Source: Lepidodermella squamata (taxonomy: Eukaryota > Animalia > Gastrotricha). From it: a stretch of DNA of 64,000 nucleotides. Made by a program: the position numbers and the translations under genes. The notes beneath the pieces are model-generated. The model was not told the DNA's origin. It did not search any database and saw only the letters and a list, made by a program, of their open reading frames with translations. Positions 1 to 64,000 of the stretch are shown in pieces. The stretch is taken from positions 1,612,001 to 1,676,000 of the forward strand of contig JBLDXI010000042.1 in NCBI GenBank assembly GCA_047495785.1, read 5' to 3'. Every line of letters begins with the position of its first letter. Positions within the stretch are counted from its first letter, which is position 1.

Positions 1-2931
1 TACCGTAAGTTTAATTGAAAACATCTTTAAAACTTTCGTAATAATTTGTAATCGCATATAGTTCCGATGCTTACAACTTTGACACTGTACTGACCGATGA
101 GAATTACAATGTGTCGTACAATTACGATTCCGTCATGCACTACGGATGGGACGCTTTCGCTAAAGCGGCAAACTTGCGAACCATGGAAACAATTGATAAG
201 CGATTCATGTACACGATAAATGAGAGGAATTTTATCTCTTTCGGAGATGCGAAACGAGTTAACATACGATATAATTGTGGTAAGTTCAACGTATGGTTAG
301 GTTATCTAATTATGCGTAAAAGTGCAAAAGATTCAGTCTTATATTTTTCCTGAATATCTGAATTATTCATTGAATAACATTGTCTTGGATAGAATTAGCC
401 CGGGCGAGTAAAATTTCAACCTCGTTTATGCCAATTGAGCAAACGAAAATTGAGCAAGGGCTTTTGAGCAACGATATTAGAGCAAGCGAAATTAGAGCAA
501 AGTTTGCAAAGTAGATTTATTTCAAAGATTTTCAAATTTCTCTCTTTTTAGTTGAAAATTCATGTAATGGCATACCTCTGCCGCAGCCTTGCCGGAATGG
601 TGGTTATCAGAACCCGAATAACTGCTCGGAATGCCTATGCCCGGATGGTCTAGGTGGCGATTTCTGCGAGACCTACGCTCTTCACAAAGGTCCAGTTCCA
701 TGCGGCGGTTACGTCGATGTAAACGCTTGCGGCTACACTTCAATCACCTCGCCCGGCTACCCGAATGTCTATGACAAGAATACGGCTTGCAACTGGTGGA
801 TTAGAGCGGTAAATTCTAACCAAAATTCATAATAAATCTTAAAAGATTAATGTTCCAGCCGGCCGGCTCTGGATTAGTTTTCGGCTTCGAAAAAACGCCC
901 GATCTTCCTAACGAATATTACTGTAACAATCTGAAACTGAATTGAAATTTTCGTTGGATTTTCGCTCTATATTTTATAGATGGGACGAGTTGCGGAGATT
1001 ACGTTTCAATTCGTGATTTCAGCAGTGTTGATAAATCACTGATGATGTGCGTAATTTTGGAATCATGGATCGGGTAATATTTATATCCATTTTTCACAGG
1101 TTTTGCACTTATAGCATTTCCAATGGTCGAGTTTACTCAACTGACGAGAATCAAGCAATAGTGACACTCGGAACGCAGGGCTTCTCAAGCACCAGCACCG
1201 GGTTCAATTTGACTGTCTACGCAACTTGCCCTGATACGAAAGCAACCTCGCTTACCAAGGAGTGTCGAATTACCGACACTGGTCGTGATTATGAAGGCAC
1301 GAACGTTACTACGTCGTCCAGGGGTGGAGCATGCTTGAAATGGTCAGACAGGTCAAGCGTGTTCGATTTGGGACTGCCAATGGGTGATGTTGCTGCGTCG
1401 GCCAATGCTTGCCGCGCGTATTTCATCAGCGACGATGACCCTGTATGCTTCGTCAGCAAAAACGTTTATGACGATTGTCCTCTAGTTGAAAAGTGCCCAA
1501 CAAGTAAGTAACGTGCTTAATTTAAAAAGGCCGATAAATAATTAAGGCGGAATTTGTCAATTTTTTCCATTTGAACACTAGCTTTTTGCCCCAATCCGTG
1601 TCAAAACGGGGGAACTTGTGTCGGCGTAGAAATTTGCAGCTGCCAAGCTGGATGGACCGGATCAACCTGCTCAGCTCGTGAGTTCTTTAGTTTCCAAGAA
1701 GTTTGACTGAGACTATCTTATTGTAACAGGAATCCCACCAAAATATGAAAGATGCTTCCTGAAGAGTACTGGCGATTTATCTATATGCCGATTGGCGCCT
1801 CCGCTGTCACTTGGCTGTCATGACTTTGAGTACCCGGTAAGGCTAACCAATCATATAAATTCCAGGGTTATTACCTAATTCAAGGGTGGTCGGACATATC
1901 CAAGCTACCAATCTTGCGTGAGAGGGGTAAGTAAATGAAAATTTCTTCAATTATGATGATGCTCGGTTGATAAAATAGCCTGTGAGCTACTGCTTTTCAC
2001 CCGCAACTGCCGACTTCAATTGTCGCTTTGGTGAATGCAATATCGACGAGAAACGGGTAATATCAATATTTCATACTTGAATTCCTGAATTGGTTGGATT
2101 AATTTCAGATCAAAATCTTCTCCAGCTCCCGATTTTTCGCAGGCGAGAATTTAGTGGCATGCCGTAATCTGGCTTCACATGTAACATAGTTCCCATTCAT
2201 TTAAACTCAGCAAACCCTTTTTTATCACCAGATGAAATACTATCGGTGGTCCAGCTCAAACTTCACGAAAATCGCCTGCCGACCTACAAGTGGCTATAAG
2301 ACTGGAGAGGTTAATTCGGATTCGATCATCAATGTTCTATGTCATTGTTCACGTTTCTCTTGCAGGTCCTAAGCGGCGTTTACCCAGATCGGGCTAGTTG
2401 CCTCGCAAGTAAGGATATAAATTTTCGCAGATCCGAATGACGTTTCATTTTCAGACACAATCGCCGAACAGCCCGTGGTTCGCTGCTACAAGAATTCGAA
2501 TGGTAAATTCCAGACCTGTCGACCAGATTGCCTCAATGACGAATTCCAGGTAACAAATGCTTCCATATATTTTTTCAATTTTTTTCCAATTTTCCAATTT
2601 TTTGAGAATAAATATAATTTCATTATGATTCCAGAATGGCCCGACATATTTTTTCAAAAATCTAGCTGTTTGTCTGAAAGGGGTTTGGACTTTCGCGGTA
2701 ATTTGTTACAATTGCAAATGATTTTCTGATATTTCAGGGTGCCAGGCTGTGTAAGCGTAATCGCAAGCAAAATTATTGCACAGGAACGAACAGATCCTGC
2801 AAGAAACAGGTATTGTTTACTTATCTTTCTAATTTACTGAAGTTGGTCTTATTTTCATTAAAAAGATCCGAATTTTCGGCACATCTGACCTATTCGCTGA
2901 CAATCTGGCAGCATGCCAAGCAGCCAGCTAA
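1..2931 (+). CDS. Astacin metalloprotease copy 1 (5' part outside window): astacin C-term, EGF, CUB, kringle, EGF, 5x four-Cys repeat; multi-exon
   Basis: Met-turn [10 protein letters not shown]; [30 protein letters not shown]; CUB CGGYV..ITSPGYP..CNWWI; kringle CRITDTGRDYEG..CLKW..NACR..PVCF; GT-AG introns; stop TAA 2929-2931. Confidence 0.85.
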
Positions 2932-4992
2932 TGAACCTACTACCAACTATTAACTAGAACAGCCAGCCTAATTTAATTGTGATTAATGACTTATTAATGA
3001 TTTGCGAGCCAAGTTATTTAGTTGATCAATAAACCGTCGATAGAACCCTTGCATATTGTTACGCCCATCGATATTCACATTCCATAGAGATTCACGTATA
3101 TTTACGTGAGGGGAGCTATGACCTTCATTTGCAGGCGCAACCGATTAGCGATGTGAGTCTCCAGAATACCTATATACAATTACGAGGAATATTAGAAGTC
3201 TCATTGTTTAACCCTATGAAAATCAATATTAGAAGCTTCCAGGTATCACGGTTAGAGATCCAGAGAGTTCAATTCACCAAGATGACCTGAGATCTCCCCT
3301 AAGAAGGTAGCGAGGCGCCGGAGGGAAAAAAGTCGATTTTTCTGACCTATCGTTTTTATGACGGGAAGTTGTGTTGCAGTGAGGGCTCGGGACCGAGTGC
3401 TAGGCATCCTTGAAGCAACCAGGCAGCTGCGACGGGTGGGCGAACTCGAACGCCACCGGGAGTGACGAGAGACGGTTTTCGAAGTAGGCATTGAACCCGG
3501 CGCTGACCCGGGCAAACAGGCGGTCTTTGTAGACGGCAAGGTCGGCGGCGGCCGCGGCGACAGGCGGAGCGGACAAGGCGGGCGGTAGACAGCCTGTGCG
3601 AGCAGGCCGTTCAGCTCGGCGATCAGTCTGCGAAGCGCTGAGATTTCTTGACATTGAGCGGAAACCACGGCTTGCAGGTGCAGAAATTCGGCGGGAAGCG
3701 ACAGCGGTATATACCTACGCGAATACCTATGTTATTCACTACATATATCGTATTGATATATATATCGATTCCGGCTGGAAGGTATGGTACGACATACCGA
3801 ATTACATTGTCCTAGCCACTCGCAATAACATGGCGTTTGTACAACATCTACAAAAATGCAATCTACAACCCGGATGCGGTTAATGAGTCACAGGAGTAAG
3901 AGGATTTCAGCCATGAGGAAGAACATGACGATGAGGAGGTCAAGTTGCCGGTTGTAGCCCGTAGCAGTTGGCGCGATGCTGAGGCGAAACGGCGGCATCT
4001 CGGCCGGTTTGCTGGCATTTCGTGGCCGCGAGGTGTTTCATCTTACAATAATCGTTGAATAATGAATAAAAAATGATTTTTTGAAACCGGACTTTTGAAT
4101 CAACTTCGTTTTTTTAATTCGTCATTATGCTATTGCGCAAGTCATGAAGGTGTGTTGATTTAATTGATTTAACCAGAGTGCGACTGTCCCCAGGCCGGAC
4201 AAGAAAATGAAAATATTGCTCGCTGTTTTGTCAAATTTTAGAGGGTTTGGAGCGTGTTCAGGATAAATTCTACACAATTTCCTCGCTTCGCTCGTTTTTT
4301 TATTGAAATAACAAATGGGCTGAATTTTCCCCTTCACTGGCAAAGGAAAAGCTCCCAGGTGAAGAAGCAAAGGCGATTACACCAAGCTTGCCGAAACGAA
4401 TTTAACGTTATCAAACTTAAGGTTTTAGCTCAACGGATGAGGTGGCCGAAATTAGGACACCCGGTTCCCTAATTCCGGCCAGAAGTCTAAGTGACTTCAA
4501 AATTAGCCATAAATCAAGGTAAAATCGTTCGGACTTGCGGGAACCGACGCTCACTAGCCCAAGAACTCCTTTACAATCCTGTATTTGCCGAAAATTTTCT
4601 AAAAATTCAACCGGCTAGCAAAATGGCTAAGGAAAAACACGAAAAGTGTCCGAATTTAGGGCGGGATGCTCTAATAATAATAATCTCATTTTTTTTAAAT
4701 TGACCTCGCCAAGACCACCGGTCCTATTTAGATCGGTCCGCTTACGAACCCGTTCACTGTTCATCACGGAAAAAAGAAAATATTCCAGATGATTCTGGCG
4801 GTACATGCGTCCGAATTATTTGAAAACAAAAAGCTATATATTTCGAGCTATTCGAGCTATTCGAAAACAACCATAACGTACCATTTCTGTCTAATCGGAC
4901 TCTATTAATAGCTTCACCTTGTTGTTTTCCTATAAGCATGCCATGATTCTGCGTGATCACTTTCATTCACTTTATTTATTTTATTTGAAAAA

Positions 4993-7900
4993 ATGAAGCA
5001 GTTAGTTGCTGTTACACTACTTCTCAGTTTCGTAGCCTTATCCCGTGGAATTGTAAGTGACTTCTATTTTTATCAACTTTTCACCATCTAAAAGCATATG
5101 CTTTCAAGGACCCGCAGCTTGAAGATGTTCTCCGGCAATTGAACGATGCGATTCTTGAAAATCATGGTCTTCCACCGGTAAATTTCCGAGAAATATCGCC
5201 ATTAAATGTGTAATGCCCGTTGTTTTCTAGGCCGACCGCAGCGTTCCACTGAAGCTGTGCGGCGTTCCGGATCTCGAAACCGCGCAAGCAAAACTGAGGC
5301 GACAGCTGGCAATCGCGGATGGCGATGAGCCATTTGTGGCTGGTGTGAAATCGACTGCCACTCTCTGGGAATTTCCTATCAAATACAAACTCAGCGAAGC
5401 ATACAGTTAGTTGAACGATTGTTCAATTTTCTGAAGTTCTGAAGTCTTCAATTTTTGATTTTTAGTGAATAATAATTAGCATTAAACAGCTGCATTTTAT
5501 TCTCATATCCAAGTTGTAATTTCCATATTTTATCATTTCATTGCAGCCACCGATCAGAAAGCACTCATCCGTGCAGGCATGGATCGATGGGAAGAGCTAA
5601 CATGCGCCAGGTTCGTCGAAATTCCAGATCTCGCGGAGGATCACAACGGCTTGAACATCTTCAAAGAAACAGGGTGAGTCATTTCCAAAATACAAATATT
5701 TGTAAAAATGCCTATTTTTCCGGCTATTTTAAAGATGCTGGTCGCAAATTGGGAGAATTCAATTCGGGAAGCGGCAAGACGTGTCTCTGGCGGAAGGCTG
5801 CATGGGGGTATTTATCATTTCATGAAAAAGTTATGTCTAGACTGAACACAATCTTCACACAGGTATACATTGTAGCTCACGAACTCGGCCATGCTCTTGG
5901 AATGGTTTGGCTTTTCTTCATGAAATGGCTTCGTGTTAATCTGTGTGTCTCGCCTTTAGGATCACGAGCAATCGAGACCAGACCGCGATAGCTACATCCG
6001 AGTCCTATACGAGAACATTCTACCGTAAGCTCTGTTGAAACAATCTTTTAAACTGGCGTCGTAATTTTTACTCGCATATAGTTCCGATGCTTACAACTTT
6101 GACACTGAGCTGTCCGATGAGAATTACAATGTGTCGTACAATTACGATTCCGTCATGCACTACGGCTGGGACGCTTTCGCTAAAGCGGCAAACTTGCGAA
6201 CCATGGAAACAATTGACAAGCGATTCATGTACACGATTGATCAGCAAAATTATATTTCTTTCGGAGATGCGAAAAGAATTAATACACGATACAGTTGTGG
6301 TAAGCGATAAATATGGTAAGGTTACCTAAATAAGGCCTCATGGGTCAATTTTTCTGGCTCTTAGTTTCAACCGAATTAGCATACTTTGTTAGCAAAATAT
6401 TTTGTTATTTTTTATTTTTCCAGCTTAAATTTATTTAAAATTGAATTTCGTCAAGTTTTTTGTTTTAATGTTCCGATTTTAATAGACTAAACAACTTTTT
6501 TTTAGTCGAAACTTCCTGCAATGGCCAGCCGCTGCCACAGCCTTGTCAGAATGGTGGCTATCAGAACCCGAATAACTGCTCGAAGTGCATATGCCCAGAT
6601 GGTCTAGGCGGCGATTTCTGCGAGACCTACGGCCCTTACAAGGGTCCAGTTCCATGCGGTGGTTACGTCGATGTAAAAGCTTGCAGCTACACTTCGATCA
6701 CCTCGCCAGGCTATCCGAATTTCTTCGACAAAAATACGGTTTGCAACTGGTGGATAAGAGCGGTGATTTTCAAACTAAACTTTTGATCAATTAATTAATG
6801 CTTATCATTTCAGCCTGCTGGAACTGGATTAGTTTTCGCCTTTGATAAAACACCTGATCTCCCATATGATGAAATCTGTAAATTTATTGAAATTAATTGC
6901 AATTTTTCATGTTTCTCTGTTTGTTCTAGATAGGACGAGTTGCGGAGATTACGTTTCAATTCGTGATTTCAGCAGTGTTGAAAAATCAGCAATGAGGTCT
7001 CAATTTTTCCAGCCTCGGATTGATTTAATTTCCATTGTTTTACAGGTTTTGCACTGCCAGCATTTCTAATGGTCGGGTTTACTCAACTAACGAAAACCAA
7101 GCAATAGTCATATTCGGAACGCAAGGCTTATCAAACACAAGTACTGGGTTCAATTTGGCCATCTACGCCACGTGCCCGGGTACAACGGCCAGCTCGCTTA
7201 CCAAGGAGTGTCGAATTACCGAAACCGGTCGCGACTATGAAGGCCTGGGCGTTACTGCGTCTTCGTTGGGTGAAAATTGCACGGCATGGTCCGGCAAGTC
7301 AAACGTGATAGATTTGCAACTTCCGATGGGCGATGTCGCTGCGTCGGCGAGTGCATGCCGTGCGTTCAATAATGAGGATAAGCCGGTGTGCTATGTCGCC
7401 CAAGATACTTACAACTTACAATCCTTGCCCACTGGTCGACAAGTGCCCATCAGGTAAGTCCATTGCGTTTTGGACCTTCTACGCATCGTAGTAGGTTGTG
7501 GCACCCATTCTACGTATAATTGTCAGCAAATTTTCTTGGAGTTTAGGTTAGGCCGAGAACATTAACAGCTTCTTTAGACGGAGCGGGGTGTAGTCTAGGG
7601 TTCAAAATCCGTAAATTGTTCCACTTTTCGATCATTGTGGTCATTCGCTTAAGCAAGGGCTCAATATTCATGTCTGCTATCCGCGCCTTACGAGGAGATA
7701 AAAATGCTGATTTTGGGCTGTTGGAGCTTTCGATTCGAAAAATCCATGATCGCATCGAATTCGGAAAAAGCAAAATCAATGGCCTCTAATTTCAAATTCA
7801 TCGGATTTTTCGGAAATTAATCAGAACTGAGCAAAAGCAGATCGGATAGAAGCGTGTTTACTAATATTTAAGGTAGTATCTAGAATCTATAAAATTAAAT

Positions 7901-9336
7901 TAAACACGAGAGCATAGTCTTTCTCGTAATTATTTGAAGTTTTGAAGTCCGAAATGTCAATTTTTCATTCGGGAAACAGTTTCCTGTGCGAGTGCGTGCC
8001 AGAACGGTGGAACATGTGTTGGCATAAACTTTTGCAACTGCCCAGCTGGTTGGACCGGTGAAACCTGTACAACTCGTGAGTTATTTAACAGCCATTCATA
8101 AACTTTAATTTTTACTGATCGATATAGGTCTTCAAAACACAACAGAAACTTCAACGAAGTATACGCGATGCTTCTTGAGGAGCTCGGACGATTTATCTAC
8201 TTGCCGTGTGGCAACGCCTAATGTCTGCCGAGAGTTCGAGTACCCGGTAGGCCTAACTCATTATAACATTCCCTGATTCAATAATCTTAATATATGATTT
8301 AAGGGCGGTCGAATGTTTCCAAGTTATGAATCTTGCGAGAGGGGCGTAAGTATAATTGGCAACTGATTCAAATATGAGAATAATCTGATAATTTAACAGA
8401 CTGTGAGCTACTGCTATTCACCCGCAACCGCCGACTTCAATTGCCGCCTTGGAGACTGCAAAAGCAACGAACAACGGGTAATAAATCAAATTTATCATTT
8501 TCTCAAATATCTGAAATATTTCCATTGATTTCAGATCAAAATCTTCTCCAGCTCTCGATTTTTCGCCGCTGAGAATCTGATGGAATGTCGTAATCTGGCT
8601 TTACTGGTAACATAGTTCTCCTTGTTATTTGATAACATCAGAGCTATTGATCTCCACAGATGAAATACTATCGTTGTCTCAACTCAACGAATACAGCGAA
8701 TATCGCTTGCCGACCGACTAAAGGCTGTGCGCCTGGAGAGGTTAACTGCAATATTCCGCCATGTTTCTTGTCCTATCAATGTTGTTACAGCTCCAAAGCG
8801 GCGGGTACTCGAATCGGGCTGGTTGCCTAAACAGTAAGGACTATCTTTGCATTCCAAGCTCACAACTGGTCATTTTGAGTTCAGATACGTCCGCCGATCA
8901 GCCTGTAGTTCGTTGCTGCAAGAAAACGAATGGTAAGTTCGAAACATGCCGACCCGTTTGCCAAAATGACGAATTCCAGGTAAAATTGCGTCACTGATTT
9001 TCCGAAATAGCATGTTATTTTATTATAACTTCAGAATGGCCCGACGTATTTCTTCAAAAATCTGGCCGTTTGCCTGAAAGGGGTTGAATTTTCGGCATAA
9101 ATTTCTTTCATTTCTCTGAAATTCATGATATATTTCAGGGCGCAAGGCTGTGTAAGCGTAATCGTCAGCAGAAATACTGCATTGGCTCGAATAGATCCTG
9201 TAAAAAACAAGTAAACAACTATTCCTTATTGTTATAATGCTTATATCCTTGTTGTTTCCTATGACAGATCACAATTTTTGGATCATCGGACCTTTTCGCC
9301 GATAATCTTGCAGCTTGCAAAGCGGCCAACATATGA
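4993..9336 (+). pseudogene. Astacin copy 2, frameshifted at the end of the kringle (pseudogene or C-terminally truncated protein)
   Basis: Signal peptide MKQLVAVTLLLSFVA; zinc motif HELGHALGM|DHEQSRPDRD; SVMHY. A 7-bp tandem duplication ACTTACA (7407-7420), absent from copy 4, shifts the frame. Confidence 0.8.
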
Positions 9337-9983
9337 AGAATGAAGAGGAGTTCGTTAATCAACCGAATGCAAACAATATAATGAGCCTTCCCTTATTAAT
9401 GGCTAATCAACGCTGAATATATTGACTTGAGTTAACTTCGTGGCTGAATCTGTTGTGCTTTGCATCTATTTCTTGCCGCAGAATCGCTATAATATTTTTC
9501 GTTTATGTGATATTTCGCCGAGGCCTAAGGGGAATTTGATCTATTTTCTGGAACTTTTTGCTCAACTGGCAATAAAAAACGTCACAGAGCAATGATTATA
9601 CCTTGTACAAACAATATGTAACGATATCGTCAAGTTGAGAGCTCACGAGTGAAAACAGAACGGTCCTACTTATGCGAACACCTTTTTTCGATTTTCTGGA
9701 AATACAGAGAATTCACTTTTCAATTGTTTACGGCCATCTAATAAATGACTGAAACCGTCGGAGTATCGGTGCAGGACAAAGCGAGCTGAACATCGGTGAG
9801 AAAGTGGTTGACTTCCATCCCCAATTCGATGTTTTTCCCTATTTTGAAAATGTGAAAAAACGCTAAGGAGCTAGCAACAACAACAACAAGCAACGAAAAA
9901 CTGAAACTTCTTAAGAAATTTACGCTCAATTTCAGCGATATATCAAGTATTCTTCCAGATGATCTTACACGAAAAATGCCAAC

Positions 9984-10055
9984 TGGAGGCATCGGGGATT
10001 GAACCCGAGACCTTCACAATGCGAATGAGACGCTCTACCACTGAGCTATGCCCCC
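9984..10055 (-). tRNA. tRNA-Ala(CGC)
   Basis: GGGGGCA TAGCTCAGTGGTAGAGC G TCTCA TTCGCAT TGTGA AGGTC TCGGG TTCAATC CCCGA TGCCTCC A; G3:U70 Ala determinant; one anticodon-stem mismatch. Confidence 0.85.
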
Positions 10056-10136
10056 TAGGCTTTAAAGTGCATAAAAAGTTCACATGGTAAATAAAATGAT
10101 TAAATGTTTCCCTAGTAGCTCAAAATTAAGCTTGAA

Positions 10137-10210
10137 AGGTCCCATCGAGAATCGAACTCGAGTCGCTGGATTAAGAATTCAGAATGCTAACCGCTACACC
10201 ATTTCGGACC
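10137..10210 (-). pseudogene. tRNA-Gln-derived pseudogene (anticodon reads CTT)
   Basis: Body resembles tRNA-Gln (TGGTGTAGCGGTTAGCA..ATCCAGCGACTCGAGTTCGATTCTCG..GGGACCT); extra bases in the 5' acceptor strand; CTG>CTT. Confidence 0.7.
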
Positions 10211-10228
10211 TCTCGAAAGCTGATTTCC

Positions 10229-10311
10229 AACGTCAGCCAGAAGTCGAACCCGGATCGGTTGCTTCAAGCCTGCATGGAAGACAACCATGCTGACCGTTAC
10301 ACCACTGACGA
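10229..10311 (-). tRNA. tRNA-Gly(TCC)-like gene with an 11-nt insertion after position 37 (intron or duplication; may be a pseudogene)
   Basis: CGTCAG TGGTGTAACGGTCAGCAT GGTTGT CTTCCA [TGCAGGCTTGA] AGCAACC GATCCGGGTTCGACTTCTGG CTGACG. Confidence 0.65.
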
Positions 10312-10849
10312 ATGATAAATGTGAGAACTGTTCTAGTGGCTAAAACTAGCAGTAATTGAGTTTCTGGAAATACGTTCTCTGCCAGCAGTATACTTATTTC
10401 CTCAGTCGGATTTAAACACTCGCGCGGATACCGCATCCGATTTCTAGCCAGAGCTATACAATTTTCCAATATCAAAAGAATCACATTGGAATCTCAATCC
10501 CGGGTTTCGTTCTCATGAAAGGGTGTTCGGGATCCAATACCTAAAAAAGAGTTCTCATCAATTGGCAACTGGTTGCTGGTAAGGTCTAAAAGCAGAATGA
10601 AGGTTTGCAAGCACACAGTTGAGGGTTGAGAGTCCTGAATACCACGACGATCGACGAGCTTCGAATATGGGCCGAAAAAGAGTCGAACCAAAGATAATTT
10701 ATTATTGCCTCACTTATTTGACTTGAAGGTTCATGTTGTCAAAATAAAATGCTACATCGCAGCATTTAGCTATACAGCATAGAGAGAGTTTTAATAGTCG
10801 AATGTCAAATGTATCGACTCGTATTCAAGTCCGATAGGTTTCTTCAGCA

Positions 10850-12882
10850 TCAAGCGAATGTTTCACAGAGATAACCGAGCGCAGGAGCGTTACAGCTTGC
10901 GTCTTGAATAAGGCCGCCATCGTAAAGAATGGCACAGGCATCTGCGCCGTAATTGGGCTCGCCAGCGCCAGAATCCCACAGCGGAAGATTGGCATACGGC
11001 GTGCCATCGTCCCACGTCCAGTTTCCCGGCGTATTTGACAGGCCAATGTGGACAAAAGTACCAGCGCCTTTATCTACCAAGGCTTTGTCAAGTTCCTCCT
11101 TCGTCTTAATAGTCGCCAATAGCCCGCCGGTATTCTTGCAGTATGCGTCGGCTCTAGAACGATAAAAGGATCCAGAGTGAAATAGCACGGTTTTAACCGC
11201 GTTTTCACAAGCTGAAAGGCTGGTGAAGTTATTCGTTGGGTATTTCTTCTCGTCAACGTTGCAATCTGCTGGTCGGCAAGTAACGACGCCGTTTGGTCCG
11301 AGACAGCGATAAAAGACGGCCTGATGGGAAAAAACGAGCATTTCGATTGTGAGAAACCATTTGAGAACTTACAGGTGCGAGATCTGCTGAGCAGGTTTCG
11401 TAATTTGTTTGGAAGGATGTCGAATTTAGGTATAGCTTGACCTGAAACGAAAAAAAAAACGGTTCGATTATTACTTTCAACAAAGGAGCGGTTCCTACCT
11501 GGGTCGACCCGGCTGGACATTCTCTCCCAACGCAAAGCTTTGTTCCGCTCGAATCGCACTGAATTGCAGCCTGGAATCAACAGACGTCAACAGACGGATT
11601 GCGAACTCCTGACTGAGAGAATGTAGTTCGACATTGAACTTACGCCCCGAAGGCAATTATCTCGGTTGATGTACGGCTTGGGGGCTGCTTCTTGGGTCTC
11701 GTTGATAGCCGAGCAGCCAACAGAGCTGAGACGACAACCATTAAAGATTCGACCAGGGTTGCTGAAACAGCGAACGTGAGGCTTCTCGCTGTCTGGCACC
11801 AGAACTGAAAATCAATTGATATACGATAGCAAAATTACTTAATTGAGAAATTAACTTTTCCCGTCGACGCAAGTTGCAAGGTTAGAAAATGTTCGACCAC
11901 CAGTAGCCTTGTGAACAAAATAATGAAAAGACATTAGCCAATTTGCATGTTATAATAACTAAGATAACGATAAAGAATTAATACGAACGATAAAGTAATT
12001 TCCTAACTACCTATTTTAGTAATTCCCCAAAATTCAGAAATAAATTCAGGAGAAATAAATTTCATAAAAAAAAATCCAGAAATTTAGGAACTTTCGAAAA
12101 TACCACATAATATTTCAAATAAAAATTAATTTATTTCTCAAAACAAGCTATGATTAAAATTTTCGAAGCTTCACGAAAATGCTAAACGATTTGAATTCAG
12201 AAATCACTGTTAATTCTCAAACGCTTTCAAACAAGACTTACAGTGATGTTAGGACACGTTTGATTGATTGGGACGCAAGTGACCAGTGTACCATTCGAAG
12301 AGCACTGCTTGAAATTTTGATTCTGAGAATAACAAACGACCTTGTCAATGACGATATTATAATTCGAAATTACGACCTACCGCGAAATTAATTCTATCGG
12401 TTTCGCAGAATTGCAAGCTCGAGCGAAGCAACGAGCGGCTGTAGAATGGCTGAAACTGATGACGAGAAAACAATAAAATTTGAAATTAATTGATGAAAAT
12501 AACATGCCGATATTTCATCAGGAGCTTTGCATGGAACAATTCCAGGGCGGCAACTTGGCGTTAAGGTTGCAAATTTGTAACACATGCGGCCATTCTGTTA
12601 GAGTTATAGAATCTTATCTGGATTGGAAGTTCAAGGATTACTCACTCCACTTCGACACAAATCATACGTGGCAATACTAGAGCCGGACTATATAGAAAAG
12701 GTTCTGTTAATAAAGGTGAAAAAGTTGGTAAAACACTAAATAACCTGGTATTCCTTCAATGAATCACAAGATGTCGCACAGTTGACAAATGAGTTATCAA
12801 GCAGTGACATGCAGCGTTTCCATTGGCAGGAAACACCTCCAAATAGACAGAATAATGCGACTAGAGCTACGGCCCTTATCAT
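10850..12882 (-). CDS. Secreted protein: signal peptide, 6x four-Cys repeat, C-terminal C-type lectin domain; multi-exon
   Basis: MIRAVALVALFCLFGGVSC signal peptide; lectin domain ADAYCKNTGGLLATI..VHIGL..WTWDDGT..WDSGAGEPN..ACA..IQDASCNAPALGYLCE; exons join in frame by eye, needing one GC donor. Confidence 0.8.
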
Positions 12883-13301
12883 GTTTAAAACGCGTTGAAA
12901 ATAACTCGAATAAAATAGTTTTAGAAATAAGGAACCCAAAAAAGCACGCGATATTTGTGTCCGAATTCAATGCGGTTCAGTTGTTTACAGTTTATTGGAA
13001 TCACGTATTTAAGCATTATATTTTTAGAAAAAACGAACACGTGGCCTCACAGAAGCCTCCAAACTCAAAAAACACAAAAATGACAAGGGAACAAGAACAA
13101 TAAGTACTCAAAACAAACAATATTTCGAGCCTTGAATTTAAGTCCACGGTTAACACCCTCGCTTGCTGTTAATTTGCATGCCACGGTTGACTAGGCCTGG
13201 TCTTGCAAGTGGCTGAACATTGCGCGATTTCAGCATTTCCAACTATGTTGTACAAAACAGCTTGACTGTGACTTGAAAAAATTATTTTCCTAACTATAAA
13301 C

Positions 13302-13688
13302 CATAGAGAAACAATGACCAGAGAAAGCACTCAAGCTAACATTTCTAAATCCTCATTTTAATTCAAAGTTGACTTTCTACCAAATTTCGCATGCCTATAG
13401 AACACGAGCTGCTCTTTCACGTGGTATAAGATTTTAGGTGGGAAACCCAACCGTTGTTACGATACAAAAACCTCGTTTTCACTATGGTTTTACTTATTTT
13501 GATGATATCAAGACTGAGCAGCAATTGCCCACCTCAAATCTTATACCACGTGTAAGAGCAGCTCGCGTTCTATAAGCATGCAAAATTTTGTAAAAAAACG
13601 GAGATATCCGTTTTGAGAACGCACTTCTATAATAATGGAGATCAATATTTTAGCTTGAGTGCTTACTCTGGTCATTTTTTTCTCTATG
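13302..13688. mobile_element. Palindromic MITE with 8-bp TSD (hAT/P-type)
   Basis: TIR CATAGAGAAACAATGACCAGAGAAAGCACTCAAGCTAA with an imperfect reverse complement at the right end; internal inverted repeats; TSD CTATAAAC at 13294-13301 and 13689-13696. Confidence 0.85.
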
Positions 13689-13761
13689 CTATAAACCTAT
13701 TTCACCGATATAGCAACCATTCTTCCCGATGATATTCAAAAAATTGCCAGGAGGCAATTTG

Positions 13762-13930
13762 AGGCTAGGATTGCCATCGAGAAACCTTCACATGAATGAG
13801 ACGCTCTACCACTGAGCTATTGCCCCCTTTCCCACCTCGAGGTCTAGGCAAGAAAACCTTGGCGGCGACGGGGGAACATTGGTCAGAGTGGATGCAGAGT
13901 TCATAGTGATAACCGCTACACCATGGGACG
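13762..13930 (-). pseudogene. Decayed tRNA-Ala and tRNA-Gln copies (second tRNA cluster)
   Basis: GAATGAGACGCTCTACCACTGAGCTAT and TAACCGCTACACCAT match the 9984-10210 cluster in the same order. Confidence 0.7.
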
Positions 13931-13998
13931 TCTCGAAAACTGATTTTGAGAAAATCAACGTTAATCCTTGCCAGAAGTGTGCACGTTACTTTAAATTA

Positions 13999-14167
13999 CC
14001 GTAAATACCGAATGACAAGGCAGGGCAGAAATAAAGGGCAGGGGCAGACCACTGCTAAGAATTTAAGGCCTGTTTTGCATTGATCTTGTGCAGGCGAGCA
14101 ATTCAATTTTCTGGAAATATCCTTAGAACAAAATAGAAGACAGTGCCTCATAATTCGGTATTTACGC
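13999..14167. mobile_element. Tc1/pogo-type MITE
   Basis: TA-flanked TIR CCGTAAATACCGAAT / ATTCGGTATTTACGC; absent from the paralogous tRNA cluster. Confidence 0.65.
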
Positions 14168-14194
14168 TATACTTACTTTCAAGGCAAACACGTG

Positions 14195-14266
14195 TGCGTC
14201 AGCCAGGAGTCGAACCCGGATCGGCTGCTTTGAAGGCGACCATGCTAACTGTTGCATCACTGACGC
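14195..14266 (-). tRNA. tRNA-Gly body with TCA anticodon (opal-suppressor-like or pseudogene)
   Basis: GCGTCAG TG ATGC AACAGTTA GCAT G GTCGC CTTCAAA GCAGC CGAT CCGGG TTCGACT CCTGG CTGACGC A. Confidence 0.65.
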
Positions 14267-17200
14267 CTGCTGAAGTTAATGACAGTTCTGCGGTGGCTAA
14301 AACTGGCATAATCAAGATCCAAAAAAGCCAAACCGACGCGCAGATACCGCATCACACTTCCAGCCAGAGCCCCAAATTTTTACACTATCGAAAGGGCTGC
14401 TGAAATGCCAGGTTGCTTCCAAAAACGGTGTACATGTCTGGTTCCGTGGCGATGAAAACACATTCATTGGCACCAGTGTGCGAAAGACCGAGGTTACAGT
14501 GCGAACTGTACCTGTAACCCCGCCTGGAGAGACCTGGAGTGGTCAGTGGCAAGATAACCCAGAAAAACTACAGGGTCAGATGGAATTCGGAGCCGAAACT
14601 ACCCACACCTCGTTTATCATACTTCTTCTACTGATTGGCAACCATTTGGCAACTGGTCTCCAGTAGGCCGATCTGATGAGGTGGAAGCAGTTCAGTAGGT
14701 CCTCAACGCCATCGTCCACAGGTTATGTTAACTCGTTTATCATTAATAATTTTATTAGAATTTATTAGAGTGATAGAATGAGGCTAGGCCATGGCTACCT
14801 GCTTCAAATCAACTCGCCCGCATTCCGACAGGTTAAGCTCGTGTTCCAATAGATTCTTAGTTCGATGGAAACTTGTAGATCCGATAAAGTAGGATGTGGG
14901 TGGCAAAAATCGAAAATGTTCAAATTATCCAAGTTTATTCTAATTTGCAATTGGCTTTCCTACCAGCAATAATATGAGGCTCAATTGCATTTGACCTAAA
15001 TATCTAAAAAATGGCGTTAAAATCGAGGGAAATTTTGTGCGTCGACCAGATTGACCACTTTGTAGACCAACCGCGCGCGCACTTGTAGACCAATATGCGC
15101 GCGCGTCGACCAAAATGAGTGCGCGTGTAGACCAAAATTAGGGCGCGTGTAGACCAAGTAAATACAAGCCGTAAATAGGAGCCAACTATTTATTTTCGCA
15201 ATTTTTGCAACGACAATCGGTAAATTTTTGATTAACAACGATGCAAGGGCATTTTCGACCCTTGCCAACTCGATTAACACAATTTTTGAAGGCTACGACG
15301 AGTTGAAAAACAACTGGCTACCTGTTTTCTCGGGGTCATGCGAGGAAGCCCAGGCTTTCCTTGGTAATAGGGACCCATTTTTTTGGCAACGAGGCGGCGA
15401 GTAGAGAAGAGGTTGTTACGTTGAACCTATATGGTTGTGCTACGGGAGGGCGTCGGCGTAAAAATGTTTTCTCGGCTTGGATGCTAGATCATTTTTTTCT
15501 AAATTATGCGAATAGTTTAATAGAAGATAGCGGCCCGGCGGTCGACGCATCTTTCAATTCCGATCACTTGAAATTAGTCCTATAATAATATCGCAAATTG
15601 CTGATTTCTTAAAAAATCCTAGGATAAGTTGTAGCTGTTGATTTCATACGGGCGCCGCCGTTCACAAAGTCGAAGGAAAAAAGATCCCATGGGTCGAGCA
15701 TTGTTCCTCTATATCACCGCGTAATAGTGAGCGTAACATGCTTGAGTTTATTTTCGCCGGGCGTGAAGAAATTTTCTCTAAGTCAGAATATCAGAATTTC
15801 GGGAGATGGCGCAAAATTGTGACTGCGCATAAGTCCGCTATTCTGCTACCGCCGACAGTTTCCGCTGGTTGCGATGCGCGTCGTGAAATGTGCGCAAAAT
15901 ATGCGACTTTCCGTTTATAAATCTCTGATTTCGTTCACATATTTATTCTCATTATTTAATTACCCAACTTATGATGCAATTAAATTAAATTATGTCATTA
16001 AAAACTCAATCGTTGAAAATTATTTAATATCCTTTCAAAAACTTGATGTAATTAATAATATTAATCGATATAATGAATGAAAAAATTGCATCAAAAAACG
16101 AAATGAATTTTTACGAAAAAAAATAAAAATTAGATAAAAATTATCCGATCATATTTTTAGAAAATATTTTTATTTTTTTTACATTTTTGCGATATATGAA
16201 AAGTATTCGGCTAAAAAACTAAAAAACGGATTTTTGTTCTTTTTTTGCGGTAGTTTCGACACTTTCCATTTTAATTTAAATTTCCCGATGTTATGTTGAC
16301 TGATGAACAGCGTCGATTTTCAGAGCCTGAGATTTCAGTCGGCGGCCGTTACCAATTTTCAAAATTTGTTCAGCAACATTATACGGGTTTCATATACTTG
16401 CTGTATTTTTCTTGTCCAAAAATGCTCCTGCGTGAAGATATCATTTAGTGATCAAATAATATTTTACTTCGGTACGAATTATTCACAGCAATTTTATCGA
16501 GTTATCAAGAGATTTATCAACATCCTGTTATATTTTTTCCAGGTTCAAATATCAACAGAAAAATTGCACCGCAGTGGAGTGGCACGAATTTCATTACAAA
16601 TAGAGAACTTTCAGGAAATTATTGGTTTTGTGTTTTTAAACGCTGTCATCTTTGCCGCGGACTCGAATTGGTTCATGCCAGCAGCATGAGTAGCAGAAAG
16701 TCGCTGGTTTTGATTTTCGTTCAATTTTTCAGATGGCCGAGGCGACAGCTGACTGTCTGAAAAAAATTACTGAAAAAAATTGGATGGAATTTTTTGGCAG
16801 AGGATAATTCTTACGGATTGGCGATGGAATGATCCGAATGACAGCGATGAGCCAAAAATCCTAAGAATGATCCCATCCCTGCGAGATCGAAATAAATCGC
16901 CCTAATATTTGCTTTCGGCAGTAATTTCCTGCCATCAGCCGAGGGTGTTCTATGCTGATTTCTTCGCCGGAGATGGGCGATCAATTTGGTGCCTGGCTGG
17001 CGAAATTTACACGAATGTTCTCATTAATTGTTTGCGTGAATGACTTTGTGAAATTTTTTCCTTACGCATTATTCAGAGCTGTTATTCTGCGCGAGACAGG
17101 CGAAAAAACGTAGAATGAATTAATAAAATGTGCAATCTTTGCGGTGGAAAATTATTATCAGAAGCCTGTGAAAACAAGGCTTAAGTTGTCTTTAATTTTT

Positions 17201-19198
17201 CACAACGATAATAGCGCGCGCAGGGTGTTTTATTTATCGTATACCTGCGGCTTAAAAGTGTGATATCCGAAAAAATTTGCCATTCAACGCGATCTCTCGC
17301 GTTAGTTACCTCTTATTAAAATTTAAAATAATTCGTAATTTTAGTACTTCACTTGAGGACTTCGGGACCTGAATAAATTAATTTTTATCAAAGTTCTCAA
17401 ATTTTGGATAATTTTGGCTTTGTTTAAAACGAGTAACCTTACACGTGACCGAGTGGTCGATGCTTTCGTTAAACGTTCAGCCTTATTTTTTTAAATATGA
17501 CTCATTTTGGCGGTAATTTACAAGGAGAGAATTTTCAATAAACTAAAAAAAAAAACGAAAACGGAAATTAAATTTTTCGAATTCGCTTATTTGCGTAATC
17601 GTAATCTGTCCGAAAAATGCGCTAAATTAGACACTGCGTTAACGAGGGACGCCAACCCCCGGCACTGGTTAAAAAACGACGAATATCTTATTTCAAAAAC
17701 AAAAAATGTGACTAAAATCATCTGACATGACGATATCAATTTTTCTCGAGTTCCCCGAGTTCGATTTCTTCCGTAGGGGCAAACCCCTTTTATGCACCCT
17801 ATTTTGCCCCTTGAACCGGCAGAATTTTACGGTGAAAGATTCATGGCGATGCGAGTAGTCTCTTTTTTACTGTAATTTTTTGAAAATATGAAAAAGCAAG
17901 TCGCCAGGTTTCAGTCAGTTTTGGTTGTCGGATGAAAAAACACATCGGTCGGATGTAAAAAGTTTTCCCCGCTCGCAAATTTTTGCGAGGTTGATAAATG
18001 GAGCAGAAAAAAATGGGGAAATCCCGCCCCCTGGAGGAAGAAATTTATTACTAGCCGAAAATGTATATATCCATCTCTAATAAATTTGCCGGAGATAAAA
18101 AAAGCGCTATACAGTTGAGAGCATGATTTCGGTGAAATTTTGTTGCTGTTTCGAGCGGGGCGAGGCTTTGAACAGGCCAAAAAAATGGAAATCATTTAAA
18201 CTGATGAACTAATAATGATGGATGAAACGTGGCAACATTTTCAAATACCTGATATGCAGCTGTTAGGGATGGAAGGAGAAGAAAAAACATCGAACTTTAT
18301 GTATTAGCCGATATAATTCGACCGATAAAAATCGATGTTTAGGCGCGGTACTAGGTTCCTGGCAGTATTAAGTTTCCCCATATTACCAGCCCGGAAAAAA
18401 ATAGATTTGGGTATGAATGGAGATCGCGCCTGGAGAACACATGAAAAATAGTGTTTTCATTGCTACGGCACAGTTACTAAATATTGGGGGAAAAGCCCGA
18501 ATTTCTTAGGAAAATAAGAGGAAAATGAGTGACAATTTTTTTGAATTGAACTAGAACTAGTTGTTCGCAAAGGGTGTTCACGTTACGGAACAACTAGCAC
18601 TTTAAATGCGAGTTTTTCCGCAGCGTGATAGAGTGAGTGAAGAATGTGTACAAAATACGGAAAAATACTGCCCGAAAAGAATGTAAAATGAGAGACAAAG
18701 TCTAATCGTTACGGCACCCTCGCAATAACAGGCTTTTTAGGTGACGTCATAGGCATGTGGAACGATTATTGTGATTTGTTGTATAATCTGGACACGTAAT
18801 GAGGCGATCTCGGCTTTCTTATGGGTGGTTATTTTTAGAAAAAAATCCGATTTGCCGGTGTGGCGAAAAATGACGAAAAAGCGAAACGAGCCCCGGTCCA
18901 TTTACGTAGATTCGAAAATCTATATTACTAAACGACGAAAGTCCTCAACGGCTAAATTTGAATTTTCCTTTGTATTCGGCGGCATGCTTAAATAGTATAC
19001 TTCTACTCACTGGGTAGCCAAGTGCTTAGTGTCATTAGATAGAGAATAAAAAACTACTCGAGCGAAAAATGCCAGATTTCGAATCGGTCAAATCCGCAGT
19101 GTCAAAAATGCCAAAAAACAAATAGAGCGCTTTCTGATTTTGAACGCAATTTAATTTAAAATACGAAAACATTTTTAAACTCTTAGTTAATTACTAAA

Positions 19199-20067
19199 TC
19201 AAATTCTTATTAATTAAAATTTAAATATTTTCCATGGCGACGCGTTTGCGGGGAAATTCAAAAATTCCGGTCGCCGGGCGCCGCGTCGCCTGACCTTTGG
19301 GGTTCCATTATCTCAACCAAGGACACGTCCACGGGGTCGGGGCATGGTAAATTCGTGCTCAGCATGGTCGAATTGATAATTACAGCATGAGAAAAGCAAA
19401 TAAATCGAAAAAAATTAATTATGTTGATCTCATGCATTGTCGTCACTATTCACAGGTACCATGATGGAAGACGCTCTAGATGTTACTCCTTGAGGGCGAA
19501 TGGCGACTTTTAAAAGCTTTTACTACTGCTTTTCTTACTTAGATTTGTTGATTTCGTAGAAATAGATAGTTAATTAGTATTTTCACATCTCATGAACGTC
19601 CTTTGCAAGATGTTGGATGTTCATGTTACGCATCCCTTTTAGGTTTAACCTCACTCATCCATTGCAAGATCTTCTGAGACTGGCTCAGGTCTGTAGAGCA
19701 TCTACCAAGATCATTTGATTAATGAATCAACTATGCTGAGTAAGAAAAACAACAGTAAAACCTTCGGGGAGTAATCCATCACCTCAAGGACTGAACTAAT
19801 TCGACTTAGCCATGTTACAAGTGTTCTTGCCTGTGCATGAATCAGATATGCTAACCCTTTCATATATTCACATTTCTATCTGGGCTTTCTAATCAAATCG
19901 ACCATGTTGATGACGAATCTTACGTGCGCTAACCTCAGGGACGTGTCTTTAGTTGAGATTTTAGAACCCATCAGTGTAGTCGACGTAGTACCAGTGATCC
20001 GAAATTTGAGAAATTCCACGGTGAGTATACATTGGCGCCCGCTTAGCGGGCGCCTGTTATTTACTAG
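19199..20067 (+). mobile_element. Non-autonomous Helitron-like element (5' end uncertain)
   Basis: 3' hairpin GGCGCCCGC-TTA-GCGGGCGCC (20034-20054), then CTAG|T (20064-20068); internal diverged ~150-bp inverted repeats. Confidence 0.65.
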
Positions 20068-20842
20068 TAATCAACTAAATTACTATCTGTTTTTCGCCTG
20101 GTTGTCATTACTGCTTTTTTATCCGAATCTTAAATAAGGATCATCCTAAATTATTCCAGTCTCGCAAAAGTTGAGGGAAAAATTACATGAATTGTCTGCC
20201 AATTTAAAAAAAACTCGACATTAATACTTGCGATTCACAACAGTACAAACTGTATACGAGGTCGAAATATCAGTAATCAATTAATTCCCCTAATAATATC
20301 AAATAAAGCCGAATAACTCGCAAGGGAAATTAAAATTTTAAAATTTGAAATTAAAAAAATCACGCCTATATACAAGATTGCATTTGCGCTGCGAAAATTT
20401 TTCAATTTCATGACGCTTTCTTTCATTAGTTGTATATTTTAATGAAACACGTGGTATCATAAAACTATGGTACATAAGTAACTGATTGTTTGTGGCCCTA
20501 GATAGCACTTGAATATCTTGAAAATCGGATTGCTGTTTCTTTATAACGCCTTTATAATAACTAAATGTCAAACAAAAATTCTCGCCAAAAGAAGGAAGAA
20601 TTCGCCAACACTCGTCTACCTCAGATCACATCTCAAGGCCGAATGATAGCTTTTAAGCTAGAGTATAACCATCAGCTGACTTTTGGACCGGTAAATATAT
20701 TTTCAAAGGGCTATTTTGCGATATTTATTTATATCAAATGGGGGGAAAAGGGGAAAGGCTATTCAATTTTGACAAGATTATTTATTCGCTATTAAGATTG
20801 TATTCATTTTTCCTTAACATATTATTATGTCAAAAATTATAG

Positions 20843-21241
20843 GAATGCGATGTGTATAATTTCGATTGCGAAGACGCGCCAACTGTTCCCACGAAAGTTG
20901 TCCAGCACGAGCATGTGGCGGAGCTGACCGAGGCTCACAAGGATCGCCTGCACAAGCAGGTGCGTTGCATCCCCTGCTATGACCGGCTAAGGCTCGATCT
21001 TGGCTTCTCTGCAGAGGAGGCGGGCAAAAAATGTCGCAAGGCGACGAAGCGGTGCGTCACTTGTCCCGGAAGGCCGGGCATTTGCCGCCAATGCTGGCCG
21101 TACATCGAAAATCACGGCGGGGTGAGTGGGCCAGCGGAACCGGGGCCAGCGGAGTCAGGAGAACCAGTCCAACCAGTGGACAAGATGGAAGAAGATCGCG
21201 GAATTTCCTTGGAGCGACTTTTTGCCTTATGCGACGATTAA
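20843..21241 (+). CDS. Terminal exon encoding a piggyBac-type C-terminal cysteine-rich domain
   Basis: AG acceptor at 20841-20842; H..RCIPCY..KATKRCVTCPGRPGICRQCW..H pattern; no upstream DDD core recognised. Confidence 0.6.
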   Translation, partial: ECDVYNFDCEDAPTVPTKVVQHEHVAELTEAHKDRLHKQVRCIPCYDRLRLDLGFSAEEAGKKCRKATKRCVTCPGRPGICRQCWPYIENHGGVSGPAEPGPAESGEPVQPVDKMEEDRGISLERLFALCDD

Positions 21242-22356
21242 TTCTTGTTATAATCAAATCGCGTACATATATATGTACGAGCAGGGTCACTCTATTATTA
21301 TTATTATTATGTGATGATTAGGCCCAAAAAAGCAAAGAAATTAAATGCAGAATAGTTTCACCTTGAGTTAACAATTCAAACTTAGTACGGCAGGTATTCG
21401 GCAAGAAATTCCAGTTTAAACCTCAGATTTTTATGCAAATTCAACTTAGCCATATAAAATGAAGAACAATTATACTAGTTTGCTGATGCTTATAAATTAC
21501 CTGTTCGCCGCTTTGAACGAAATAAATAATAAAAATCTTATCATCGCCTAAGAAAAAAAGTCGTTCTAAATAAATCCCGCGATCTTCTTCCTTGTTATGG
21601 TTTGGTGATAAAAACAAAAATCGTTGAGCGAATTGGCCTGAATTAATGTTGCAAAAAATAAATGTGCCTAATCGAAGGTATAAGCCCAAAATCTAACGTA
21701 TTAAATCACTGAAAATAATTTGGTGAAACTTGTGGAGAAAAATATATCGACAACAAGTGAGAGGAAATATTAAACAATTAAAATAATTTTAATTTGAAAA
21801 TACTAAACAATTTAAAAATAATTTTGGAGACAGTGATAGTAAGAGTTATCAAAATTGCGAAATTGTACGTTGATATAGGGAACCCCCAGCTCCAGTTCGA
21901 AAACAAGGAGAAACCCCGGCTTTAAAATCTTCCTAGTTAGTTGTTTTTCAGCATGCAAAATTCAGATTATTCTACAAAAATTTCAATTTCTTCAATTTAA
22001 TAGCACGTGATTGAAACGTGAAATAGCGCGCCGTTATAAGTGCAAGAGAACAGCAAGAGAGGCTAGGTATAAATTTCTTAACGCCCAGAAAATGTGCCAT
22101 ATTCAATTAAAGGATTTTTTATATTAAAAAATTAAACGCCGGTGCGGGTTCCCTGTAACGTGAGATTCGTTGTTATTCCCCTGCGTTAAATAAATTTGGT
22201 ACTTTTTCTTATCATGTGTCTCGAACTGGTGGTGCTGGTAGTAGCTGTTTTCAAATTACAGAGCTCTTAGCGTTGCGCAATATAGGCTCGTCCTTTGTGG
22301 CTGATGTTACGTGTTTTAGTGGAGGCAGAGGAATTTTAATATTTTATCTATTTTTG

Positions 22357-22700
22357 GCGTCCTAATTTTCACCATGATATTTGCTGCCTAAAATCGACGC
22401 CGCTCCCGCAAAGTTCATGGCGTTCTCAAAGAGTTCACATTGTTCTCAGACTTCGATTACGCCGTCGCCTTCGCTTGTCCCATTTTCCGCTGATTTTTCA
22501 ATCATAGAAATCTTAAAATTCCACGAAGTGGCTTTCTCTCGCGGAAGAGTTCACATTGTTCTTGGACTTCGATTACGCCGACATTATGCGTCCTAATTTT
22601 CGTCCGATCCCGTGGAAATCGTAAAAATTTTCAACTCGACCGCAGCCTGCATGGAAATCTGAAAAGAGGTCACATTGTTCTAGTCGGTGATTACGTGCAT
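22357..22700. repeat. Degenerate ~118-bp tandem repeat (about 3 units)
   Basis: TCACATTGTTCT..GATTACG recurs near 22430, 22546 and 22665. Confidence 0.6.
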
Positions 22701-22802
22701 ATCTCTATATTTAGCGGCCGATTACGTCTCGTCAAATTTCATCCTGCTTTTATGCGTTGAAATATTTAGGCTTTTATTGTCTGCATGCTGTCTTGTTTCT
22801 CT

Positions 22803-22806
<4 letters not shown>

Positions 22807-22875
<69 letters not shown>
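22807..22875. repeat. (CT)n microsatellite
   Basis: Directly visible. Confidence 0.97.
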
Positions 22876-22877
<2 letters not shown>

Positions 22878-25800
22878 AAGAATATGTCCACGAATTTTAT
22901 TTCTTTAGAGAAGTTTAATAATTATTTTCAACAAAAATTTACAAGGCGCGAATCACCAAATGTATAGGTAACTATGTATAAACGAGGCTGGGAATGCGGG
23001 AGAAATTAAGCGGAAATCAGGGCATATTTGAGCAATTTTAGTAAAATAGCTATTAAAATTACACGCTAATAATATTTAAAGACAACAACAATATCACCCC
23101 AGTCATTATTCCCAGTCTTCAGACCTCGCCAGCGTAGCTTGATTGGAAAAATGCGGCTAATCTTTCGTGGCCATAACGAAAATTCAGCTTCTGTAACCTT
23201 TATCAGATTGAAGAAAGCCTTTTTTCCATCTCGAACGATTTCGCCAACCGATGATGGGTTCTAAGAAACAAAAGGCATCGCGAAAAAATGATTAGTTCCA
23301 TATATAGGCAAATTTGAGGCCAGTAATTTTTTTTAAATTATTTTTAACAATTTAGGGTTTTAATTAAAATTTAAACATTTTTTCATTTATTTCAATTATT
23401 CTAAATAACAGAAAAAAATACCTGGGGTTTATGTCGTGAAAATTTGCGAAGCGGCATTGCACAGAAACACGCCCTGCCTTCAGGTCTGCGCCTTCTAATT
23501 TAGTCGCCGGTTTACTTAGGATCGACGCTATTCGTAGGGCTATTTGATTAATTACAGAATAAATAGGTCGACGTGCTACGGTTGGTAAATTGGGCGGCCG
23601 GGTGTTTTTACGAAGTGCGCGAATGGCCTCTTTCATTTCACCATCGCCATAGTGCGTGGTGCCGAAAAATTGAGGGGAAGGACAGGGTCTCGGGCGTAAA
23701 CTATGTTGGTTTATAACCATGGAGCTGAACAAAATGTATAAAAATCGCAACAAACTTTCAATTTTTGCAAAATATTAGTTTGGCTAGTTCAGTTGAGTTA
23801 ATCGGCGTCAGACTTTCATGCCATTTATATAACCAGCGATTACAAGTCTTGGTGACACGTGCGTGGCAACAACACGTAGTTATGATGGCAATTCCTGTAA
23901 TCAGCCTATAAGAGCATCGCGCCCTAAATTCGGCCACTTCATGAGGTTTTCCCCACTTTGCCAACAATTATATTTTGCCCAATAATTCACATTTTAGTTT
24001 TGATTTTTCTGCCGAATTATGGCCGAAATTTGGACACCAAGTGCTTTACAGCAGTTTTTTGGTCACAGTGGGTGGCCGAATTTACGAGATGGCCGAAATC
24101 AGGGTTGGATAGAGTTTTTGAAGTAGTTATTCTAGCAACAAATCCTATACTTTAATGAGTTACCGTCATTAATTCTTTTTTTGAGGTGGATTTATGAGGT
24201 GAAATCGAGTTAGAAATTGTGAATTTCTACAGTTGAGCATGGGAGACAAAAAGTAAGGAATATATCACATCCTTTTTTATTTCAAAATTCATGAAAAATC
24301 GACGGAAATTGACATTGGGTGTTGATGAGAACAGAGAGAAATAGTTTTCGATAGGACTAGTTCCAGCTTGCATCATTTCAGTTTACGGCATGTCGCTTCT
24401 TAAGGGTACATTCAGTGTAAGCCGGTTTGTAAGACCGCAGCCAGTTAGTCTCCATGTCAACGCATCCACGGAACAATCAGTTGAGCAGTATTCCATTCGG
24501 CGACCAAAATCTAGGAAAATGAAAATTTATTTCGTGAACAATTCAACATCGAATAATTTTAGGTTTTCCGTTCAAATCAAGTATCAATTTGAAATTCAGT
24601 AAAGAAATGAAAAATCGAGACTTCCCAATAGTTATAACCCTATACTTTACGTCAATTAATTCTGAAAACTGATAAATCGCAAGCGTCTCGCTTAGCTGCA
24701 AAGAATATCTCATGCCCGATCGAAGGCAACGACGATCTCAGCCTCGCATGCCGAGGTTGAAGGGGAGTCTCCAAATTTGCAAATAAATCTACCCAATCGC
24801 GTGATTATGATGGGCTTGCCCACAGCCTGACAAGCGACAACATACAAATATCAGTCGGTACCTATAGCAGATACGTCATTTTGACCCTCTACAGGCAAAA
24901 TGGAGAATCACGATGAAAAGCTGGCTCAGTTCTCCTAAATTCCGAACGTAAATGTTAGACCCAGAGTGGAACTCGACGCCAATTCAAATACCCGTCATTT
25001 TGGCTTGAAAAACTCGCAATTAACATCCACTTTTGCAATAATTTCATGAAACCATCCTATGAACTGGGCTCTCAGCCGCATTTCAGTCAACTACCGCGGG
25101 ACGGTCGCTCGAAACATCATTAGTTCTCTCACGATCTACCAAGGATCACCACCAGGATCTGGCGCAAATTACTTTCAATTACTTTCAAACAAAACCGAGA
25201 GAACCCTCGAACAGGGTTACAGCACCATCAGCACTCAAAGCATCGAATGCTAGTGATGGAACAGCCTCACAAGCTTCTTCAAGCTTCTTCAAGCGGAGTC
25301 GTATTTTCGAGGATAGCCCAGCTACGCTGAAGCGAGCGAGGACAAAGTTTCCAGTCTCGGATCCTGAACTTGAAGGTAGGATCCCAAATTTCGGGTTTTT
25401 TCGGTTATTTTTCTCCGCATATTTCCTCACGAGAGAAAAGTAATTCTGACCATGACAGACGAATAGAGCATCCTCAGTTCTATAACCCTAATAGATTTCA
25501 AGCTCCCGGTCGCCACTACTTGGCGGGAATAACGCGTCAAAAACGCAAAAACAGCGCCCCCGACTTACTCGTGGGATTTTACCTCAAACTGTTACCACCT
25601 GTTAATTGAATTTTAGACGTTTATACCTGACGAGACATACAAGTCTCCACTTGAAAATAGTTCGAAAACTTCATTTCACTTTTTTCAAGGCGACTGGGAC
25701 GTATTTTGTTGATATTTTTTTACCGTAGTCATTCTGTAGTACTTGTGGTAAAACTACGGAAAAACTACGGTAGCAATCGTATATTGAAGAATGAAGAATT

Positions 25801-26159
25801 ATTACAAAAATTACCTGATAAAAATTTCGTAGTCAAGTTTGCGCGCCATGGATCTTCCTATCCCTCGGATTACCCGCTTCCTAGACGACCGATGCTCGTT
25901 GTAAACCCGTCGGCTGTTATTCCGCCGCTTCGCTGGCGATGAAACGCTTGCAACTTCGTGCTGATCAGGTTGAAAACGGATTAAACACGTCGAGGCTGTC
26001 GGTTTCGAATTCGGCGAGTTCCGGCGGTTAGACAAGAGTTAAATAACGTGCTTTCGAGTGTCTCATTTTTCGAATAGTTGGTGACTCGCTATTACTTGAC
26101 GTCGATACTGAAGTTGCGATAATTCTTAAATGCGGATCGAGCGTGAACGATGGGAACGA

Positions 26160-26290
26160 TGGGAACACTGAGCCAGTCATTCGTGAAGGAATTCGAGCAA
26201 ATGTCTCCTTTGTACCAGCTTGGCCATAATCGCCGCCAGCGACATCGGAATGAAGCCAGTTCAAATCGCTGTATTACGTTCGTTCATGCG
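26160..26290 (-). pseudogene. Possible integrase zinc-binding (H2C2-like) fragment
   Basis: LNWLHSDVAGGDYGQAGTKETFARI loosely fits IL..H....GH.G...T..RI; degenerate. Confidence 0.3.
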
Positions 26291-26885
26291 AACTGCCTAA
26301 ATACGGAAAAATAAATGAAAATTAGTCAAGTAGTTAATTTCTTTGATTATTATGATTAAAAAAGTGAACCATGTAAATTACGTAAAAACCTACACAGAAA
26401 AATTATTCTGTTTTTAATTTGGACTGTTCTCAGAAAAACACAAAAATAAAAAAATAGCATATCCGAAAATAAAAAAAATTAAGAAAAAAAGAGAAAAAAT
26501 GCTAGGGATGGTATACTATATTTTTTTACGTATTTCGATGAGAAAAACTAGTGATATTGAAATTATGATTTTTACCGCCTCGCTCCCGTCGACATTTAAA
26601 TTTTAAGCGGACAACAGGAAGGGCTGTGATCGCACATAAACAAATTTCCAATAAAAATTTTTTTATATATTAATCATTGACAGTATTATCCTCATCAGCT
26701 CAATAAAACCAACCTTGGCATTATCTTTTTCGCGATGTTATCGGGCAAAAAATCGGGGGTAGTGCTGCGTCTGTCAACATCTACGTCACATGGAAAGCGT
26801 AGCCAATTTTTTTCGCATGAAAATGGTTATTGAGGAAGCGCAAGGGCCAAAAAATCGAGCTTCGTAGAAACCCGAAACTCGAACT

Positions 26886-26961
26886 ACCCTAACCCTATCC
26901 TTATTCCTGAATCCTAACCAAACCTTAAACCTAACCCTAACCCCTAACCCCAATTCCTAAT
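26886..26961. repeat. Degenerate interstitial (CCCTAA)n telomere-like tract
   Basis: CCCTAACCCTATCC...AAACCTAACCCTAACCCCTAACCCC. Confidence 0.7.
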
Positions 26962-27902
26962 CACAGTATGGCTAAAAATCACGATTTCATGAGAAAAAAA
27001 TATGTATAAAGGTTATTTTTCCATTAAAAATGAAATTCGTAATTTTTAATCGACCAAATCATCAAAAAACTATGATTATGCAGTCATTTTTCGAAATTAA
27101 CAGAAGTTCCTATAGAGCCATGTTATTTGGGAAATTTTTGAGTTGGATTTTATTAGGCTCGCACCTTAGGGTGGCAAATCAAATCCTTTTCTTTAAAACA
27201 CATCGCCACATCCAGAACTTTGCAATTCACATTTGAAATGAAAAAACTCTGCATCAATTCTTCCAAAATATAATCGCCTAAAAAATCATTTAAATCCGAA
27301 CCCACTTTTTGTATGAGGTACGCTTTTTAATCTCAGATGTAGGGCTCTATACTGAGCTCTATATCTAAATCCTATTAAATAACCCTAATTTATTCCTATA
27401 TGTTCTGAAGCGATAGAACCGGGGCGATAAAATAATTTGTTCGAAAACAACGATTAGACAATAAAAAACTATTATTACTATACTTTATACGACTACTTGT
27501 ATTATAGCCTTGAGCAAAATCTGGAAAACTGGTGAAAAGTTTCTGATGAGTTTCTTGGCAGAAACGAAACGCAATCTCAGCGCAGCCCGAAAACCGACTC
27601 ATTTCGAAAGATTAAATATTGAAAATCCAATCGCTAAAATTAAGAAAAAATCTGTCAATAATTTAGTGCTTTTTATCGACCAAAATTTTTTTCAAAATTA
27701 ATCCTCCTTAATAAGCTGTTCTGAGATTGCGTCAAACTTGCCATCACCAAGTTTTGCAGCTAAAATGACTATATTTTTGTTAGCCAATGCGCAAATGCCG
27801 TTTTCCTAAAAATGACCATAAATAAGTGGCGTTGAGCAAGCATAGTTTACTAAAATTGCAGTGCGCATCATTTAATGACAGAATTAAGAGAATAGCGTAG
27901 CC

Positions 27903-28188
27903 CAGAGTTGTCCACGGGTCGAAAAATTGAGGCCCGACCGAGCCCGTCACGAAATTAGTATTCCTTCTTCCTTTTCGATGCTCAAAAACTTCAAAGAGAC
28001 GTCATTTTTACTCGAAGTTGGCATTATATTGATGTTTTGCTACGGGAATAACTTAAAATCTTACTGTCAAATTTACTGAAAGCAATTGCAAAGAAATCCT
28101 AGAAGACGGGTTTTGAAAACCAGAGGATTGGAAAACCCGTACCCGCCCAAACCCGGCCCGGGTTAAACCCGGCCCGTGGACATCTCTG
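27903..28188. mobile_element. hAT-family MITE
   Basis: TIR CAGAGTTGTCCACGGG / CCCGTGGACATCTCTG; 8-bp TSD GCGTAGCC (27895-27902, 28189-28196); subterminal ACCCG/GCCCG repeats. Confidence 0.88.
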
Positions 28189-28782
28189 GCGTAGCCAACC
28201 CTTTTAACGATGGGCAGAACGAACTAAAATCAAAAGCCAGTGTAAAAGCCACTAATGAGGATAGTCGGATCGTTTTTAGTTGGATTGGAATGCGACATGA
28301 ATATTTTAAATGCGAAATAGGAGCATATCGAAGAGTTGAAAGAATCACGTGTCCGCTAATGACCTAATTAAGGGATGCGCATTATTAGATCATTTGCAAC
28401 CACCCTGAAAACCGAATTTTTTTTGTATTCGCACTCTGAATTTTGCTGAAATTTCGATTATTGAAAATAAAGAAAAATCTACTTAAAAATCTAAGAAGTG
28501 AATAAAGTCGAAAAAGCCTATCCGTCACGAAGTCGTTTTTTCTCCCGATAATTTTGGTACTCGCGTAATATTGCTTATTATTGAAAAAAATATTCCTTGC
28601 CCTTGGAAGCGAATGAAATCTTAAACCATTAAAATCTTTGAAAATGGGCTGAATTTCGATAAATAATAATTCTTAACTCATCAAGGCTTGATTACCTCAT
28701 TATTCTCCAGATTCTTCAGCCTTTCAGCATTTACTATCTCTGCATCGCACAATTTGCTTAGAATTGATTAATTTCGTACCTA

Positions 28783-31700
28783 ATGGCTCAAAAGCGGCCT
28801 CTTGGTGCTGAATCGGGCTTGGAATCGAGCTCGGAAGAGCCAATAGCTGAGTCCCGTTTCCCTCTCGGTAGAATCCCCAAGGTGGCGAGGAGCACATCAG
28901 GGGCCCAGCTCAACTACTTTTCAGTGAAGCCAAGTAATCCACCCAGGAAGAATCCGATCGACCGTAACAAGCCAGGTTGCAGTGGAACAGCGCCGCCAGG
29001 AACTTCGGCTGAAGTTTCGCCACCTAGGGCCAACAATGCGAAGACGTCAAGGCGACCGGTCTCGCCAGTTGCTTCTTTAACAGAGCCAGACTTGCCGCGT
29101 GATATGGCTCGATCAAACGCCCTGCAGAGATCTTTCCTGGAAGAAGAAGAAACGACATCATTTGATGACAACGTAATTTTTTGAACTAATTCATTTAAGC
29201 ATAAAAAATATTTACTTCACAAATATTTCTAAATTTCATGATTTTTAATGAAACGGTTTTCCCCTTGAAATATTTCATCTATCATTAAACGCCGCAATAC
29301 AGTAAAATCTGAATTTTCATCCAAGGTGGGAGAATGCAATTCTTCATTTTTCCAAAAAAATATGCGAGTTTTGCTATTTACACTCCAGTTTTCGCAATTT
29401 ATAACGCATTTGGCCAACTTTCGTCGCAAATTTATCCGATCTGAAATTATAAAATTTCACAACGGAACTTGACGTGGATTTCAAATTAGGGATTTTTCAA
29501 TTTTTTCGGCTTCCCTAAATCCTCCAGGGAACACCACTTTGCCCTTTTCAAATGGTGAGTATCCGTGGTCTAAAATATCTCAATTATCCGAATCGAAGCT
29601 GATTTTACAAATTTTAAGAACGTAATTTCCTCCATAGTTACTACGCGTGATGGTACTTCATGAAAATAAATCTGCATTACCCAGCCAGATTTTTCAGGAT
29701 TTTCGAAGAAGAGACGAGATTAGAATTGGAATGAATTTAAGGGTCCGACAGCGGGCGTAGCCAAAATTTTGATTACAACTTATTCCCCATAGTTAATTAG
29801 AAAACGTGACGATAATTCGCAATGCGTTTGAAATCGTTATTGTTGCATCTAATAACTTATCATGGGCACAGTATTTCAAACGCCATTAGTCGCCTTTAGT
29901 CACATGACAGAAACAGTTGAATATATCTGATCCTAATAATGTAGAAATTAGGCAAAGTTTTCAGAGCGAATTTATCGATTTTTTTCATCATGAGCAACCT
30001 CGAAGACGACGATCGCTATTCAACGGGAGATTCTGAATATGACAGCGACGAGTCCATGAGATTAAGGGCGAAAGCCAAGCGAAAAGCTGAAGAGTATGCC
30101 TTTTATCGCCGTTTGTCATGGCACAACTATAAACGCGAGAATCCTACATTAAGTAGCCACTTTGTTCCTAACAAACTGGGTATGAATTAGCTGAATAGCA
30201 GCGCTCCAAGTAAGAATTTTCACCTTATGCACTTTTCTTGCAGAAAGAAGCGCTTCGTGCATTGAGTTTATAGCCGATCGAACCGGAGACTGGAATATGA
30301 CGTGGTATATGCTTACTGAGCTAGGGAATATACCTGCGAACCGACGATATTCAGTCAATTTGGGAAAACACGAATTCAACTTCGGAGGTTCTTTTCGAAG
30401 AAAGGACTTCAATTGAGCTTAAGTGCTGAACCTATCTCATTTTGCCCTCAATATTTTGATCAACAGCTAATTCACCTTATTTAATTTCATGCTTTGATGC
30501 CATTCAAGAGGTTTCAGAAATAAATTAATTCGCCTCCGTGTAATATCGTTAGCCATGGTACAGCAAGTATTATGGCACGCTTGTAAATAGTTCAATAAAA
30601 TTTCGAATAAGTCTTTTTTGCAACCATGAATTTTCCGTCTGACTTTTTTCTGTGTGATCCGTATGTCATGTTAGCAATTCGAGTCGAAAAAACACAACTA
30701 GCGTGAGTGGGGATATTTTGGAAAAAACCCATGTTTTTAGAATTTTAAAATGAATTTGAATTTGTTTTTTTTCGTCCTCCTTAAGGCATGAAATGTGATG
30801 ATAAAGATTCGAGGATTAAAAATCAGTCTTAAATTAGAAATCGATGATTTTAGGTTTGAGTAAGGTAATTTCAGATTGACCTGTAATGTTTGTGAATTTT
30901 ACGTGATTTTTGGCGATTGCAAAAACAATTAAGAAAAGTTGTACAATTAGCGGGTGATTTTTTGCTTAATAAAAACCATAAAAAATCAGCGCGCAAGTTT
31001 TTACTCGGGTATCAAGTACCCTGAAAGCCTCCAATTTAGCTTGAAATTAAAAATTTAAGCTTGTAATTTATCACGACCACGATGATACGCGATGAAGCTT
31101 CTACAGCGTGTCCACAAGTTACGCAACTATTTTTTACTTGGAATCTTTTCTACAAAATTAAACTCATTTTATTAAATTAAACCAACTGAGAGAATATTCA
31201 ATTTTTTATACGCGATTTAACCGAAAAAATCAAAAATTTACCAAAGAAAACCCGGAAACCCCCGATGGTAACTGGTTCGGAAATTTTCGGTATTTTACCC
31301 GTTTGGAAATAATATCTCCGGACTTTTTTAATCCCATTAACAACTGAAATAATTCATTGAAGTTCTCCTAATTTTTTCAAATTTTCTATACATTTTTTGG
31401 TCAAACTGTGTGACTTCATCTATCATTACAGAGTTTCTGAACCCTTAGCCGTGTACTTTCTTTGCATGCGTTACTTATGGGACACGCTGTAATTACTAAC
31501 AAATGAAATTCGATGAATGTCAAATTGTGGATAAAAGTATTATAAGGCCAGTTTTGCTTTTAATCTTGTTTTGAACACCCTATACCCCAACTCGAAATTA
31601 TTTACAGTGTAAAATTAAAAAAATAGTAATTACGAGGTTTGAGAGCACTAAGTAAGACACATTTAGACTCGCCGAGCAAAAATAATGCGATTTCCTGAGT

Positions 31701-34700
31701 AAGATGTCATTTTTAATTAAAATTTAACAAATATCAACGAATTTTGTGAATTTGAAATTTCTCCAGCAATTTTCTTATAAATCCTCCAATCTTTTCAGGC
31801 GACTTCTTTCAACATATTTGCAAGTCCAAAACAGGTAAAATTGGGTCGACCTGCTACCAAGCGGTACCAGGAACTCGAACCGTCTGCTCGCTGCATGAGG
31901 CGGAAGCGTCGCCTAGAAGATGGTTTGCAGTTCACCACAGACGATTTTGCCAACCGAGTTATGTGTTACCACGACAAAGCTCCGGTAGTAGGAGCCTCAG
32001 TAGAATTGTGGTTTCCTGGTCCCCAAGGAACCTACGACAAGGTGGCAAGGCGCTATGGCGCAGCTGCAGAGGAAGAAGACCCCGTGGAGGCAGCCAGAAA
32101 GTTCGACAAATTATAATTATAATTCCGATATTTTATGTCTATCCTTGTAGGCTCATACGTCTTTCAACCTCTCATGTCATGAGTGGAAGGGCGACAGAAA
32201 AAATAGCAAGCGCCCATAAAGTGGTACGCCGAGCAGTGTTGCGAGAAGAAAAATCAAGGCAAAGCAACATGTTCGATTTAACGACGAAAAAATCACCGCT
32301 ACTTACTGCCGAGGTAAATTATGAAAATAGGATATTCAACTCAATACATTAATTTCGATCAATAACACTACGATTTTGCGCGAATTTTTCCGGAACAAAA
32401 TAATTCCGAAGATTATTCTATACCGAAATTAATTCTATAAAATTCTTTCTATAAATTTATTTTCCCTTGAGAAAAGGTAATACGATAAATCAAGAAGGTT
32501 GGGCGATCTCTTCTCATTTTCCTGAAAAAAAACAATTTTAAATGGCTAAAATTTGTGAAGTTAAAAAAGCGGTAGGAACTCCACAGCCCATTTCAGCTAC
32601 GGCTAGATCCTCAAATTTCCACCATTGAAAATCTCACATATTTTGAATGTCATAAACGATAATTTCGGCAAAATCATAGCGACTAGTGGACTTACATTTT
32701 CAGCAAATTCTCTGATTTCAGGATGAAGAGGATAACGGCGATTGTGGTATCGAGGGTGAGTCGGTAGAAAGCGCTTTGAGAAATGAGTCGTATGAACTGC
32801 GGCGAAACGATGAGGGAAGCGAGGCTGAAGAAATTGATGTGAAGACTGAGCGTAAGAAAGGCGGCTGCTCTCGAGATGTACGACAGATGTTGTCAACATT
32901 AATCACTGTTCACGAATTAAAGCCAGAGCATCCAGTCAAAATTCGACTTGCTCTAGACGGTACGCCTGGCCGAACAGAAGGCACGCAAGAAATGGTTCGA
33001 TTCACCATCTGCCTGCTGGATAAGAAAAATCGGCCAGATCTTGCATCCGAGCATGCGATAGCGACGTTCTTCGACACAGAATGTCACGCATCAATTGCCC
33101 ATTATTTCTCGGAAGCGTTCTCGCAGGTTCGACTCTCCATTATGATTATTTAAAATAATCCTAAAATATGCGAAAAATATATTATAGAGGAAGGTCTTCA
33201 ATTCAAGGCGTGCTTTTTCCTGTGTTTTAAACATGAAAATGCGCAACTATTCATTAATTTTGCGAAAAAAAATTGAAATGGAATCAAACGTAGTATAACC
33301 AAATAATTCTGAAATTAAATAGTAAAATAATAGCTTTGTCATCAACAATCAACAAACAAAAATCAACAAATCTTCCTGGGGGAATGGTATCATTTAACGA
33401 TATTTTCAATTATACGAAATCATGAATTTTGCGAATTTTTAAAATCCACGGGAAAACTTGAAATTAAAATAAATTAATAGAACGAAAAATCGGAATAAAT
33501 AAAACTAAGTAAATAAAAAAAATGCCCATCTGCAATACGGCAATATCTGCAGCATCTCGCCGGATAAAATACCCATCGTCATCACCCATCACTATAAAAC
33601 TAAACCAATAAAACTAAACCTCCATACAATATAAGGCAAACTCTATTCTGAATTCCCTTTGTTTAACATCGTGTCCCATAAGTAAGTGATAAAAAAACAG
33701 AGAAATACGATTATGCTAGCTAAAATGAGTGCCGAATTATTTTCACGAGGCCATAATAATCTTTCGAAAAATTAAAAATGACAAGAGAATGCATACTGAG
33801 ATTTAAACCCATGGAAATTTGGTTCAGCCTGGTAAAATACAGCCGATTACAGTAGGTTACATCAGGGTTTTACGTGATTTTCCCGATAAATTTCTACTTT
33901 TTCGCTAAAGCCGTGCGTAATGAAAATGGAAAATTATCCCGGCAGGATTATTTTCAAATAATTATTAGAATTTTCTGCAAATAATTGCAAACTTAAAATT
34001 TTTTGCCAATTTATGCCCAATTTTTGCCCAAATTAAGCGTGTTAAAAGTCAACTAATACAGGTCCCAAAAAAGTATTACTAATTTTTGAAAAATTAATAA
34101 ATTCACGTGTTTCAGATAAATCATCTGCAAGACCATGGACATGATTTTGGCGGCAACCACTACGACATCGAGGCCTACTGGAGTGCCGATGTTATGGCTG
34201 TCATTAAAGTCTTTGGAGCCGGTAGTACAAATGGCGATCATTTTTGCCCTCTTTGTACGCAGCGAAGAAGCTCTAAAAATGACGAAGACGTTAGTGACCG
34301 CCTATTCCATCGACTGGCCGTCATGGATCAAATCATGCAGAATCCCGAATGCAACCGTAAAGGGCAAAAATATATGCCTCTTCTACGGATCCGCCCTGAT
34401 CACATCCTGCCCGATCCTCTGCATATGCTCGCTCGTCTCACTGAGACTTTGATTAAATTGGTTCGCAAATAATAAATTTTAGTGAATTTCTCATGTATAA
34501 TAAATATATGAAATTTAAGACGCTTCAGCGGCTACTCGAACTCGGCCTGACTACGGATGCTGATCGCATCAAGAATGGGCTTGAGAGAAGGGGTGGCGGT
34601 CGGCTGAAAATTGACTACACCGAGAAATCGGCGAGCCAGAAGAAGGCTTTCAAGGTCACAGTCAAGGTGACGGGCCACACCATCGCTACGAAGGCCTTCA

Positions 34701-35400
34701 GCGAATTCGATTTTAAATTGGCCGATATATCTGTCGATGACAGCTCAGCCAGGCGCCAACTTCTGGAGAAGCGAACTGTGGCGACTTTAAAGTCGATGAT
34801 CGCCGAAGCCCAAAGCAGTCACGCCGTACTGAGCCGAAAAAGGGCCAAAAAATCAGACTATGTGGAGGCTGCCATGGACTTGGGTCTGCGCTGCAATGAG
34901 GATGACAGCTCCGCCGATGACGCTGAAAACGCCCAAGTGGTTCTGAAATCCCTTGACAATGTCATCGCCCTTGGAAAATTACTTTTCAAAGCGGTGACTA
35001 ATCAAGTGAAGACATTGCCACCTGCCAGCGAATTTCGACGCTTTGAAGCGATGCTCTTCGATATGCGGAAGAAGCATACTATTTACTCTCATAGTAAGTA
35101 TCACCCGCTATTTCTTACGATTAAGTAATTTATTTCTTTGCAGTGATGGGTTCCCACGTGCACAGCCATCTGGCTGCTGGCCTTGACCTGGTCGCATTGG
35201 GCACTTCTATTGAGCGCGGCCATCGCGTACTCAAGCGCGTCCGCGATGCAATGTCGACGCAGCAAACCGGTGTGGTTACTGCGATCGACGTAATGAAATA
35301 CGAGAATAGGCGCCTATGCGCATTTATCTATGAAAAAAAGTTTAATATTATTGTCCACGAAAGCGCCGCATCTAGAATAATTGAACTGCAAAAACGCTGA
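28783..35400 (+). CDS. Transib/RAG1/Chapaev-type DDE transposase, 7 exons, ~808 aa, apparently intact
   Basis: Exons 28783-29172, 31799-32100, 32151-32313, 32722-33126, 34116-34460, 34529-35093, 35144-35400 splice in frame at GT-AG sites. Motifs: GRPATKRYQEL..RRKRRL, KIRLALDG, WSADVM, FCPLC, PDPLHML, YSHMMGSHV, SIERGH. Linkage of exon 1 is the least certain part. Confidence 0.75.
31104..31489. mobile_element. Tc1/mariner-type MITE in the transposase intron
   Basis: TA|CAGCGTGTCC-ACAAGTTACGCA ... TGCGTTACTTATGGGACACGCTG|TA. Confidence 0.8.
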
Positions 35401-36559
35401 TTTAATCTTCTAGTTAGTCCTGAATTCGTAGCTCTAGTCATAACTGAAAGTGTAATGTTGTAAATAAATAGATTTAAATGATTTTCGGCTGAAATTCGAT
35501 GTGATCACAGTTGTGTTATTGAACTATGTAGCAAATGTTAGATGACGCGCTCGATTAATATCATTTTTTTCATCTAATATTTTCTGCAACTCCTTCTCAT
35601 CAATTATGGCGGAAATCCAGAAACTAATGTAGTCAATCGTGTCGCATTTCAATTGACAATGCCTCCATGACTTCGTGTCTTACTAAGATGGCGTGAAATA
35701 TTGAAACTCGGTCTGATTGTAGATATACTCTTTATATAAACCTATCAATCTTGTAGCATATCAACTTTGAAGCATATCAACTTGTGAATAGTGATAATTT
35801 GATATCACTTCAAAAAATAAATTAACGCAGACCGGAATCACTCGTCTTCTGATAAACTTCGATGGTAAATTCTCATCATGATTAACCCCACTTGAGTTGA
35901 TGATACCAATTGATTAATTCGAAACGAATACAGTTATAGCAACTGGACTAGATATAGACAAACATTTCAATCAAAATCAACTCACTTAAATACTTATCGA
36001 CTCACGACATGGTGGCAACCTGTTGCTTATCTTCATCATTTATGTCCGCAGTCAATCGCTCAATTCTTCAATCCTCCGCCGTATTATTGAAAGAGGTGAC
36101 GATGTTAACTCAGCAGCAGCATTCACACAGCAAATTCGATCCGAATACCAGCAGAAGTAACGCCAAGATCATTTTCAAGTCAAAGCTTTCACTCAAACTG
36201 AGCAAGAGTTATCTGAGTAGGACATCTTCTAACTCAGAAAGTCGAAATTAAGCAAAACTGTTAACGCCGACACCTAGTTAACACAAGTAAAAGACATTTC
36301 ATTTCATCATTTCACCACCGATATGGGCAGGAACTTCAAAATGTCCTTTCAAAGTGTTATGGAAACTTTAAACAGCCAAATGCCAGCTAAAACTTGCGTG
36401 CAGTCACGCAGCTCGCAAATCTCCCGCCACGGGTGAAGGATTTAATTATAAGAAAATAATTTTTTTCCAACGAATAAATTTTTTTTATAACAAATCAAAT
36501 TATTTTCCAAGAGCTAATTTTATTTTGTTTTGATTTACCGCAGCCACTATTAGTGATTT

Positions 36560-37320
36560 GAGCGAAAATTAATATGTGAACGGCGGCGCCCGTATGTTGT
36601 TGTTGCAGATGTAGGTAGCGCGTTCATGGCGACCCAGTTCAATGACCGGACACGGTCCGTAGCTCTTATTCACGCAGCTAGTAGCTAAACCGGCGTGTAA
36701 ACACTCCAATACAGATAATCCCTTGATCCGTCGGCTGTAAAACACGGCAAACTGTCTCAGACGTCGCGCGGGGGTGCGTGTCGAGGTGCGCAGCGGGTGC
36801 GTGCGTGTGCGCGTGTTGTTTGAAGATTGGATAAAATGGGTGGATTGCGCGTGATTGGTGCAATAAATGCGTTGCGAATCAGCTGCTTAACTTGATCATC
36901 AAGTGCGGACACTGCTGTTGATTTCGCTGGGTGTCGGCGAGCAATCGAGTTAGTGAAAGCGACAACGGCTGACGGTGTTTCGACTGTTTTCAACTGGTTG
37001 CGGCACACGCTTCTGCCCGCACAATCGCAACAGTAGTAGGCTTCTGTCATGCCATTTTGCATTCTCGGTGCTGAGATTTTGCTGGTGTGATTATTTGCCT
37101 TCAGGAAATCAGTGGCCTCGACGGAATTTCCCCGGAAAACTTCAACCCAATGGTGTGGGGTTTGTTTATAGGCCAACTCGTCCGCCTCGACTATCTGCTT
37201 GATGATTACCACTAAACAATCAGCCACCTCATCAACTTGATTTTCTATAGCCTCGGCGGTAAAAGGCTCCTCGGTCGATTTTTCACCTGAAAGCTCTTCG
37301 CCTGACAGCTCAAAGGATAA
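36560..37320 (-). pseudogene. Decayed Mutator-like transposase N-terminus
   Basis: W..VF....EA.DFL......EAYYCCDC..RSVCRNQL..H..LDDQVKQLI resembles the WRKY/GCM1-like zinc domain of animal MULE transposases; stops follow from 36757 downward; reads inward from the right terminus. Confidence 0.5.
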
Positions 37321-37697
37321 TTGAAGGTTTAAAATCGTCAAAGGCATCGAAATTAGCCAAAATTTGCCGAAATACACGTTGGTCTACAATTAAATTTTTG
37401 AATGGTCTACAATTTAACAGTTTGGTCGACAAGTGTGCGTGCTGGTCTACAGCTGTCGCGTTTGGTCTGCGCGCGCACCCTTTTGGTCTACGCACCACCT
37501 TGAGTGGTCTACAATTGTGCGTAATCTGGTCTACAAATTTTTCAACCCCGTTAAAATCAGGTCAAACAATCAAAGCTATTTGTGAATTGACCTCTTCTTT
37601 TTATGCCTAGCTCTTTACTATGGCACGCGATAGGTTTTGCTTATAAAACGTGAACATTTTCTTTTATGATTATTATTTCTATAAATTTTCCCCAAAA

Positions 37698-40600
37698 ATG
37701 AGGTCGATTCTTGCTTTCGCTTTATTGATCAATTTCGCTGTAATTTCGCATGGAATAGTGAGTAGCAACTTCCAATTCAATTATTTTTAGTATAAACATT
37801 TGTAATTTTTTCCGTAGACTCCAGAGCATGAAAATGTTCTCCGGCAATTGAGTGACGCGATGCGTGCAAATCGGGGCCTTTCACCAGTAATTTCCATAGA
37901 AATATCGTCATCAGTTTGTGTTACAAATTATTGCTATAGGCCAATCGTAGCATCCCGCTAAAGCTATGCGGCATTCCAGATCTCGAAACCGCGCAAGCAA
38001 AACTGAGGCGACAACTGGCGATCGCAGATGGTGAGCCATTTGTGGCCGGATTGAGATTGGATTCGAATTTATGGACGTTCCCCATTCGATACAGATTCGA
38101 CGAGTCTACGCCATATGGTTGGTTGATATATTTATGAATTTTGTTTTAAATTCCGAGGCAGCAAAATTCATCATATCGTCATAATTTTCACGTTAATCCA
38201 GTCCTGAATAATATAATAATTTGAATAAAAATTATTTATTTGTTTATTTTAATTTTTTAATTATTTAAATTAATAATTTTTTTTTTAATATTTAAGAATA
38301 ATGTTTTCAATACAGAGGTCGGTCAAAAAGCAATCATCCGTGCAGGTATGGATCGTTGGGAAGACGTTACATGTGCCCGATTTGTTGAAAATCAAACTTT
38401 ACCTAAGACTTAAAATGGTCTGAAAATCTTTAAAGGAATAGGGTGAGTCAGTTTTGTTAAATGATAGGTATATTTTATATTATTCGAATTTTATTTTCTA
38501 AGATGCTGGTCATACATTGGTCGGCTGCGAGATGGAAAGCGACAAGACTTGTCTCTAGAGAACGGCTGCATGGGGGTATCTAGCATTTTTTGAAAAGCTC
38601 AAAGATTGAACGCGATCCTCATACAGGTATTCATTGCAGCTCACGAAATCGGCCACGCACTGGGAATGGTTGAGTTTTCGTCATACATATTGAAATCCTC
38701 AGTCTTCATGTGCGTCTCTATTAGGATCACGAACAATCGAGAACCGATCGCGACAACTACATCAGAATTATATACGAGAATGTTGTAGAGTAAGTTATTT
38801 TGATAGTAATAGAAAGCTCGAAACATAATTTGCTTTCAGAGGCGAGGAATACAATTTCGACACCGAACTGTCCGATGAAAATTTCAATGTCCCATATACG
38901 TACGATTCTGTCATGCAATACGGCTGGAACGCTTTCGGGAAAGGATGGAACTTTCGAACTATTGTGCCGTACGATAAACGATTCATGTACACCATGATGC
39001 AGCAGAATTACATCGCTTTTGGCGACGCGAAACGAATCAATATACGTTATCAATGCGGTAAGCCAAAATCTTGTTAGACGCTAGATGCGATGATATTTTG
39101 GGATTAGGGAAAACATATCGTAATCGTCGAAAGGCCACCTTTTACTTGTAGGATTTAATATGATCTTGTCTGCAAGTCAAGAATCTCAAAAATCAATCAT
39201 TTCAATTCGATTCAATTGTTCAAAATATCCCTGTTAAATCAATCAACTCAAATCAAATGTTCGCAAATTTGGGTACCAGGCTATAATTTCCGGCTTTCTG
39301 CCATTTTGAGGTTGAGTTTTGTCGGAATTTTTTTTCTGTTTTCAGTGGAAACGTCATGCGATGGCAAGCCGCTGCCACAGCCTTGTCAGAATGCAGGCTA
39401 TCAGAACCCGAACAACTGCTCCAAGTGCCTATGCCCGGAGGGTCTAGGTGGCGATTTCTGCGAGACCTATGCTCCGTACAAAGGTCCAGTTCCATGCGGA
39501 GGTTACGTCGATGTAAAAGCTTGCAGCTACACTTCGATCACCTCACCTGGTTACCCGAATGCCTTCGACGAGAATACGGCTTGCAATTGGTGGATTCGAG
39601 CGGTAAATTCTAACCATTTTTTTCAAATCAGAACTTGAAAGATTGGCGTTACAGCCGGCTGCTTCTGGACTAGTTTTCGCCTTCGGAAAAACTCCCGATC
39701 TTCCTAGCGAATATCTATGTAACACCCTGAAACTAGTTACCTGAAGTATTGATCTTTTCCGATTATATTCAGATTACACGAGTTGCGGAGATTATGTTTC
39801 AATTAAAGATTTCAGCAGTATTGAAAAATCAGCAATGAGGTTCAAAATATTATTGCCTGAAAATATTGATTGATTCATGTATTTTCTCAGGTTTTGCACT
39901 GACAGCATTTCAAATGGCCGAGTGTACTCAACTGATGACAATCAAGCAATAGTCACATTCGGAACACAGGGCATCCCTAGCCCTAGCACCGGGTTCAATT
40001 TGACTGTCTACGCCACGTGCCCGGGCACGAAAGCAACCTTGCTTAGCAAGGAGTGTCGAATTACCGATACTGGTCGCGACTACGAAGGCCTGAACGTTAC
40101 TACGTCGTCCAGGGGTAGAGCATGCTTGAAATGGTCCGACAGGGCAACTGTGTACGATTTGGGACTGCCAATGGGTGATGTTGCCGCGTCGGCAAATGCC
40201 TGCCGTGCCTACTTCACCAATGATGATGACCCTGTATGCTTCGTCAGCAAAAACGTTTATGGCACTTGTCCTCTAGTTGATAAGTGCCCAACGAGTAAGT
40301 AATTAAAAAGGGCCGATACATAATTAAGGCGGACTTTTTTTTATTTGAACATTAGCTTTTTGTCCTATTCCGTGTCAAAACGGGGGAACCTGTGTTGGCG
40401 TGGAAATTTGCAGCTGCCAAGCTGGTTGGACCGGTTCAACCTGCTCAACTCGTAAGTTTCCATAAAGTTCCAATTATTTAACTAACACTTTTCTTATTGC
40501 AACAGGAATCCCACCAAAATATGAAAGATGCTTTCTGAAGAGTACTGGCGATTTATCTATATGCCGATTGGCACCTCCGCTGTCACTTGGCTGTCATGAA

Positions 40601-41685
40601 TTTGAGTACCCGGTAAACATAGCAAATTCATATAAATACCAGGGTTATTACCTAATTCAAATTTTAAGGGCGGTCGGACTTTTCCAAGCTACCAATCTTG
40701 CGAGAGAGGCGTAAGTGAATGAAACTTTCTTAAAATTCGATCATGCTCTGTTGAGGTAATAGCCCGTGAGCTACTGCTTTTCACCTGCAACTACCGACTT
40801 CAGTTGTCGCTTTGGTGAATGCAATATCGACGAGAAACGGGTATAATCGATATTTCATACTTGAACACTTAGAATATTCCGAGTAATTTAAGGTCAAAAT
40901 CTTCTCCAGCTCCCGATTTTACGCCGGTGAGAATTTAATGGAATGTCGTAATCTGGCTACACCGGTAACACGATTTCCCTTTTAATTTGATCTCCACAAG
41001 CTTTTCGTTCCCTCCAGATGGAATATTATCGTTGGTCCAGTTCGAACTTCACGAAAATCTCCTGCCGACCAACAAGGGGCTTCAAGCCTGGAGAGGTTTG
41101 TTTGAATTCGATCATAAATGTCCTTGATCAAAAATCCCTTCGCAGGTTTTAAACAGCATTTATCCAGATCGGGCGAGTTGCCTCGCCAGTATGCAATGAT
41201 ATAAATTTTCCAGATCCGAATGACTTATTTTCTTCAGACACAACTGCCGAGCAGCCTGTCGTACGTTGCTACAAGAATTCGGACAAAAACTTCGAAACAT
41301 GCCGACCCGTTTGCCAAAATGATGAGTTCCAGGTAAAACACGTGTCTCTAATTTGTCGAAAATACTTGAGATTTGATTATGATTCCAGAATGGCCCGACG
41401 TATTACTTCAAAAATCTGGCTGTTTGCCTCAAAGGGGTTGAGACTTTCGCGCTAATTGATTTCAATTGCTAATGTTTTTCTAATTTTTAAGGGTGCTAGG
41501 CTATGTAAACGTAATCTCCAGCAGAATTATTGCACAGGAACGAACAGATTCTGCAAGAAACAGGTATTCTTTAATGGGCAATCTAATTTCTGAAGTTAGT
41601 CTTTTTTCTGGAATAGATACGAATTTTCGGCGCTTCGGACCTTTTCGCCGACAATCTGGCAGCGTGCAAAGCAGCTAACAAATGA
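37698..41685 (+). pseudogene. Astacin copy 3 with a nonsense codon in the protease domain
   Basis: MRSILAFALLINFAV signal peptide; HEIGHALGM|[10 protein letters not shown]; SVMQY; in-frame TAA at 38411-38413 where copy 2 has CAC. Confidence 0.8.
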
Positions 41686-42580
41686 ACCTAATATACCATT
41701 AACTATTAACTAGAACAGATAGAACTGTTTAATTGTGATTAATGACTTATTAATGATTGCGATCCAAGCTTATTAGCTGATCAATAAACTGCCCTATAGA
41801 ATTTGGGCACATTTCCACATCCACGGATATTCGCATTTGGCCTTTGAGATTCAGGAAACGGTGTGTGGTGAGCTCTGACCGTTATTTTTGTATGAAACAC
41901 AATTATTCGAGCGAGCACTGATCGCCAGAGTGCAGGATGAGCGTCCATCGTATGAAATAAATTTAGGCCGAATATTGGAACTTTGTTTCAGACTTCGGCA
42001 CCGTTTGGCGAATACGGCAATCCGATGTTGTCCTGAATCGAAATTATACCGAAGCTATTTTAGAAAGCTGTTAAGCCTACTTGAACTCGAGACACTTGCG
42101 GAATTGGGTGTTAACAAAATGTTCTCGAACTGATGAGAATTTATCTAGTAATAACTTGACCAAAACAACCCACGATTCAACCGAATTTGTCAATTGATGC
42201 AACCAATAAGTCTTCCGCCTGTATCGGTCATTTTAGTTTGATGTTTGATGAAATCAATTATAAAATGGAGCTTAATATCTCAAAATGCCCTCACTATTGT
42301 TGGTAACACAATCGGTCCGTTTAAGAATTGCCGCCACAGATTGGTCCGGTGTGGACATTTCCACTGTCAAAGAAGAATTTGAGGAGAATATTCGATTCTG
42401 GCAGTACATGTGTCCAACTTAATCGAGTATTAGCGGAAACAACCATAACGGACTTGCTCTGTATAGTCGGACACGCTATTTATAGCCTCACCAGGTTGCT
42501 GACAGGCACACGATTTGCTCCTCTTTTTCTCTGCGCGATCGCTTTTATTTCATTCATTTTATTTTATTCTATTTGAACAA

Positions 42581-45500
42581 ATGAAGCACTTATTTGCTGT
42601 CACACTGATTCTCAGTATCGTAGCCGATTCCCGTGGAATAGTAAGTGGCTTCTATTTTATCAACTCATCCACATCTGAAAGCAAACATATTGAAGGACCC
42701 GGAGCTTGAAGATGTTCTCTGGCAATTGAACGATGCGATTCTTGCAAATCACGGGCTTCCACCGGTAAATTTTCGAGAAATATCACGTTCAATGTGTAAG
42801 CTCATTTTTTCTAGGCTGATCGCAGTGTCCCACTTAAGCTATGCGGCGTTCCAGATCTGGAAACAGCGAAAGCAAGACTGAGGCGACAACTGGCAATCGC
42901 AGATGGCGAACCATTTGTGGCCGGGGTGAATTTGGCTTACAGTAAATGGGAATTCCCAATCAAATACAAAATCAGTCAATCATACAGTTAGTTTGTTTGT
43001 TTGCCTCGCTCCTTCTAGGCTAATTACTAGCTAGGCTATATCTTCCAAAAATCTTCTAAAATAGCTTATTTTGTAGCACTTGTTCAACGAGTAACAAGGT
43101 ATACCTCGATAGACTGACGTAGTCGTGCATTTTTATGTTTCCTTTCAATTATGATCATCATTATGATATATCAACTATGAGTATGATAGACTCAGCAGTT
43201 AACTGCAGTTGATATCGTTAGCGACGCGCCAAAACAACCACTTTACTATTTATAGATTTTATGAGGAAAGTACGTTCGAAATTAGGAAAAAATCGGTGTT
43301 CAAAAGGCCTAACGTACTTCACCATTACGTTAGGCGACTAAAAGTACGATCGAATGAGTCATCTAAGTGGTTGTTTTGGCGCGTCGTTAACGATATATGA
43401 ATTAAATTCGTTAGACTTTGCAATCGATTGTGCAGTATCCAGATGTGCGAAATTAGACGCCTTGTTTTTTTCCGAGGCCTGAAATTTTCAACCCTCCACA
43501 ATTTTCCCGAATTTCTACCCGCTTCAGCTACCTGGCGGCAATATCTTGCACGTCTTACTCGGCAACGGTGTCTTTGATCGTATCGCAGTTTTTCACGGGA
43601 CGATAAAAGTGCATTTATATCCCGTTCGCAGGTTTCCTTAGGCGCAACCGTTTTCCGATCTGGCACCGTTTCCGCTATCGTGTCAACAATTGCCCTATTC
43701 AATTCTTCAAGAAGTTGTTCATGTTCACCGCACTTGTCTGATGAGAAGGGGTAGCTTAGTCGTTTACGCAGCCCGTCCACGTTTTGAGTAATCCTTGCCG
43801 CATTCAATTGTTCAGCAATCGTTGGTTTTTCTGTTGTTACCATGTACCATGGCGATTCCTCGATGATCGCTTATATTCCTTCGTCCTTCGGTTGCTGCTG
43901 TGATCGTGATTTTTTTCGAACTAAAACTTGTACAGAAGTAGTCGAGCATTGTATTCGAAGCTGGCCGAGTTATTAAAGCTCAATTCTAGTCCAAGCGGAC
44001 CGATAACTCCCTTTGAAGTTGTCTTCATTGTCAATATTCATCAGATTTAGGTTAAAATCACCCCCGTTATACACGGTAACTATGTTAGCATATTCAAGTT
44101 ATAATGTCGCTGTTTTTATACTTTGATCGTAGCCACCGATGAGAAAGCAAACATCCGTGCAGCTATGGACCGCTGGGAAGAGGTTACATGTGCTCGATTT
44201 GTCGAAGATTCAAATCTCGCGGGGAATCAAATCGGCTTGAACATCTTCAAAGAATCAGGGTGAGTCATTTTTCAAGTGTATACTGAAAATTCAGCTATTT
44301 CGCCACATTTTCCAAGATGCTGGTCGTATGTTGGAAAATATGAAACAGAGAAACCACAAGACCTGTCGCTAGACGACGGCTGCACGGCGGTATTTATCAT
44401 TTCATGACTAAACTTTCGATTTTCGATTGAATACATTTCTCATTCTTCAGGTATTCATAGCAGCTCACGAAATCGGCCACGCTCTCGGAATGGTTTGTTT
44501 TCTTCTCTATATCGAGTGGCTTCATGTTAACCTGTGTGTCGTACCAGGAACACGAGCAATCGAGAACTGATCGCGATAACTACATCCGAATTCTCTACGA
44601 GAACATTCTACCGTAAGTTTAATTGAAAACATGTTTCAAATTTCCGTAATAATTTGTACTCGCATTATAGTTCCGATGCTTACAACTTTGATACTGTACT
44701 GACGGATGAGAATTACAATGTGTCGTACAATTACGATTCCGTTATGCACTACGGCTGGGACGCTTTCGCTAAAGCGGCGAACTTGCGAACCATGGAAACA
44801 ATTGACAAGCGATTCATGTACACTATCAATGAGATGAATTTTATCTCTTTCGGAGATGCGAAACGAGTTAATATCCGATACGAATGTGGTAAGTATGACA
44901 TCTATAATTTAGGCTCAAAATTAGGCGTAAAGATTAGAGATTCAATTTTCAGTTTAATTTGTAATATAAACTTATAAATGACTGAAAGCTAAATTTTTCG
45001 TGATAATACTCAATAACTTTTCCCATTTCGAATTCATCGTTATAACGTCTATCATAAATCTTATGTTTTAGCTAGGTTTTATTCTAACTTTCTGTCTTAC
45101 TACTTTCTCTCCTTTTAGTTGAAACTTTATGCAATGGCAAACCCCTTCCACAGCGCTGCCAGAATGGAGGCTATCAGAACCCAAATAACTGCTCGAAGTG
45201 CCTATGCCCGGATGGTCTAGGTGGCGATTTCTGTGAGACCTACGGCCCATACAAGGGTCCAGTTCCGTGCGGTGGTTACGTCGATGTAAAAGCTTGCAGC
45301 TACACTTCGATCACCTCACCAAGCTACCCGAATGCCTACGACAAAAATGCGGTTTGCAATTGGTGGATTAGAGCGGTAAAATCTAACATGAATTTATATC
45401 GAAAATTGAACGACTGACGTTTCAGCCGGCTGGTTCTGGATTAGTCTTCGCCTTCGAAAAAACGCCCGATCTTCCCAAAGAACATTATTGTAATAATTTG

Positions 45501-47729
45501 AAACTAAACTGATATATTGCATTTTTCTCTATATTTTACAGATGGGACGAGTTGCGGAGATTACGTTTCGATTCGTGATTTCAGCAGTGTTGACAAATCA
45601 CTGATGATGTGCTTAATGTTTTTTGCATCACGGATTGGGAAATGTATCTTCCATTTTTGACAGGTTTTGCACTGATAGCATTTCAAACGGTCGAGTGTAT
45701 TCAACTGACGAGAATCAAGCAATAGTCACACTCGGAACGCAGGGCTTCTCAAGCACCAGCACTGGGTTCAATTTGACCGTCTACGCAACGTGCCCGGGTA
45801 CAACGGCCAGCTCGCTCACCAAGGAGTGTCGAATTACCGAAAGTGGTCGCGACTATGAAGGCCTGAATGTCACTGCGTCTTCGTCGGGCCAAGCCTGCTC
45901 TCCATGGTCTAGCAAGTCAAACGTGAAAGATTTGCAACTTCCAATGGGCGATTTCAACGCTTCCGCGAGTGCGTGTCGTGCGTTCAACAATGAGGATAAG
46001 CCGGTATGCTATGTCACCCCAGATACTTACAATCCTTGCCCACTGGTCGACAAATGCCCAGCAGGTAAGTTCACTGTAGCTTTTTGGACCATCTACGCAT
46101 CGAACTAAAGTATCCTTACCTACTTGAAATAGTGAACCAATATTCTTGCGGTTTCGGTTAGAGGTTAGACGTTAGACATTAACAAATGCTTTAGCGGAAT
46201 TGGGGTCCAGTGATGGTGGAATAATTCGATAGTTTGTCCCCTCCTCGATCATTCCATTATTTGAAATCTGTTCGGGAATGTAACAATGCGTTTAACACTC
46301 TTCGATTATTCGATTTTCTGAAATATTTCTCTTTTTATTCTGGAAATAGCTTCATGTACCAACGCATGCCAAAACGGTGGAACATGCGTTGGCAAAGACG
46401 TTTGCAACTGCCCAGCAGGTTGGACCGGTCAAACCTGTACTACTCGTGAGTTCTGAAACAGCTTTTCGTAAATTTGGTGCCTAATTTTCAATATATTCAT
46501 AAAGCTCTGCAGAACACAACGGGAATTTCGACGAAATATGCGCGATGCTTCTTGCGAAGCACGGACGATTTATCGACATGCCGTGCGGCAATAGCTATCA
46601 GTAGCTGTCGAGAATTCGAGTACCAGGTAAGGCCCTACATTATATGGACTACGTGATTCTATAAGCTTCTTCTAAAATTTCTAGGGCGGTCGGACTTTTC
46701 CAACCTATCAATCTTGCGAAATGGGCGTAAGTTATTGCTTCGAATGAGCTTCAACATCGTAAGATTACTCTGCTAATTAAACAGGCTGTGAGCTACTGCT
46801 ATTCCCCTGAAACGGCTGATTTTACTTGCCGTATTGGTGCATGCAACAGCAACGAAAAACGGGTAAAATTGAAAGTTTTCAGCTAAATCTGATACCTGAT
46901 ACCTATATTCGATTGATTTTAGATCAAAATCTTCTCCAGCTCCAGATTTTTTGCTGCTGAGAATTTAATGGCATGCCGTAACCTGGCTTCACCGGTAGCA
47001 CCTCATTAATTAGCTAAACTCAGCGAGCCTATTGCCCTTTCTTTCTAGATGGATTACTATCGTTGTTCGAACTCAGATTTCACGATAAGAGCTTGCCGAC
47101 CAACTAAAGGCTGTGAGACTGGAGAGGTTAACTATAATATTTTGTCATGTTTCTAGTCATTTTGCCAACATTCTTCAAGGTCCAAGTCGGCGGGTATTTG
47201 GATCGAGCTAGCTGCCTTAGCGGTGAGGACTATCTCATCTTTCCAAGCTCAGAATGATCAAAGTATTTTTAGATGCTGAGGTTGATCAGCCTGTAGTTCG
47301 TTGCTACAAGAGATCAAATGGTAACTTCGAAACATGCCGACCCATTTGCCACAATGACGAATTCCAGGTAAAATATCTCTCTAAATTTTGTTCAAAATTA
47401 CAACTGATTTTTTTTTAATTTCAGAATGGCCCGACGTATTTCTTCAAAAATGTGGCTGTTTGTCTGAAAGGGGTAGAAAATTCCGCGAAAATCCTAGACA
47501 CGTTCCAGATTCGTAATTCGTAATTTTAGGGTGCCAGGCTGTGTAGGCGAAATCGGCGACAGAAATACTGCATTGGTTCGAATAGATCCTGTAAACAACA
47601 GGTAAAAATTCAGATTTCTTCTCATTGTATGTTTTTTTTATCCGTGATTTCGTGTGATAGATCAAGATTTTTGCATCATCGGACAATTTTGCTGACAATC
47701 TTGCAGCATGCAAAGCAGCCAACATATGA
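42581..47729 (+). CDS. Astacin copy 4 (astacin-EGF-CUB-kringle-EGF-5x Cys repeat), apparently intact
   Basis: [15 protein letters not shown]; HEIGHALGM|[10 protein letters not shown]; SVMHY; kringle ~45830-46060; TGA 47727-47729. Confidence 0.85.
43212..43396. mobile_element. Small MITE in an astacin copy 4 intron
   Basis: 32-bp TIR ATATCGTTAGCGACGCGCCAAAACAACCACTT with one mismatch. Confidence 0.75.
43400..43900 (-). pseudogene. Possible non-LTR retrotransposon ORF2 fragment (endonuclease-RT linker) in intron
   Basis: [16 protein letters not shown]....NSGKLWR resembles the LINE tether region; absent from paralogous introns. Confidence 0.45.
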
Positions 47730-48700
47730 CATTGATCTTGCAATTGTAATAAAGCAGCAAATCGAGTGACTATTTCCCTCATTTCCTCATTCTTTATTTA
47801 CAATTTGGCTGATATTGATTAGTGATTAGTAATGCTTCCTGAGCTTCAATTATTGTGATTAGCTCAAAAACAAAGATTGCACTGATATATATTTTCTCAG
47901 TAATAAAGTAAATCATCGCATAAGCCTGGAGATTTTTTGATCATTTTCGAACTTGGAAGGACTATTTTATGATCGAATGGTTTTTTCGGTCTTTTTGGTC
48001 AACAGTCTTTTGTGCGCAAGGCGGTAGGTGGTAGGTGGTGTAGAAGATGCAACTCTGGGAAAACCGACTTCGCGCCTTTGTTCGGTAAAGCAAATGCCTG
48101 GGTAGCGACGAAGCATTTGTACGTTGCCAAGTGTTAGTCTTAGTTGCTAGGGTGGCGTTGATTTTACTGGTTAGCCACACCCATAGCCGTACGTAGGCCC
48201 AGTCAACTATGTAAATTGGTAGCAAAGTCGAGACAGAATATCAGCAAATTTCCAACGTTTCAAGAACAGATAGCACAACTGCGATTAATGGCTTTCTCAT
48301 TCGAAACCTCATGTAAATACGTCTATTTCAATTTGTATGTCAAATAAGGACAAATAAAAAAGATTTCCGTTCGTTCAATGATTCGTATCACCGGCCTCAG
48401 TATTATTCTCTTTTCATGACTTTGACCCAATTATCGAACTGGCCCGGTTTGGACAACTTCACCTTCATAAAGAGAGAGAACGAGAAAATTGTTTCAGATG
48501 AACCAGCCGTTACATGTGTCCGATTAGTTTGAAAACCACGAGGGTTGACGAAAAAAATTATAACGGACTTGCTCTGTGTAATCGGACTCATGTAGTCATA
48601 GCTTTACCAGGTGACTGCCAGGCACACGATTTGGTTCTTTTCTTTTTTTTCTGCGCGATCGTTTTTATTTCATTCAATTTATTTTATTTTATTTGAAAAA

Positions 48701-51700
48701 ATGAAGCTGATACTTGCTGTTACACTACTACTCAGTTTCGTGGCCAATTCCCGTGGAATTGTGAGTGGCCACTATTTTATTAACCCATTCCCATCTAAAG
48801 CATGTATGTTTTCCAGGATCCGGAGCTTGAAGACGTTCTCTGGCAATTGAACGATGCCATTCTTGCAAATCATGGTCTTCCACCGGTACATTTTCGAGAA
48901 ATATCGCCATTAAATGTGTAATACCACTTTTTTTCTAGGCTGATCATAGCGTCCCACTGAAGCTATGCGGCGTTCCGGATCTGGAAACAGCGAAAGCAAA
49001 ACTGAGACGACAGCTGGCAATCGCAGAGGGCGAGCCATTGGTAGCCGGCGTGAAATCGACTGCCAATCTGTGGGAATTTCCTATCAAATACCTAATCAAT
49101 GATTCATTCAGTTAGTTGAACGGTTGTCATATTCTTATTTTTAGGGCCTTTTAGATTCAATATGGAACCAAAATTCCTGGTTTTGTAACAAAATTTGGAA
49201 AAACTAATCTAATAATTTATAGATTAACCCCCCTGATTCAGACACACCGAAATACATTTCAAATCCTTGGGCCTGAATCCTAATTAAAAATAATATTTTC
49301 TATGATCGATAATAGGGGCTTGAATTTGGATTTATTTTCATTACTCTTTGTATTGCTTTGTATTTTAATTCAAAATTCAATTAATGATTTTTTTTCAGTA
49401 GACTGGTTCAGTAGTTAAAAATAAAAAATAAATGAATAATTTATCAAAATGTAACCTTGAATTTTACCGAATCTGGTTTAGCCCCCTACAACTGCTACAA
49501 CTATCCTATTGCTTTCGAACTTAGTTGTAACCTGACTACTTGTATTATTTGATTGCAGCCGCCGATCAGAAAGCCAATATCCGCGCAGCTATGGATCGCT
49601 GGGAAGAGGCTACATGCGCCCGTTTTCTCGAAATTCCAGATCTCCCAGCGGATCTGAACGGCCTGAATATCTTCAAAGAAACAGGGTGAGTCATTTTCCG
49701 AATCTAATTATATTTGTTAGATACGCTATTTCGTGACTGTGCCGAAGATGCTGGTCGTCTGTTGGGAGGATTGAACTCGGGCAACGGCAAGATTTGTCTT
49801 TAGGTGAAGGCTGCACGGGGGTATTTAACATTTTGTTGAAAAGCTGTCCTTTAATTGAACCAAATGACTATTCACTCAGGTATTCATAGCAGCTCACGAA
49901 CTCGGCCACGCTCTAGGAATGGTTAGATATAGTTTCATTTTCGATTGCTTAGTATCTGATTGAGTGTCTCTAGGAACACGAGCAATCGAGAGAGGATCGC
50001 GATAGCTACATCCGAATCTTTTACGAGAACATTCAACCGTAAGTTCTGTGTTGAAAATTCTAAACATTAATGAGATGGTTTTCATATGCATTTAGTGGCA
50101 GCGCGTACGCCTTCAATACCGTAATCAACGATGAGAATTACAATCTATCGTACGTTTATGACTCCGTCATGCACTACGGATGGAACTCATTCGCGAAAGC
50201 TGAAGAATTGCGAACCTTGGAAACAATTGACAAGCGATTCATGTACACAGTAGGCCAGCAGAATTACATCGCTTTCGGAGATGCGAAACGAATTAATATA
50301 CGGTATAATTGTGGTAAGTAATGAAACTGCTTTGTGGACATTTTTCCAAATTTTAAGCTGGAATTAATTGAGAATCGTTCAAAAAATAGCATAAATTGTG
50401 CAATTTTAGACCTAACAATTCTTTCCTCATTTTCAAGTTTATTTCCAGTTTCACCTTTTTTATATCAATGAAGTTCATTGAAATATTCCTGATTACACTA
50501 TGAACCGCCGATTTCATTCCACTACGATGCTTGAATTCCCTCTTTTTAGTTGAAACTTCATGTAATGGCCAACCTCTGCCACAGCCTTGCCAGAATGGAG
50601 GCTATCAGAACCCAAATAACTGCTCTAAGTGCCTATGCCCGGAAGGTCTAGGTGGCGATTTCTGTGAGACCTACGGCCTATACAAAGGTCCAGTTCCATG
50701 CGGTGGTTACGTCGATGTGAAAGCTTGCAGCTACACTTCGATCACCTCACCTGGCTACCCGAACGCCTTCGACAAGAATACGGCTTGCAATTGGTGGATT
50801 CGAGCGGTAATTTCCAGACCTATTTGTTATTGACTTGTTTAAGCTCATCGTTTCAGCCTGCTGGAACTGGTTTGGTTTTCGCTTTCGAAAAGACACCAGA
50901 TCTTCTTGCCGATAATTATTGTAACAGCTTGAAACCATATATAAATCGTTTTTCTCAATGTTTTCTAGATCATACGAGCTGCGGAGATTACGTTTCAATT
51001 CGTGATTTCAGCAGTGTTGAAAAATCAGCAATGAGGTTGGTCAATTGTGGCCATGAGCTACTTTTCGATTCATCAATTTCTTCCAGGTTTTGCACTGATA
51101 GCGTGTCGAATGGTCGTGTGTTTTCAACTAGCGACAATCAAGCAATAGTCACATTCGGAACGCAGGGCTTCTCAACCACCAGCACTGGGTTCAATTTGAC
51201 CGTCTACGCCACGTGCCCGGGTACTACGGCCAGCTCGCTTACCAAGGAGTGTCGAATTACCCAAAGTGGTCGCGACTATGAAGGCCAGGCCATCAATGCG
51301 TCTTCCTCGGGTGAAGCTTGCTCTCCATGGTCTAGCAAGTCGAACGTAATAGATTTGAAACTTCCAATGGGTGATATTGCCGCATCAGCGAACACGTGCC
51401 GTGCGTGGAACAGCGAGGATAAGCCTGTATGCTACGTCGCCGACGGTTCTTATAAGACTTGCCCACTGGTCGAAAAATGCCCAGCAAGTAAGTTCATAGC
51501 AGTCTTTACAAGGGCCCAGAAAAGAAAGCATAAGGGCCCCCCTGTGGTTAGGCTTCGGGTCCCGAAGTAGGGACAGTCCCCCCGTCCCTCTTGTCTCTTG
51601 TCATCTTCGACACAGGTTCATTGCTCTTTGTATTGTAGATTGTACCAATGATTTCCTCATCTCTGTTAGAAATTAACAGCCGGTTTCGAAAGGTTTCGGA

Positions 51701-53261
51701 CAGGGTCTAGGGTCTAGGGTCTAGTGACAATAGCAGATCTGATTTGAAAATAGCCAATCTAATATCGACTCCAATTCGGGGAATCGAAATAAAAGCAAAC
51801 TTGATAGCCTCTAATAATAGTTATTTATCGAATCTTCCCTAACACTTGTTCAATTTTTGCACTATTTTTTTCGGAATAAGTTTCTTGTACCAGTGAGTGC
51901 CAGAACGGTGGAACTTGTGTTGGCCTAGTTTGCAGCTGCCCAGCTGGCTGGACAGACCCAGTCTGCTCAAGTCGTAGGTTTTCAATCAACGGTTCAGTTA
52001 GCTTTGTATTCGAATTTTTCCTTTTATTTTCACAGCTGTTGCTAATGATCCAGGTGATGATGGAGGCGCAGAAACTTCAACGAAGTATGCGCGATGCTTC
52101 TTGCGGAGCACGGACGATTACTCTACTTGCCGTGTGGCAACGCCTAATGGCTGCCGAGAGTTCGAGTACCAGGTAGGAATACCCCATTTTATTATTTCCT
52201 GAATCTAAAAAAGTATTTCAAAAATAAAGAGTCGGACTTTTTCAAGCTATCAGTCTTGCGAGAGAGGCGTAAGTCATTGCTTTGAATGCTACTACATATG
52301 AGTAACAGCTGTGCTAACTACATAGGCTGTGAGTTACTGCTACTCGCCCAAAACCTCCGACTTCATCTGCCGCCTTGGTGACTGCAAAAGCGGCGAAGAA
52401 AGGGTAATGTCGTTATATTTTATTGCTGAATGTATCTGAACAATTTTGATTAATTTCAGATCAAAATATTTTCCAACTCGCGATTTTTCGCCGCTCAGAA
52501 TTTAATGGAGTGCCGTAATCTGGCTACACCGGTACCAAGGGGTCTCTTATATGTGTTTAAGCTAAGCATTTTTCCAGATGAAATACTACCGCTGCTTCGA
52601 ATACTCGAATGTCACGAAAGTGGCTTGCCGACTTACAAAGACATGCATGCCAGGAGAGGTTGATTCGAATAGCCGTAGTCTTTATTTAATCTTTTCTAGT
52701 ATAGAAACGACGCGGTTGGTTTGTGGATCGAGCTAGTTGCCTATCGAGCTAGTGAGCAAAACATTGCTTCCCAAGCTCACAATAGTAAATTTCAATTTCA
52801 GATACATTCGCCGACCAGCCTGTGGTTCGCTGCTACAAGAAAACGAATGGAAAATTCGAAACATGCCGAGCTGTATGCCAAGAAGATGAGTTCCAGGTAA
52901 AAATTATTCCTAGAATTTTTCAAAATTACCAATAGTTTTTTATGATTTAAGAATGGCCCGACATACTTTTTCAAAAATCTGGCTGTTTGTCTCAAAGGGG
53001 TAGGAATTTGCTGCTTACGTTGACCATTAACGTTAACCATTAACCGTTTCAAAATGTTGAAATATCAGGGTGCCAGGCTGTGTAAGCGCAATCACCAAAA
53101 ATACTGCGCTGGATCGAATAGATCATGCAAGAAGCAGGTAAGCGTGGTAATTTAAACGCATTCCTAGCAAACCTATCCGTGTTTTCCTTTAGATCAAGAT
53201 TTTCGGATCATCGGAGCTATATTCCGACAATCTTGCAGCTTGCAAAGCAGCCGACACTTGA
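48701..53261 (+). CDS. Astacin copy 5, largely intact (possible splice-phase problem near 52740-52755)
   Basis: MKLILAVTLLLSFVA; HELGHALGM|EHEQSREDRD; SVMHY; EGF, CUB and kringle in ORFs 50531-51570; TGA 53259-53261. Confidence 0.8.
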
Positions 53262-54115
53262 AATTAGTTGGCGAATTTCGAAAGCGAATACAATCAAATA
53301 AAACTGTTCCTGATATATTTTGGCTGATAATTACTAACTTAAATGTTTTCTTAAGCTGCCAGTTTTTTGGTTTCCTTACGAATCTCTTCATTTCGCAGAA
53401 ATGCTGTTATATTTTCTTCTTCATGTATCAAATAATAAATCAAATATAAGAGATTTAGATCGGTTAGGACTTGTAGTATATCCGAATGCACTTGAGCTAA
53501 AAATCTTCTTGGTATGCAAGTGGCGGTGCAGAATTCTGCAGAATTCAGGAATTCTTAGTAACACTGAGAACGATATCGTTAAGTAGGCTACGGTTAAGAT
53601 TAAGTTTTTTAAATGGTTCAATTAGGCCACGGGTGATGGTGCCTCGGGCGCGAATGAAAGCCGATGGATTTGAGTTTGTAGACCTCGAGTAGAGGTACAC
53701 AACGCATGGATTGCCCTCTTCTCATCGTTCGTCTCCTGAAACTGGGTGGCCGACTTTAAAAAATTAAAGTTCGAAGTTCTAATGATTTCAGAAAGCTGAA
53801 ATTCTGCTGTCTGAGGAGTCGAGCTAAACACAAAGAAAAGCGATCATTTTCTATCTTTCCCGGCAGCATTTATCATTTTTGCTATTTATGTCTTCGGTTA
53901 GAACAATACAGTGGACATTACATGTAAATAATGAGGCTAAGATAACGATAAAAACAGCCGTAGGCTGATATATTTCTCCGGAAAACAACAAAGTAAATAG
54001 TAAATATCATTCATTTGGGGGCTGAATTCCAAGTGCAGTTCCTGTTGTCTTCATAAAACAACTCGTAGCGGGGGACACCCACGCGTAACTCATAATCTAA
54101 GGCGAAGCTTAAATA

Positions 54116-54197
54116 CTGCTTTCTGAGGAGTCGAACCATCGCGAGATGAGATCATTCAACTTCTGTTGACGCATCACAACCACTCGACCATTCACAC
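54116..54197 (-). pseudogene. tRNA-Ser-like pseudogene or tRNA-derived repeat head
   Basis: A-box TGGTCGAGTGG at positions 8-18, B-box GGTTCGACTCC, long variable region, AGA in a shortened anticodon loop; acceptor stem unpaired. Confidence 0.55.
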
Positions 54198-54593
54198 CTC
54201 ACAAGTAGTATTAGTTAGTTCGAGTAAAAAATGCGTAAATTAGTTGGGAATGAAAAGTGAATGAAAAATCGGTACTTTTTGCAAATTTAGGTTGAAAAAT
54301 CGGTACATTTTGAAAATTGTGGATGGAAAATCGATAATTAAGGTGGATTGGAATGAGAATCAATTTTTTGCAGGAGCTATCACTAATAAAATTATTTCAG
54401 ATCTGGAACTAGCCGCGGTCAAGTCGAATTGATTATCTCTCAGCAGCAAGTCAAAATAATTGAGGAAACAACTTTGCGAACACGAAACTTTATTGAATAA
54501 TTGCAGGTGAATAAAATGAGAACCGATAATTTTTTTTTCAGAATAATTGAGCAAAAAACACAGTAGATGAGAAAAGTGTACAGAAGAAAGACA

Positions 54594-56070
54594 CTACGGC
54601 TCGTATGTTATTAGAGAATCAAAATTTAGACTGGTGTCTTCCAGAAGCGGTCGGTAATCTTCGATGGACGACGTATTTACAAGAACAATGTCATCGAGGG
54701 TGATGACGTCTTCAGGAGAAGGTCGACGCGGAAACAACAATAACAAATTCGGGGAGCTAGGTGTATAGGTAGGCGAAGTAGGTTCATAGGTAGGTGAAAT
54801 AGGTAGATAGGTAGGTGAAATAGGTGAAGGTTCATGGTGAAGGGAGACAGTGTCAAATTGAGGAGAAGGAGGTAAGTATCGTAGAGAAACGGGTGAGTAA
54901 TAAGCAGTCGAAAAGTAGGACGAGTCGCAGCTAGTCGGGGAGCCGCCTGCCGACTCGCCAGCCGAGTAGCCGCTGCCCGCGTAGGTGCTCAGCGTGTCAC
55001 CGCCGGTCGAGATGCTGGCCGTGTAGGTGCTCAGCGTGTCACCCTCGTCCGAGTCACCGTCGTCCGTGGCGCCGCCGGTCGCGTTGTCGGTCGCGCCGTC
55101 GTTCGAGGCGCCGCCGGTCGCGTTGTCGGTCGCGCCGTCGTTCGAGGAGCCGCCGGTCGCGTTGTCGGTCGCGCCGTCGTTCGAGGAGCCGCCGGTCGCG
55201 TTGTCGGTCGCGCCGTCGTTCGAGGAGCCGCCGGTCGCGTCGTCGGTCGCGCCGTCGTCGCCGGCCGCGTCGATGAGCCAGTCGTGAGGCGGCGGCAGGG
55301 GGACAACGCCGGGAGAGTCACCGCGGGGCAGCGCCACAAAGAAATCGTCGACCGGCGTGGCGATGGTATCGTGGTCGGCAAAGACTTGCTCGATATCGAC
55401 GACCGGCAGAACAACAACTCCGTTTATGAAATCGTCGAGAGGGAGCTGGATTTCGCCGAACGGCGCGGCGTCGATATCCGGATAGTAAAACAGGTCTTCT
55501 TCCCCGTAAACCAGTGCGAATAAAGGGGCCCAATCTTCGTAATCGAAGAGGGAGCTGTCGCTCCTGGGCCTGTCGGCAGGGTCGATGATCGTCACCGGAT
55601 CGTCATCGAGGAGAACCGAGGCCATCGCGGCGGCTATCTCGGGCACGTCATCGTCAGCGTACAACTCGCCGTCGCCGCCGCCGCAGGGCAGATCGCCAGT
55701 AGGAGAGACAGAGCGCGGCGAGCCAGGCAAGGCGGCATCGTGCTTGGTGGGCGAGTTTTCAACCGAAGCAGCGTCGCTGTTGGCGGAAGAGTCCTCGCCG
55801 CGGAAATCGAGGTAGTCGTAGGTACGCTTCTCGGAATTTGCGACATGATCTGTAGAAAAATTAAAAAAAATTAAGATAATGAGACGAAATAAATAATCGC
55901 AACTAACCAAACATTAGCCGCTGAAAGCAATCGAGAGGATGGATGCATAAAATGCGGCAGGGCGTCGCTTTCTTAGCCGCAATCGAACGGCGCGAGTTCT
56001 TTAACCACGCCGGCGCGTCGTTCGGGACGACAGGAATGCGGTTCGTAACCAATGTCGGAATGACACGCAT
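54594..56070 (-). CDS. Acidic low-complexity protein with 13-aa repeats and Pol II CTD-like heptads (2 exons: 56070-55908, 55849-54594)
   Basis: 438-aa ORF joined in frame to an upstream ATG exon by a 58-bp GT-AG intron; GC-rich coding sequence. Confidence 0.7.
55066..55260. repeat. 39-bp coding tandem repeat (about 5 units, GGSSNDGATDNAT)
   Basis: Unit GCGTTGTCGGTCGCGCCGTCGTTCGAGGAGCCGCCGGTC. Confidence 0.92.
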
Positions 56071-56237
56071 CGCTCAGAAAAAATTAACACGTCTAAAAAT
56101 TGCAAATAAAGACAGTTATTAACAGTCCGTGAGATTTTGTTGCCATTAAATACGATCAATAAAAAAAACGAGGGCGATAGAAATGGAAAAGGGCGAGACG
56201 CGAAAAATTAAGGAGGAACGAGAATTAATAGAAAAAA

Positions 56238-56588
56238 TCACAGCCGGGCGCGTTGCAGCTCAGCGAAGACATCCTCAGCATCGATCGGCGCAAAGCCATT
56301 GAGCAGCGAAGCGACGAATTCGTCCAACGATTCGAAGGGATCATACTCTTCACCCAATACCAGAAACTGTAAGTCGGCGTAGCCAAAGAAATCGTCATCG
56401 TCGTTCGTGGTGCCGCCGTCGATCATCGTGCCGCCGTCGATCATCGTGCCGCCGTCGTCGCCGGCCGCATCGATGAGCCAGTCGTGAAGCCGCGGCTGCG
56501 GGACAACGGGAACATACTCTTCATCGAATACCTGACGCCATAAGTCGGCGTAGTCATCGTAATTCAGATCGTCAGCCAGGTCGGACAT
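56238..56588 (-). CDS. Small acidic protein paralogous to the neighbouring acidic protein
   Basis: Shares HDWLIDAAGDDG and D/E-W/F-rich modules with 54594-56070. Confidence 0.65.
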   Translation of the reverse strand: MSDLADDLNYDDYADLWRQVFDEEYVPVVPQPRLHDWLIDAAGDDGGTMIDGGTMIDGGTTNDDDDFFGYADLQFLVLGEEYDPFESLDEFVASLLNGFAPIDAEDVFAELQRARL

Positions 56589-56913
56589 ATGAGGTAGAAA
56601 TCACGTGAAAGTCTAATAAAAGCAAAAGGCAATCCGTTGGAAATTGCGAAGCCAGTTTTAAGATCAAATAACGACGAGTCGAAAGATACGAAAAAACGAG
56701 GACGATAGTCATCAGGGTTGCTGAGATAATAGGCTTCGAAGTTTACGAACGAAAATATAAATTTTGAAAATTTCTTGAAAAATGAGCCGCGGCCGACACG
56801 GTTGAATAAAAAAGCGCGAGTTGCGAGCATTGTTGCCCAATGGCGCAGAAAAATCAACACGTGAAAGTATATAATAATTTCGAATAAAATTCAGAAATTC
56901 GCGAAATTTGCGC

Positions 56914-57283
56914 AGGGTATTTATACCCTCCGCAGGCAATCAATCAACAGGTAGAATTGTAAATGTCAAATTTTCCCTGTCAAAAATCTGTCAAAAATTC
57001 GAACATAATTCAAGAAATCTTGAAGGAAACGTCAAAAATTTGAAGTTTCAATGGTTACAAGGCAATTAAAAAGTCAGATTAGGCTTAAATTTCTTGAGCA
57101 ATTTGTCGAAAATCTGTCAAAATGTCGAATTTCAAGTTATAAAACTGCCAAGACGTCAAATTTCACGAAGTTAAACTGCCAAGATGTCAAATTTGTCGAA
57201 AATAAAATGCCAAAATGCCAAGAATTTTACAAATTTAGATTTATTGCTGAAATATGATTGATTGGGTCTAAGGGTATATAAGC
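56914..57283. promoter_or_regulatory. Putative divergent promoter region with two TATA boxes and a TGTCAA-type repeat array
   Basis: AGGGTATAAA on the minus strand (within 56914-56929) and AGGGTATATAAG on the plus strand (57271-57282), between divergently oriented genes. Confidence 0.45.
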
Positions 57284-57375
57284 AGGGCGCGGCGCACACT
57301 TTCAGCACTCGTACAGAATTCCTTACAGATTTCACGCCACTATTCCACCTTAAAGTTCCCATATACTTTCTACCC

Positions 57376-58655
57376 ATGAATCAGTTTGGCAATTTTGGGT
57401 TGGGAAACATCCCGCCTAATAACTTGCAATTCCCGGCTAATAACACGCAGTTCCTGGCTAATAACATGCTATCATCTCAACAAGTGGACACGGCTCGACA
57501 GGTAAAAAATTTGCGAATGAGACAACTCCGAAGTTGAATAATGCATTTAAATGAGATGCATTATTCAACTTAAAATGCAGAAGAATACTGCTAAAGCGAA
57601 CATTTTATTATGAACGCTCGTTACCGTTCATCGACCGCTACATGTGTAAAATACTTTAATCTCATGCTGCGTCGATCAACGGTACGGGCGATCGTATAAT
57701 AAAATACCGCCACTCGTTATATCTCGCACCTAGCGCGCGCGCGTGTAATAAAGCTAATCCGGTATTAACGCTGTTCGATACCGTTGTGGTCCTGATCAGC
57801 GCTCATAACGGGTTCAACAAAGCAGAAAGGCGCAAATAAAATCATCAACGAAGCGCGCCGGCACATAATAACGCAGCTCGTTACAGTGTAACAGTGTACA
57901 AACGGGCGAATCGCTGATGATGACAAGTGCGAAATTATATAACGGCGCACAAAAATAGCCGCAATAAATTTGACATAAAAAGTGCGCGCGCGCGCGAATA
58001 AAAATAAGCGCAGCGCTGCCGAGCATCATCAGCATCATCGAATAACGCGCGCGCAATACCTCGCACGTTTGCGAAAATATAAAAAAAAATTCAAACTATG
58101 CCGTAATATAAGGAGTGATGTAAATTTCAGGAAACTATTGAATGGGCGCCGTTCGACTCGTCGTTGTCTACTAATGCTCGAGCTATGGATAAATTGGCCA
58201 GCTTCAAGTTTACGAATAATTACAAGGCTATTCGCTATGTGTGCACTGACAACAAATACGTGTTTTTTCTGGGGAAAATAAATTCGCCGGATCCGCACAG
58301 CCCGATGGTGCAGCCGGGTAAAGGTCTGTGGATGACAGAACTCGAGGTACGACAATTGCTGGCCGGCATCAAGGGCAATGCAAACTGGCTTCGAACTCTA
58401 AACTCAAGTCTTCAAGCTGCCGGAGCCAATCGAGAAAATCTCGGGGTTCAATCAGTCGAATCGTCCAATAATCACATCATCAACAACCTTCGCTGGTCTT
58501 TTTACGCACCAAAGAATATCTTGTTCATTGATTTGCGCAGGTATACGCCGCAGCCAGATAATAAGTATAGGGCGATGAAAGATGGCATCTCAATTCCGCA
58601 GTCAATTTTTTCGCAATTAGAGTCGATTTTATGCCAAGTTCTTGAAGGCATCTGA
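57376..58655 (+). CDS. PC4/Sub1-like ssDNA-binding protein, probably two PC4 domains (exons 57376-57501, 58131-58655)
   Basis: LFIDLRRY..YRAMKDGISIPQSIFSQL fits the PC4 signature; weaker N-terminal copy PGKGLWMTELEVRQL; in-frame GT-AG splice. Confidence 0.7.
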
Positions 58656-59069
58656 GGATTTTAGTCATCCTTAATTGAGTTGCTGATTAATTCTAGCAAT
58701 CATCAGCCGACTGCGAATACAAATCGCAGGATTATCGCATTAATATTACTAAATTTAATCGAACCTATTATCATGTTACTTCAATCAATTGAAACTATTA
58801 TCTGGTTTATAGCGAATTTTAACTATTTACCCTCATTTACGAGACCACAGTTCGAGTCGTACGATGGGTCGAACTAGGATCTTGATATTATCGCTCTCAA
58901 TTATCTATTAACCAAGCATTACCCCAATAAATACAAAAAATCCCAAAATTAACGCAGTGTCTAACATTTTAGGAATTTAAATATTATTAGAAATTGAGCT
59001 ACATCGCCCGACACAGGTAAGCGAATACATTTTTCAACTAATAGATGCTCTAGAATTAAAGTAATAGCC

Positions 59070-62000
59070 ATGGATGAAGAGTTCAAACTACTGCGCTATG
59101 AAAAAGTTAGCGAACGCTTTGGCTTATCGACATATGAATTTTTAATCCAAGCCGGCGGTGGTGAATCTTCCGCCGAAACGGATTCTCTCCAGCAATATGA
59201 AAAAATTCAAAACTATTTTGAAAAAATAGTTGATCGGCTTCGATCAAAGTTTGACCCGGATAGCATGTGCCGGATATCTATTCACAACTCGGAGCTTTCG
59301 TATCCGATATCACTGGGCTATTATAGGCTAGCAATTTTATCAGGGGCTATCATAACCAATCATGTGGAACGAATCGCTCAGTCTAAGCGAGGATTAATTT
59401 TTTCATCCACTCCTTTCCGAGTAGAAGCAAACATGGTGTTTCTCGATAAAATGAGGGATGATGAATCCAAGTATTTAGGATCTGGCCCTGTTAGGCATCG
59501 AAAGAAACTCGAGACAAGCGCCTTGAAATGGCTATCAAATCTTAGTTCTTACATCCCTGTTGACAACGCAGATAATCTGTGTTTATTTTACGCTGTGGTT
59601 TTGGGCATGAGCCACAGCAATTACATAGCATATGTAGCCGATAAAAACAAGAATTTACTTCGATATTTGGAATCTCCAGAATTGGAGCAAAAAGGACTAG
59701 AATATATGCATCTGAAAAATGACAAGGCTAGACTGCGAAAGATGGCTCGGGATCTGTGCCGAAAATCCGGCTACGACCCCGAATCTAATCGATCATACGG
59801 TGTAGCTGACCTTCCTAAAATAATGCAATTTTTTCCGGATCATCAAGTAATAGTTTATTCTCTATCAGACAATCGGGTCGTATACATGTGGCCTGATAGC
59901 AGTGCTTTTTCTGACAAAGATCCGATTCGAGTATACTTGATATGGATCCATCCCAAGTTGATGGCTCCAATGTACAGCAGGGTTGGGCATTACGGCGCTC
60001 TCAAGAATTTGAGTCAAGTAAGCCATGCGAAAACGTACTGTAAACTGTGCTTTGTACCTATATCAAGATCAAATCATAATTGCCTATATCGATGTTACGC
60101 ATGCCATCAGCGATTAAAACCAGCTTTAAGTTCGAATAATGGGATAGTGGATACTCCGAGATGCCTTAATAGGTGTTCCGATGAGTCAACAATTAGTTGT
60201 CAGAACTGCAATCGATTTTTTTTCGGAATTAATTGTCACAATTACCACATCAAAGCTAAGATATGTGACAAATTTGTTCGATGCAAATCTTGCGGGCAAA
60301 TTAAAACTCGAATTAGGATGGCTGAGCACAAATGCTCTGGTCGCAAGTGTGTGGTTTGCAAATCAAAGCTGGAACCTGGCCATCAATGCTATTGGACAAG
60401 GCCAAAGCTTAAGGAATCAGCTGCTCCGAATCGCGTATTATACTTTGACATCGAATGTATGCTCTTGGATAGTGGGGAATTTCATGCAAGCACCGTTATC
60501 GGCGAATTCGCATGCGATGCGTGTTCAGAGCGTGAAATACGCGAATATCCCGCGGACGGAGGTTCAATCTGCGAAAATGAGTGCTCTCAGCTATTTTTCT
60601 ATCACGAATCTGATGCATTCGCGAAATTCATGCGATATATATGCTGCGATCGGTATAAGGATCTGACGTGCATTTCTCATTACGGCGGTAAGTGATTAGG
60701 CTCAAAAAACGTGAAAAATCTAGGCTGTAATTTGTTTAGGCAAATTTGATACGATTTTTGTTCTGCGCTACGTTCAAGAACAGAATATTAAATTTGAGAC
60801 TATAGAGAGGGCGGGAAGAATATTGGAGCTAAAAATAGATCGTGGACCCCGGTAAGAGTGCAAATTTGTAAAAAAAAAAATAGATTTCAAAAATTGGGAA
60901 AAAATAGATTTATTGATAGCTACAACTATTTTTTGACAAAATTGTCCTCTCTTCCGGCCGCTTTCGGCATTGACGGCTTGGAAAAACTTAGCTATGCTCA
61001 TAAACTGCATACCCGCGAAAATTTGTTCAAAGTTTTTCCCGAATGGCCTGGGCTTGAAAAGTACGATATCAGCGGCATGTCTGAGAAAGAAATCGCCAGC
61101 TTGGAAGATTTCATCAGGCTGAAGAGGCAAAATCGCGAAAGTTACGATTTTAAATCGGAAACTTACCGGTATTGCCGACAAGATACCGTCATTCTACGAA
61201 TAGCAACTGGCCGATTCAAGAAAATGATACAGGAATTATCAAAGTGTGATTACGCACCGAATGGTATCAATTGCTTCAACTACCTAACACTGTCGTCCAT
61301 CTCCCATATTATTTATCGAGTAGGTTAAGAAAAAAATGGAGTAATCTACCTTAAAAACATTTCTGGTCACCCTAGATTAAGTACATGCTGCCAAATTCAA
61401 TTCGAATATTCAATCCTCAAGGATTGGTGCTCAGAGACGTCGCAAGTCAAGAAGCTCTGCAATGGCTATATTATTACTCTAAAATTCATAATGTGGAGAT
61501 TGAATCAGCTTTGAATGGCAGTGAAATTAGGCTGAAAATGTCTGATAAATCTGAGCTCAAAGCTGACGGGGTAATTCGCAACAAGTCAACAGGGATGGTT
61601 GAGCGGGTACTCGAATACTACGGTGAGCTCTGAACATCATTTTCTCAGATAGATTTACGCTTTCGGTTCTAGGCTGCACCGTTCACGGGCATCCTCGTTG
61701 CGTCCCTGAAAATAGGTACAACTTTTTGCTGCGAAAAACGTATGGGGAGCTTGCTTATCAAACGGCTAAACGCGAAGAAAAGCTTCGCCAGCATAATTAT
61801 CAAATCACCTCGATTTACTCTTGCGAGTTTAAGCAAATTCTCGCGAATGACCCAGAACTTGCTTCGACATTGCGAGCTGCGGTTTCAATAGTACCGCCGA
61901 TTAAACCACGGTCAGCGCTATTGGTAAGACTGCTGAAATTGCGATAAATATATCAATAGAAAATAATTTTAGGGTGGACGAACGGAGGTATTCAGGTGTT

Positions 62001-63554
62001 ATTTTGCTAGAGATTCAGCGACGAGTCTTCAATATGTGGATATAAATTCCATGTATCCATACGTTCTGTGTAGCAAACAGTTTCCGTGCAATAACATCTC
62101 GGCACAAGTATTAAGGTGGCGATTGAACGACGAAAAACTGAGAGCAAAGTTTTTCGACGAAAATGACCCAGCATTTGGCCTAGTTTCTGCGAAGTGTTGT
62201 CCGAATCCCAGCCTAATCGTGCCATGTTTGCCTTATAAGTCCCCCGATGACGATCGCCTGGTTTTTATCAGTTGCAGAACATGCTATCTGGAGAAAAACG
62301 TGACGACTAGATGCAATCATGACATGGATCAGCGCGCAATTTCCGGAGTTTGGACCAGTGAGGAGCTTCGCATGGCTGTTGTACAATTCGGTTATAACTT
62401 GGTCGAGGTATACGAAATATGGCACTTTCCAGACCGTAGCAACTTGCAATTCAGAGAATTCATTCTCTCGCTTCAAAAATTGAAGCTTGAAAACACTGTT
62501 CTTGCTCCAACAGTTGACGTCGAGCAATACGTCACCGAATGTCGGGAAAGGTACGGAATCGAGCTCGACCGGCAAACCATGCTGTCGCCGAATGCTTCGA
62601 TGAAACAGATTTCCAAGATCCTTCAAAATAGGTAGGTCGATTAAACAATCTTGAAATTAACCCTAATTTATCTCTCAGCTTCTACGGTCGCTTTTGCCTA
62701 CGAGCAAATAATTCCGTGGTGAAATATTTGGACTCGCCAGAACAGTTGATCGAGCTTTTTGAAGCTCCAAGCAAGGTTATTCACACAATTCAGCCAGTAG
62801 GACCAGATGACGAGCACCAAAAAGTCCGCGTTTCATATTCAGACGCTCCAGAATATGAACAGCCATGCGCTACCAACTCTGAAATTACAGCATCCTTTAT
62901 AACTTCTTACGCAAGAATGAAACTTTACGAGGAGGTTCGCAATAATTGGACTAAACGAATTTCAAGCTAATTAACTTTGATTTCAGATGGCCAAGCTGGG
63001 TTCCAGACTTGTATACTGCGACAGTAAGCAAATTCGCTACCTAAATTTCGTAGAATTTTGATAATCTTGTATTACGCAGCCGATTCGTTGATTTACACGC
63101 ACCAAGAGGGTGAATACAAAATTCCAGAGAGTCCATTTCTGGGAGACTTCAAGTCTGAATTGAGCGAGGGAGAATTCATTGAGTCTTGGGTAGCGATTTC
63201 GCCAAAATCCTATTCATTTGTCTCCAACTTGAGGTATAGAATTAATTTTTAGACTTGTTTTTTTTTTAATTAATTTCTTTTAGAACTGAACTCAAGTTTA
63301 AAGGAATAACCCAAAACTTGGCGGGGAAACGGTTGACTCACGAATCTCTAATTAAGCTGCTAACCGACTACCTTAACAATTTTGCTGCTGAAAGTGCGAT
63401 AACTGTCGATCAGACCGTATTTCGTAGGCGTCACGTTCCAGCATCCGTAACTCTTGAAAATATTGAGAAAACAGTATCCCCTCACCTTAATGACAAACGA
63501 ATATTTGATCCTTTGTCATTCACCTCTATCCCTTACGGATATCTTCCTCATTAA
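59070..63554 (+). CDS. Protein-primed family B DNA polymerase (Maverick/Polinton type), 10 exons
   Basis: ExoI YFDIEC; ExoII HYGG|KFD; ExoIII YCRQD; VSR-like insert ADG..EYYG|CTVHGH; GGRTE; motif A DINSMYP; motif B KILQNS|FYGRF; motif C YCDT|DS; KFKGI; C-terminal PYGY. Confidence 0.92.
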
Positions 63555-63598
63555 AATAATAATACGATTTGATCGCTTTCTCTCGTAGATTTTAGAAA

Positions 63599-64000
63599 AT
63601 GACAAAAAGTATCGCATCGGAGCGTTTAGCGCCTGAGAGCAAGGCCTTGTACGAATTTATCGAAGACGAGGTTACCTGCAGCATCTGCTTGGGAATAATG
63701 ACTTCTCCCGTCTACCTAACAAGTTGTCATCACGTCTATTGCGAATCCTGCCTATGCCGATGGGGCGAGAGATGCCGCGGTTCTGATGCTCGATCTCTTA
63801 TATTCAAAAGAGCGACTTGTCCCAAATGTCGAGAGTTTTACTCGCTGTTGGACATCAATCCTGGACCTGGTGTCGTCGAGCGGCTAGTTTCGCGCATGCT
63901 TTTCAGTTGCATTTATGAAAAGTATGGTTGCTCAGTGAAGCGTGACCATTGGGGCATCAGGGCTCATCAAAGGATCTGCAAGGAGAAAGGAGCTGCTAGT
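63599..64000 (+). CDS. RING-HC plus TRAF/SIAH-type zinc finger protein (putative E3 ligase), runs off the window
   Basis: CSICLGIMTSPVYLTSCHHVYCESCL..CPKCR, then CIYEKYGC..HQRIC; missing from the ORF track because the window ends before a stop. Confidence 0.82.
   Translation, partial: MTKSIASERLAPESKALYEFIEDEVTCSICLGIMTSPVYLTSCHHVYCESCLCRWGERCRGSDARSLIFKRATCPKCREFYSLLDINPGPGVVERLVSRMLFSCIYEKYGCSVKRDHWGIRAHQRICKEKGAAS

What the first reader, a model, noticed from the sequence alone, without database searches (positions are those of the whole stretch)
28783..35400. Intact, intron-containing Transib/RAG1-like recombinase gene inside a foreign giant element
Seven exons splice into ~808 codons without a stop. 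Motif order parallels the RAG1 core: GRP+basic helix (cf. the GRPR nonamer-binding region), ..LALDG (cf. D600), ..SADV (cf. D708), CPLC, D.LH, YSHMMGSHV (cf. YFHKTLAHV), SIERGH (cf. E962). MITEs sit in or beside its introns while the coding frame stays clean, which suggests selection. No convincing own TIR/TSD pair and no RAG2-like partner were seen. It could be an active CMC/Transib-group transposase, a domesticated gene, or cargo of the surrounding element.
Basis: partly seen in the sequence, partly recalled or inferred. Interest (0 to 1): 0.78.

Follow-up and report, generated by a model that had tools for sequence, protein, structure and literature searches.

The report
Giant transposon with RAG1-like enzyme
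A 21-kb stretch bounded by a perfect pair of inverted ends holds an unbroken seven-exon reading frame for an enzyme predicted to fold like RAG1, the protein that rearranges our antibody genes, so it is likely the cutting enzyme of a large jumping gene from a little-described side branch of the RAG1/Transib group rather than a gene tamed by the host.

Summary
The seven-exon model is real in sequence: 811 (or 808) codons, no stop, all introns GT-AG. Exons 4-5 match a Pfam-less protein family (molluscs, a soft coral, a hemichordate, a glomeromycete fungus) whose profile and predicted fold hit RAG1/RAG1L first; D364, D445, C464/C467, D520/H523, H726/H731 and E750 line up, although exons 1-3 and 6-7 have no significant profile match. 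This 20,952-bp element sits inside an older 1.6-kb Mutator/Foldback-like relic with its own 10-bp target duplication. A metagenome relative also has CATATG-type inverted ends. Best reading: a low-copy giant cut-and-paste transposon of the CMCT (CACTA-Mirage-Chapaev-Transib) clade, not a canonical Transib (no CAC end, no 5-bp duplication), not RAGL (no RAG2-like gene seen), not Chapaev (no Chapa finger). Splicing, activity and copy number are untested; no genome or RNA data were available.

The parts
15015..15024 (.). Left copy of a 10-bp direct repeat (CGTTAAAATC), target duplication of the outer relic element
   Evidence: Exact copy at 37549-37558, abutting the outer inverted-repeat arrays; random 20x20-nt window pairs share a 10-mer at a rate of 0.0003
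15025..15644 (-). Left part of the outer Mutator/Foldback-like relic: terminal array of about 21-bp GTAGACCA repeats (6 copies, 15040-15155), then a decayed coding stretch with stops
   Evidence: End-to-end local alignment score 107 against 26+-5 (max 49) in 200 shuffles; no Pfam hit
15643..15644 (.). TT, apparent 2-bp target duplication of the inner element (left copy)
   Evidence: Sequence; a 2-bp match alone is weak evidence
15645..15666 (+). Left terminal inverted repeat of the inner 20,952-bp element, CATACGGGCGCCGCCGTTCACA
   Evidence: Longest perfect inverted repeat in the window (22; next 17; at most 18 in 30 shuffles); only 2 matches to its first 15 nt with up to 3 mismatches
20565..21241 (+). 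Predicted two-exon gene (20565-20690, 20843-21241), 174 aa, Cys-rich C-terminal half; passenger or accessory gene, function unknown
   Evidence: Spliced frame open; strongest coding score in the element outside the transposase; no Pfam hit above cut-off
27903..28188 (.). MITE with an 8-bp target duplication (GCGTAGCC), hAT-type by TSD length (recalled)
28783..29172 (+). Exon 1 (aa 1-130), low-complexity Ser/Pro-rich; its link to exon 2 across a 2.6-kb intron is the least certain junction
   Evidence: no family match
29990..30416 (+). Small predicted two-exon gene nested in intron 1 (29990-30179, 30244-30416), 120 aa, function unknown
   Evidence: Spliced frame open; no Pfam hit
31104..31489 (.). 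MITE in intron 1 with a TA duplication, Tc1/mariner-type by TSD (recalled); very many X1 contigs lie on it
   Evidence: summed depth 33,460 in bin 31060-31415
31799..32100 (+). Exon 2 (aa 131-230), GRP plus basic helix, candidate end-binding region
   Evidence: the likeness to RAG1 GRPR is recalled, not scored (negative)
32151..32313 (+). Exon 3 (aa 231-285)
32722..33126 (+). Exon 4 (aa 286-420), RNase H strands with first catalytic Asp D364 (32956-32958)
   Evidence: Family HMM E 3.3e-5; hhalign E 0.00054, probability 30%
34116..34460 (+). Exon 5 (aa 421-535): second Asp D445 (34188-34190), C464/C467, D520/H523
   Evidence: 33 hits at E<=0.001; its model aligns to RAG1 676-808 and BbRAG1L at Z 3.3-4.1, the only 5 of 48,161 chains with Z>=2
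34520..35093 (+). Exon 6 (aa 536-726; alternative acceptor 34529), helical zinc-binding insertion domain by position, ends in Y724-x-H726
   Evidence: positional alignment only; no profile match
35144..35400 (+). Exon 7 (aa 727-811): H731 and the third catalytic residue E750 (35212-35214), then stop
   Evidence: Pattern test 38 of 100,000 shuffles; HMM score not significant
36575..36596 (-). Right terminal inverted repeat of the inner element
   Evidence: an X1 contig ends at 36593, 3 nt inside this end
36597..36598 (.). TT, apparent 2-bp target duplication (right copy)
36597..37548 (-). Right part of the outer relic: ORF 36757-37383 with a Cys/His motif weakly like GCM/FLYWCH domains, and a terminal repeat array (7 copies, 37380-37535)
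   Evidence: ESM Atlas leads only (0.88 to a cluster with 12% GCM, 0.83 to one with 14% FLYWCH); no Pfam or homolog hit
37549..37558 (.). Right copy of the 10-bp target duplication of the outer relic

Best explanation
The gene likely encodes the transposase of the 20,952-bp element that surrounds it (15645-36596), a low-copy giant cut-and-paste DNA transposon of the CMCT clade whose enzyme is predicted to have the RAG1/Transib fold. Shown: the open spliced frame, the perfect 22-bp CA..TG inverted ends, TT on both flanks, homology of exons 4-5 to a family whose profile and model match RAG1, and the nesting inside an older element with a 10-bp duplication. Inferred by analogy with RAG1 and HzTransib (recalled mechanism): a transposase dimer, without a RAG2-like partner, would bind the 22-bp ends through its basic N-terminal helix, use D364/D445/E750 and two metal ions to nick at the ends and hairpin the flanks, and join the ends to a target with a 2-nt stagger, leaving the TT duplication. 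C464/C467 with H726/H731 would form the zinc site. The element once jumped into the coding region of a Mutator/Foldback-like element in a gap of an astacin-like protease gene array. It has since taken up MITEs, and it carries two small passenger genes. Whether it still moves is not shown.
For: Family link: 33 hits; spliced model E 6e-37 over residues 330-543, exon 4 alone E 3.3e-5; the model hits 7 of 8 metagenome-locus ORFs by BLASTP at E 7e-20 to 2e-11. RAG1 relation: the family profile hits BbRAG1L 6b40 at E 4.6e-7 and RAG1 at 5e-5; the model of relative P0004 (pLDDT 80) hits RAG1 at E 6e-15, BbRAG1L 1e-11, HzTransib 5e-10; the window's own exon-5 model returns only RAG1/RAG1L (5 of 48,161 chains at Z>=2; 7 of 8 Foldseek rows). 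Ends: longest perfect inverted repeat in 64 kb, above all 30 shuffles. CA..TG ends with a 2-5-bp TSD are the CMCT rule (PMC12730594, passages). Removing the element and one TT rejoins the outer relic so that its ORF frame runs 30 codons past the join, against 8 or 11 for the other offsets. Relative L004 has inverted ends starting CATATG(C/G)GC at 221 and 3937, first found by a scan blind to the window's TIR, and L007 has CATATGGGCG upstream of its ORF. X1 contigs end 3 nt inside both the inner right end and the outer right end.
Against: No second copy or empty site could be examined (no genome held). A 2-bp duplication matches by chance often, and L004's ends show none. Matches of at least 8/10 to the TIR start in the 8 loci number 4, no more than in shuffles (median 3); only their positions make them notable. 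No subterminal similarity beyond the 22 bp (score 22 against 22-23 in controls). Exons 1-3 and 6-7 have no significant profile match, so E750 is assigned by pattern and spacing. The H523-to-H726 span is 203 aa against 140-161 in 10 relatives. The exon-5 model was built with the family alignment, so its RAG1 match is partly circular, and its scores are low (Z<=4.1; Foldseek E 2.6-6.8). Nested MITEs show the copy is not brand new, which fits an immobile gene equally well. The P-element transposase is also hit by the family model (E 6e-5).
Confidence: 0.72

Rival explanations
1. The gene came in with the 21-kb transposon but is now immobile and kept by the host (domesticated nuclease or DNA-binding protein); the intact ends are leftovers.
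For: Clean frame despite MITE insertions. On four X1 contigs (4 of 8 listed X1 pieces) covering 1,342 exonic and 1,072 intronic nt, the placed differences are intronic: Fisher p 0.0015 if the two unplaced differences are intronic, 0.15 if exonic. Summed X1 depth over the exons (120-190) is like that of the host flank (155-241), so there is no sign of many copies (the tool warns depth is no copy number). Organism B (run X2) holds pieces 87-98% alike on both the inner element and the outer relic, as an orthologous locus would.
Against: Both 22-bp ends are still identical and the apparent TSD is intact, which old immobile copies tend to lose. The X2 pieces are not clearly better conserved in exons (10/254 and 17/254 differences) than outside (6/382 to 24/185). 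One X1 change in exon 1 is non-synonymous (S79P). Purifying selection also acts on transposases that were recently active (established knowledge).
Confidence: 0.14
2. The mobile unit is the outer 22.5-kb Mutator/Foldback-like element with the 10-bp duplication; the RAG1-like gene is cargo in a Pack-MULE-like element and the inner inverted repeat is incidental.
For: The outer ends and 10-bp TSD are statistically strong and resemble Tm1 Mutator/Foldback elements of root-knot nematodes, with composite TIRs and 8-10-bp TSDs (PMC3169594, passages).
Against: The inner perfect repeat exceeds all shuffles, has CMCT-type ends that suit this enzyme, and interrupts the outer element's own decayed reading frame. 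The outer TIRs are far more diverged than the inner ones, so the outer element looks older. Its transposase identity is unverified. The two readings are not exclusive: the composite could have moved once as a whole.
Confidence: 0.08
3. The seven-exon model is partly an artefact: a decaying transposase in which only exons 4-5 are homologous, and exons 1-3 or 6-7 belong to other or dead reading frames, so no complete enzyme is made.
For: No significant profile support for exons 1-3, 6 and 7; intron 1 is 2.6 kb and holds another small predicted gene.
Against: All exons have coding-like composition, phases fit at all 6 junctions, the H-x4-H motif forms only across the exon 6/7 splice, and the full C-terminal pattern is rare in shuffles.
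Confidence: 0.06

Closest known systems
RAG1 core and RAG1L of ProtoRAG/RAGL transposons (PDB 6cg0, 4wwx, 6b40)
   Same: Best profile and fold matches for the family and for the window's exon-5 model; same order of D, D, C2C, DxxH, YxHx4H, E.
   Different: About 14% structural identity for the relative; no RING/Chapa N-terminus (7 Cys/His in residues 1-330); no RAG2-like gene seen in the element; ends are CAT.., not CAC; apparent 2-bp TSD instead of 5 (PMC7204232, passages).
Transib transposons (HzTransib, PDB 6pqn/6pqx; Kapitonov and Jurka 2005, PMC1131882)
   Same: Single-gene RAG1-fold DDE transposase between short TIRs; the family model hits HzTransib at E 5e-10.
   Different: Transibs are 3-4 kb with 5-bp TSDs and CAC ends, and D-to-E 206-214 aa. 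This element is 21 kb, has 6 introns, an apparent 2-bp TSD and D-to-E 305 aa. HzTransib is not among the 20 profile hits at E<=10. Caveat: bioRxiv 10.64898/2026.08.26.747230 (section 20) reports Transib relatives with 3-bp and TA duplications.
CMCT clade of Kojima 2025 (EnSpm/CACTA, Mirage, Chapaev, Transib, Plavaka, ESTA, Lanisha; PMC12730594)
   Same: [quoted passage not shown]
   Different: No named lineage matched: no Pfam hit for any exon at curated level; only sub-threshold DUF1280 (Chapaev; 3 of 30 relatives) and RAG1 (1 of 30) hits; ends differ from PlavakaB (CATCA), PlavakaA (TGT) and ESTA (TA TSD).
Uncharacterised transposase-like family of Mytilus, Dendronephthya, Ptychodera and Diversispora (P0003, P0036, P0041, P0051)
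   Same: 25-33% identity over exons 4-5; D1-D2 spacing 81 against 79-86; one metagenome member has CATATG-type inverted ends.
   Different: Relatives appear as single long ORFs, and L004 spans only 3.7 kb; several end in a SAP-like helix pair. The window's protein and P0001 (56% identical fragment) form a long branch (3.56 changes per column, quick tree).
Tm1 Mutator/Foldback elements of Meloidogyne (PMC3169594), for the outer relic only
   Same: Composite TIRs with internal repeats, 8-10-bp TSD, possible FLYWCH-type N-terminal domain.
   Different: The outer relic is decayed; its MULE domain is not detected by Pfam.

Membership tests
CMCT clade | DDE triad in an RNase H/RAG1-type fold | tested here: met
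   D364 and D445 by profile; fold through relative P0004 and the exon-5 model; E750 by pattern only
CMCT clade | [quoted passage not shown] | tested here: met
   C464/C467 and H726/H731
CMCT clade | 5'-CA..TG-3' termini | tested here: met
   22-bp perfect TIR starting CATAC
CMCT clade | 2-5-bp target site duplication | tested here: inconclusive
   TT/TT at a single insertion; could be chance
CMCT clade | Dispersed copies or an empty site | not testable with these tools
   No genome held; contig data cut and depth is no copy number
Transib (canonical) | TIR starts CAC with an RSS-like heptamer | tested here: not met
   TIR starts CAT; no CAC-type pair with a 5-bp TSD around the gene
Transib (canonical) | 5-bp TSD | tested here: not met
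   Flanks GATTT and TTGTT share only TT; exceptions are reported in bioRxiv 10.64898/2026.08.26.747230 section 20
Transib (canonical) | Second D to E spacing 206-214 aa | tested here: not met
   305 aa against PMC1131882 passage
Transib (canonical) | Groups with Transib transposases in a tree | not testable with these tools
   No Transib, RAG1 or Chapaev reference sequence could be fetched as a usable record; the tree has none
RAGL / ProtoRAG | Convergent RAG2-like kelch gene inside the element | tested here: inconclusive
   No coding stretch of that size in the coding-score scan and no kelch hit in the ORFs scanned; the whole element was not scanned against Pfam
RAGL / ProtoRAG | N-terminal cysteine-rich and RING region | tested here: not met
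   7 scattered Cys/His in residues 1-330; no Pfam hit for exons 1-3 at curated level
Chapaev / Chapaev3 | N-terminal Chapa zinc finger (PMC4411706) | tested here: not met
   a separate Cys-rich gene at 20565-21241 has no recognised domain
Chapaev / Chapaev3 | DUF1280 (PF06918) match | tested here: inconclusive
   None for the exons; sub-threshold in 3 of 30 relatives, E 0.0027-0.028
Mirage / EnSpm / Plavaka | DUF1258, Transposase_21 or Plavaka domain match | tested here: inconclusive
   No Pfam hit for the exons or 30 relatives; ESM Atlas rows at 0.96 (Plavaka in 11% of members) and 0.95 (Transposase_21 in 43%) are leads only
Mutator/Foldback (outer relic) | Long repeat-built TIRs and 8-10-bp TSD | tested here: met
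   PMC3169594 passages
Mutator/Foldback (outer relic) | MULE transposase domain | tested here: inconclusive
   No Pfam or homolog hit on the decayed pieces; the motif likeness is recalled

The most novel reading that the evidence does not exclude
This is an intact, still competent member of an unnamed lineage beside RAG1 and Transib, marked by CATAYGGGCG ends from animals to glomeromycete-like fungi. In this nematode-like genome it has grown into a 21-kb, intron-rich, cargo-carrying element whose RAG1-fold enzyme works without RAG2 and leaves a 2-bp instead of a 5-bp target duplication.
Probability: 0.35. Interest if true: 0.7.

Novelty: new variant of a known kind. Interest (0 to 1): 0.5.

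Why it matters
The biochemistry of the RAG1 lineage rests on RAG, ProtoRAG and HzTransib, whose ends start CAC and whose target duplications are 5 bp. An apparently intact RAG1-fold enzyme with defined 22-bp ends of another sequence, an apparent 2-bp duplication and a 21-kb span would give a ready substrate for testing which parts of the fold set end recognition and target stagger, and how much cargo the fold can move. It would also give ends, and so a transposon identity, to a widespread family now annotated only as 'hypothetical protein'. It is not evidence for V(D)J-like recombination or domestication in this animal, and RAG1-like transposases of this clade are common in eukaryotes, which caps the surprise.

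Tried and rejected
No whole genome is held, so copy number and flank alignment were not possible. No RNA holder was listed among public runs; this says nothing on expression. Run X2 has no cover in the two bins right of 37468 but also none in 3 of the other 28 bins, so the gap was not used. X3 gave only 7 short matches. Word-indexed homolog searches found nothing for exon 5 among longer proteins or for the outer ORF. phmmer of exons 4 and 5 against PDB sequences gave no RAG1 hit. Pfam gave no curated-level hit for any exon. Metagenome scan with exon 5: 0 of 74 candidates confirmed; viral scan with A1: 0 of 16. A TIR+TSD scan ranked by TSD length showed only chance-level pairs in the 40 of 244 rows printed and hid the 2-bp pair; it surfaced in the self-BLAST. 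RSS-like heptamer/nonamer pairs: none near the gene. Subterminal similarity and an RSS-like spacer asymmetry between the two ends: at chance level, rejected. N-terminal and C-terminal sub-profiles were not significant. Inverted-repeat listings of 6 of 8 metagenome loci showed no obvious TIR; a CA..TG scan of all 8 found the L004 pair. dN/dS could not be computed because positions of X2 differences were not shown. The careful tree did not finish; the quick tree lacks RAG1, Transib and Chapaev references and left out P0046. A full-length fold of the spliced protein was not run. Literature: 9 searches listed no paper describing a giant RAG1-like element with these ends. Repbase, Dfam and subscription journals were not searchable, and the CMCT tree in the PMC12730594 supplement was shown cut, so the lineage may already be catalogued. 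Earlier-findings look-ups near the locus, by P0004 sequence and by the first word set returned nothing.
Full report
Setting. The window holds a tandem array of astacin-like protease genes with CUB and kringle pieces: repeat families with about 5.4-6.4-kb spacing and one 32.4-32.8-kb gap, a CUB hit at E 0.0002 and a weak kringle hit; the astacin label rests on a recalled motif. The finding lies in that gap. Polinton-like DNA polymerase B ORFs lie at 60.8-62.6 kb. Short introns and a mild excess of TTTTCAG (31 against 21 expected; 2 of 100 shuffles reach it) suit a nematode-like animal; the host is not identified. No whole genome is held.

Observation. The seven exons splice into 811 codons plus stop (808 with the acceptor at 34529), with no internal stop, GT-AG at all 6 introns, and exon GC 46-54% against 19-34% in introns. 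An 8-bp-TSD MITE lies upstream (27903-28188) and a TA-TSD MITE in intron 1 (31104-31489). Intron 1 also holds a small predicted two-exon gene.

What the protein is. No exon has a curated-level Pfam hit, and single exons do not hit RAG1 in PDB sequences. HMMER over 1.84 billion representatives with exon 5 gave 33 hits at E<=0.001, the best a 95-aa fragment at 56% identity, the rest 25-51%. Named relatives are uncharacterised proteins of Diversispora and of Mytilus, Dendronephthya and Ptychodera (108 hits). A profile of 23 relatives matches residues 330-543 of the spliced model at E 6e-37 and runs collinearly over the exon 4/5 junction; exon 4, which was not the query, scores E 3.3e-5 alone (hhalign E 0.00054). 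The family profile's best PDB hits are amphioxus RAG1L (E 4.6e-7) and RAG1 (5e-5); HzTransib is not among the 20 rows. The model of relative P0004 (pLDDT 80) matches RAG1 at E 6e-15, RAG1L 1e-11, HzTransib 5e-10 and P-element transposase 6e-5. The window's own exon 5, folded with the family alignment, returns RAG1 in 7 of 8 weak Foldseek rows (E 2.6-6.8) and RAG1/RAG1L as the only 5 of 48,161 chains at Z>=2 (Z 3.3-4.1, rmsd 3.4-4.3 over 106-110 residues, RAG1 676-808). These scores are low and partly circular. In a multiple alignment D364, D445, C464/C467, D520/H523, Y724/H726/H731 and E750 fall on the family's conserved columns. D1-D2 is 81 aa (79-86 in 10 relatives) and D2-E 305 aa (238-271). 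The C-terminal assignment rests on pattern, not score: the family pattern occurs in 38 of 100,000 shuffles, but the sub-profile gives 2.1 bits and hhalign nothing. Exons 1-3 match nothing; the GRP/GRPR likeness is recalled. In a quick tree of 29 rows the protein and P0001 sit on a long branch; no RAG1, Transib or Chapaev reference was in the tree.

The surrounding elements. Arrays of about 21-bp repeats face each other at 15040-15155 (6 copies) and 37380-37535 (7 copies). Their alignment scores 107 against 26+-5 in shuffles, and they are flanked by an exact 10-bp duplication at 15015-15024 and 37549-37558. This is the layout of Mutator/Foldback elements such as nematode Tm1 (PMC3169594, passages). 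Inside lies a perfect 22-bp inverted repeat, CATACGGGCGCCGCCGTTCACA, at 15645-15666 and 36575-36596. It is the longest perfect inverted repeat in the window (next 17; at most 18 in 30 shuffles) and has TT on both outer sides. CA..TG ends with 2-5-bp duplications and C(2)C/H(3-4)H motifs define the CMCT clade (PMC12730594, passages). Taking out these 20,952 bp and one TT leaves a 1.57-kb relic in which the frame of the ORF at 36757-37383 (with stops) runs 30 codons past the join, against 8 or 11 for other offsets. That ORF has only weak GCM/FLYWCH leads and no Pfam or homolog hit, so 'Mutator' for the outer relic rests on ends and TSD. Of 8 metagenome loci of the protein family, L004 has an inverted pair beginning CATATG(C/G)GC around its ORF, without a visible TSD, and L007 has CATATGGGCG upstream. 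The count of such matches is no higher than in shuffles; only their terminal position and orientation are notable. Subterminal similarity beyond 22 bp is at chance level. Besides the transposase, the inner element carries a 174-aa Cys-rich predicted gene (20565-21241) and the 120-aa nested gene; no RAG2-sized coding region appeared in a coding-score scan.

Public runs. X1 covers all 30 bins of 27500-38150. Summed depth over the exons is 120-190, like the host flank (155-241), against 33,460 on the intron-1 MITE; the tool warns that this is no copy number. X1 contigs end at 36593 and 37545, each 3 nt inside a proposed element end, as branch points at repeated ends would cause (inference). A contig joint from 32764 to 33100 hints at a second, internally deleted copy or allele. 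On 4 contigs the placed X1 differences are intronic (p 0.0015-0.15 depending on two unplaced ones); only 40 of 441 differences were shown. Organism B (X2) holds pieces 87-98% alike on both nested elements at depth 2-6.

Mechanism. Shown: frame, ends, nesting, core homology. Inferred from RAG1 and Transib (recalled): a dimer without RAG2 binds the 22-bp ends, nicks and hairpins with the DDE triad, and inserts with a 2-nt stagger. The order of events inferred from nesting is: outer element into the protease-array gap, inner element into the outer element's coding region, then MITEs. Confidence 0.72; domestication 0.14; cargo of the outer element 0.08; partial artefact 0.06.

Comparison and novelty. 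It works like Transib/RAG1 and meets the CMCT tests that could be run. It fails canonical Transib (CAC end, 5-bp TSD, D-E spacing 206-214; PMC1131882 and PMC7204232, passages), RAGL (no Cys-rich/RING N-terminus, no RAG2-like gene seen; PMC7204232 and PMC9435367, passages) and Chapaev (no Chapa finger; PMC4411706, passages). Weak DUF1280 hits in 3 of 30 relatives (DUF1280 = Chapaev, PMC3985635, passages) place the family in that neighbourhood. A 2026 preprint (10.64898/2026.08.26.747230; abstract, sections 20 and 25 read) warns that TSD length varies within Transib, so the ends alone do not exclude Transib in the wide sense. Also read as passages without bearing on the verdict: 10.1101/2021.09.26.461848, PMC5751038, PMC5718144. 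Nine literature searches listed no description of this lineage, but Repbase, Dfam and closed journals were out of reach and the CMCT supplement tree was cut. Earlier scan notes (unchecked) show RAG1-like elements of this clade in at least 14 other genomes, one of 22 kb, so the type is not rare. Verdict: new variant of a known kind, interest 0.5.

Noticed in passing
window 1-9400 and 37700-53300: Tandem array of at least 5 astacin-like protease genes with CUB and kringle pieces, copies 60-90% alike, split by a 28-kb gap. The kringle plus astacin pairing looks unusual (recalled).
   Followed up: partly
window 54594-62656: Polinton/Maverick-like region: protein-primed DNA polymerase B ORFs (PF03175, E 2.6e-13 and 2e-11), a PC4-like ORF (E 0.00016) and an acidic repeat-rich ORF on the minus strand.
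   Followed up: partly
window 10850-11900 (minus): C-type lectin domain gene (PF00059, E 3.3e-11) in the gap, outside both elements.
   Followed up: no
window 9984-10311, 13770-13830, 14194-14266: Cluster of tRNA and tRNA-like copies on the minus strand, some decayed; possibly tRNA-derived repeats. The block 10229-10478 resembles 14195-14394.
   Followed up: no
window 20565-21241 and 21182-21596: Cys-rich two-exon gene inside the element whose 3' end forms the left arm of a 57-nt inverted repeat (probable MITE); the Cys pattern recalls piggyBac C-terminal fingers (recalled, not tested).
   Followed up: partly
window 29990-30416: 120-aa predicted two-exon gene nested on the same strand in intron 1 of the transposase; no Pfam hit.
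   Followed up: partly
window 13309-13680, 19300-19969, 43212-43396: Further inverted-repeat elements (MITE-like), not classified.
   Followed up: no
window 26880-26955: Short degenerate (TAACCC)n telomere-like run inside the inner element.
   Followed up: no
window 33666-33700: Lone copy of the intron-1 MITE end in intron 4, inverted relative to 31456-31490.
   Followed up: no
L004:221-3937 and L007:112: A 3.7-kb TIR-bounded element with a 616-codon open frame about 54% identical to the Diversispora protein; a compact member of the same transposase family with CATATG-type ends.
   Followed up: partly

Follow-up and report, generated by a model that had tools for sequence, protein, structure and literature searches.

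The window analysed here, a stretch of 64,000 nucleotides from Lepidodermella squamata, contains the left arm of a multicopy, virus-like Maverick/Polinton transposon. Its terminus, the multicopy depth, a ten-exon polymerase frame with a TP-vOTU front end, a RING domain, and cargo proteins of acidic composition, one of them with CTD-like heptads, were observed directly. We consider it somewhat probable that this arm unites a 78-bp terminal inverted repeat (TIR), a DNA polymerase B (PolB) gene with nine introns, a PC4-like replication gene and acidic disordered proteins which act as scaffolds on host transcription. Precedents exist for most of the parts. The unusual ones are the intron load and a GC-rich cargo zone that encodes two paralogous orphan acidic proteins, one of them bearing the heptads.

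The AGTAGT terminus expected from the original prediction is present at 54204. It lies 5 kb upstream of PolB, outside the interval initially assigned to the element (54594..64000), and the left TIR (54204..54281) begins there; (AGT)2 is the end motif of Maverick TIRs (PMC8097293). The 78 bp are identical between the ends of the element and form a separate contig with a depth of 362, twice that of the element body (161–178) and compared with 22 for the flank-junction contig. An imperfect extension of the TIR to about 54298 is likely; a second contig continues to this position and then diverges, and the flank contig stops at 54231. The host boundary is sharp, with depths of 161–218 inside the element and about 22 outside, contig depth not being a strict copy number and the single sequencing run possibly having the same source as the assembly. 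The open reading frames (ORFs) of the acidic proteins, the PC4-like gene, PolB and the RING gene are all located on contigs of 7–10 times the flank depth and hence inside the element. This speaks against acidic genes that lie outside the TIR-bounded element or belong to the host. The AGTAGT terminus with TIR and the multicopy state with its sharp depth boundary are shared with Mavericks/Polintons (Alpha adintoviruses with OTU and pfam03175 PolB; PMC8502044, PMC11071308), although the TIR is shorter than the 100–1500 bp quoted for Mavericks (bioRxiv 2023.08.22.554363). Mavericks further have a retroviral-like integrase, a packaging ATPase, a protease, major and minor capsid genes and a target-site duplication of 5–8 bp; for this element, these features and the right TIR fall beyond the end of the window.

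The gene for the protein-primed PolB (59070..63554, plus strand) is composed of ten predicted exons, whose phases join into one intact frame of 1338 residues. Pfam family PF03175 scored above cut-off in two exons, and the ten exons tile the pPolB profile in order from position 94 to 1319 with gaps of at most eight positions, as expected for a Maverick/Polinton polymerase. Nine introns are predicted on the plus strand, at 60688–60739, 60852–60907, 61320–61375, 61623–61672, 61924–61972, 62632–62678, 62935–62986, 63024–63079 and 63234–63283. All of them have GT..AG ends and a length of 47–56 nt, and they are mostly AT-rich. None of the nine lengths is a multiple of three, and the upstream exon ends in G in eight cases. 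Between element copies, PolB differs by eight synonymous and one non-synonymous substitution, and all eight indels listed are non-coding (P about 7e-5). The polymerase gene is thus interrupted by nine predicted introns of host type, an unusual load: only five of 78 other pPolB loci have introns, one or two each, and published descriptions give Maverick core genes as free of introns (PMC8097293; bioRxiv 2022.07.12.499685). None of the six introns from these five loci coincides in position with the nine found here. A recent introner origin was rejected, the mutual similarity of the introns being no higher than that of shuffled sequences (277/300). The original prediction did not contain these introns.

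The amino-terminal part of PolB was assigned by fold comparison. A Foldseek search gave no match at E ≤ 0.001; the assignment came from a subsequent VIA-align search. Residues 17–127 of the model align to the little finger of Pol kappa and Pol IV (Z 6.5–7.3), and this segment, with its Y-family little-finger-like fold, is the predicted terminal-protein domain (59118..59450, plus strand). It is followed by the vOTU domain (59508..60017, plus strand), whose fold is matched best by OTU domains (Z 9.7, rmsd 4.2, 141 aligned). The catalytic residues of this TP-vOTU front end, Cys171 and His307, are both invariant across 64 sequences, so that the proposed OTU-like PolB was confirmed. The vOTU domain is a standard component of Polinton pPolB, and its proposed function there is the release of the terminal protein (PMC11071308). 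The OTU domain of the present element belongs to that standard front end and is likely to act in self-processing. The resulting order (terminal protein, vOTU, exonuclease, palm) with intact Cys and His is that of Maverick/Polinton pPolB, as is the location of accessory genes upstream of PolB. Exons 4 and 5 align to the matching part of the pPolB profile, which we take to be the VSR-labelled region, but gave no VSR match in Pfam or PDB. A VSR nuclease domain within pPolB is carried by pPolB2 (bioRxiv 2023.08.22.554363).

Between terminus and PolB, two genes for acidic proteins are encoded on the minus strand. The main exon of acidic gene 1 (54594..55849; 417 codons, GC3 0.69) is the only stop-free frame of six. 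The gene is longer than the ATG-to-stop ORF at 54594–55625 (minus strand), as the frame stays open to an acceptor at 55850. Upstream follow a predicted intron (55850..55907, minus strand; 58 nt, GTTAGT..CTACAG, 22% GC), within which a 2-nt indel between copies is located, and a predicted first exon of 54 codons (55908..56070, minus strand), which is basic, contains a putative start and is phase-compatible with the main exon. An AATAAA signal is found beyond the end of the gene (54489–54494, minus strand). The protein consists of an acidic-hydrophobic N-terminal part, a linker of 13-residue G/D/T/S/N repeats encoded by a 39-nt tandem repeat of 5.2 copies (55057..55258, minus strand) and an S/P/T/Y-rich heptad tail, and has three SIM-like motifs. 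Acidic protein 2 (56238..56588, minus strand; 116 residues) is paralogous to protein 1, a 59-nt block being 92% identical between the genes. It contains an internal duplicate of its YADL..EEY block (66-nt internal repeat) and an FFGY motif after four Asp residues. Both ORFs are built largely of 18-, 21- and 39-nt repeats, and their GC3 (0.69–0.70) contrasts with that of PolB and the PC4-like gene (0.40–0.52).

Asp and Glu account for 18% of the residues in protein 1 and 26% in protein 2, Lys and Arg for about 3% in both. The description of two acidic, W/F-studded proteins therefore applies to both with respect to acidity, while the aromatic part fits protein 2 (13% Trp, Phe and Tyr) better than protein 1 (8%). 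Activation-domain-like tiles can be recognized by an acidic/W-F-L rule. It was passed by 48 of 379 tiles in protein 1 and by 40 of 78 in protein 2, compared with eight of 4429 in host-side frames. In composition the two proteins are thus activation-domain-like. A transcriptional role is plausible; they are likely to be unfolded and to act on host transcription. The SIM-like and FFGY motifs gave shuffle values of 0.002 and 0.005, which are optimistic because the motifs were chosen after inspection. The TND-interacting motif comprises a helix, an acidic linker of 8–16 residues and FxGF (PMC9987994); FFGY has Tyr instead of the last Phe, and its linker is longer.

No Pfam or PHROG family and no usable Atlas match were found for acidic protein 1. 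Homologues of the acidic proteins were absent from the 105 loci examined, and scans of viral contigs with single proteins revealed no relatives. Both frames stay open across copies. The single coding difference listed for acidic gene 1 changes the amino acid, and non-synonymous changes also prevail between the duplicated blocks (3:6 and 0:11). Purifying selection was not detected from either comparison; the copies are too young, and selection on the acidic genes is therefore not visible.

The tail of acidic protein 1 contains seven degenerate CTD-like heptads with one two-residue insertion (54747..54899, minus strand). The heptad consensus of the RPB1 CTD is YSPTSPS. Tyr1 is kept in four of the seven units, Ser2 in one, Pro3 in six, Ser5 in all and Pro6 in five; three in-register units have the form YxPxSP(T/N). 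Part of the array, at 54758–54825, is a tandem duplication of a 21-nt unit, and in the last heptads the codons of Ser5 and Pro6 have changed synonymously. The best identity of three heptads to the consensus was reached in none of 5000 shuffles, and the top 15 of 25 matches in a PDB search consisted entirely of RPB1 chains and peptides of the Pol II CTD. A Pfam RPB1-repeat match was not obtained. The CTD-like heptads of the original prediction are thus real and not a chance match. The array resembles the CTD in its register with Tyr1, Pro3, Ser5 and Pro6, but it is no CTD: RPB1 has many near-perfect heptads with Ser2 and Ser5, whereas here the best unit matches at five of seven positions, none is perfect and no polymerase is attached. 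Neither the acidic genes nor the heptad array occur in any other locus examined.

The PC4-like gene is located between the acidic genes and PolB on the plus strand. Its ORF (58131..58655) has 174 codons, or 156 from an internal ATG. A first exon of 42 N/Q-rich codons (57376..57501), with a TATA-like site upstream at 57275, and a 629-nt intron (57502..58130, GTAAAA..TTTCAG) with a phase 0 junction are predicted. Four indels and seven substitutions between copies fall into this intron; the ORF shows two synonymous and one non-synonymous difference. With respect to the predicted PC4 similarity, the only three PDB matches at E ≤ 10 were all PC4 chains (E 0.5–1), and Pfam PF02229 gave an E-value of 1.5e-4 and a score (21.6–22.7 bits) below the cut-off of 25. 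The Atlas score of 0.89 serves as a lead only. As in the PC4/Sub1 family (PF02229; human PC4, phage T5 homologue; PMC7549692), the C-terminal half has a strand-strand-helix signature; unlike in that family, the N-terminal half looks by eye like a degenerate second repeat. This tandem structure was not significant (542/2000 shuffles) and had no Pfam support. A single-sequence structure model was poor (pLDDT 37), making a fold search on it meaningless. A word search gave no true homologues, and the sole match among cluster representatives, an Ig-repeat protein, was a false positive.

PC4-like ORFs abut PolB in two of 68 other loci scanned (L072 and L101), without significant alignment to the protein described here. 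On adintovirus contigs, PC4-labelled ORFs are common, with 35 occurrences in the supplement of PMC11071296; in PMC11662393, by contrast, "PC4" names a cluster and not the protein. PC4/Sub1 proteins bind single-stranded DNA as dimers or pseudo-dimers. The PC4 homologue of phage T5 functions in DNA replication, and PC4 domains are able to unwind DNA (PMC7549692). Binding of single-stranded DNA in element replication appears a more likely role of the protein than host coactivation.

The RING gene (63599..64000, plus strand) follows PolB, on its far side from the acidic and PC4-like genes, and runs past the end of the window; the deep contig which it shares with PolB extends for about another 4.6 kb. 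A C3HC4 RING (PF00097, E 1.8e-7; TRIM RING matches) is followed by a SIAH/TRAF-like Cys/His pattern. Of the proposed RING-TRAF architecture the RING was verified, while the TRAF part is a pattern seen by eye without Pfam match. TRAF/SIAH-type ligases combine RING, TRAF zinc finger and MATH/SINA domains; the gene is incomplete in the window. We propose that it encodes an independent ubiquitin-ligase accessory protein.

The arrangement has a parallel in nematode Mavericks, where a cargo zone of a few kb beside the left TIR is rich in GC and carries poorly conserved genes that contain introns (Widen et al., bioRxiv 2022.07.12.499685). There, the cargo is a WASP protease or KRMA kinase and the next core gene is the integrase; here, it is an acidic low-complexity protein, followed by a PolB which itself bears introns. 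Adenovirus E1A and adintovirus Oncoids are likewise small, acidic proteins with motifs, encoded close to the genome end and upstream of PolB. In contrast to these, the acidic proteins described here lack LxCxE, by which Oncoids are defined, as well as PxDLS, paired CxxC and sequence homology, and one of them has CTD-like heptads. Oncoid ORFs, which resemble early genes and lie upstream of PolB, and a TRAF-like gene have been described for adintoviruses/MELD viruses (PMC8502044).

In the working we propose, host Pol II would transcribe the element genes and the host spliceosome would remove the introns, so that expression would be nuclear. The vOTU would separate terminal protein and polymerase, a step that has been proposed for every Polinton, and the PC4-like protein would coat or open single-stranded DNA during protein-primed strand-displacement synthesis. 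From the variable GC-rich zone beside the TIR, the acidic proteins are likely to capture transcription and SUMO factors of the host, either recruiting or sequestering them, by their acidic-hydrophobic patches, Ser-Pro heptads and SIM-like motifs. The acidic, PC4-like and RING genes would be separate acquisitions and not a single dedicated cassette. That PolB is instead a decayed copy with breaks mimicking introns, next to host or chance ORFs, is extremely improbable. It could be argued from Mavericks being described as intronless and from gene modellers taking insertions in dead copies for introns (PMC8097293), but each of the nine breaks has canonical ends, and their joint removal yields a single frame; the structure recurs, with differences that are mostly synonymous, in the contig into which the other copies are collapsed; and every ORF lies on deep contigs.

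The original prediction was an integrated early-gene cassette in which acidic activators, a CTD-like tail and a PC4 coactivator jointly redirect host Pol II while RING and OTU tune ubiquitin. We regard this as unlikely, although the multicopy TIR-bounded element, the activation-like composition and the non-chance match of the heptads to RPB1 agree with it. A single intergenic region separates the acidic genes from the PC4-like gene, with transcription running away from it on both sides, and TBP in other pPolB loci (L060, L073) indicates that such elements do acquire transcription factors. Acidic activators are known to bind human PC4. Against a single module, the OTU domain forms an integral part of the polymerase and PC4-like genes recur next to PolB in loci without homologues of the acidic proteins; Ser2 is kept in one heptad only. 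Conservation of the gene set is not supported, because the acidic genes and the heptad array were absent from every other locus examined. Doubtful, too, is an explanation of the acidic ORFs as tandem-duplicated cargo of fast turnover, serving as SUMO/ubiquitin or kinase decoys or being selfish, with the CTD likeness a by-product of a duplicated Pro-x-Ser-Pro phosphorylation motif. The repeat structure of both ORFs, the three SIM-like motifs and the lack of detected selection point in this direction, and a random duplicated 7-mer from the region matches the CTD at four or more of seven positions including Tyr1 in 2.8% of trials. On the other hand, the heptad register covers seven units and so exceeds the recent 21-nt repeat, Ser5 is invariant, the last units differ synonymously in their Ser5 and Pro6 codons, and both frames are open across copies. 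Quite unlikely is a spliceosome-dependent Maverick with an early unit of a true, Ser5-phosphorylated CTD mimic fused to a SUMO-binding acidic activator, a second activator and a viral PC4, which would pull initiation, capping and splicing factors onto the intron-rich genes. If the heptad protein were a functional CTD mimic, it would represent a route of a mobile element into host transcription, for which we found no description in the literature.

On the preferred reading of a left arm with separately acquired accessory genes, the PC4-like gene is a candidate for the missing single-stranded DNA-binding protein of Polintons, for which we found no identification in the literature. Maverick surveys built on long open frames miss intron-split elements such as this one; in the cross-genome pPolB search of one nematode survey, the requirement was a match of 650 residues and an ORF of 900 residues. 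That a young multicopy lineage has nine predicted introns in PolB suggests full dependence on host splicing to be possible for such elements, and its polymerase gene lends itself to testing how introns are gained in a virus-like genome.

The left arm of the element starts at 54204 with AGTAGT, the most frequent Maverick end motif according to PMC8097293. In the DNA sequencing run X1, contigs on the host side (52318-52820 and 53343-54231) have a depth of ~22, those of the element (54252-55100, 55211-56439, 56428-60709 and 60735-64000) of 161-218; these depths stem from one run, from which the window itself may have been assembled, and they measure copy number only loosely. The last of these contigs extends ~4.6 kb beyond the window. 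Positions 54204-54281 coincide exactly with a 78-bp contig at depth 362 (about twice the element body), as a terminal inverted repeat (TIR) would give. Another contig agrees up to 54298 and diverges thereafter. The sharp depth step and the doubled-depth end contig place the genes named in the original prediction (acidic, PC4-like, PolB and RING), all covered by deep contigs, within one multicopy, TIR-bounded element. The element is real, young and of Maverick type.

The window has the character of animal genomic DNA. Its first 53 kb hold a tandem astacin/CUB/kringle gene family, at least 5-6 copies at 1-9400 and 37700-53350, the last directly upstream of the element, and a C-type lectin (domain exon 10850-11368, minus strand). 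Host-side candidate introns measure 43-88 nt, and splice acceptors are of TTTCAG type. Several open frames without a Pfam match at 31700-35200 resemble fragments of a spliced transposase-like gene; a weak inverted repeat pair (31456-31490/33666-33700) lies nearby. Positions 54094-54203 form a short, very high-copy repeat (summed X1 depth 1900-5000), the element lying within or beside it. Inside the element, a 55-bp piece (56693-56747) in the spacer that separates the PC4-like gene from acidic gene 2 matches many diverged contigs and may derive from another high-copy repeat. Tandem repeats with 31-nt units occupy two separate places, 54261-54333 (TIR inner edge) and 57110-57213 (upstream of the PC4-like promoter), and CACGTG occurs at 56602 and 56858.

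The protein-primed polymerase gene (pPolB, 59070-63554, plus strand) appears as fragments in ORF finder output. Removal of nine GT..AG segments of 47-56 nt, with the phase carried, leaves ten stop-free exons comprising 1338 codons and a stop. None of the nine lengths is divisible by three, and eight of the nine upstream exons end in G. Exons 1-5 match positions 94-552, 557-588, 594-722, 724-788 and 796-876 of a profile built from 75 full-length pPolB proteins, and exons 6-10 positions 878-1089, 1093-1172, 1174-1185, 1187-1232 and 1240-1319; the match of exon 8 (12 residues) is not significant on its own. The nine predicted introns are unrelated to one another. The copy differences listed covered 40 of 213 rows for substitutions and 12 of 40 for indels; 37 substitutions, one of them from a separate contig comparison, and 8 indels within the element were classed. 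All 8 indels and 24 of the 37 substitutions are non-coding, while the non-coding share of the span is only 30%. Synonymous and non-synonymous differences number 8 and 1 in PolB, 2 and 1 in the PC4-like gene, and 0 and 1 in acidic gene 1.

Additional DNA was found inside PolB in 19 of 78 other pPolB loci. Inspection of ten junctions between separate ORFs gave clean in-frame GT-AG solutions for six, in five loci; no intron position is common to these six and the window's nine. In L031, L032, L036, L059 and L069, each pPolB gene is interrupted once or twice by a GT-AG intron located in a conserved motif; three of these introns are in the NSFWG motif, a few codons from the window's intron 6 and at a different base. 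Since the compared loci were the best 80 of 580 matches to an intronless query, the sample is biased against introns. Mavericks have been described as intronless (bioRxiv 2022.07.12.499685, PMC8097293), dinoflagellate Polinton-like elements contain introners (PMC12166617), and in one nematode survey the cross-genome search for pPolB admitted long ORFs only (bioRxiv 2023.08.22.554363). No description of an intron-split animal pPolB was found in the mostly non-subscription literature searched.

The original prediction combined a CTD mimic, acidic proteins, PC4, RING and an OTU-like PolB into one possible host-manipulation module. PolB is indeed OTU-like: Cys171 and His307 are invariant across 64 aligned sequences, and in a structure model of residues 1-328 (pLDDT 82) residues 147-316 match OTU domains (best Z 9.7, rmsd 4.2, 141 aligned), residues 17-127 a Y-family little finger (Z up to 7.3). 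This N-terminus has the same layout of terminal protein and viral OTU domain (vOTU) as the Polintons of PMC11071308, where the vOTU is proposed to cleave off the terminal protein, and OTU is present on both adintovirus PolB classes (PMC8502044). It is thus a family-standard polymerase domain and no evidence for a special module. The PC4-like protein (58131-58655, plus strand) scores under the Pfam PC4 cut-off, and all three of its PDB matches at E<=10 are PC4; in Atlas, PC4 clusters scored 0.87-0.89, recognition being low. A word search found no homologue, and the one match among cluster representatives, an Ig-repeat protein, is a false positive. Among 391 of 457 selected ORFs (up to 5 kb from PolB and 700 aa) of 68 Maverick-type loci, PC4 was matched in two loci, directly after PolB in both (L072:6373-7350 and L101:3585-4472); the two proteins, related to each other, bear a C-terminal Cys/His module, and L072 also encodes a NADAR domain. 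Other neighbour matches were TBP (2), BIR (1), a weak RING (1) and a HECT fragment (1), the TBP homologues lying at L060:7139-7729 (Pfam E 9e-46) and L073:8299-8868 (5e-24). The supplementary protein file of PMC11071296 holds at least 35 PC4 labels (the 24 examined are all on adintovirus contigs), its main text no mention of PC4. We found no description of a PC4 gene in the Polinton/adintovirus literature searched, mostly non-subscription, where figure-only gene maps may hold annotations. PC4 domains unwind DNA without ATP, and the phage T5 homologue is a DNA replication factor (PMC7549692). Because PC4 recurs beside PolB, a replication role is the favoured inference for the PC4-like protein.

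The gene following PolB (63599-64000, plus strand, running past the window end) encodes a C3HC4 RING above the Pfam cut-off, with TRIM RINGs as best PDB matches; its proposed TRAF-type finger is recognised by eye only. PMC8502044 already notes IAP homologues for adintoviruses and a TRAF-like gene for one MELD virus. All parts of the proposed module are present inside the element. OTU and PC4, standard and recurrent respectively, are more simply linked to replication, so the case for a single E1-like cassette is weak.

Acidic genes 1 (54594-55849) and 2 (56238-56588), both on the minus strand, each occupy the sole stop-free frame, have a GC3 of 0.69-0.70 versus 0.40-0.52 in PolB and the PC4-like gene, and have in common a 59-nt block, 92% identical; gene 1 probably has an additional upstream exon. 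An activation-domain rule based on acidic and W/F/L content is passed by 48 of 379 tiles of protein 1 and 40 of 78 of protein 2, against 8 of 4429 in a host-side control (46 frames). The resemblance to the RPB1 C-terminal domain (CTD) lies in the tail of protein 1, which has seven in-register heptads with one 2-residue insertion, retaining Ser5 in 7/7, Pro3 in 6/7, Pro6 in 5/7, Tyr1 in 4/7 and Ser2 in 1/7. The best 15 of its 25 PDB matches are RPB1 chains or CTD peptides, with repeat-inflated E-values. The last three heptads have 13 of 21 CTD identities, reached in 0 of 5000 shuffles; however, they form a 21-nt repeat, and a random 7-mer from the region, when duplicated, is CTD-like in 2.8% of trials. 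The acidic proteins also have three motifs resembling SIMs and one resembling FxGF, all of them leads selected post hoc; LxCxE is absent from both proteins.

The acidic, PC4-like and RING proteins had no match in the 105 loci searched (tblastn, E<=0.05), whose 6531 ORFs contain no heptad array and a single YxPxSP in 6. In the supplement of PMC11071296, six heptad hexamers gave only two single matches, in a hexon, and the mostly non-subscription literature searched on viral CTD mimics yielded no description of a CTD-like protein in Mavericks. In position and GC content, the acidic-gene region is like the cargo zone that nematode Mavericks have (bioRxiv 2022.07.12.499685). One 742-nt contig at depth 55, diverged in sequence, matches acidic gene 1 at its start (56016-56072) and gene 2 in its end region (from 56182), hinting at a second subfamily usable for a selection test. 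Two features set this Maverick apart: a polymerase gene with nine predicted introns, and an orphan acidic cargo protein whose heptad array is degenerate and centred on Ser5 and for which a role in transcription is plausible.

What the first reader, a model, noticed from the sequence alone, without database searches (positions are those of the whole stretch)
54747..54900. RNA polymerase II CTD-like heptads in a Maverick accessory protein
The C-terminus reads YSPVSLR-YLPPSPQ-FDTVSLH-HEP-SPISPT-YLPISPT-YEPTSPT-YTPSSPN. The last three heptads are in exact Y1-x-P3-x-S5-P6 register, like YSPTSPS. They are followed by a SUMO-interacting-like stretch, EDVITLDDIVLV. Inference: molecular mimicry that could recruit or decoy CTD kinases, capping enzyme or Pin1; Glu at position 2 of one heptad could mimic phospho-Ser2.
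Basis: partly seen in the sequence, partly recalled or inferred. Interest (0 to 1): 0.78.

Follow-up and report, generated by a model that had tools for sequence, protein, structure and literature searches.

The report
Maverick protein with polymerase-tail-like heptads
A virus-like DNA element in an animal genome encodes an acidic protein with four degenerate copies of the seven-residue repeat of the RNA polymerase II tail, so the protein likely engages the host enzymes that phosphorylate and read that tail, which is untested.

Summary
A minus-strand reading frame near the left end of a Maverick-type element (pPolB, PC4-like and RING genes downstream) carries three tandem Y-x-P-x-S-P-x heptads (54747-54809) plus a fourth (54858-54878). 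None is a perfect YSPTSPS, and Pfam PF05001 is not hit. A neutral 21-bp repeat is unlikely. Tyr1, Pro3, Ser5 and Pro6 changed only synonymously while positions 2, 4 and 7 drifted (neutral simulation P=0.017 for three units, 1.5e-4 for four). These are the four positions essential in fission yeast. The same word is far commoner in viral contigs than two scrambled orders (119 found in a partial scan, against 3 and 1), and 22 of 42 hand-picked carriers are RNA polymerase subunits or capping enzymes. Against this: no homologue was found, so conservation across elements is untested. A diverged copy stops aligning at the array. The SUMO-interacting-like motif is at chance level (39.5% of shuffles) and the Glu2 idea has no support. 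Best reading (0.5): a Ser5-Pro6 phospho-docking mini-tail on a likely regulatory protein; binding is untested. The scan noted the same idea before, in an oyster Polinton and in giant viruses (unchecked notes).

The parts
54747..54809 (-). Three tandem heptads in exact Y1-x-P3-x-S5-P6-x register (YLPISPT, YEPTSPT, YTPSSPN); 21-bp DNA period
   Evidence: TRF period 21, 3.2 copies, 87% matches
54810..54899 (-). More diverged upstream units: YSPVSLR, YLPPSPQ (fourth Y-x-P-x-S-P, 54858-54878), FDTVSLH, HE spacer, PSPISPT
54678..54713 (-). EDVITLDDIVLV, fits a SIM-like pattern but at chance level
   Evidence: 39.5% of 20000 shuffles of the tail give one
54594..55849 (-). Main coding exon (417 codons to the stop) of an acidic, low-complexity protein: 75 D/E against 12 K/R; GC 0.65 upstream of the heptads, 0.44 in heptads plus tail
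   Evidence: coding constraint on the tail from a second copy
55850..55907 (-). Predicted 58-nt GT..AG intron after a 7-nt first coding exon (ATG at 55914-55912); a TTTCAG acceptor-like site lies at 55926-55921. Inferred, no RNA seen
   Evidence: sequence
55057..55258 (-). 39-bp tandem repeat (13-residue D/G/A/T/N/S unit), 5.2 copies, 97% matches: a young expansion in the same frame
54489..54494 (-). AATAAA 100 nt after the stop codon
54204..54209 (+). AGTAGT, likely left end of the element (Polinton end motif recalled); contigs of run X1 break here and depth rises from 22 to 161-178
56238..56588 (-). Second acidic ORF (116 aa) sharing a 59-nt segment (92%) and 17 of 21 residues with the heptad protein; no heptads
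58185..58655 (+). PC4-like ORF
   Evidence: PF02229 E 1.2e-4, 22 bits, below the 25-bit cutoff
59070..63554 (+). Protein-primed family B DNA polymerase gene in several frames (introns inferred)
   Evidence: PF03175; one homologue P0029, E 1.6e-17, 35% identity
63596..64000 (+). RING finger frame, runs off the window
   Evidence: PF00097 E 1.3e-7

Best explanation
A Maverick-type element encodes an acidic, low-complexity protein whose C-terminal part holds four degenerate polymerase II heptads keeping Tyr1, Pro3, Ser5 and Pro6, which likely act as a small phospho-docking tail for the host's CTD enzymes. Shown: the motif, its register, its codon pattern and its place near the element's left end. 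Inferred steps: (1) the gene is spliced and made as a disordered protein of about 420 residues; (2) a host proline-directed CTD kinase (CDK7/TFIIH type) phosphorylates Ser5; (3) Ser5-phosphate/Pro6 readers (capping enzyme, Pin1-type WW, Ssu72-type phosphatase) bind; (4) no RNA polymerase gene was seen in the part of the element inside the window, so it would depend on host Pol II, and the tail would bring these factors to its genes or time the protein's activity. I favour local recruitment over a global decoy, because four units are few. The acidic and aromatic N-terminal half resembles an activation region (recalled resemblance only).
For:: across the three tandem units, 0 changes at first and second codon positions of Y1/P3/S5/P6, 3 synonymous third-position changes, and 7 first/second-position changes at positions 2/4/7. 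With the fourth unit: 0, 5 and 10. Neutral star-tree simulation, any 4 of 7 positions invariant: 0.017 (50071 kept runs) for three units, 1.5e-4 (26240) for four. (PMC8051263, passages): Tyr1, Pro3, Ser5 and Pro6 are essential in fission yeast, Ser2, Thr4 and Ser7 are not, and the Ser5/Pro6 need is tied to capping-enzyme recruitment; the triple word in viral contigs 119 found in 43 of 64 parts (about 180 estimated), against 3 and 1 for two scrambled orders; of 42 hand-picked carriers, 17 RPB2, 3 RPB1, 2 capping enzymes; prokaryote background 44 stretches in 596 Gb, 21 of 44 with identical DNA units, only 1 of 44 diversified like this one; a second copy differs in the tail at codon positions 1/2/3 = 8/0/9 (P=0.001 for none at position 2), so this frame was under coding constraint.
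Against: No homologue outside the repeat and no related element with flanks, so register conservation is untested. The diverged copy aligns only over 54613-54762 and then runs on unlike at the array for its last 70 letters; it also has 4 gapped letters, so the frame is broken there. No perfect heptad; PF05001 not hit. Mammalian CTD function needs five consensus heptads in a row (PMC6548728, passages); here there are three degenerate ones. The fourth unit was picked because it fits the motif, so the four-unit P is optimistic, and the three-unit P is modest. No basic cluster that could be a nuclear signal and no DNA-binding domain were found. The element makes other repeats, including another 21-bp repeat at 57410-57472 with a non-CTD unit. 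The word also occurs in prokaryotes, which lack a CTD. Only 7 of 15 changed tail codons are synonymous (P=0.057), and 17 of 25 differences were listed.
Confidence: 0.5

Rival explanations
1. A selected but generic proline-directed phosphorylation array (multisite CDK/MAPK substrate, WW ligand or Fbw7/SEL-10-type phosphodegron) that times the protein's turnover; the CTD likeness is convergent and CTD readers are not the partners.
For: 15 S/T-P sites over the whole protein, 9 of them in residues 318-377. ISPTYE and TSPTYT fit a pS-P-x-x-(E/pT) degron pattern (recalled consensus). Ser2 is missing in the exact units.
Against: It does not explain the invariant Tyr1 and Pro3 at 7-residue spacing, nor the enrichment of this exact order over scrambles and its concentration on viral RNA polymerase subunits and capping enzymes among the carriers scanned.
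Confidence: 0.22
2. A neutral 21-bp tandem expansion in a tolerant disordered protein that happens to read Y-x-P-x-S-P.
For: TRF calls a 21-bp repeat. The element has other coding repeats of 39, 18 and 21 bp. At the prokaryote background rate (4.7e-6 per 64 kb) a scan of some 250,000 windows would meet about one such triple. The diverged copy does not align across the array.
Against: Units differ at up to 8 of 21 bases, yet never non-synonymously at the four key codons. Neutral-looking triples in prokaryotes are mostly near-identical units (21 of 44 identical; 1 of 44 diversified like this).
Confidence: 0.13
3. A relic of a captured piece of host DNA (the host RPB1 tail or another host gene) fused onto the element's gene and now decaying.
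For: GC3 falls from 0.72-0.97 upstream to 0.29 in the heptads and 0.43 in the tail, which suggests a separate origin. Nematode Mavericks carry a high-GC, intron-bearing cargo region by the left repeat (bioRxiv 2022.07.12.499685, passages).
Against: Decay would not spare only Y1/P3/S5/P6. A/T-ending Tyr, Pro and Ser codons could also lower GC3 by repeat amplification. Capture and later selection are compatible with the best explanation.
Confidence: 0.1

Closest known systems
[quoted passage not shown]
   Same: 7-residue period, Tyr1/Pro3/Ser5/Pro6, low-complexity setting near a C-terminus; heptad-bearing proteins make up 24 of the 26 phmmer hits.
   Different: Not on a polymerase; 3+1 units instead of 26-52 (PMC6548728); no perfect unit; Ser2 and Ser7 absent from the exact units; PF05001 not hit.
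Y-x-P-x-S-P-x tails on giant-virus proteins (RPB2, RPB1, capping enzyme, KH, NADAR, SAP and an unnamed family of about 390 residues)
   Same: Same degenerate word with free positions 2, 4 and 7.
   Different: Those viruses encode their own RNA polymerase; no polymerase gene was seen in the part of this element inside the window. No homology outside the repeat, and 0 of 119 loci matched the pPolB probe in the DNA held (flanks fetched for only 80).
Cellular CTD mimics: Trf4 NIM (yeast) and PIE-1 (C. elegans)
   Same: A short CTD-like motif in a non-polymerase protein that engages CTD readers or kinases. NIM binds the Nrd1 CID (PMC4186968, passages). PIE-1 binds cyclin T (PMC10395837, passages).
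   Different: NIM is a single acidic phosphomimic, and PIE-1's heptad is non-phosphorylatable (recalled; one search found 0 papers with it). Here Ser5-Pro6 is kept and repeated, which suits a substrate rather than a pseudo-substrate. One search also says that PIE-1 mutants unable to bind cyclin T still repress.
Cargo genes of nematode Mavericks (wasp proteases, krma kinases)
   Same: High-GC, likely intron-bearing gene next to the left end (passages).
   Different: No protease, kinase or ubiquitin-like domain (0 Pfam families); the neighbours here are PC4-like and pPolB genes, not the integrase.

Membership tests
RPB1 CTD (PF05001) | Tandem 7-residue repeats with Tyr1, Pro3, Ser5, Pro6 | tested here: met
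   Three in tandem plus one
RPB1 CTD (PF05001) | Consensus YSPTSPS units / Pfam PF05001 match | tested here: not met
   0 perfect units; 0 families at E<=1 for the exon and for the 51-residue tract
RPB1 CTD (PF05001) | Attached to the largest Pol II subunit | tested here: not met
   No RNA polymerase domain in the protein
RPB1 CTD (PF05001) | Minimal functional unit: yeast two Tyr 7 apart plus three S-P motifs; mammals five consensus heptads | tested here: inconclusive
   Tyr spacing met and one S-P per unit, but Ser2-Pro3 is absent from the exact units; five heptads not met (criteria from PMC6548728 passages)
Functional CTD mimic | Phosphorylated by CTD kinases or bound by CTD readers | not testable with these tools
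   Needs kinase and binding assays
Functional CTD mimic | Key positions under selection | tested here: met
   Within-array codon test P=0.017 (3 units) and 1.5e-4 (4 units); a modest result for three units
Functional CTD mimic | Register kept in homologues | tested here: inconclusive
   No homologue found; the diverged copy stops aligning at the array and its contig ends 70 letters later
SUMO-interacting motif | Hydrophobic core with acidic flanks beyond chance | tested here: inconclusive
   Pattern met, but in 39.5% of shuffled tails; 1 of 16 other heptad proteins checked has one after its array
Maverick/Polinton | Protein-primed family B DNA polymerase | tested here: met
   PF03175; homologue P0029
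Maverick/Polinton | Integrase, ATPase, protease, capsid proteins | not testable with these tools
   The element runs off the window at 64000; no genome held
Maverick/Polinton | Terminal inverted repeats and target-site duplication | tested here: inconclusive
   AGTAGT at 54204 with a contig break and depth step; right end not available

The most novel reading that the evidence does not exclude
Mavericks/Polintons carry their own detachable mini-CTD: a Ser5-Pro6 heptad tail on an acidic activator that brings the host's CDK7 and capping machinery to the element's genes. It would be one instance of a Y-x-P-x-S-P code reinvented across eukaryotic DNA viruses.
Probability: 0.3. Interest if true: 0.75.

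Novelty: new variant of a known kind. Interest (0 to 1): 0.5.

Why it matters
How Mavericks switch on their genes in the animal germ line is not addressed in the passages I read. A phosphorylatable CTD-like tail would be a concrete, testable way for an element that depends on host Pol II to use the host's CTD code, and a 21-28 residue peptide is enough to test it. The same reduced word sits on giant-virus RPB2 and capping enzymes, which would point to a minimal CTD code favoured by eukaryotic DNA viruses. If the tract proves to be a degron or neutral, the finding is an ordinary low-complexity tail.

Tried and rejected
Whole genome: not held. Homologue searches: whole exon, 0 of 7988 candidates at E<=0.1; residues 60-195, 0 of 982 at E<=1; both only for proteins of 229-730 residues. 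Atlas, residues 300-417: no usable hit; the second Atlas query did not complete. phmmer with the last 118 residues: 26 hits; 24 of 26 carry the word and the best stretches centre on the repeat, none reaching past query residue 95. Related elements with flanks: 0 of 11 and 0 of 27 pattern hits confirmed in viral contigs; 2 of 96 in metagenomes, 1.2 and 2.3 kb long, too short to reach an accessory gene. Expression: no RNA holder listed. AlphaFold2 without alignment: mean pLDDT 35.9, uninformative. Glu2 phosphomimic and SIM: not supported. LxCxE, PxDLS, PIP, PPxY and basic clusters: none. One search translated the wrong frame by one base; the open frame is. No complex prediction was run: unphosphorylated peptides and no host reader sequence. 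Literature: 'giant virus'+'RNA polymerase'+'heptad'+'CTD' 0 papers; 'Polinton'+'PC4'+'accessory' 0; one search found 228 papers with 3 of 5 terms, and none of the 20 listed mentions Polinton or Maverick; searches listed nothing on viral CTD-like repeats by title or abstract start; PMC12415211 has 0 occurrences of CTD or heptad; PMC2689277 and PMC8304009 were irrelevant (passages). The library lacks most subscription journals, and no supplements were read.

Full report
Observation. The frame is open further upstream. A GT..AG intron of 58 nt (55850-55907), an ATG at 55914, a TTTCAG acceptor-like site just before it and an AATAAA 100 nt after the stop suggest a spliced gene of about 420 codons (inferred, no RNA holder listed). 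Three heptads are in exact tandem Y-x-P-x-S-P-x register and a fourth lies upstream, out of register; none equals YSPTSPS. Residue shuffles gave three in tandem in 0 of 100000 runs for each of three segments, and the word occurs only once elsewhere in six frames of the window. Pfam finds nothing in the exon or in the tract at E<=1, PF05001 included.

Setting. Downstream on the plus strand lie a PC4-like ORF (E 1.2e-4, below cutoff), a family B protein-primed polymerase in several frames (PF03175; homologue P0029 at 35%) and a RING frame. AGTAGT at 54204 coincides with a contig break in run X1: the flank contig has depth 22 and the element's contigs 161-178. That suggests several copies, though the tool warns that depth is no copy number and X1 may be the source sample. 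The main contig over 54252-55100 has 3 other letters, none in the array. Integrase, capsid genes and the right end were not seen, so 'Maverick' rests on the polymerase and the end motif (motif recalled). The host is an animal, probably a nematode (inferred from short introns and the acceptor; an earlier unchecked note says the same). The gene sits where nematode Mavericks carry high-GC, intron-bearing cargo (bioRxiv 2022.07.12.499685, passages). The protein has 75 D/E against 12 K/R, a young 39-bp repeat (97% matches) and no basic cluster. A single-sequence model was uninformative (pLDDT 35.9).

Is it a neutral 21-bp repeat? It is a 21-bp repeat, but an old one: units differ at 4-8 of 21 bases. 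At Tyr1, Pro3, Ser5 and Pro6 there are no first- or second-position changes and 3 synonymous ones (5 with the fourth unit); positions 2, 4 and 7 take 7 (10) first- or second-position changes. In a neutral star-tree simulation matched for total change, any four positions stay invariant in 1.7% of runs for three units and 0.015% for four. The fourth unit was chosen because it fits, so the first figure is the safe one. As background, the triple word occurs in 44 stretches of 596 Gb of prokaryote DNA; 21 of 44 have identical units and 1 of 44 is diversified like this one, against 13 of 119 viral loci. At that rate a scan of 250,000 windows would meet about one triple by background, so chance at scan level is not excluded. 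The element also holds another 21-bp repeat with a non-CTD unit.

Is the frame real? A second X1 contig (depth 50.6) aligns over 54613-54762 with 25 other letters and 4 gaps. Of the 17 differences listed, 8, 0 and 9 fall on codon positions 1, 2 and 3, and 7 of 15 codons are synonymous (P=0.001 and 0.057). The tail was therefore under coding constraint in this frame. That copy has gaps at 54698, 54730 and 54735, so its frame is broken there. It stops aligning inside the last heptad and runs on unlike for its last 70 letters. This counts against conservation of the array at DNA level; what that copy encodes there is left open.

Does the kept set mean anything? In fission yeast Tyr1, Pro3, Ser5 and Pro6 are essential, Ser2, Thr4 and Ser7 are not, and the Ser5/Pro6 requirement is bypassed by fusing the capping enzyme to Pol II (PMC8051263, passages). 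In viral contigs the triple word was found in 119 stretches from 43 of 64 parts (about 180 estimated), against 3 and 1 for two scrambled orders of the same letters. Of the 80 contigs listed, 39 bear giant-virus MAG names. Of 42 carriers that I picked by hand from the first 80 loci (22 short, 20 long), 17 are RPB2, 3 RPB1, 2 capping enzymes, 1 each KH, SAP and NADAR, 1 PF05001 only, and 16 have no family. The reduced word is thus tied to transcription proteins in eukaryotic DNA viruses; this is analogy, not homology. Against full CTD function: mammalian cells need five consensus heptads in a row, and yeast needs two tyrosines plus three S-P motifs (PMC6548728, passages).

Glu2 is in one of four units, and position 2 is free (5% Glu among 534 viral units); no support. 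The SIM-like stretch fits the pattern, but so do 39.5% of shuffled tails, and two of its hydrophobic codons differ in the second copy.

Homologues. None: (26 hits, centred on the repeat); no related element with useful flanks.

Mechanism. Best reading (0.5): Ser5 is phosphorylated by a host CTD kinase, and the phospho-tail docks Ser5-phosphate readers such as the capping enzyme, Pin1 or Ssu72, serving the element's own Pol II transcription or timing the protein. All of these steps are inferred. Recruitment is favoured over a global decoy because four units are few. Rivals: a generic proline-directed phospho-array or degron (0.22), a neutral repeat (0.13), a decaying captured host piece (0.10; GC3 drops from 0.72-0.97 to 0.29 at the array).

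What is known. It works, if at all, like a CTD mimic; it is not a member of the RPB1 CTD family (no polymerase, no consensus unit, no PF05001). Cellular mimics are known: Trf4 NIM (PMC4186968, passages) and PIE-1 (cyclin T binding, PMC10395837, passages; PMC3146070, passages; its heptad is recalled, one search found 0 papers). I found no paper on CTD-like repeats in Mavericks or Polintons (PMC10748475 has 0 occurrences of CTD); most subscription journals are not in the library. Earlier unchecked notes of this scan describe the same idea in an oyster Polinton and in giant-virus KH and NADAR proteins. I could not test the first; I saw KH and NADAR carriers myself and did not check their relatives.

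Verdict. Real, probably selected, function untested, no homologues: new variant of a known kind, interest 0.5.

Noticed in passing
L003, L004, L006, L008, L009, L011, L014, L015, L017, L022, L023, L031, L056, L065, L071, L077, L080: Giant-virus-type RPB2 proteins (not RPB1) carry Y-x-P-x-S-P-x tails after the polymerase domains: 17 of 42 carriers scanned. L077 has WW domains beside its heptads, and L006 is fused to a cap methyltransferase. Not found in print.
   Followed up: partly
L001:5931-7106, L002, L007, L012, L024, L025, L032, L040, L045, L050: An unannotated viral family of about 370-510 residues (36-93% identity to the first) with YxPNSP heptads near the C-terminus. No Pfam family; solved-structure hits only through the repeat, apart from two weak POU matches at E 0.028.
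   Followed up: partly
window 57410-57472: A second 21-bp repeat (3 copies) in an open frame 57262-57537 that reads N/Q-rich heptads, not CTD-like; possibly the first exon of the PC4-like gene (inferred).
   Followed up: no
window 56238-56588: Acidic ORF sharing a 59-nt segment with the heptad gene and holding its own 18-bp repeat; suggests segmental shuffling in the left arm.
   Followed up: partly
window 59070-63554: The pPolB gene appears split by short introns, whereas core genes of the C. plicata Maverick are described as intronless (passage).
   Followed up: no
P0017: Unnamed 234-residue RING protein with 11 heptads and a C-terminal SIM-like motif; the Maverick here has a separate RING frame at 63596.
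   Followed up: no
window 54022-54201: Very high-depth repeat in run X1 (bin depth 2844) directly beside the element's left end.
   Followed up: no
window 39877-40302 and 50698-51570: Two similar host frames with kringle-like domains (PF00051, below cutoff), probably exons of a tandem gene pair.
   Followed up: no
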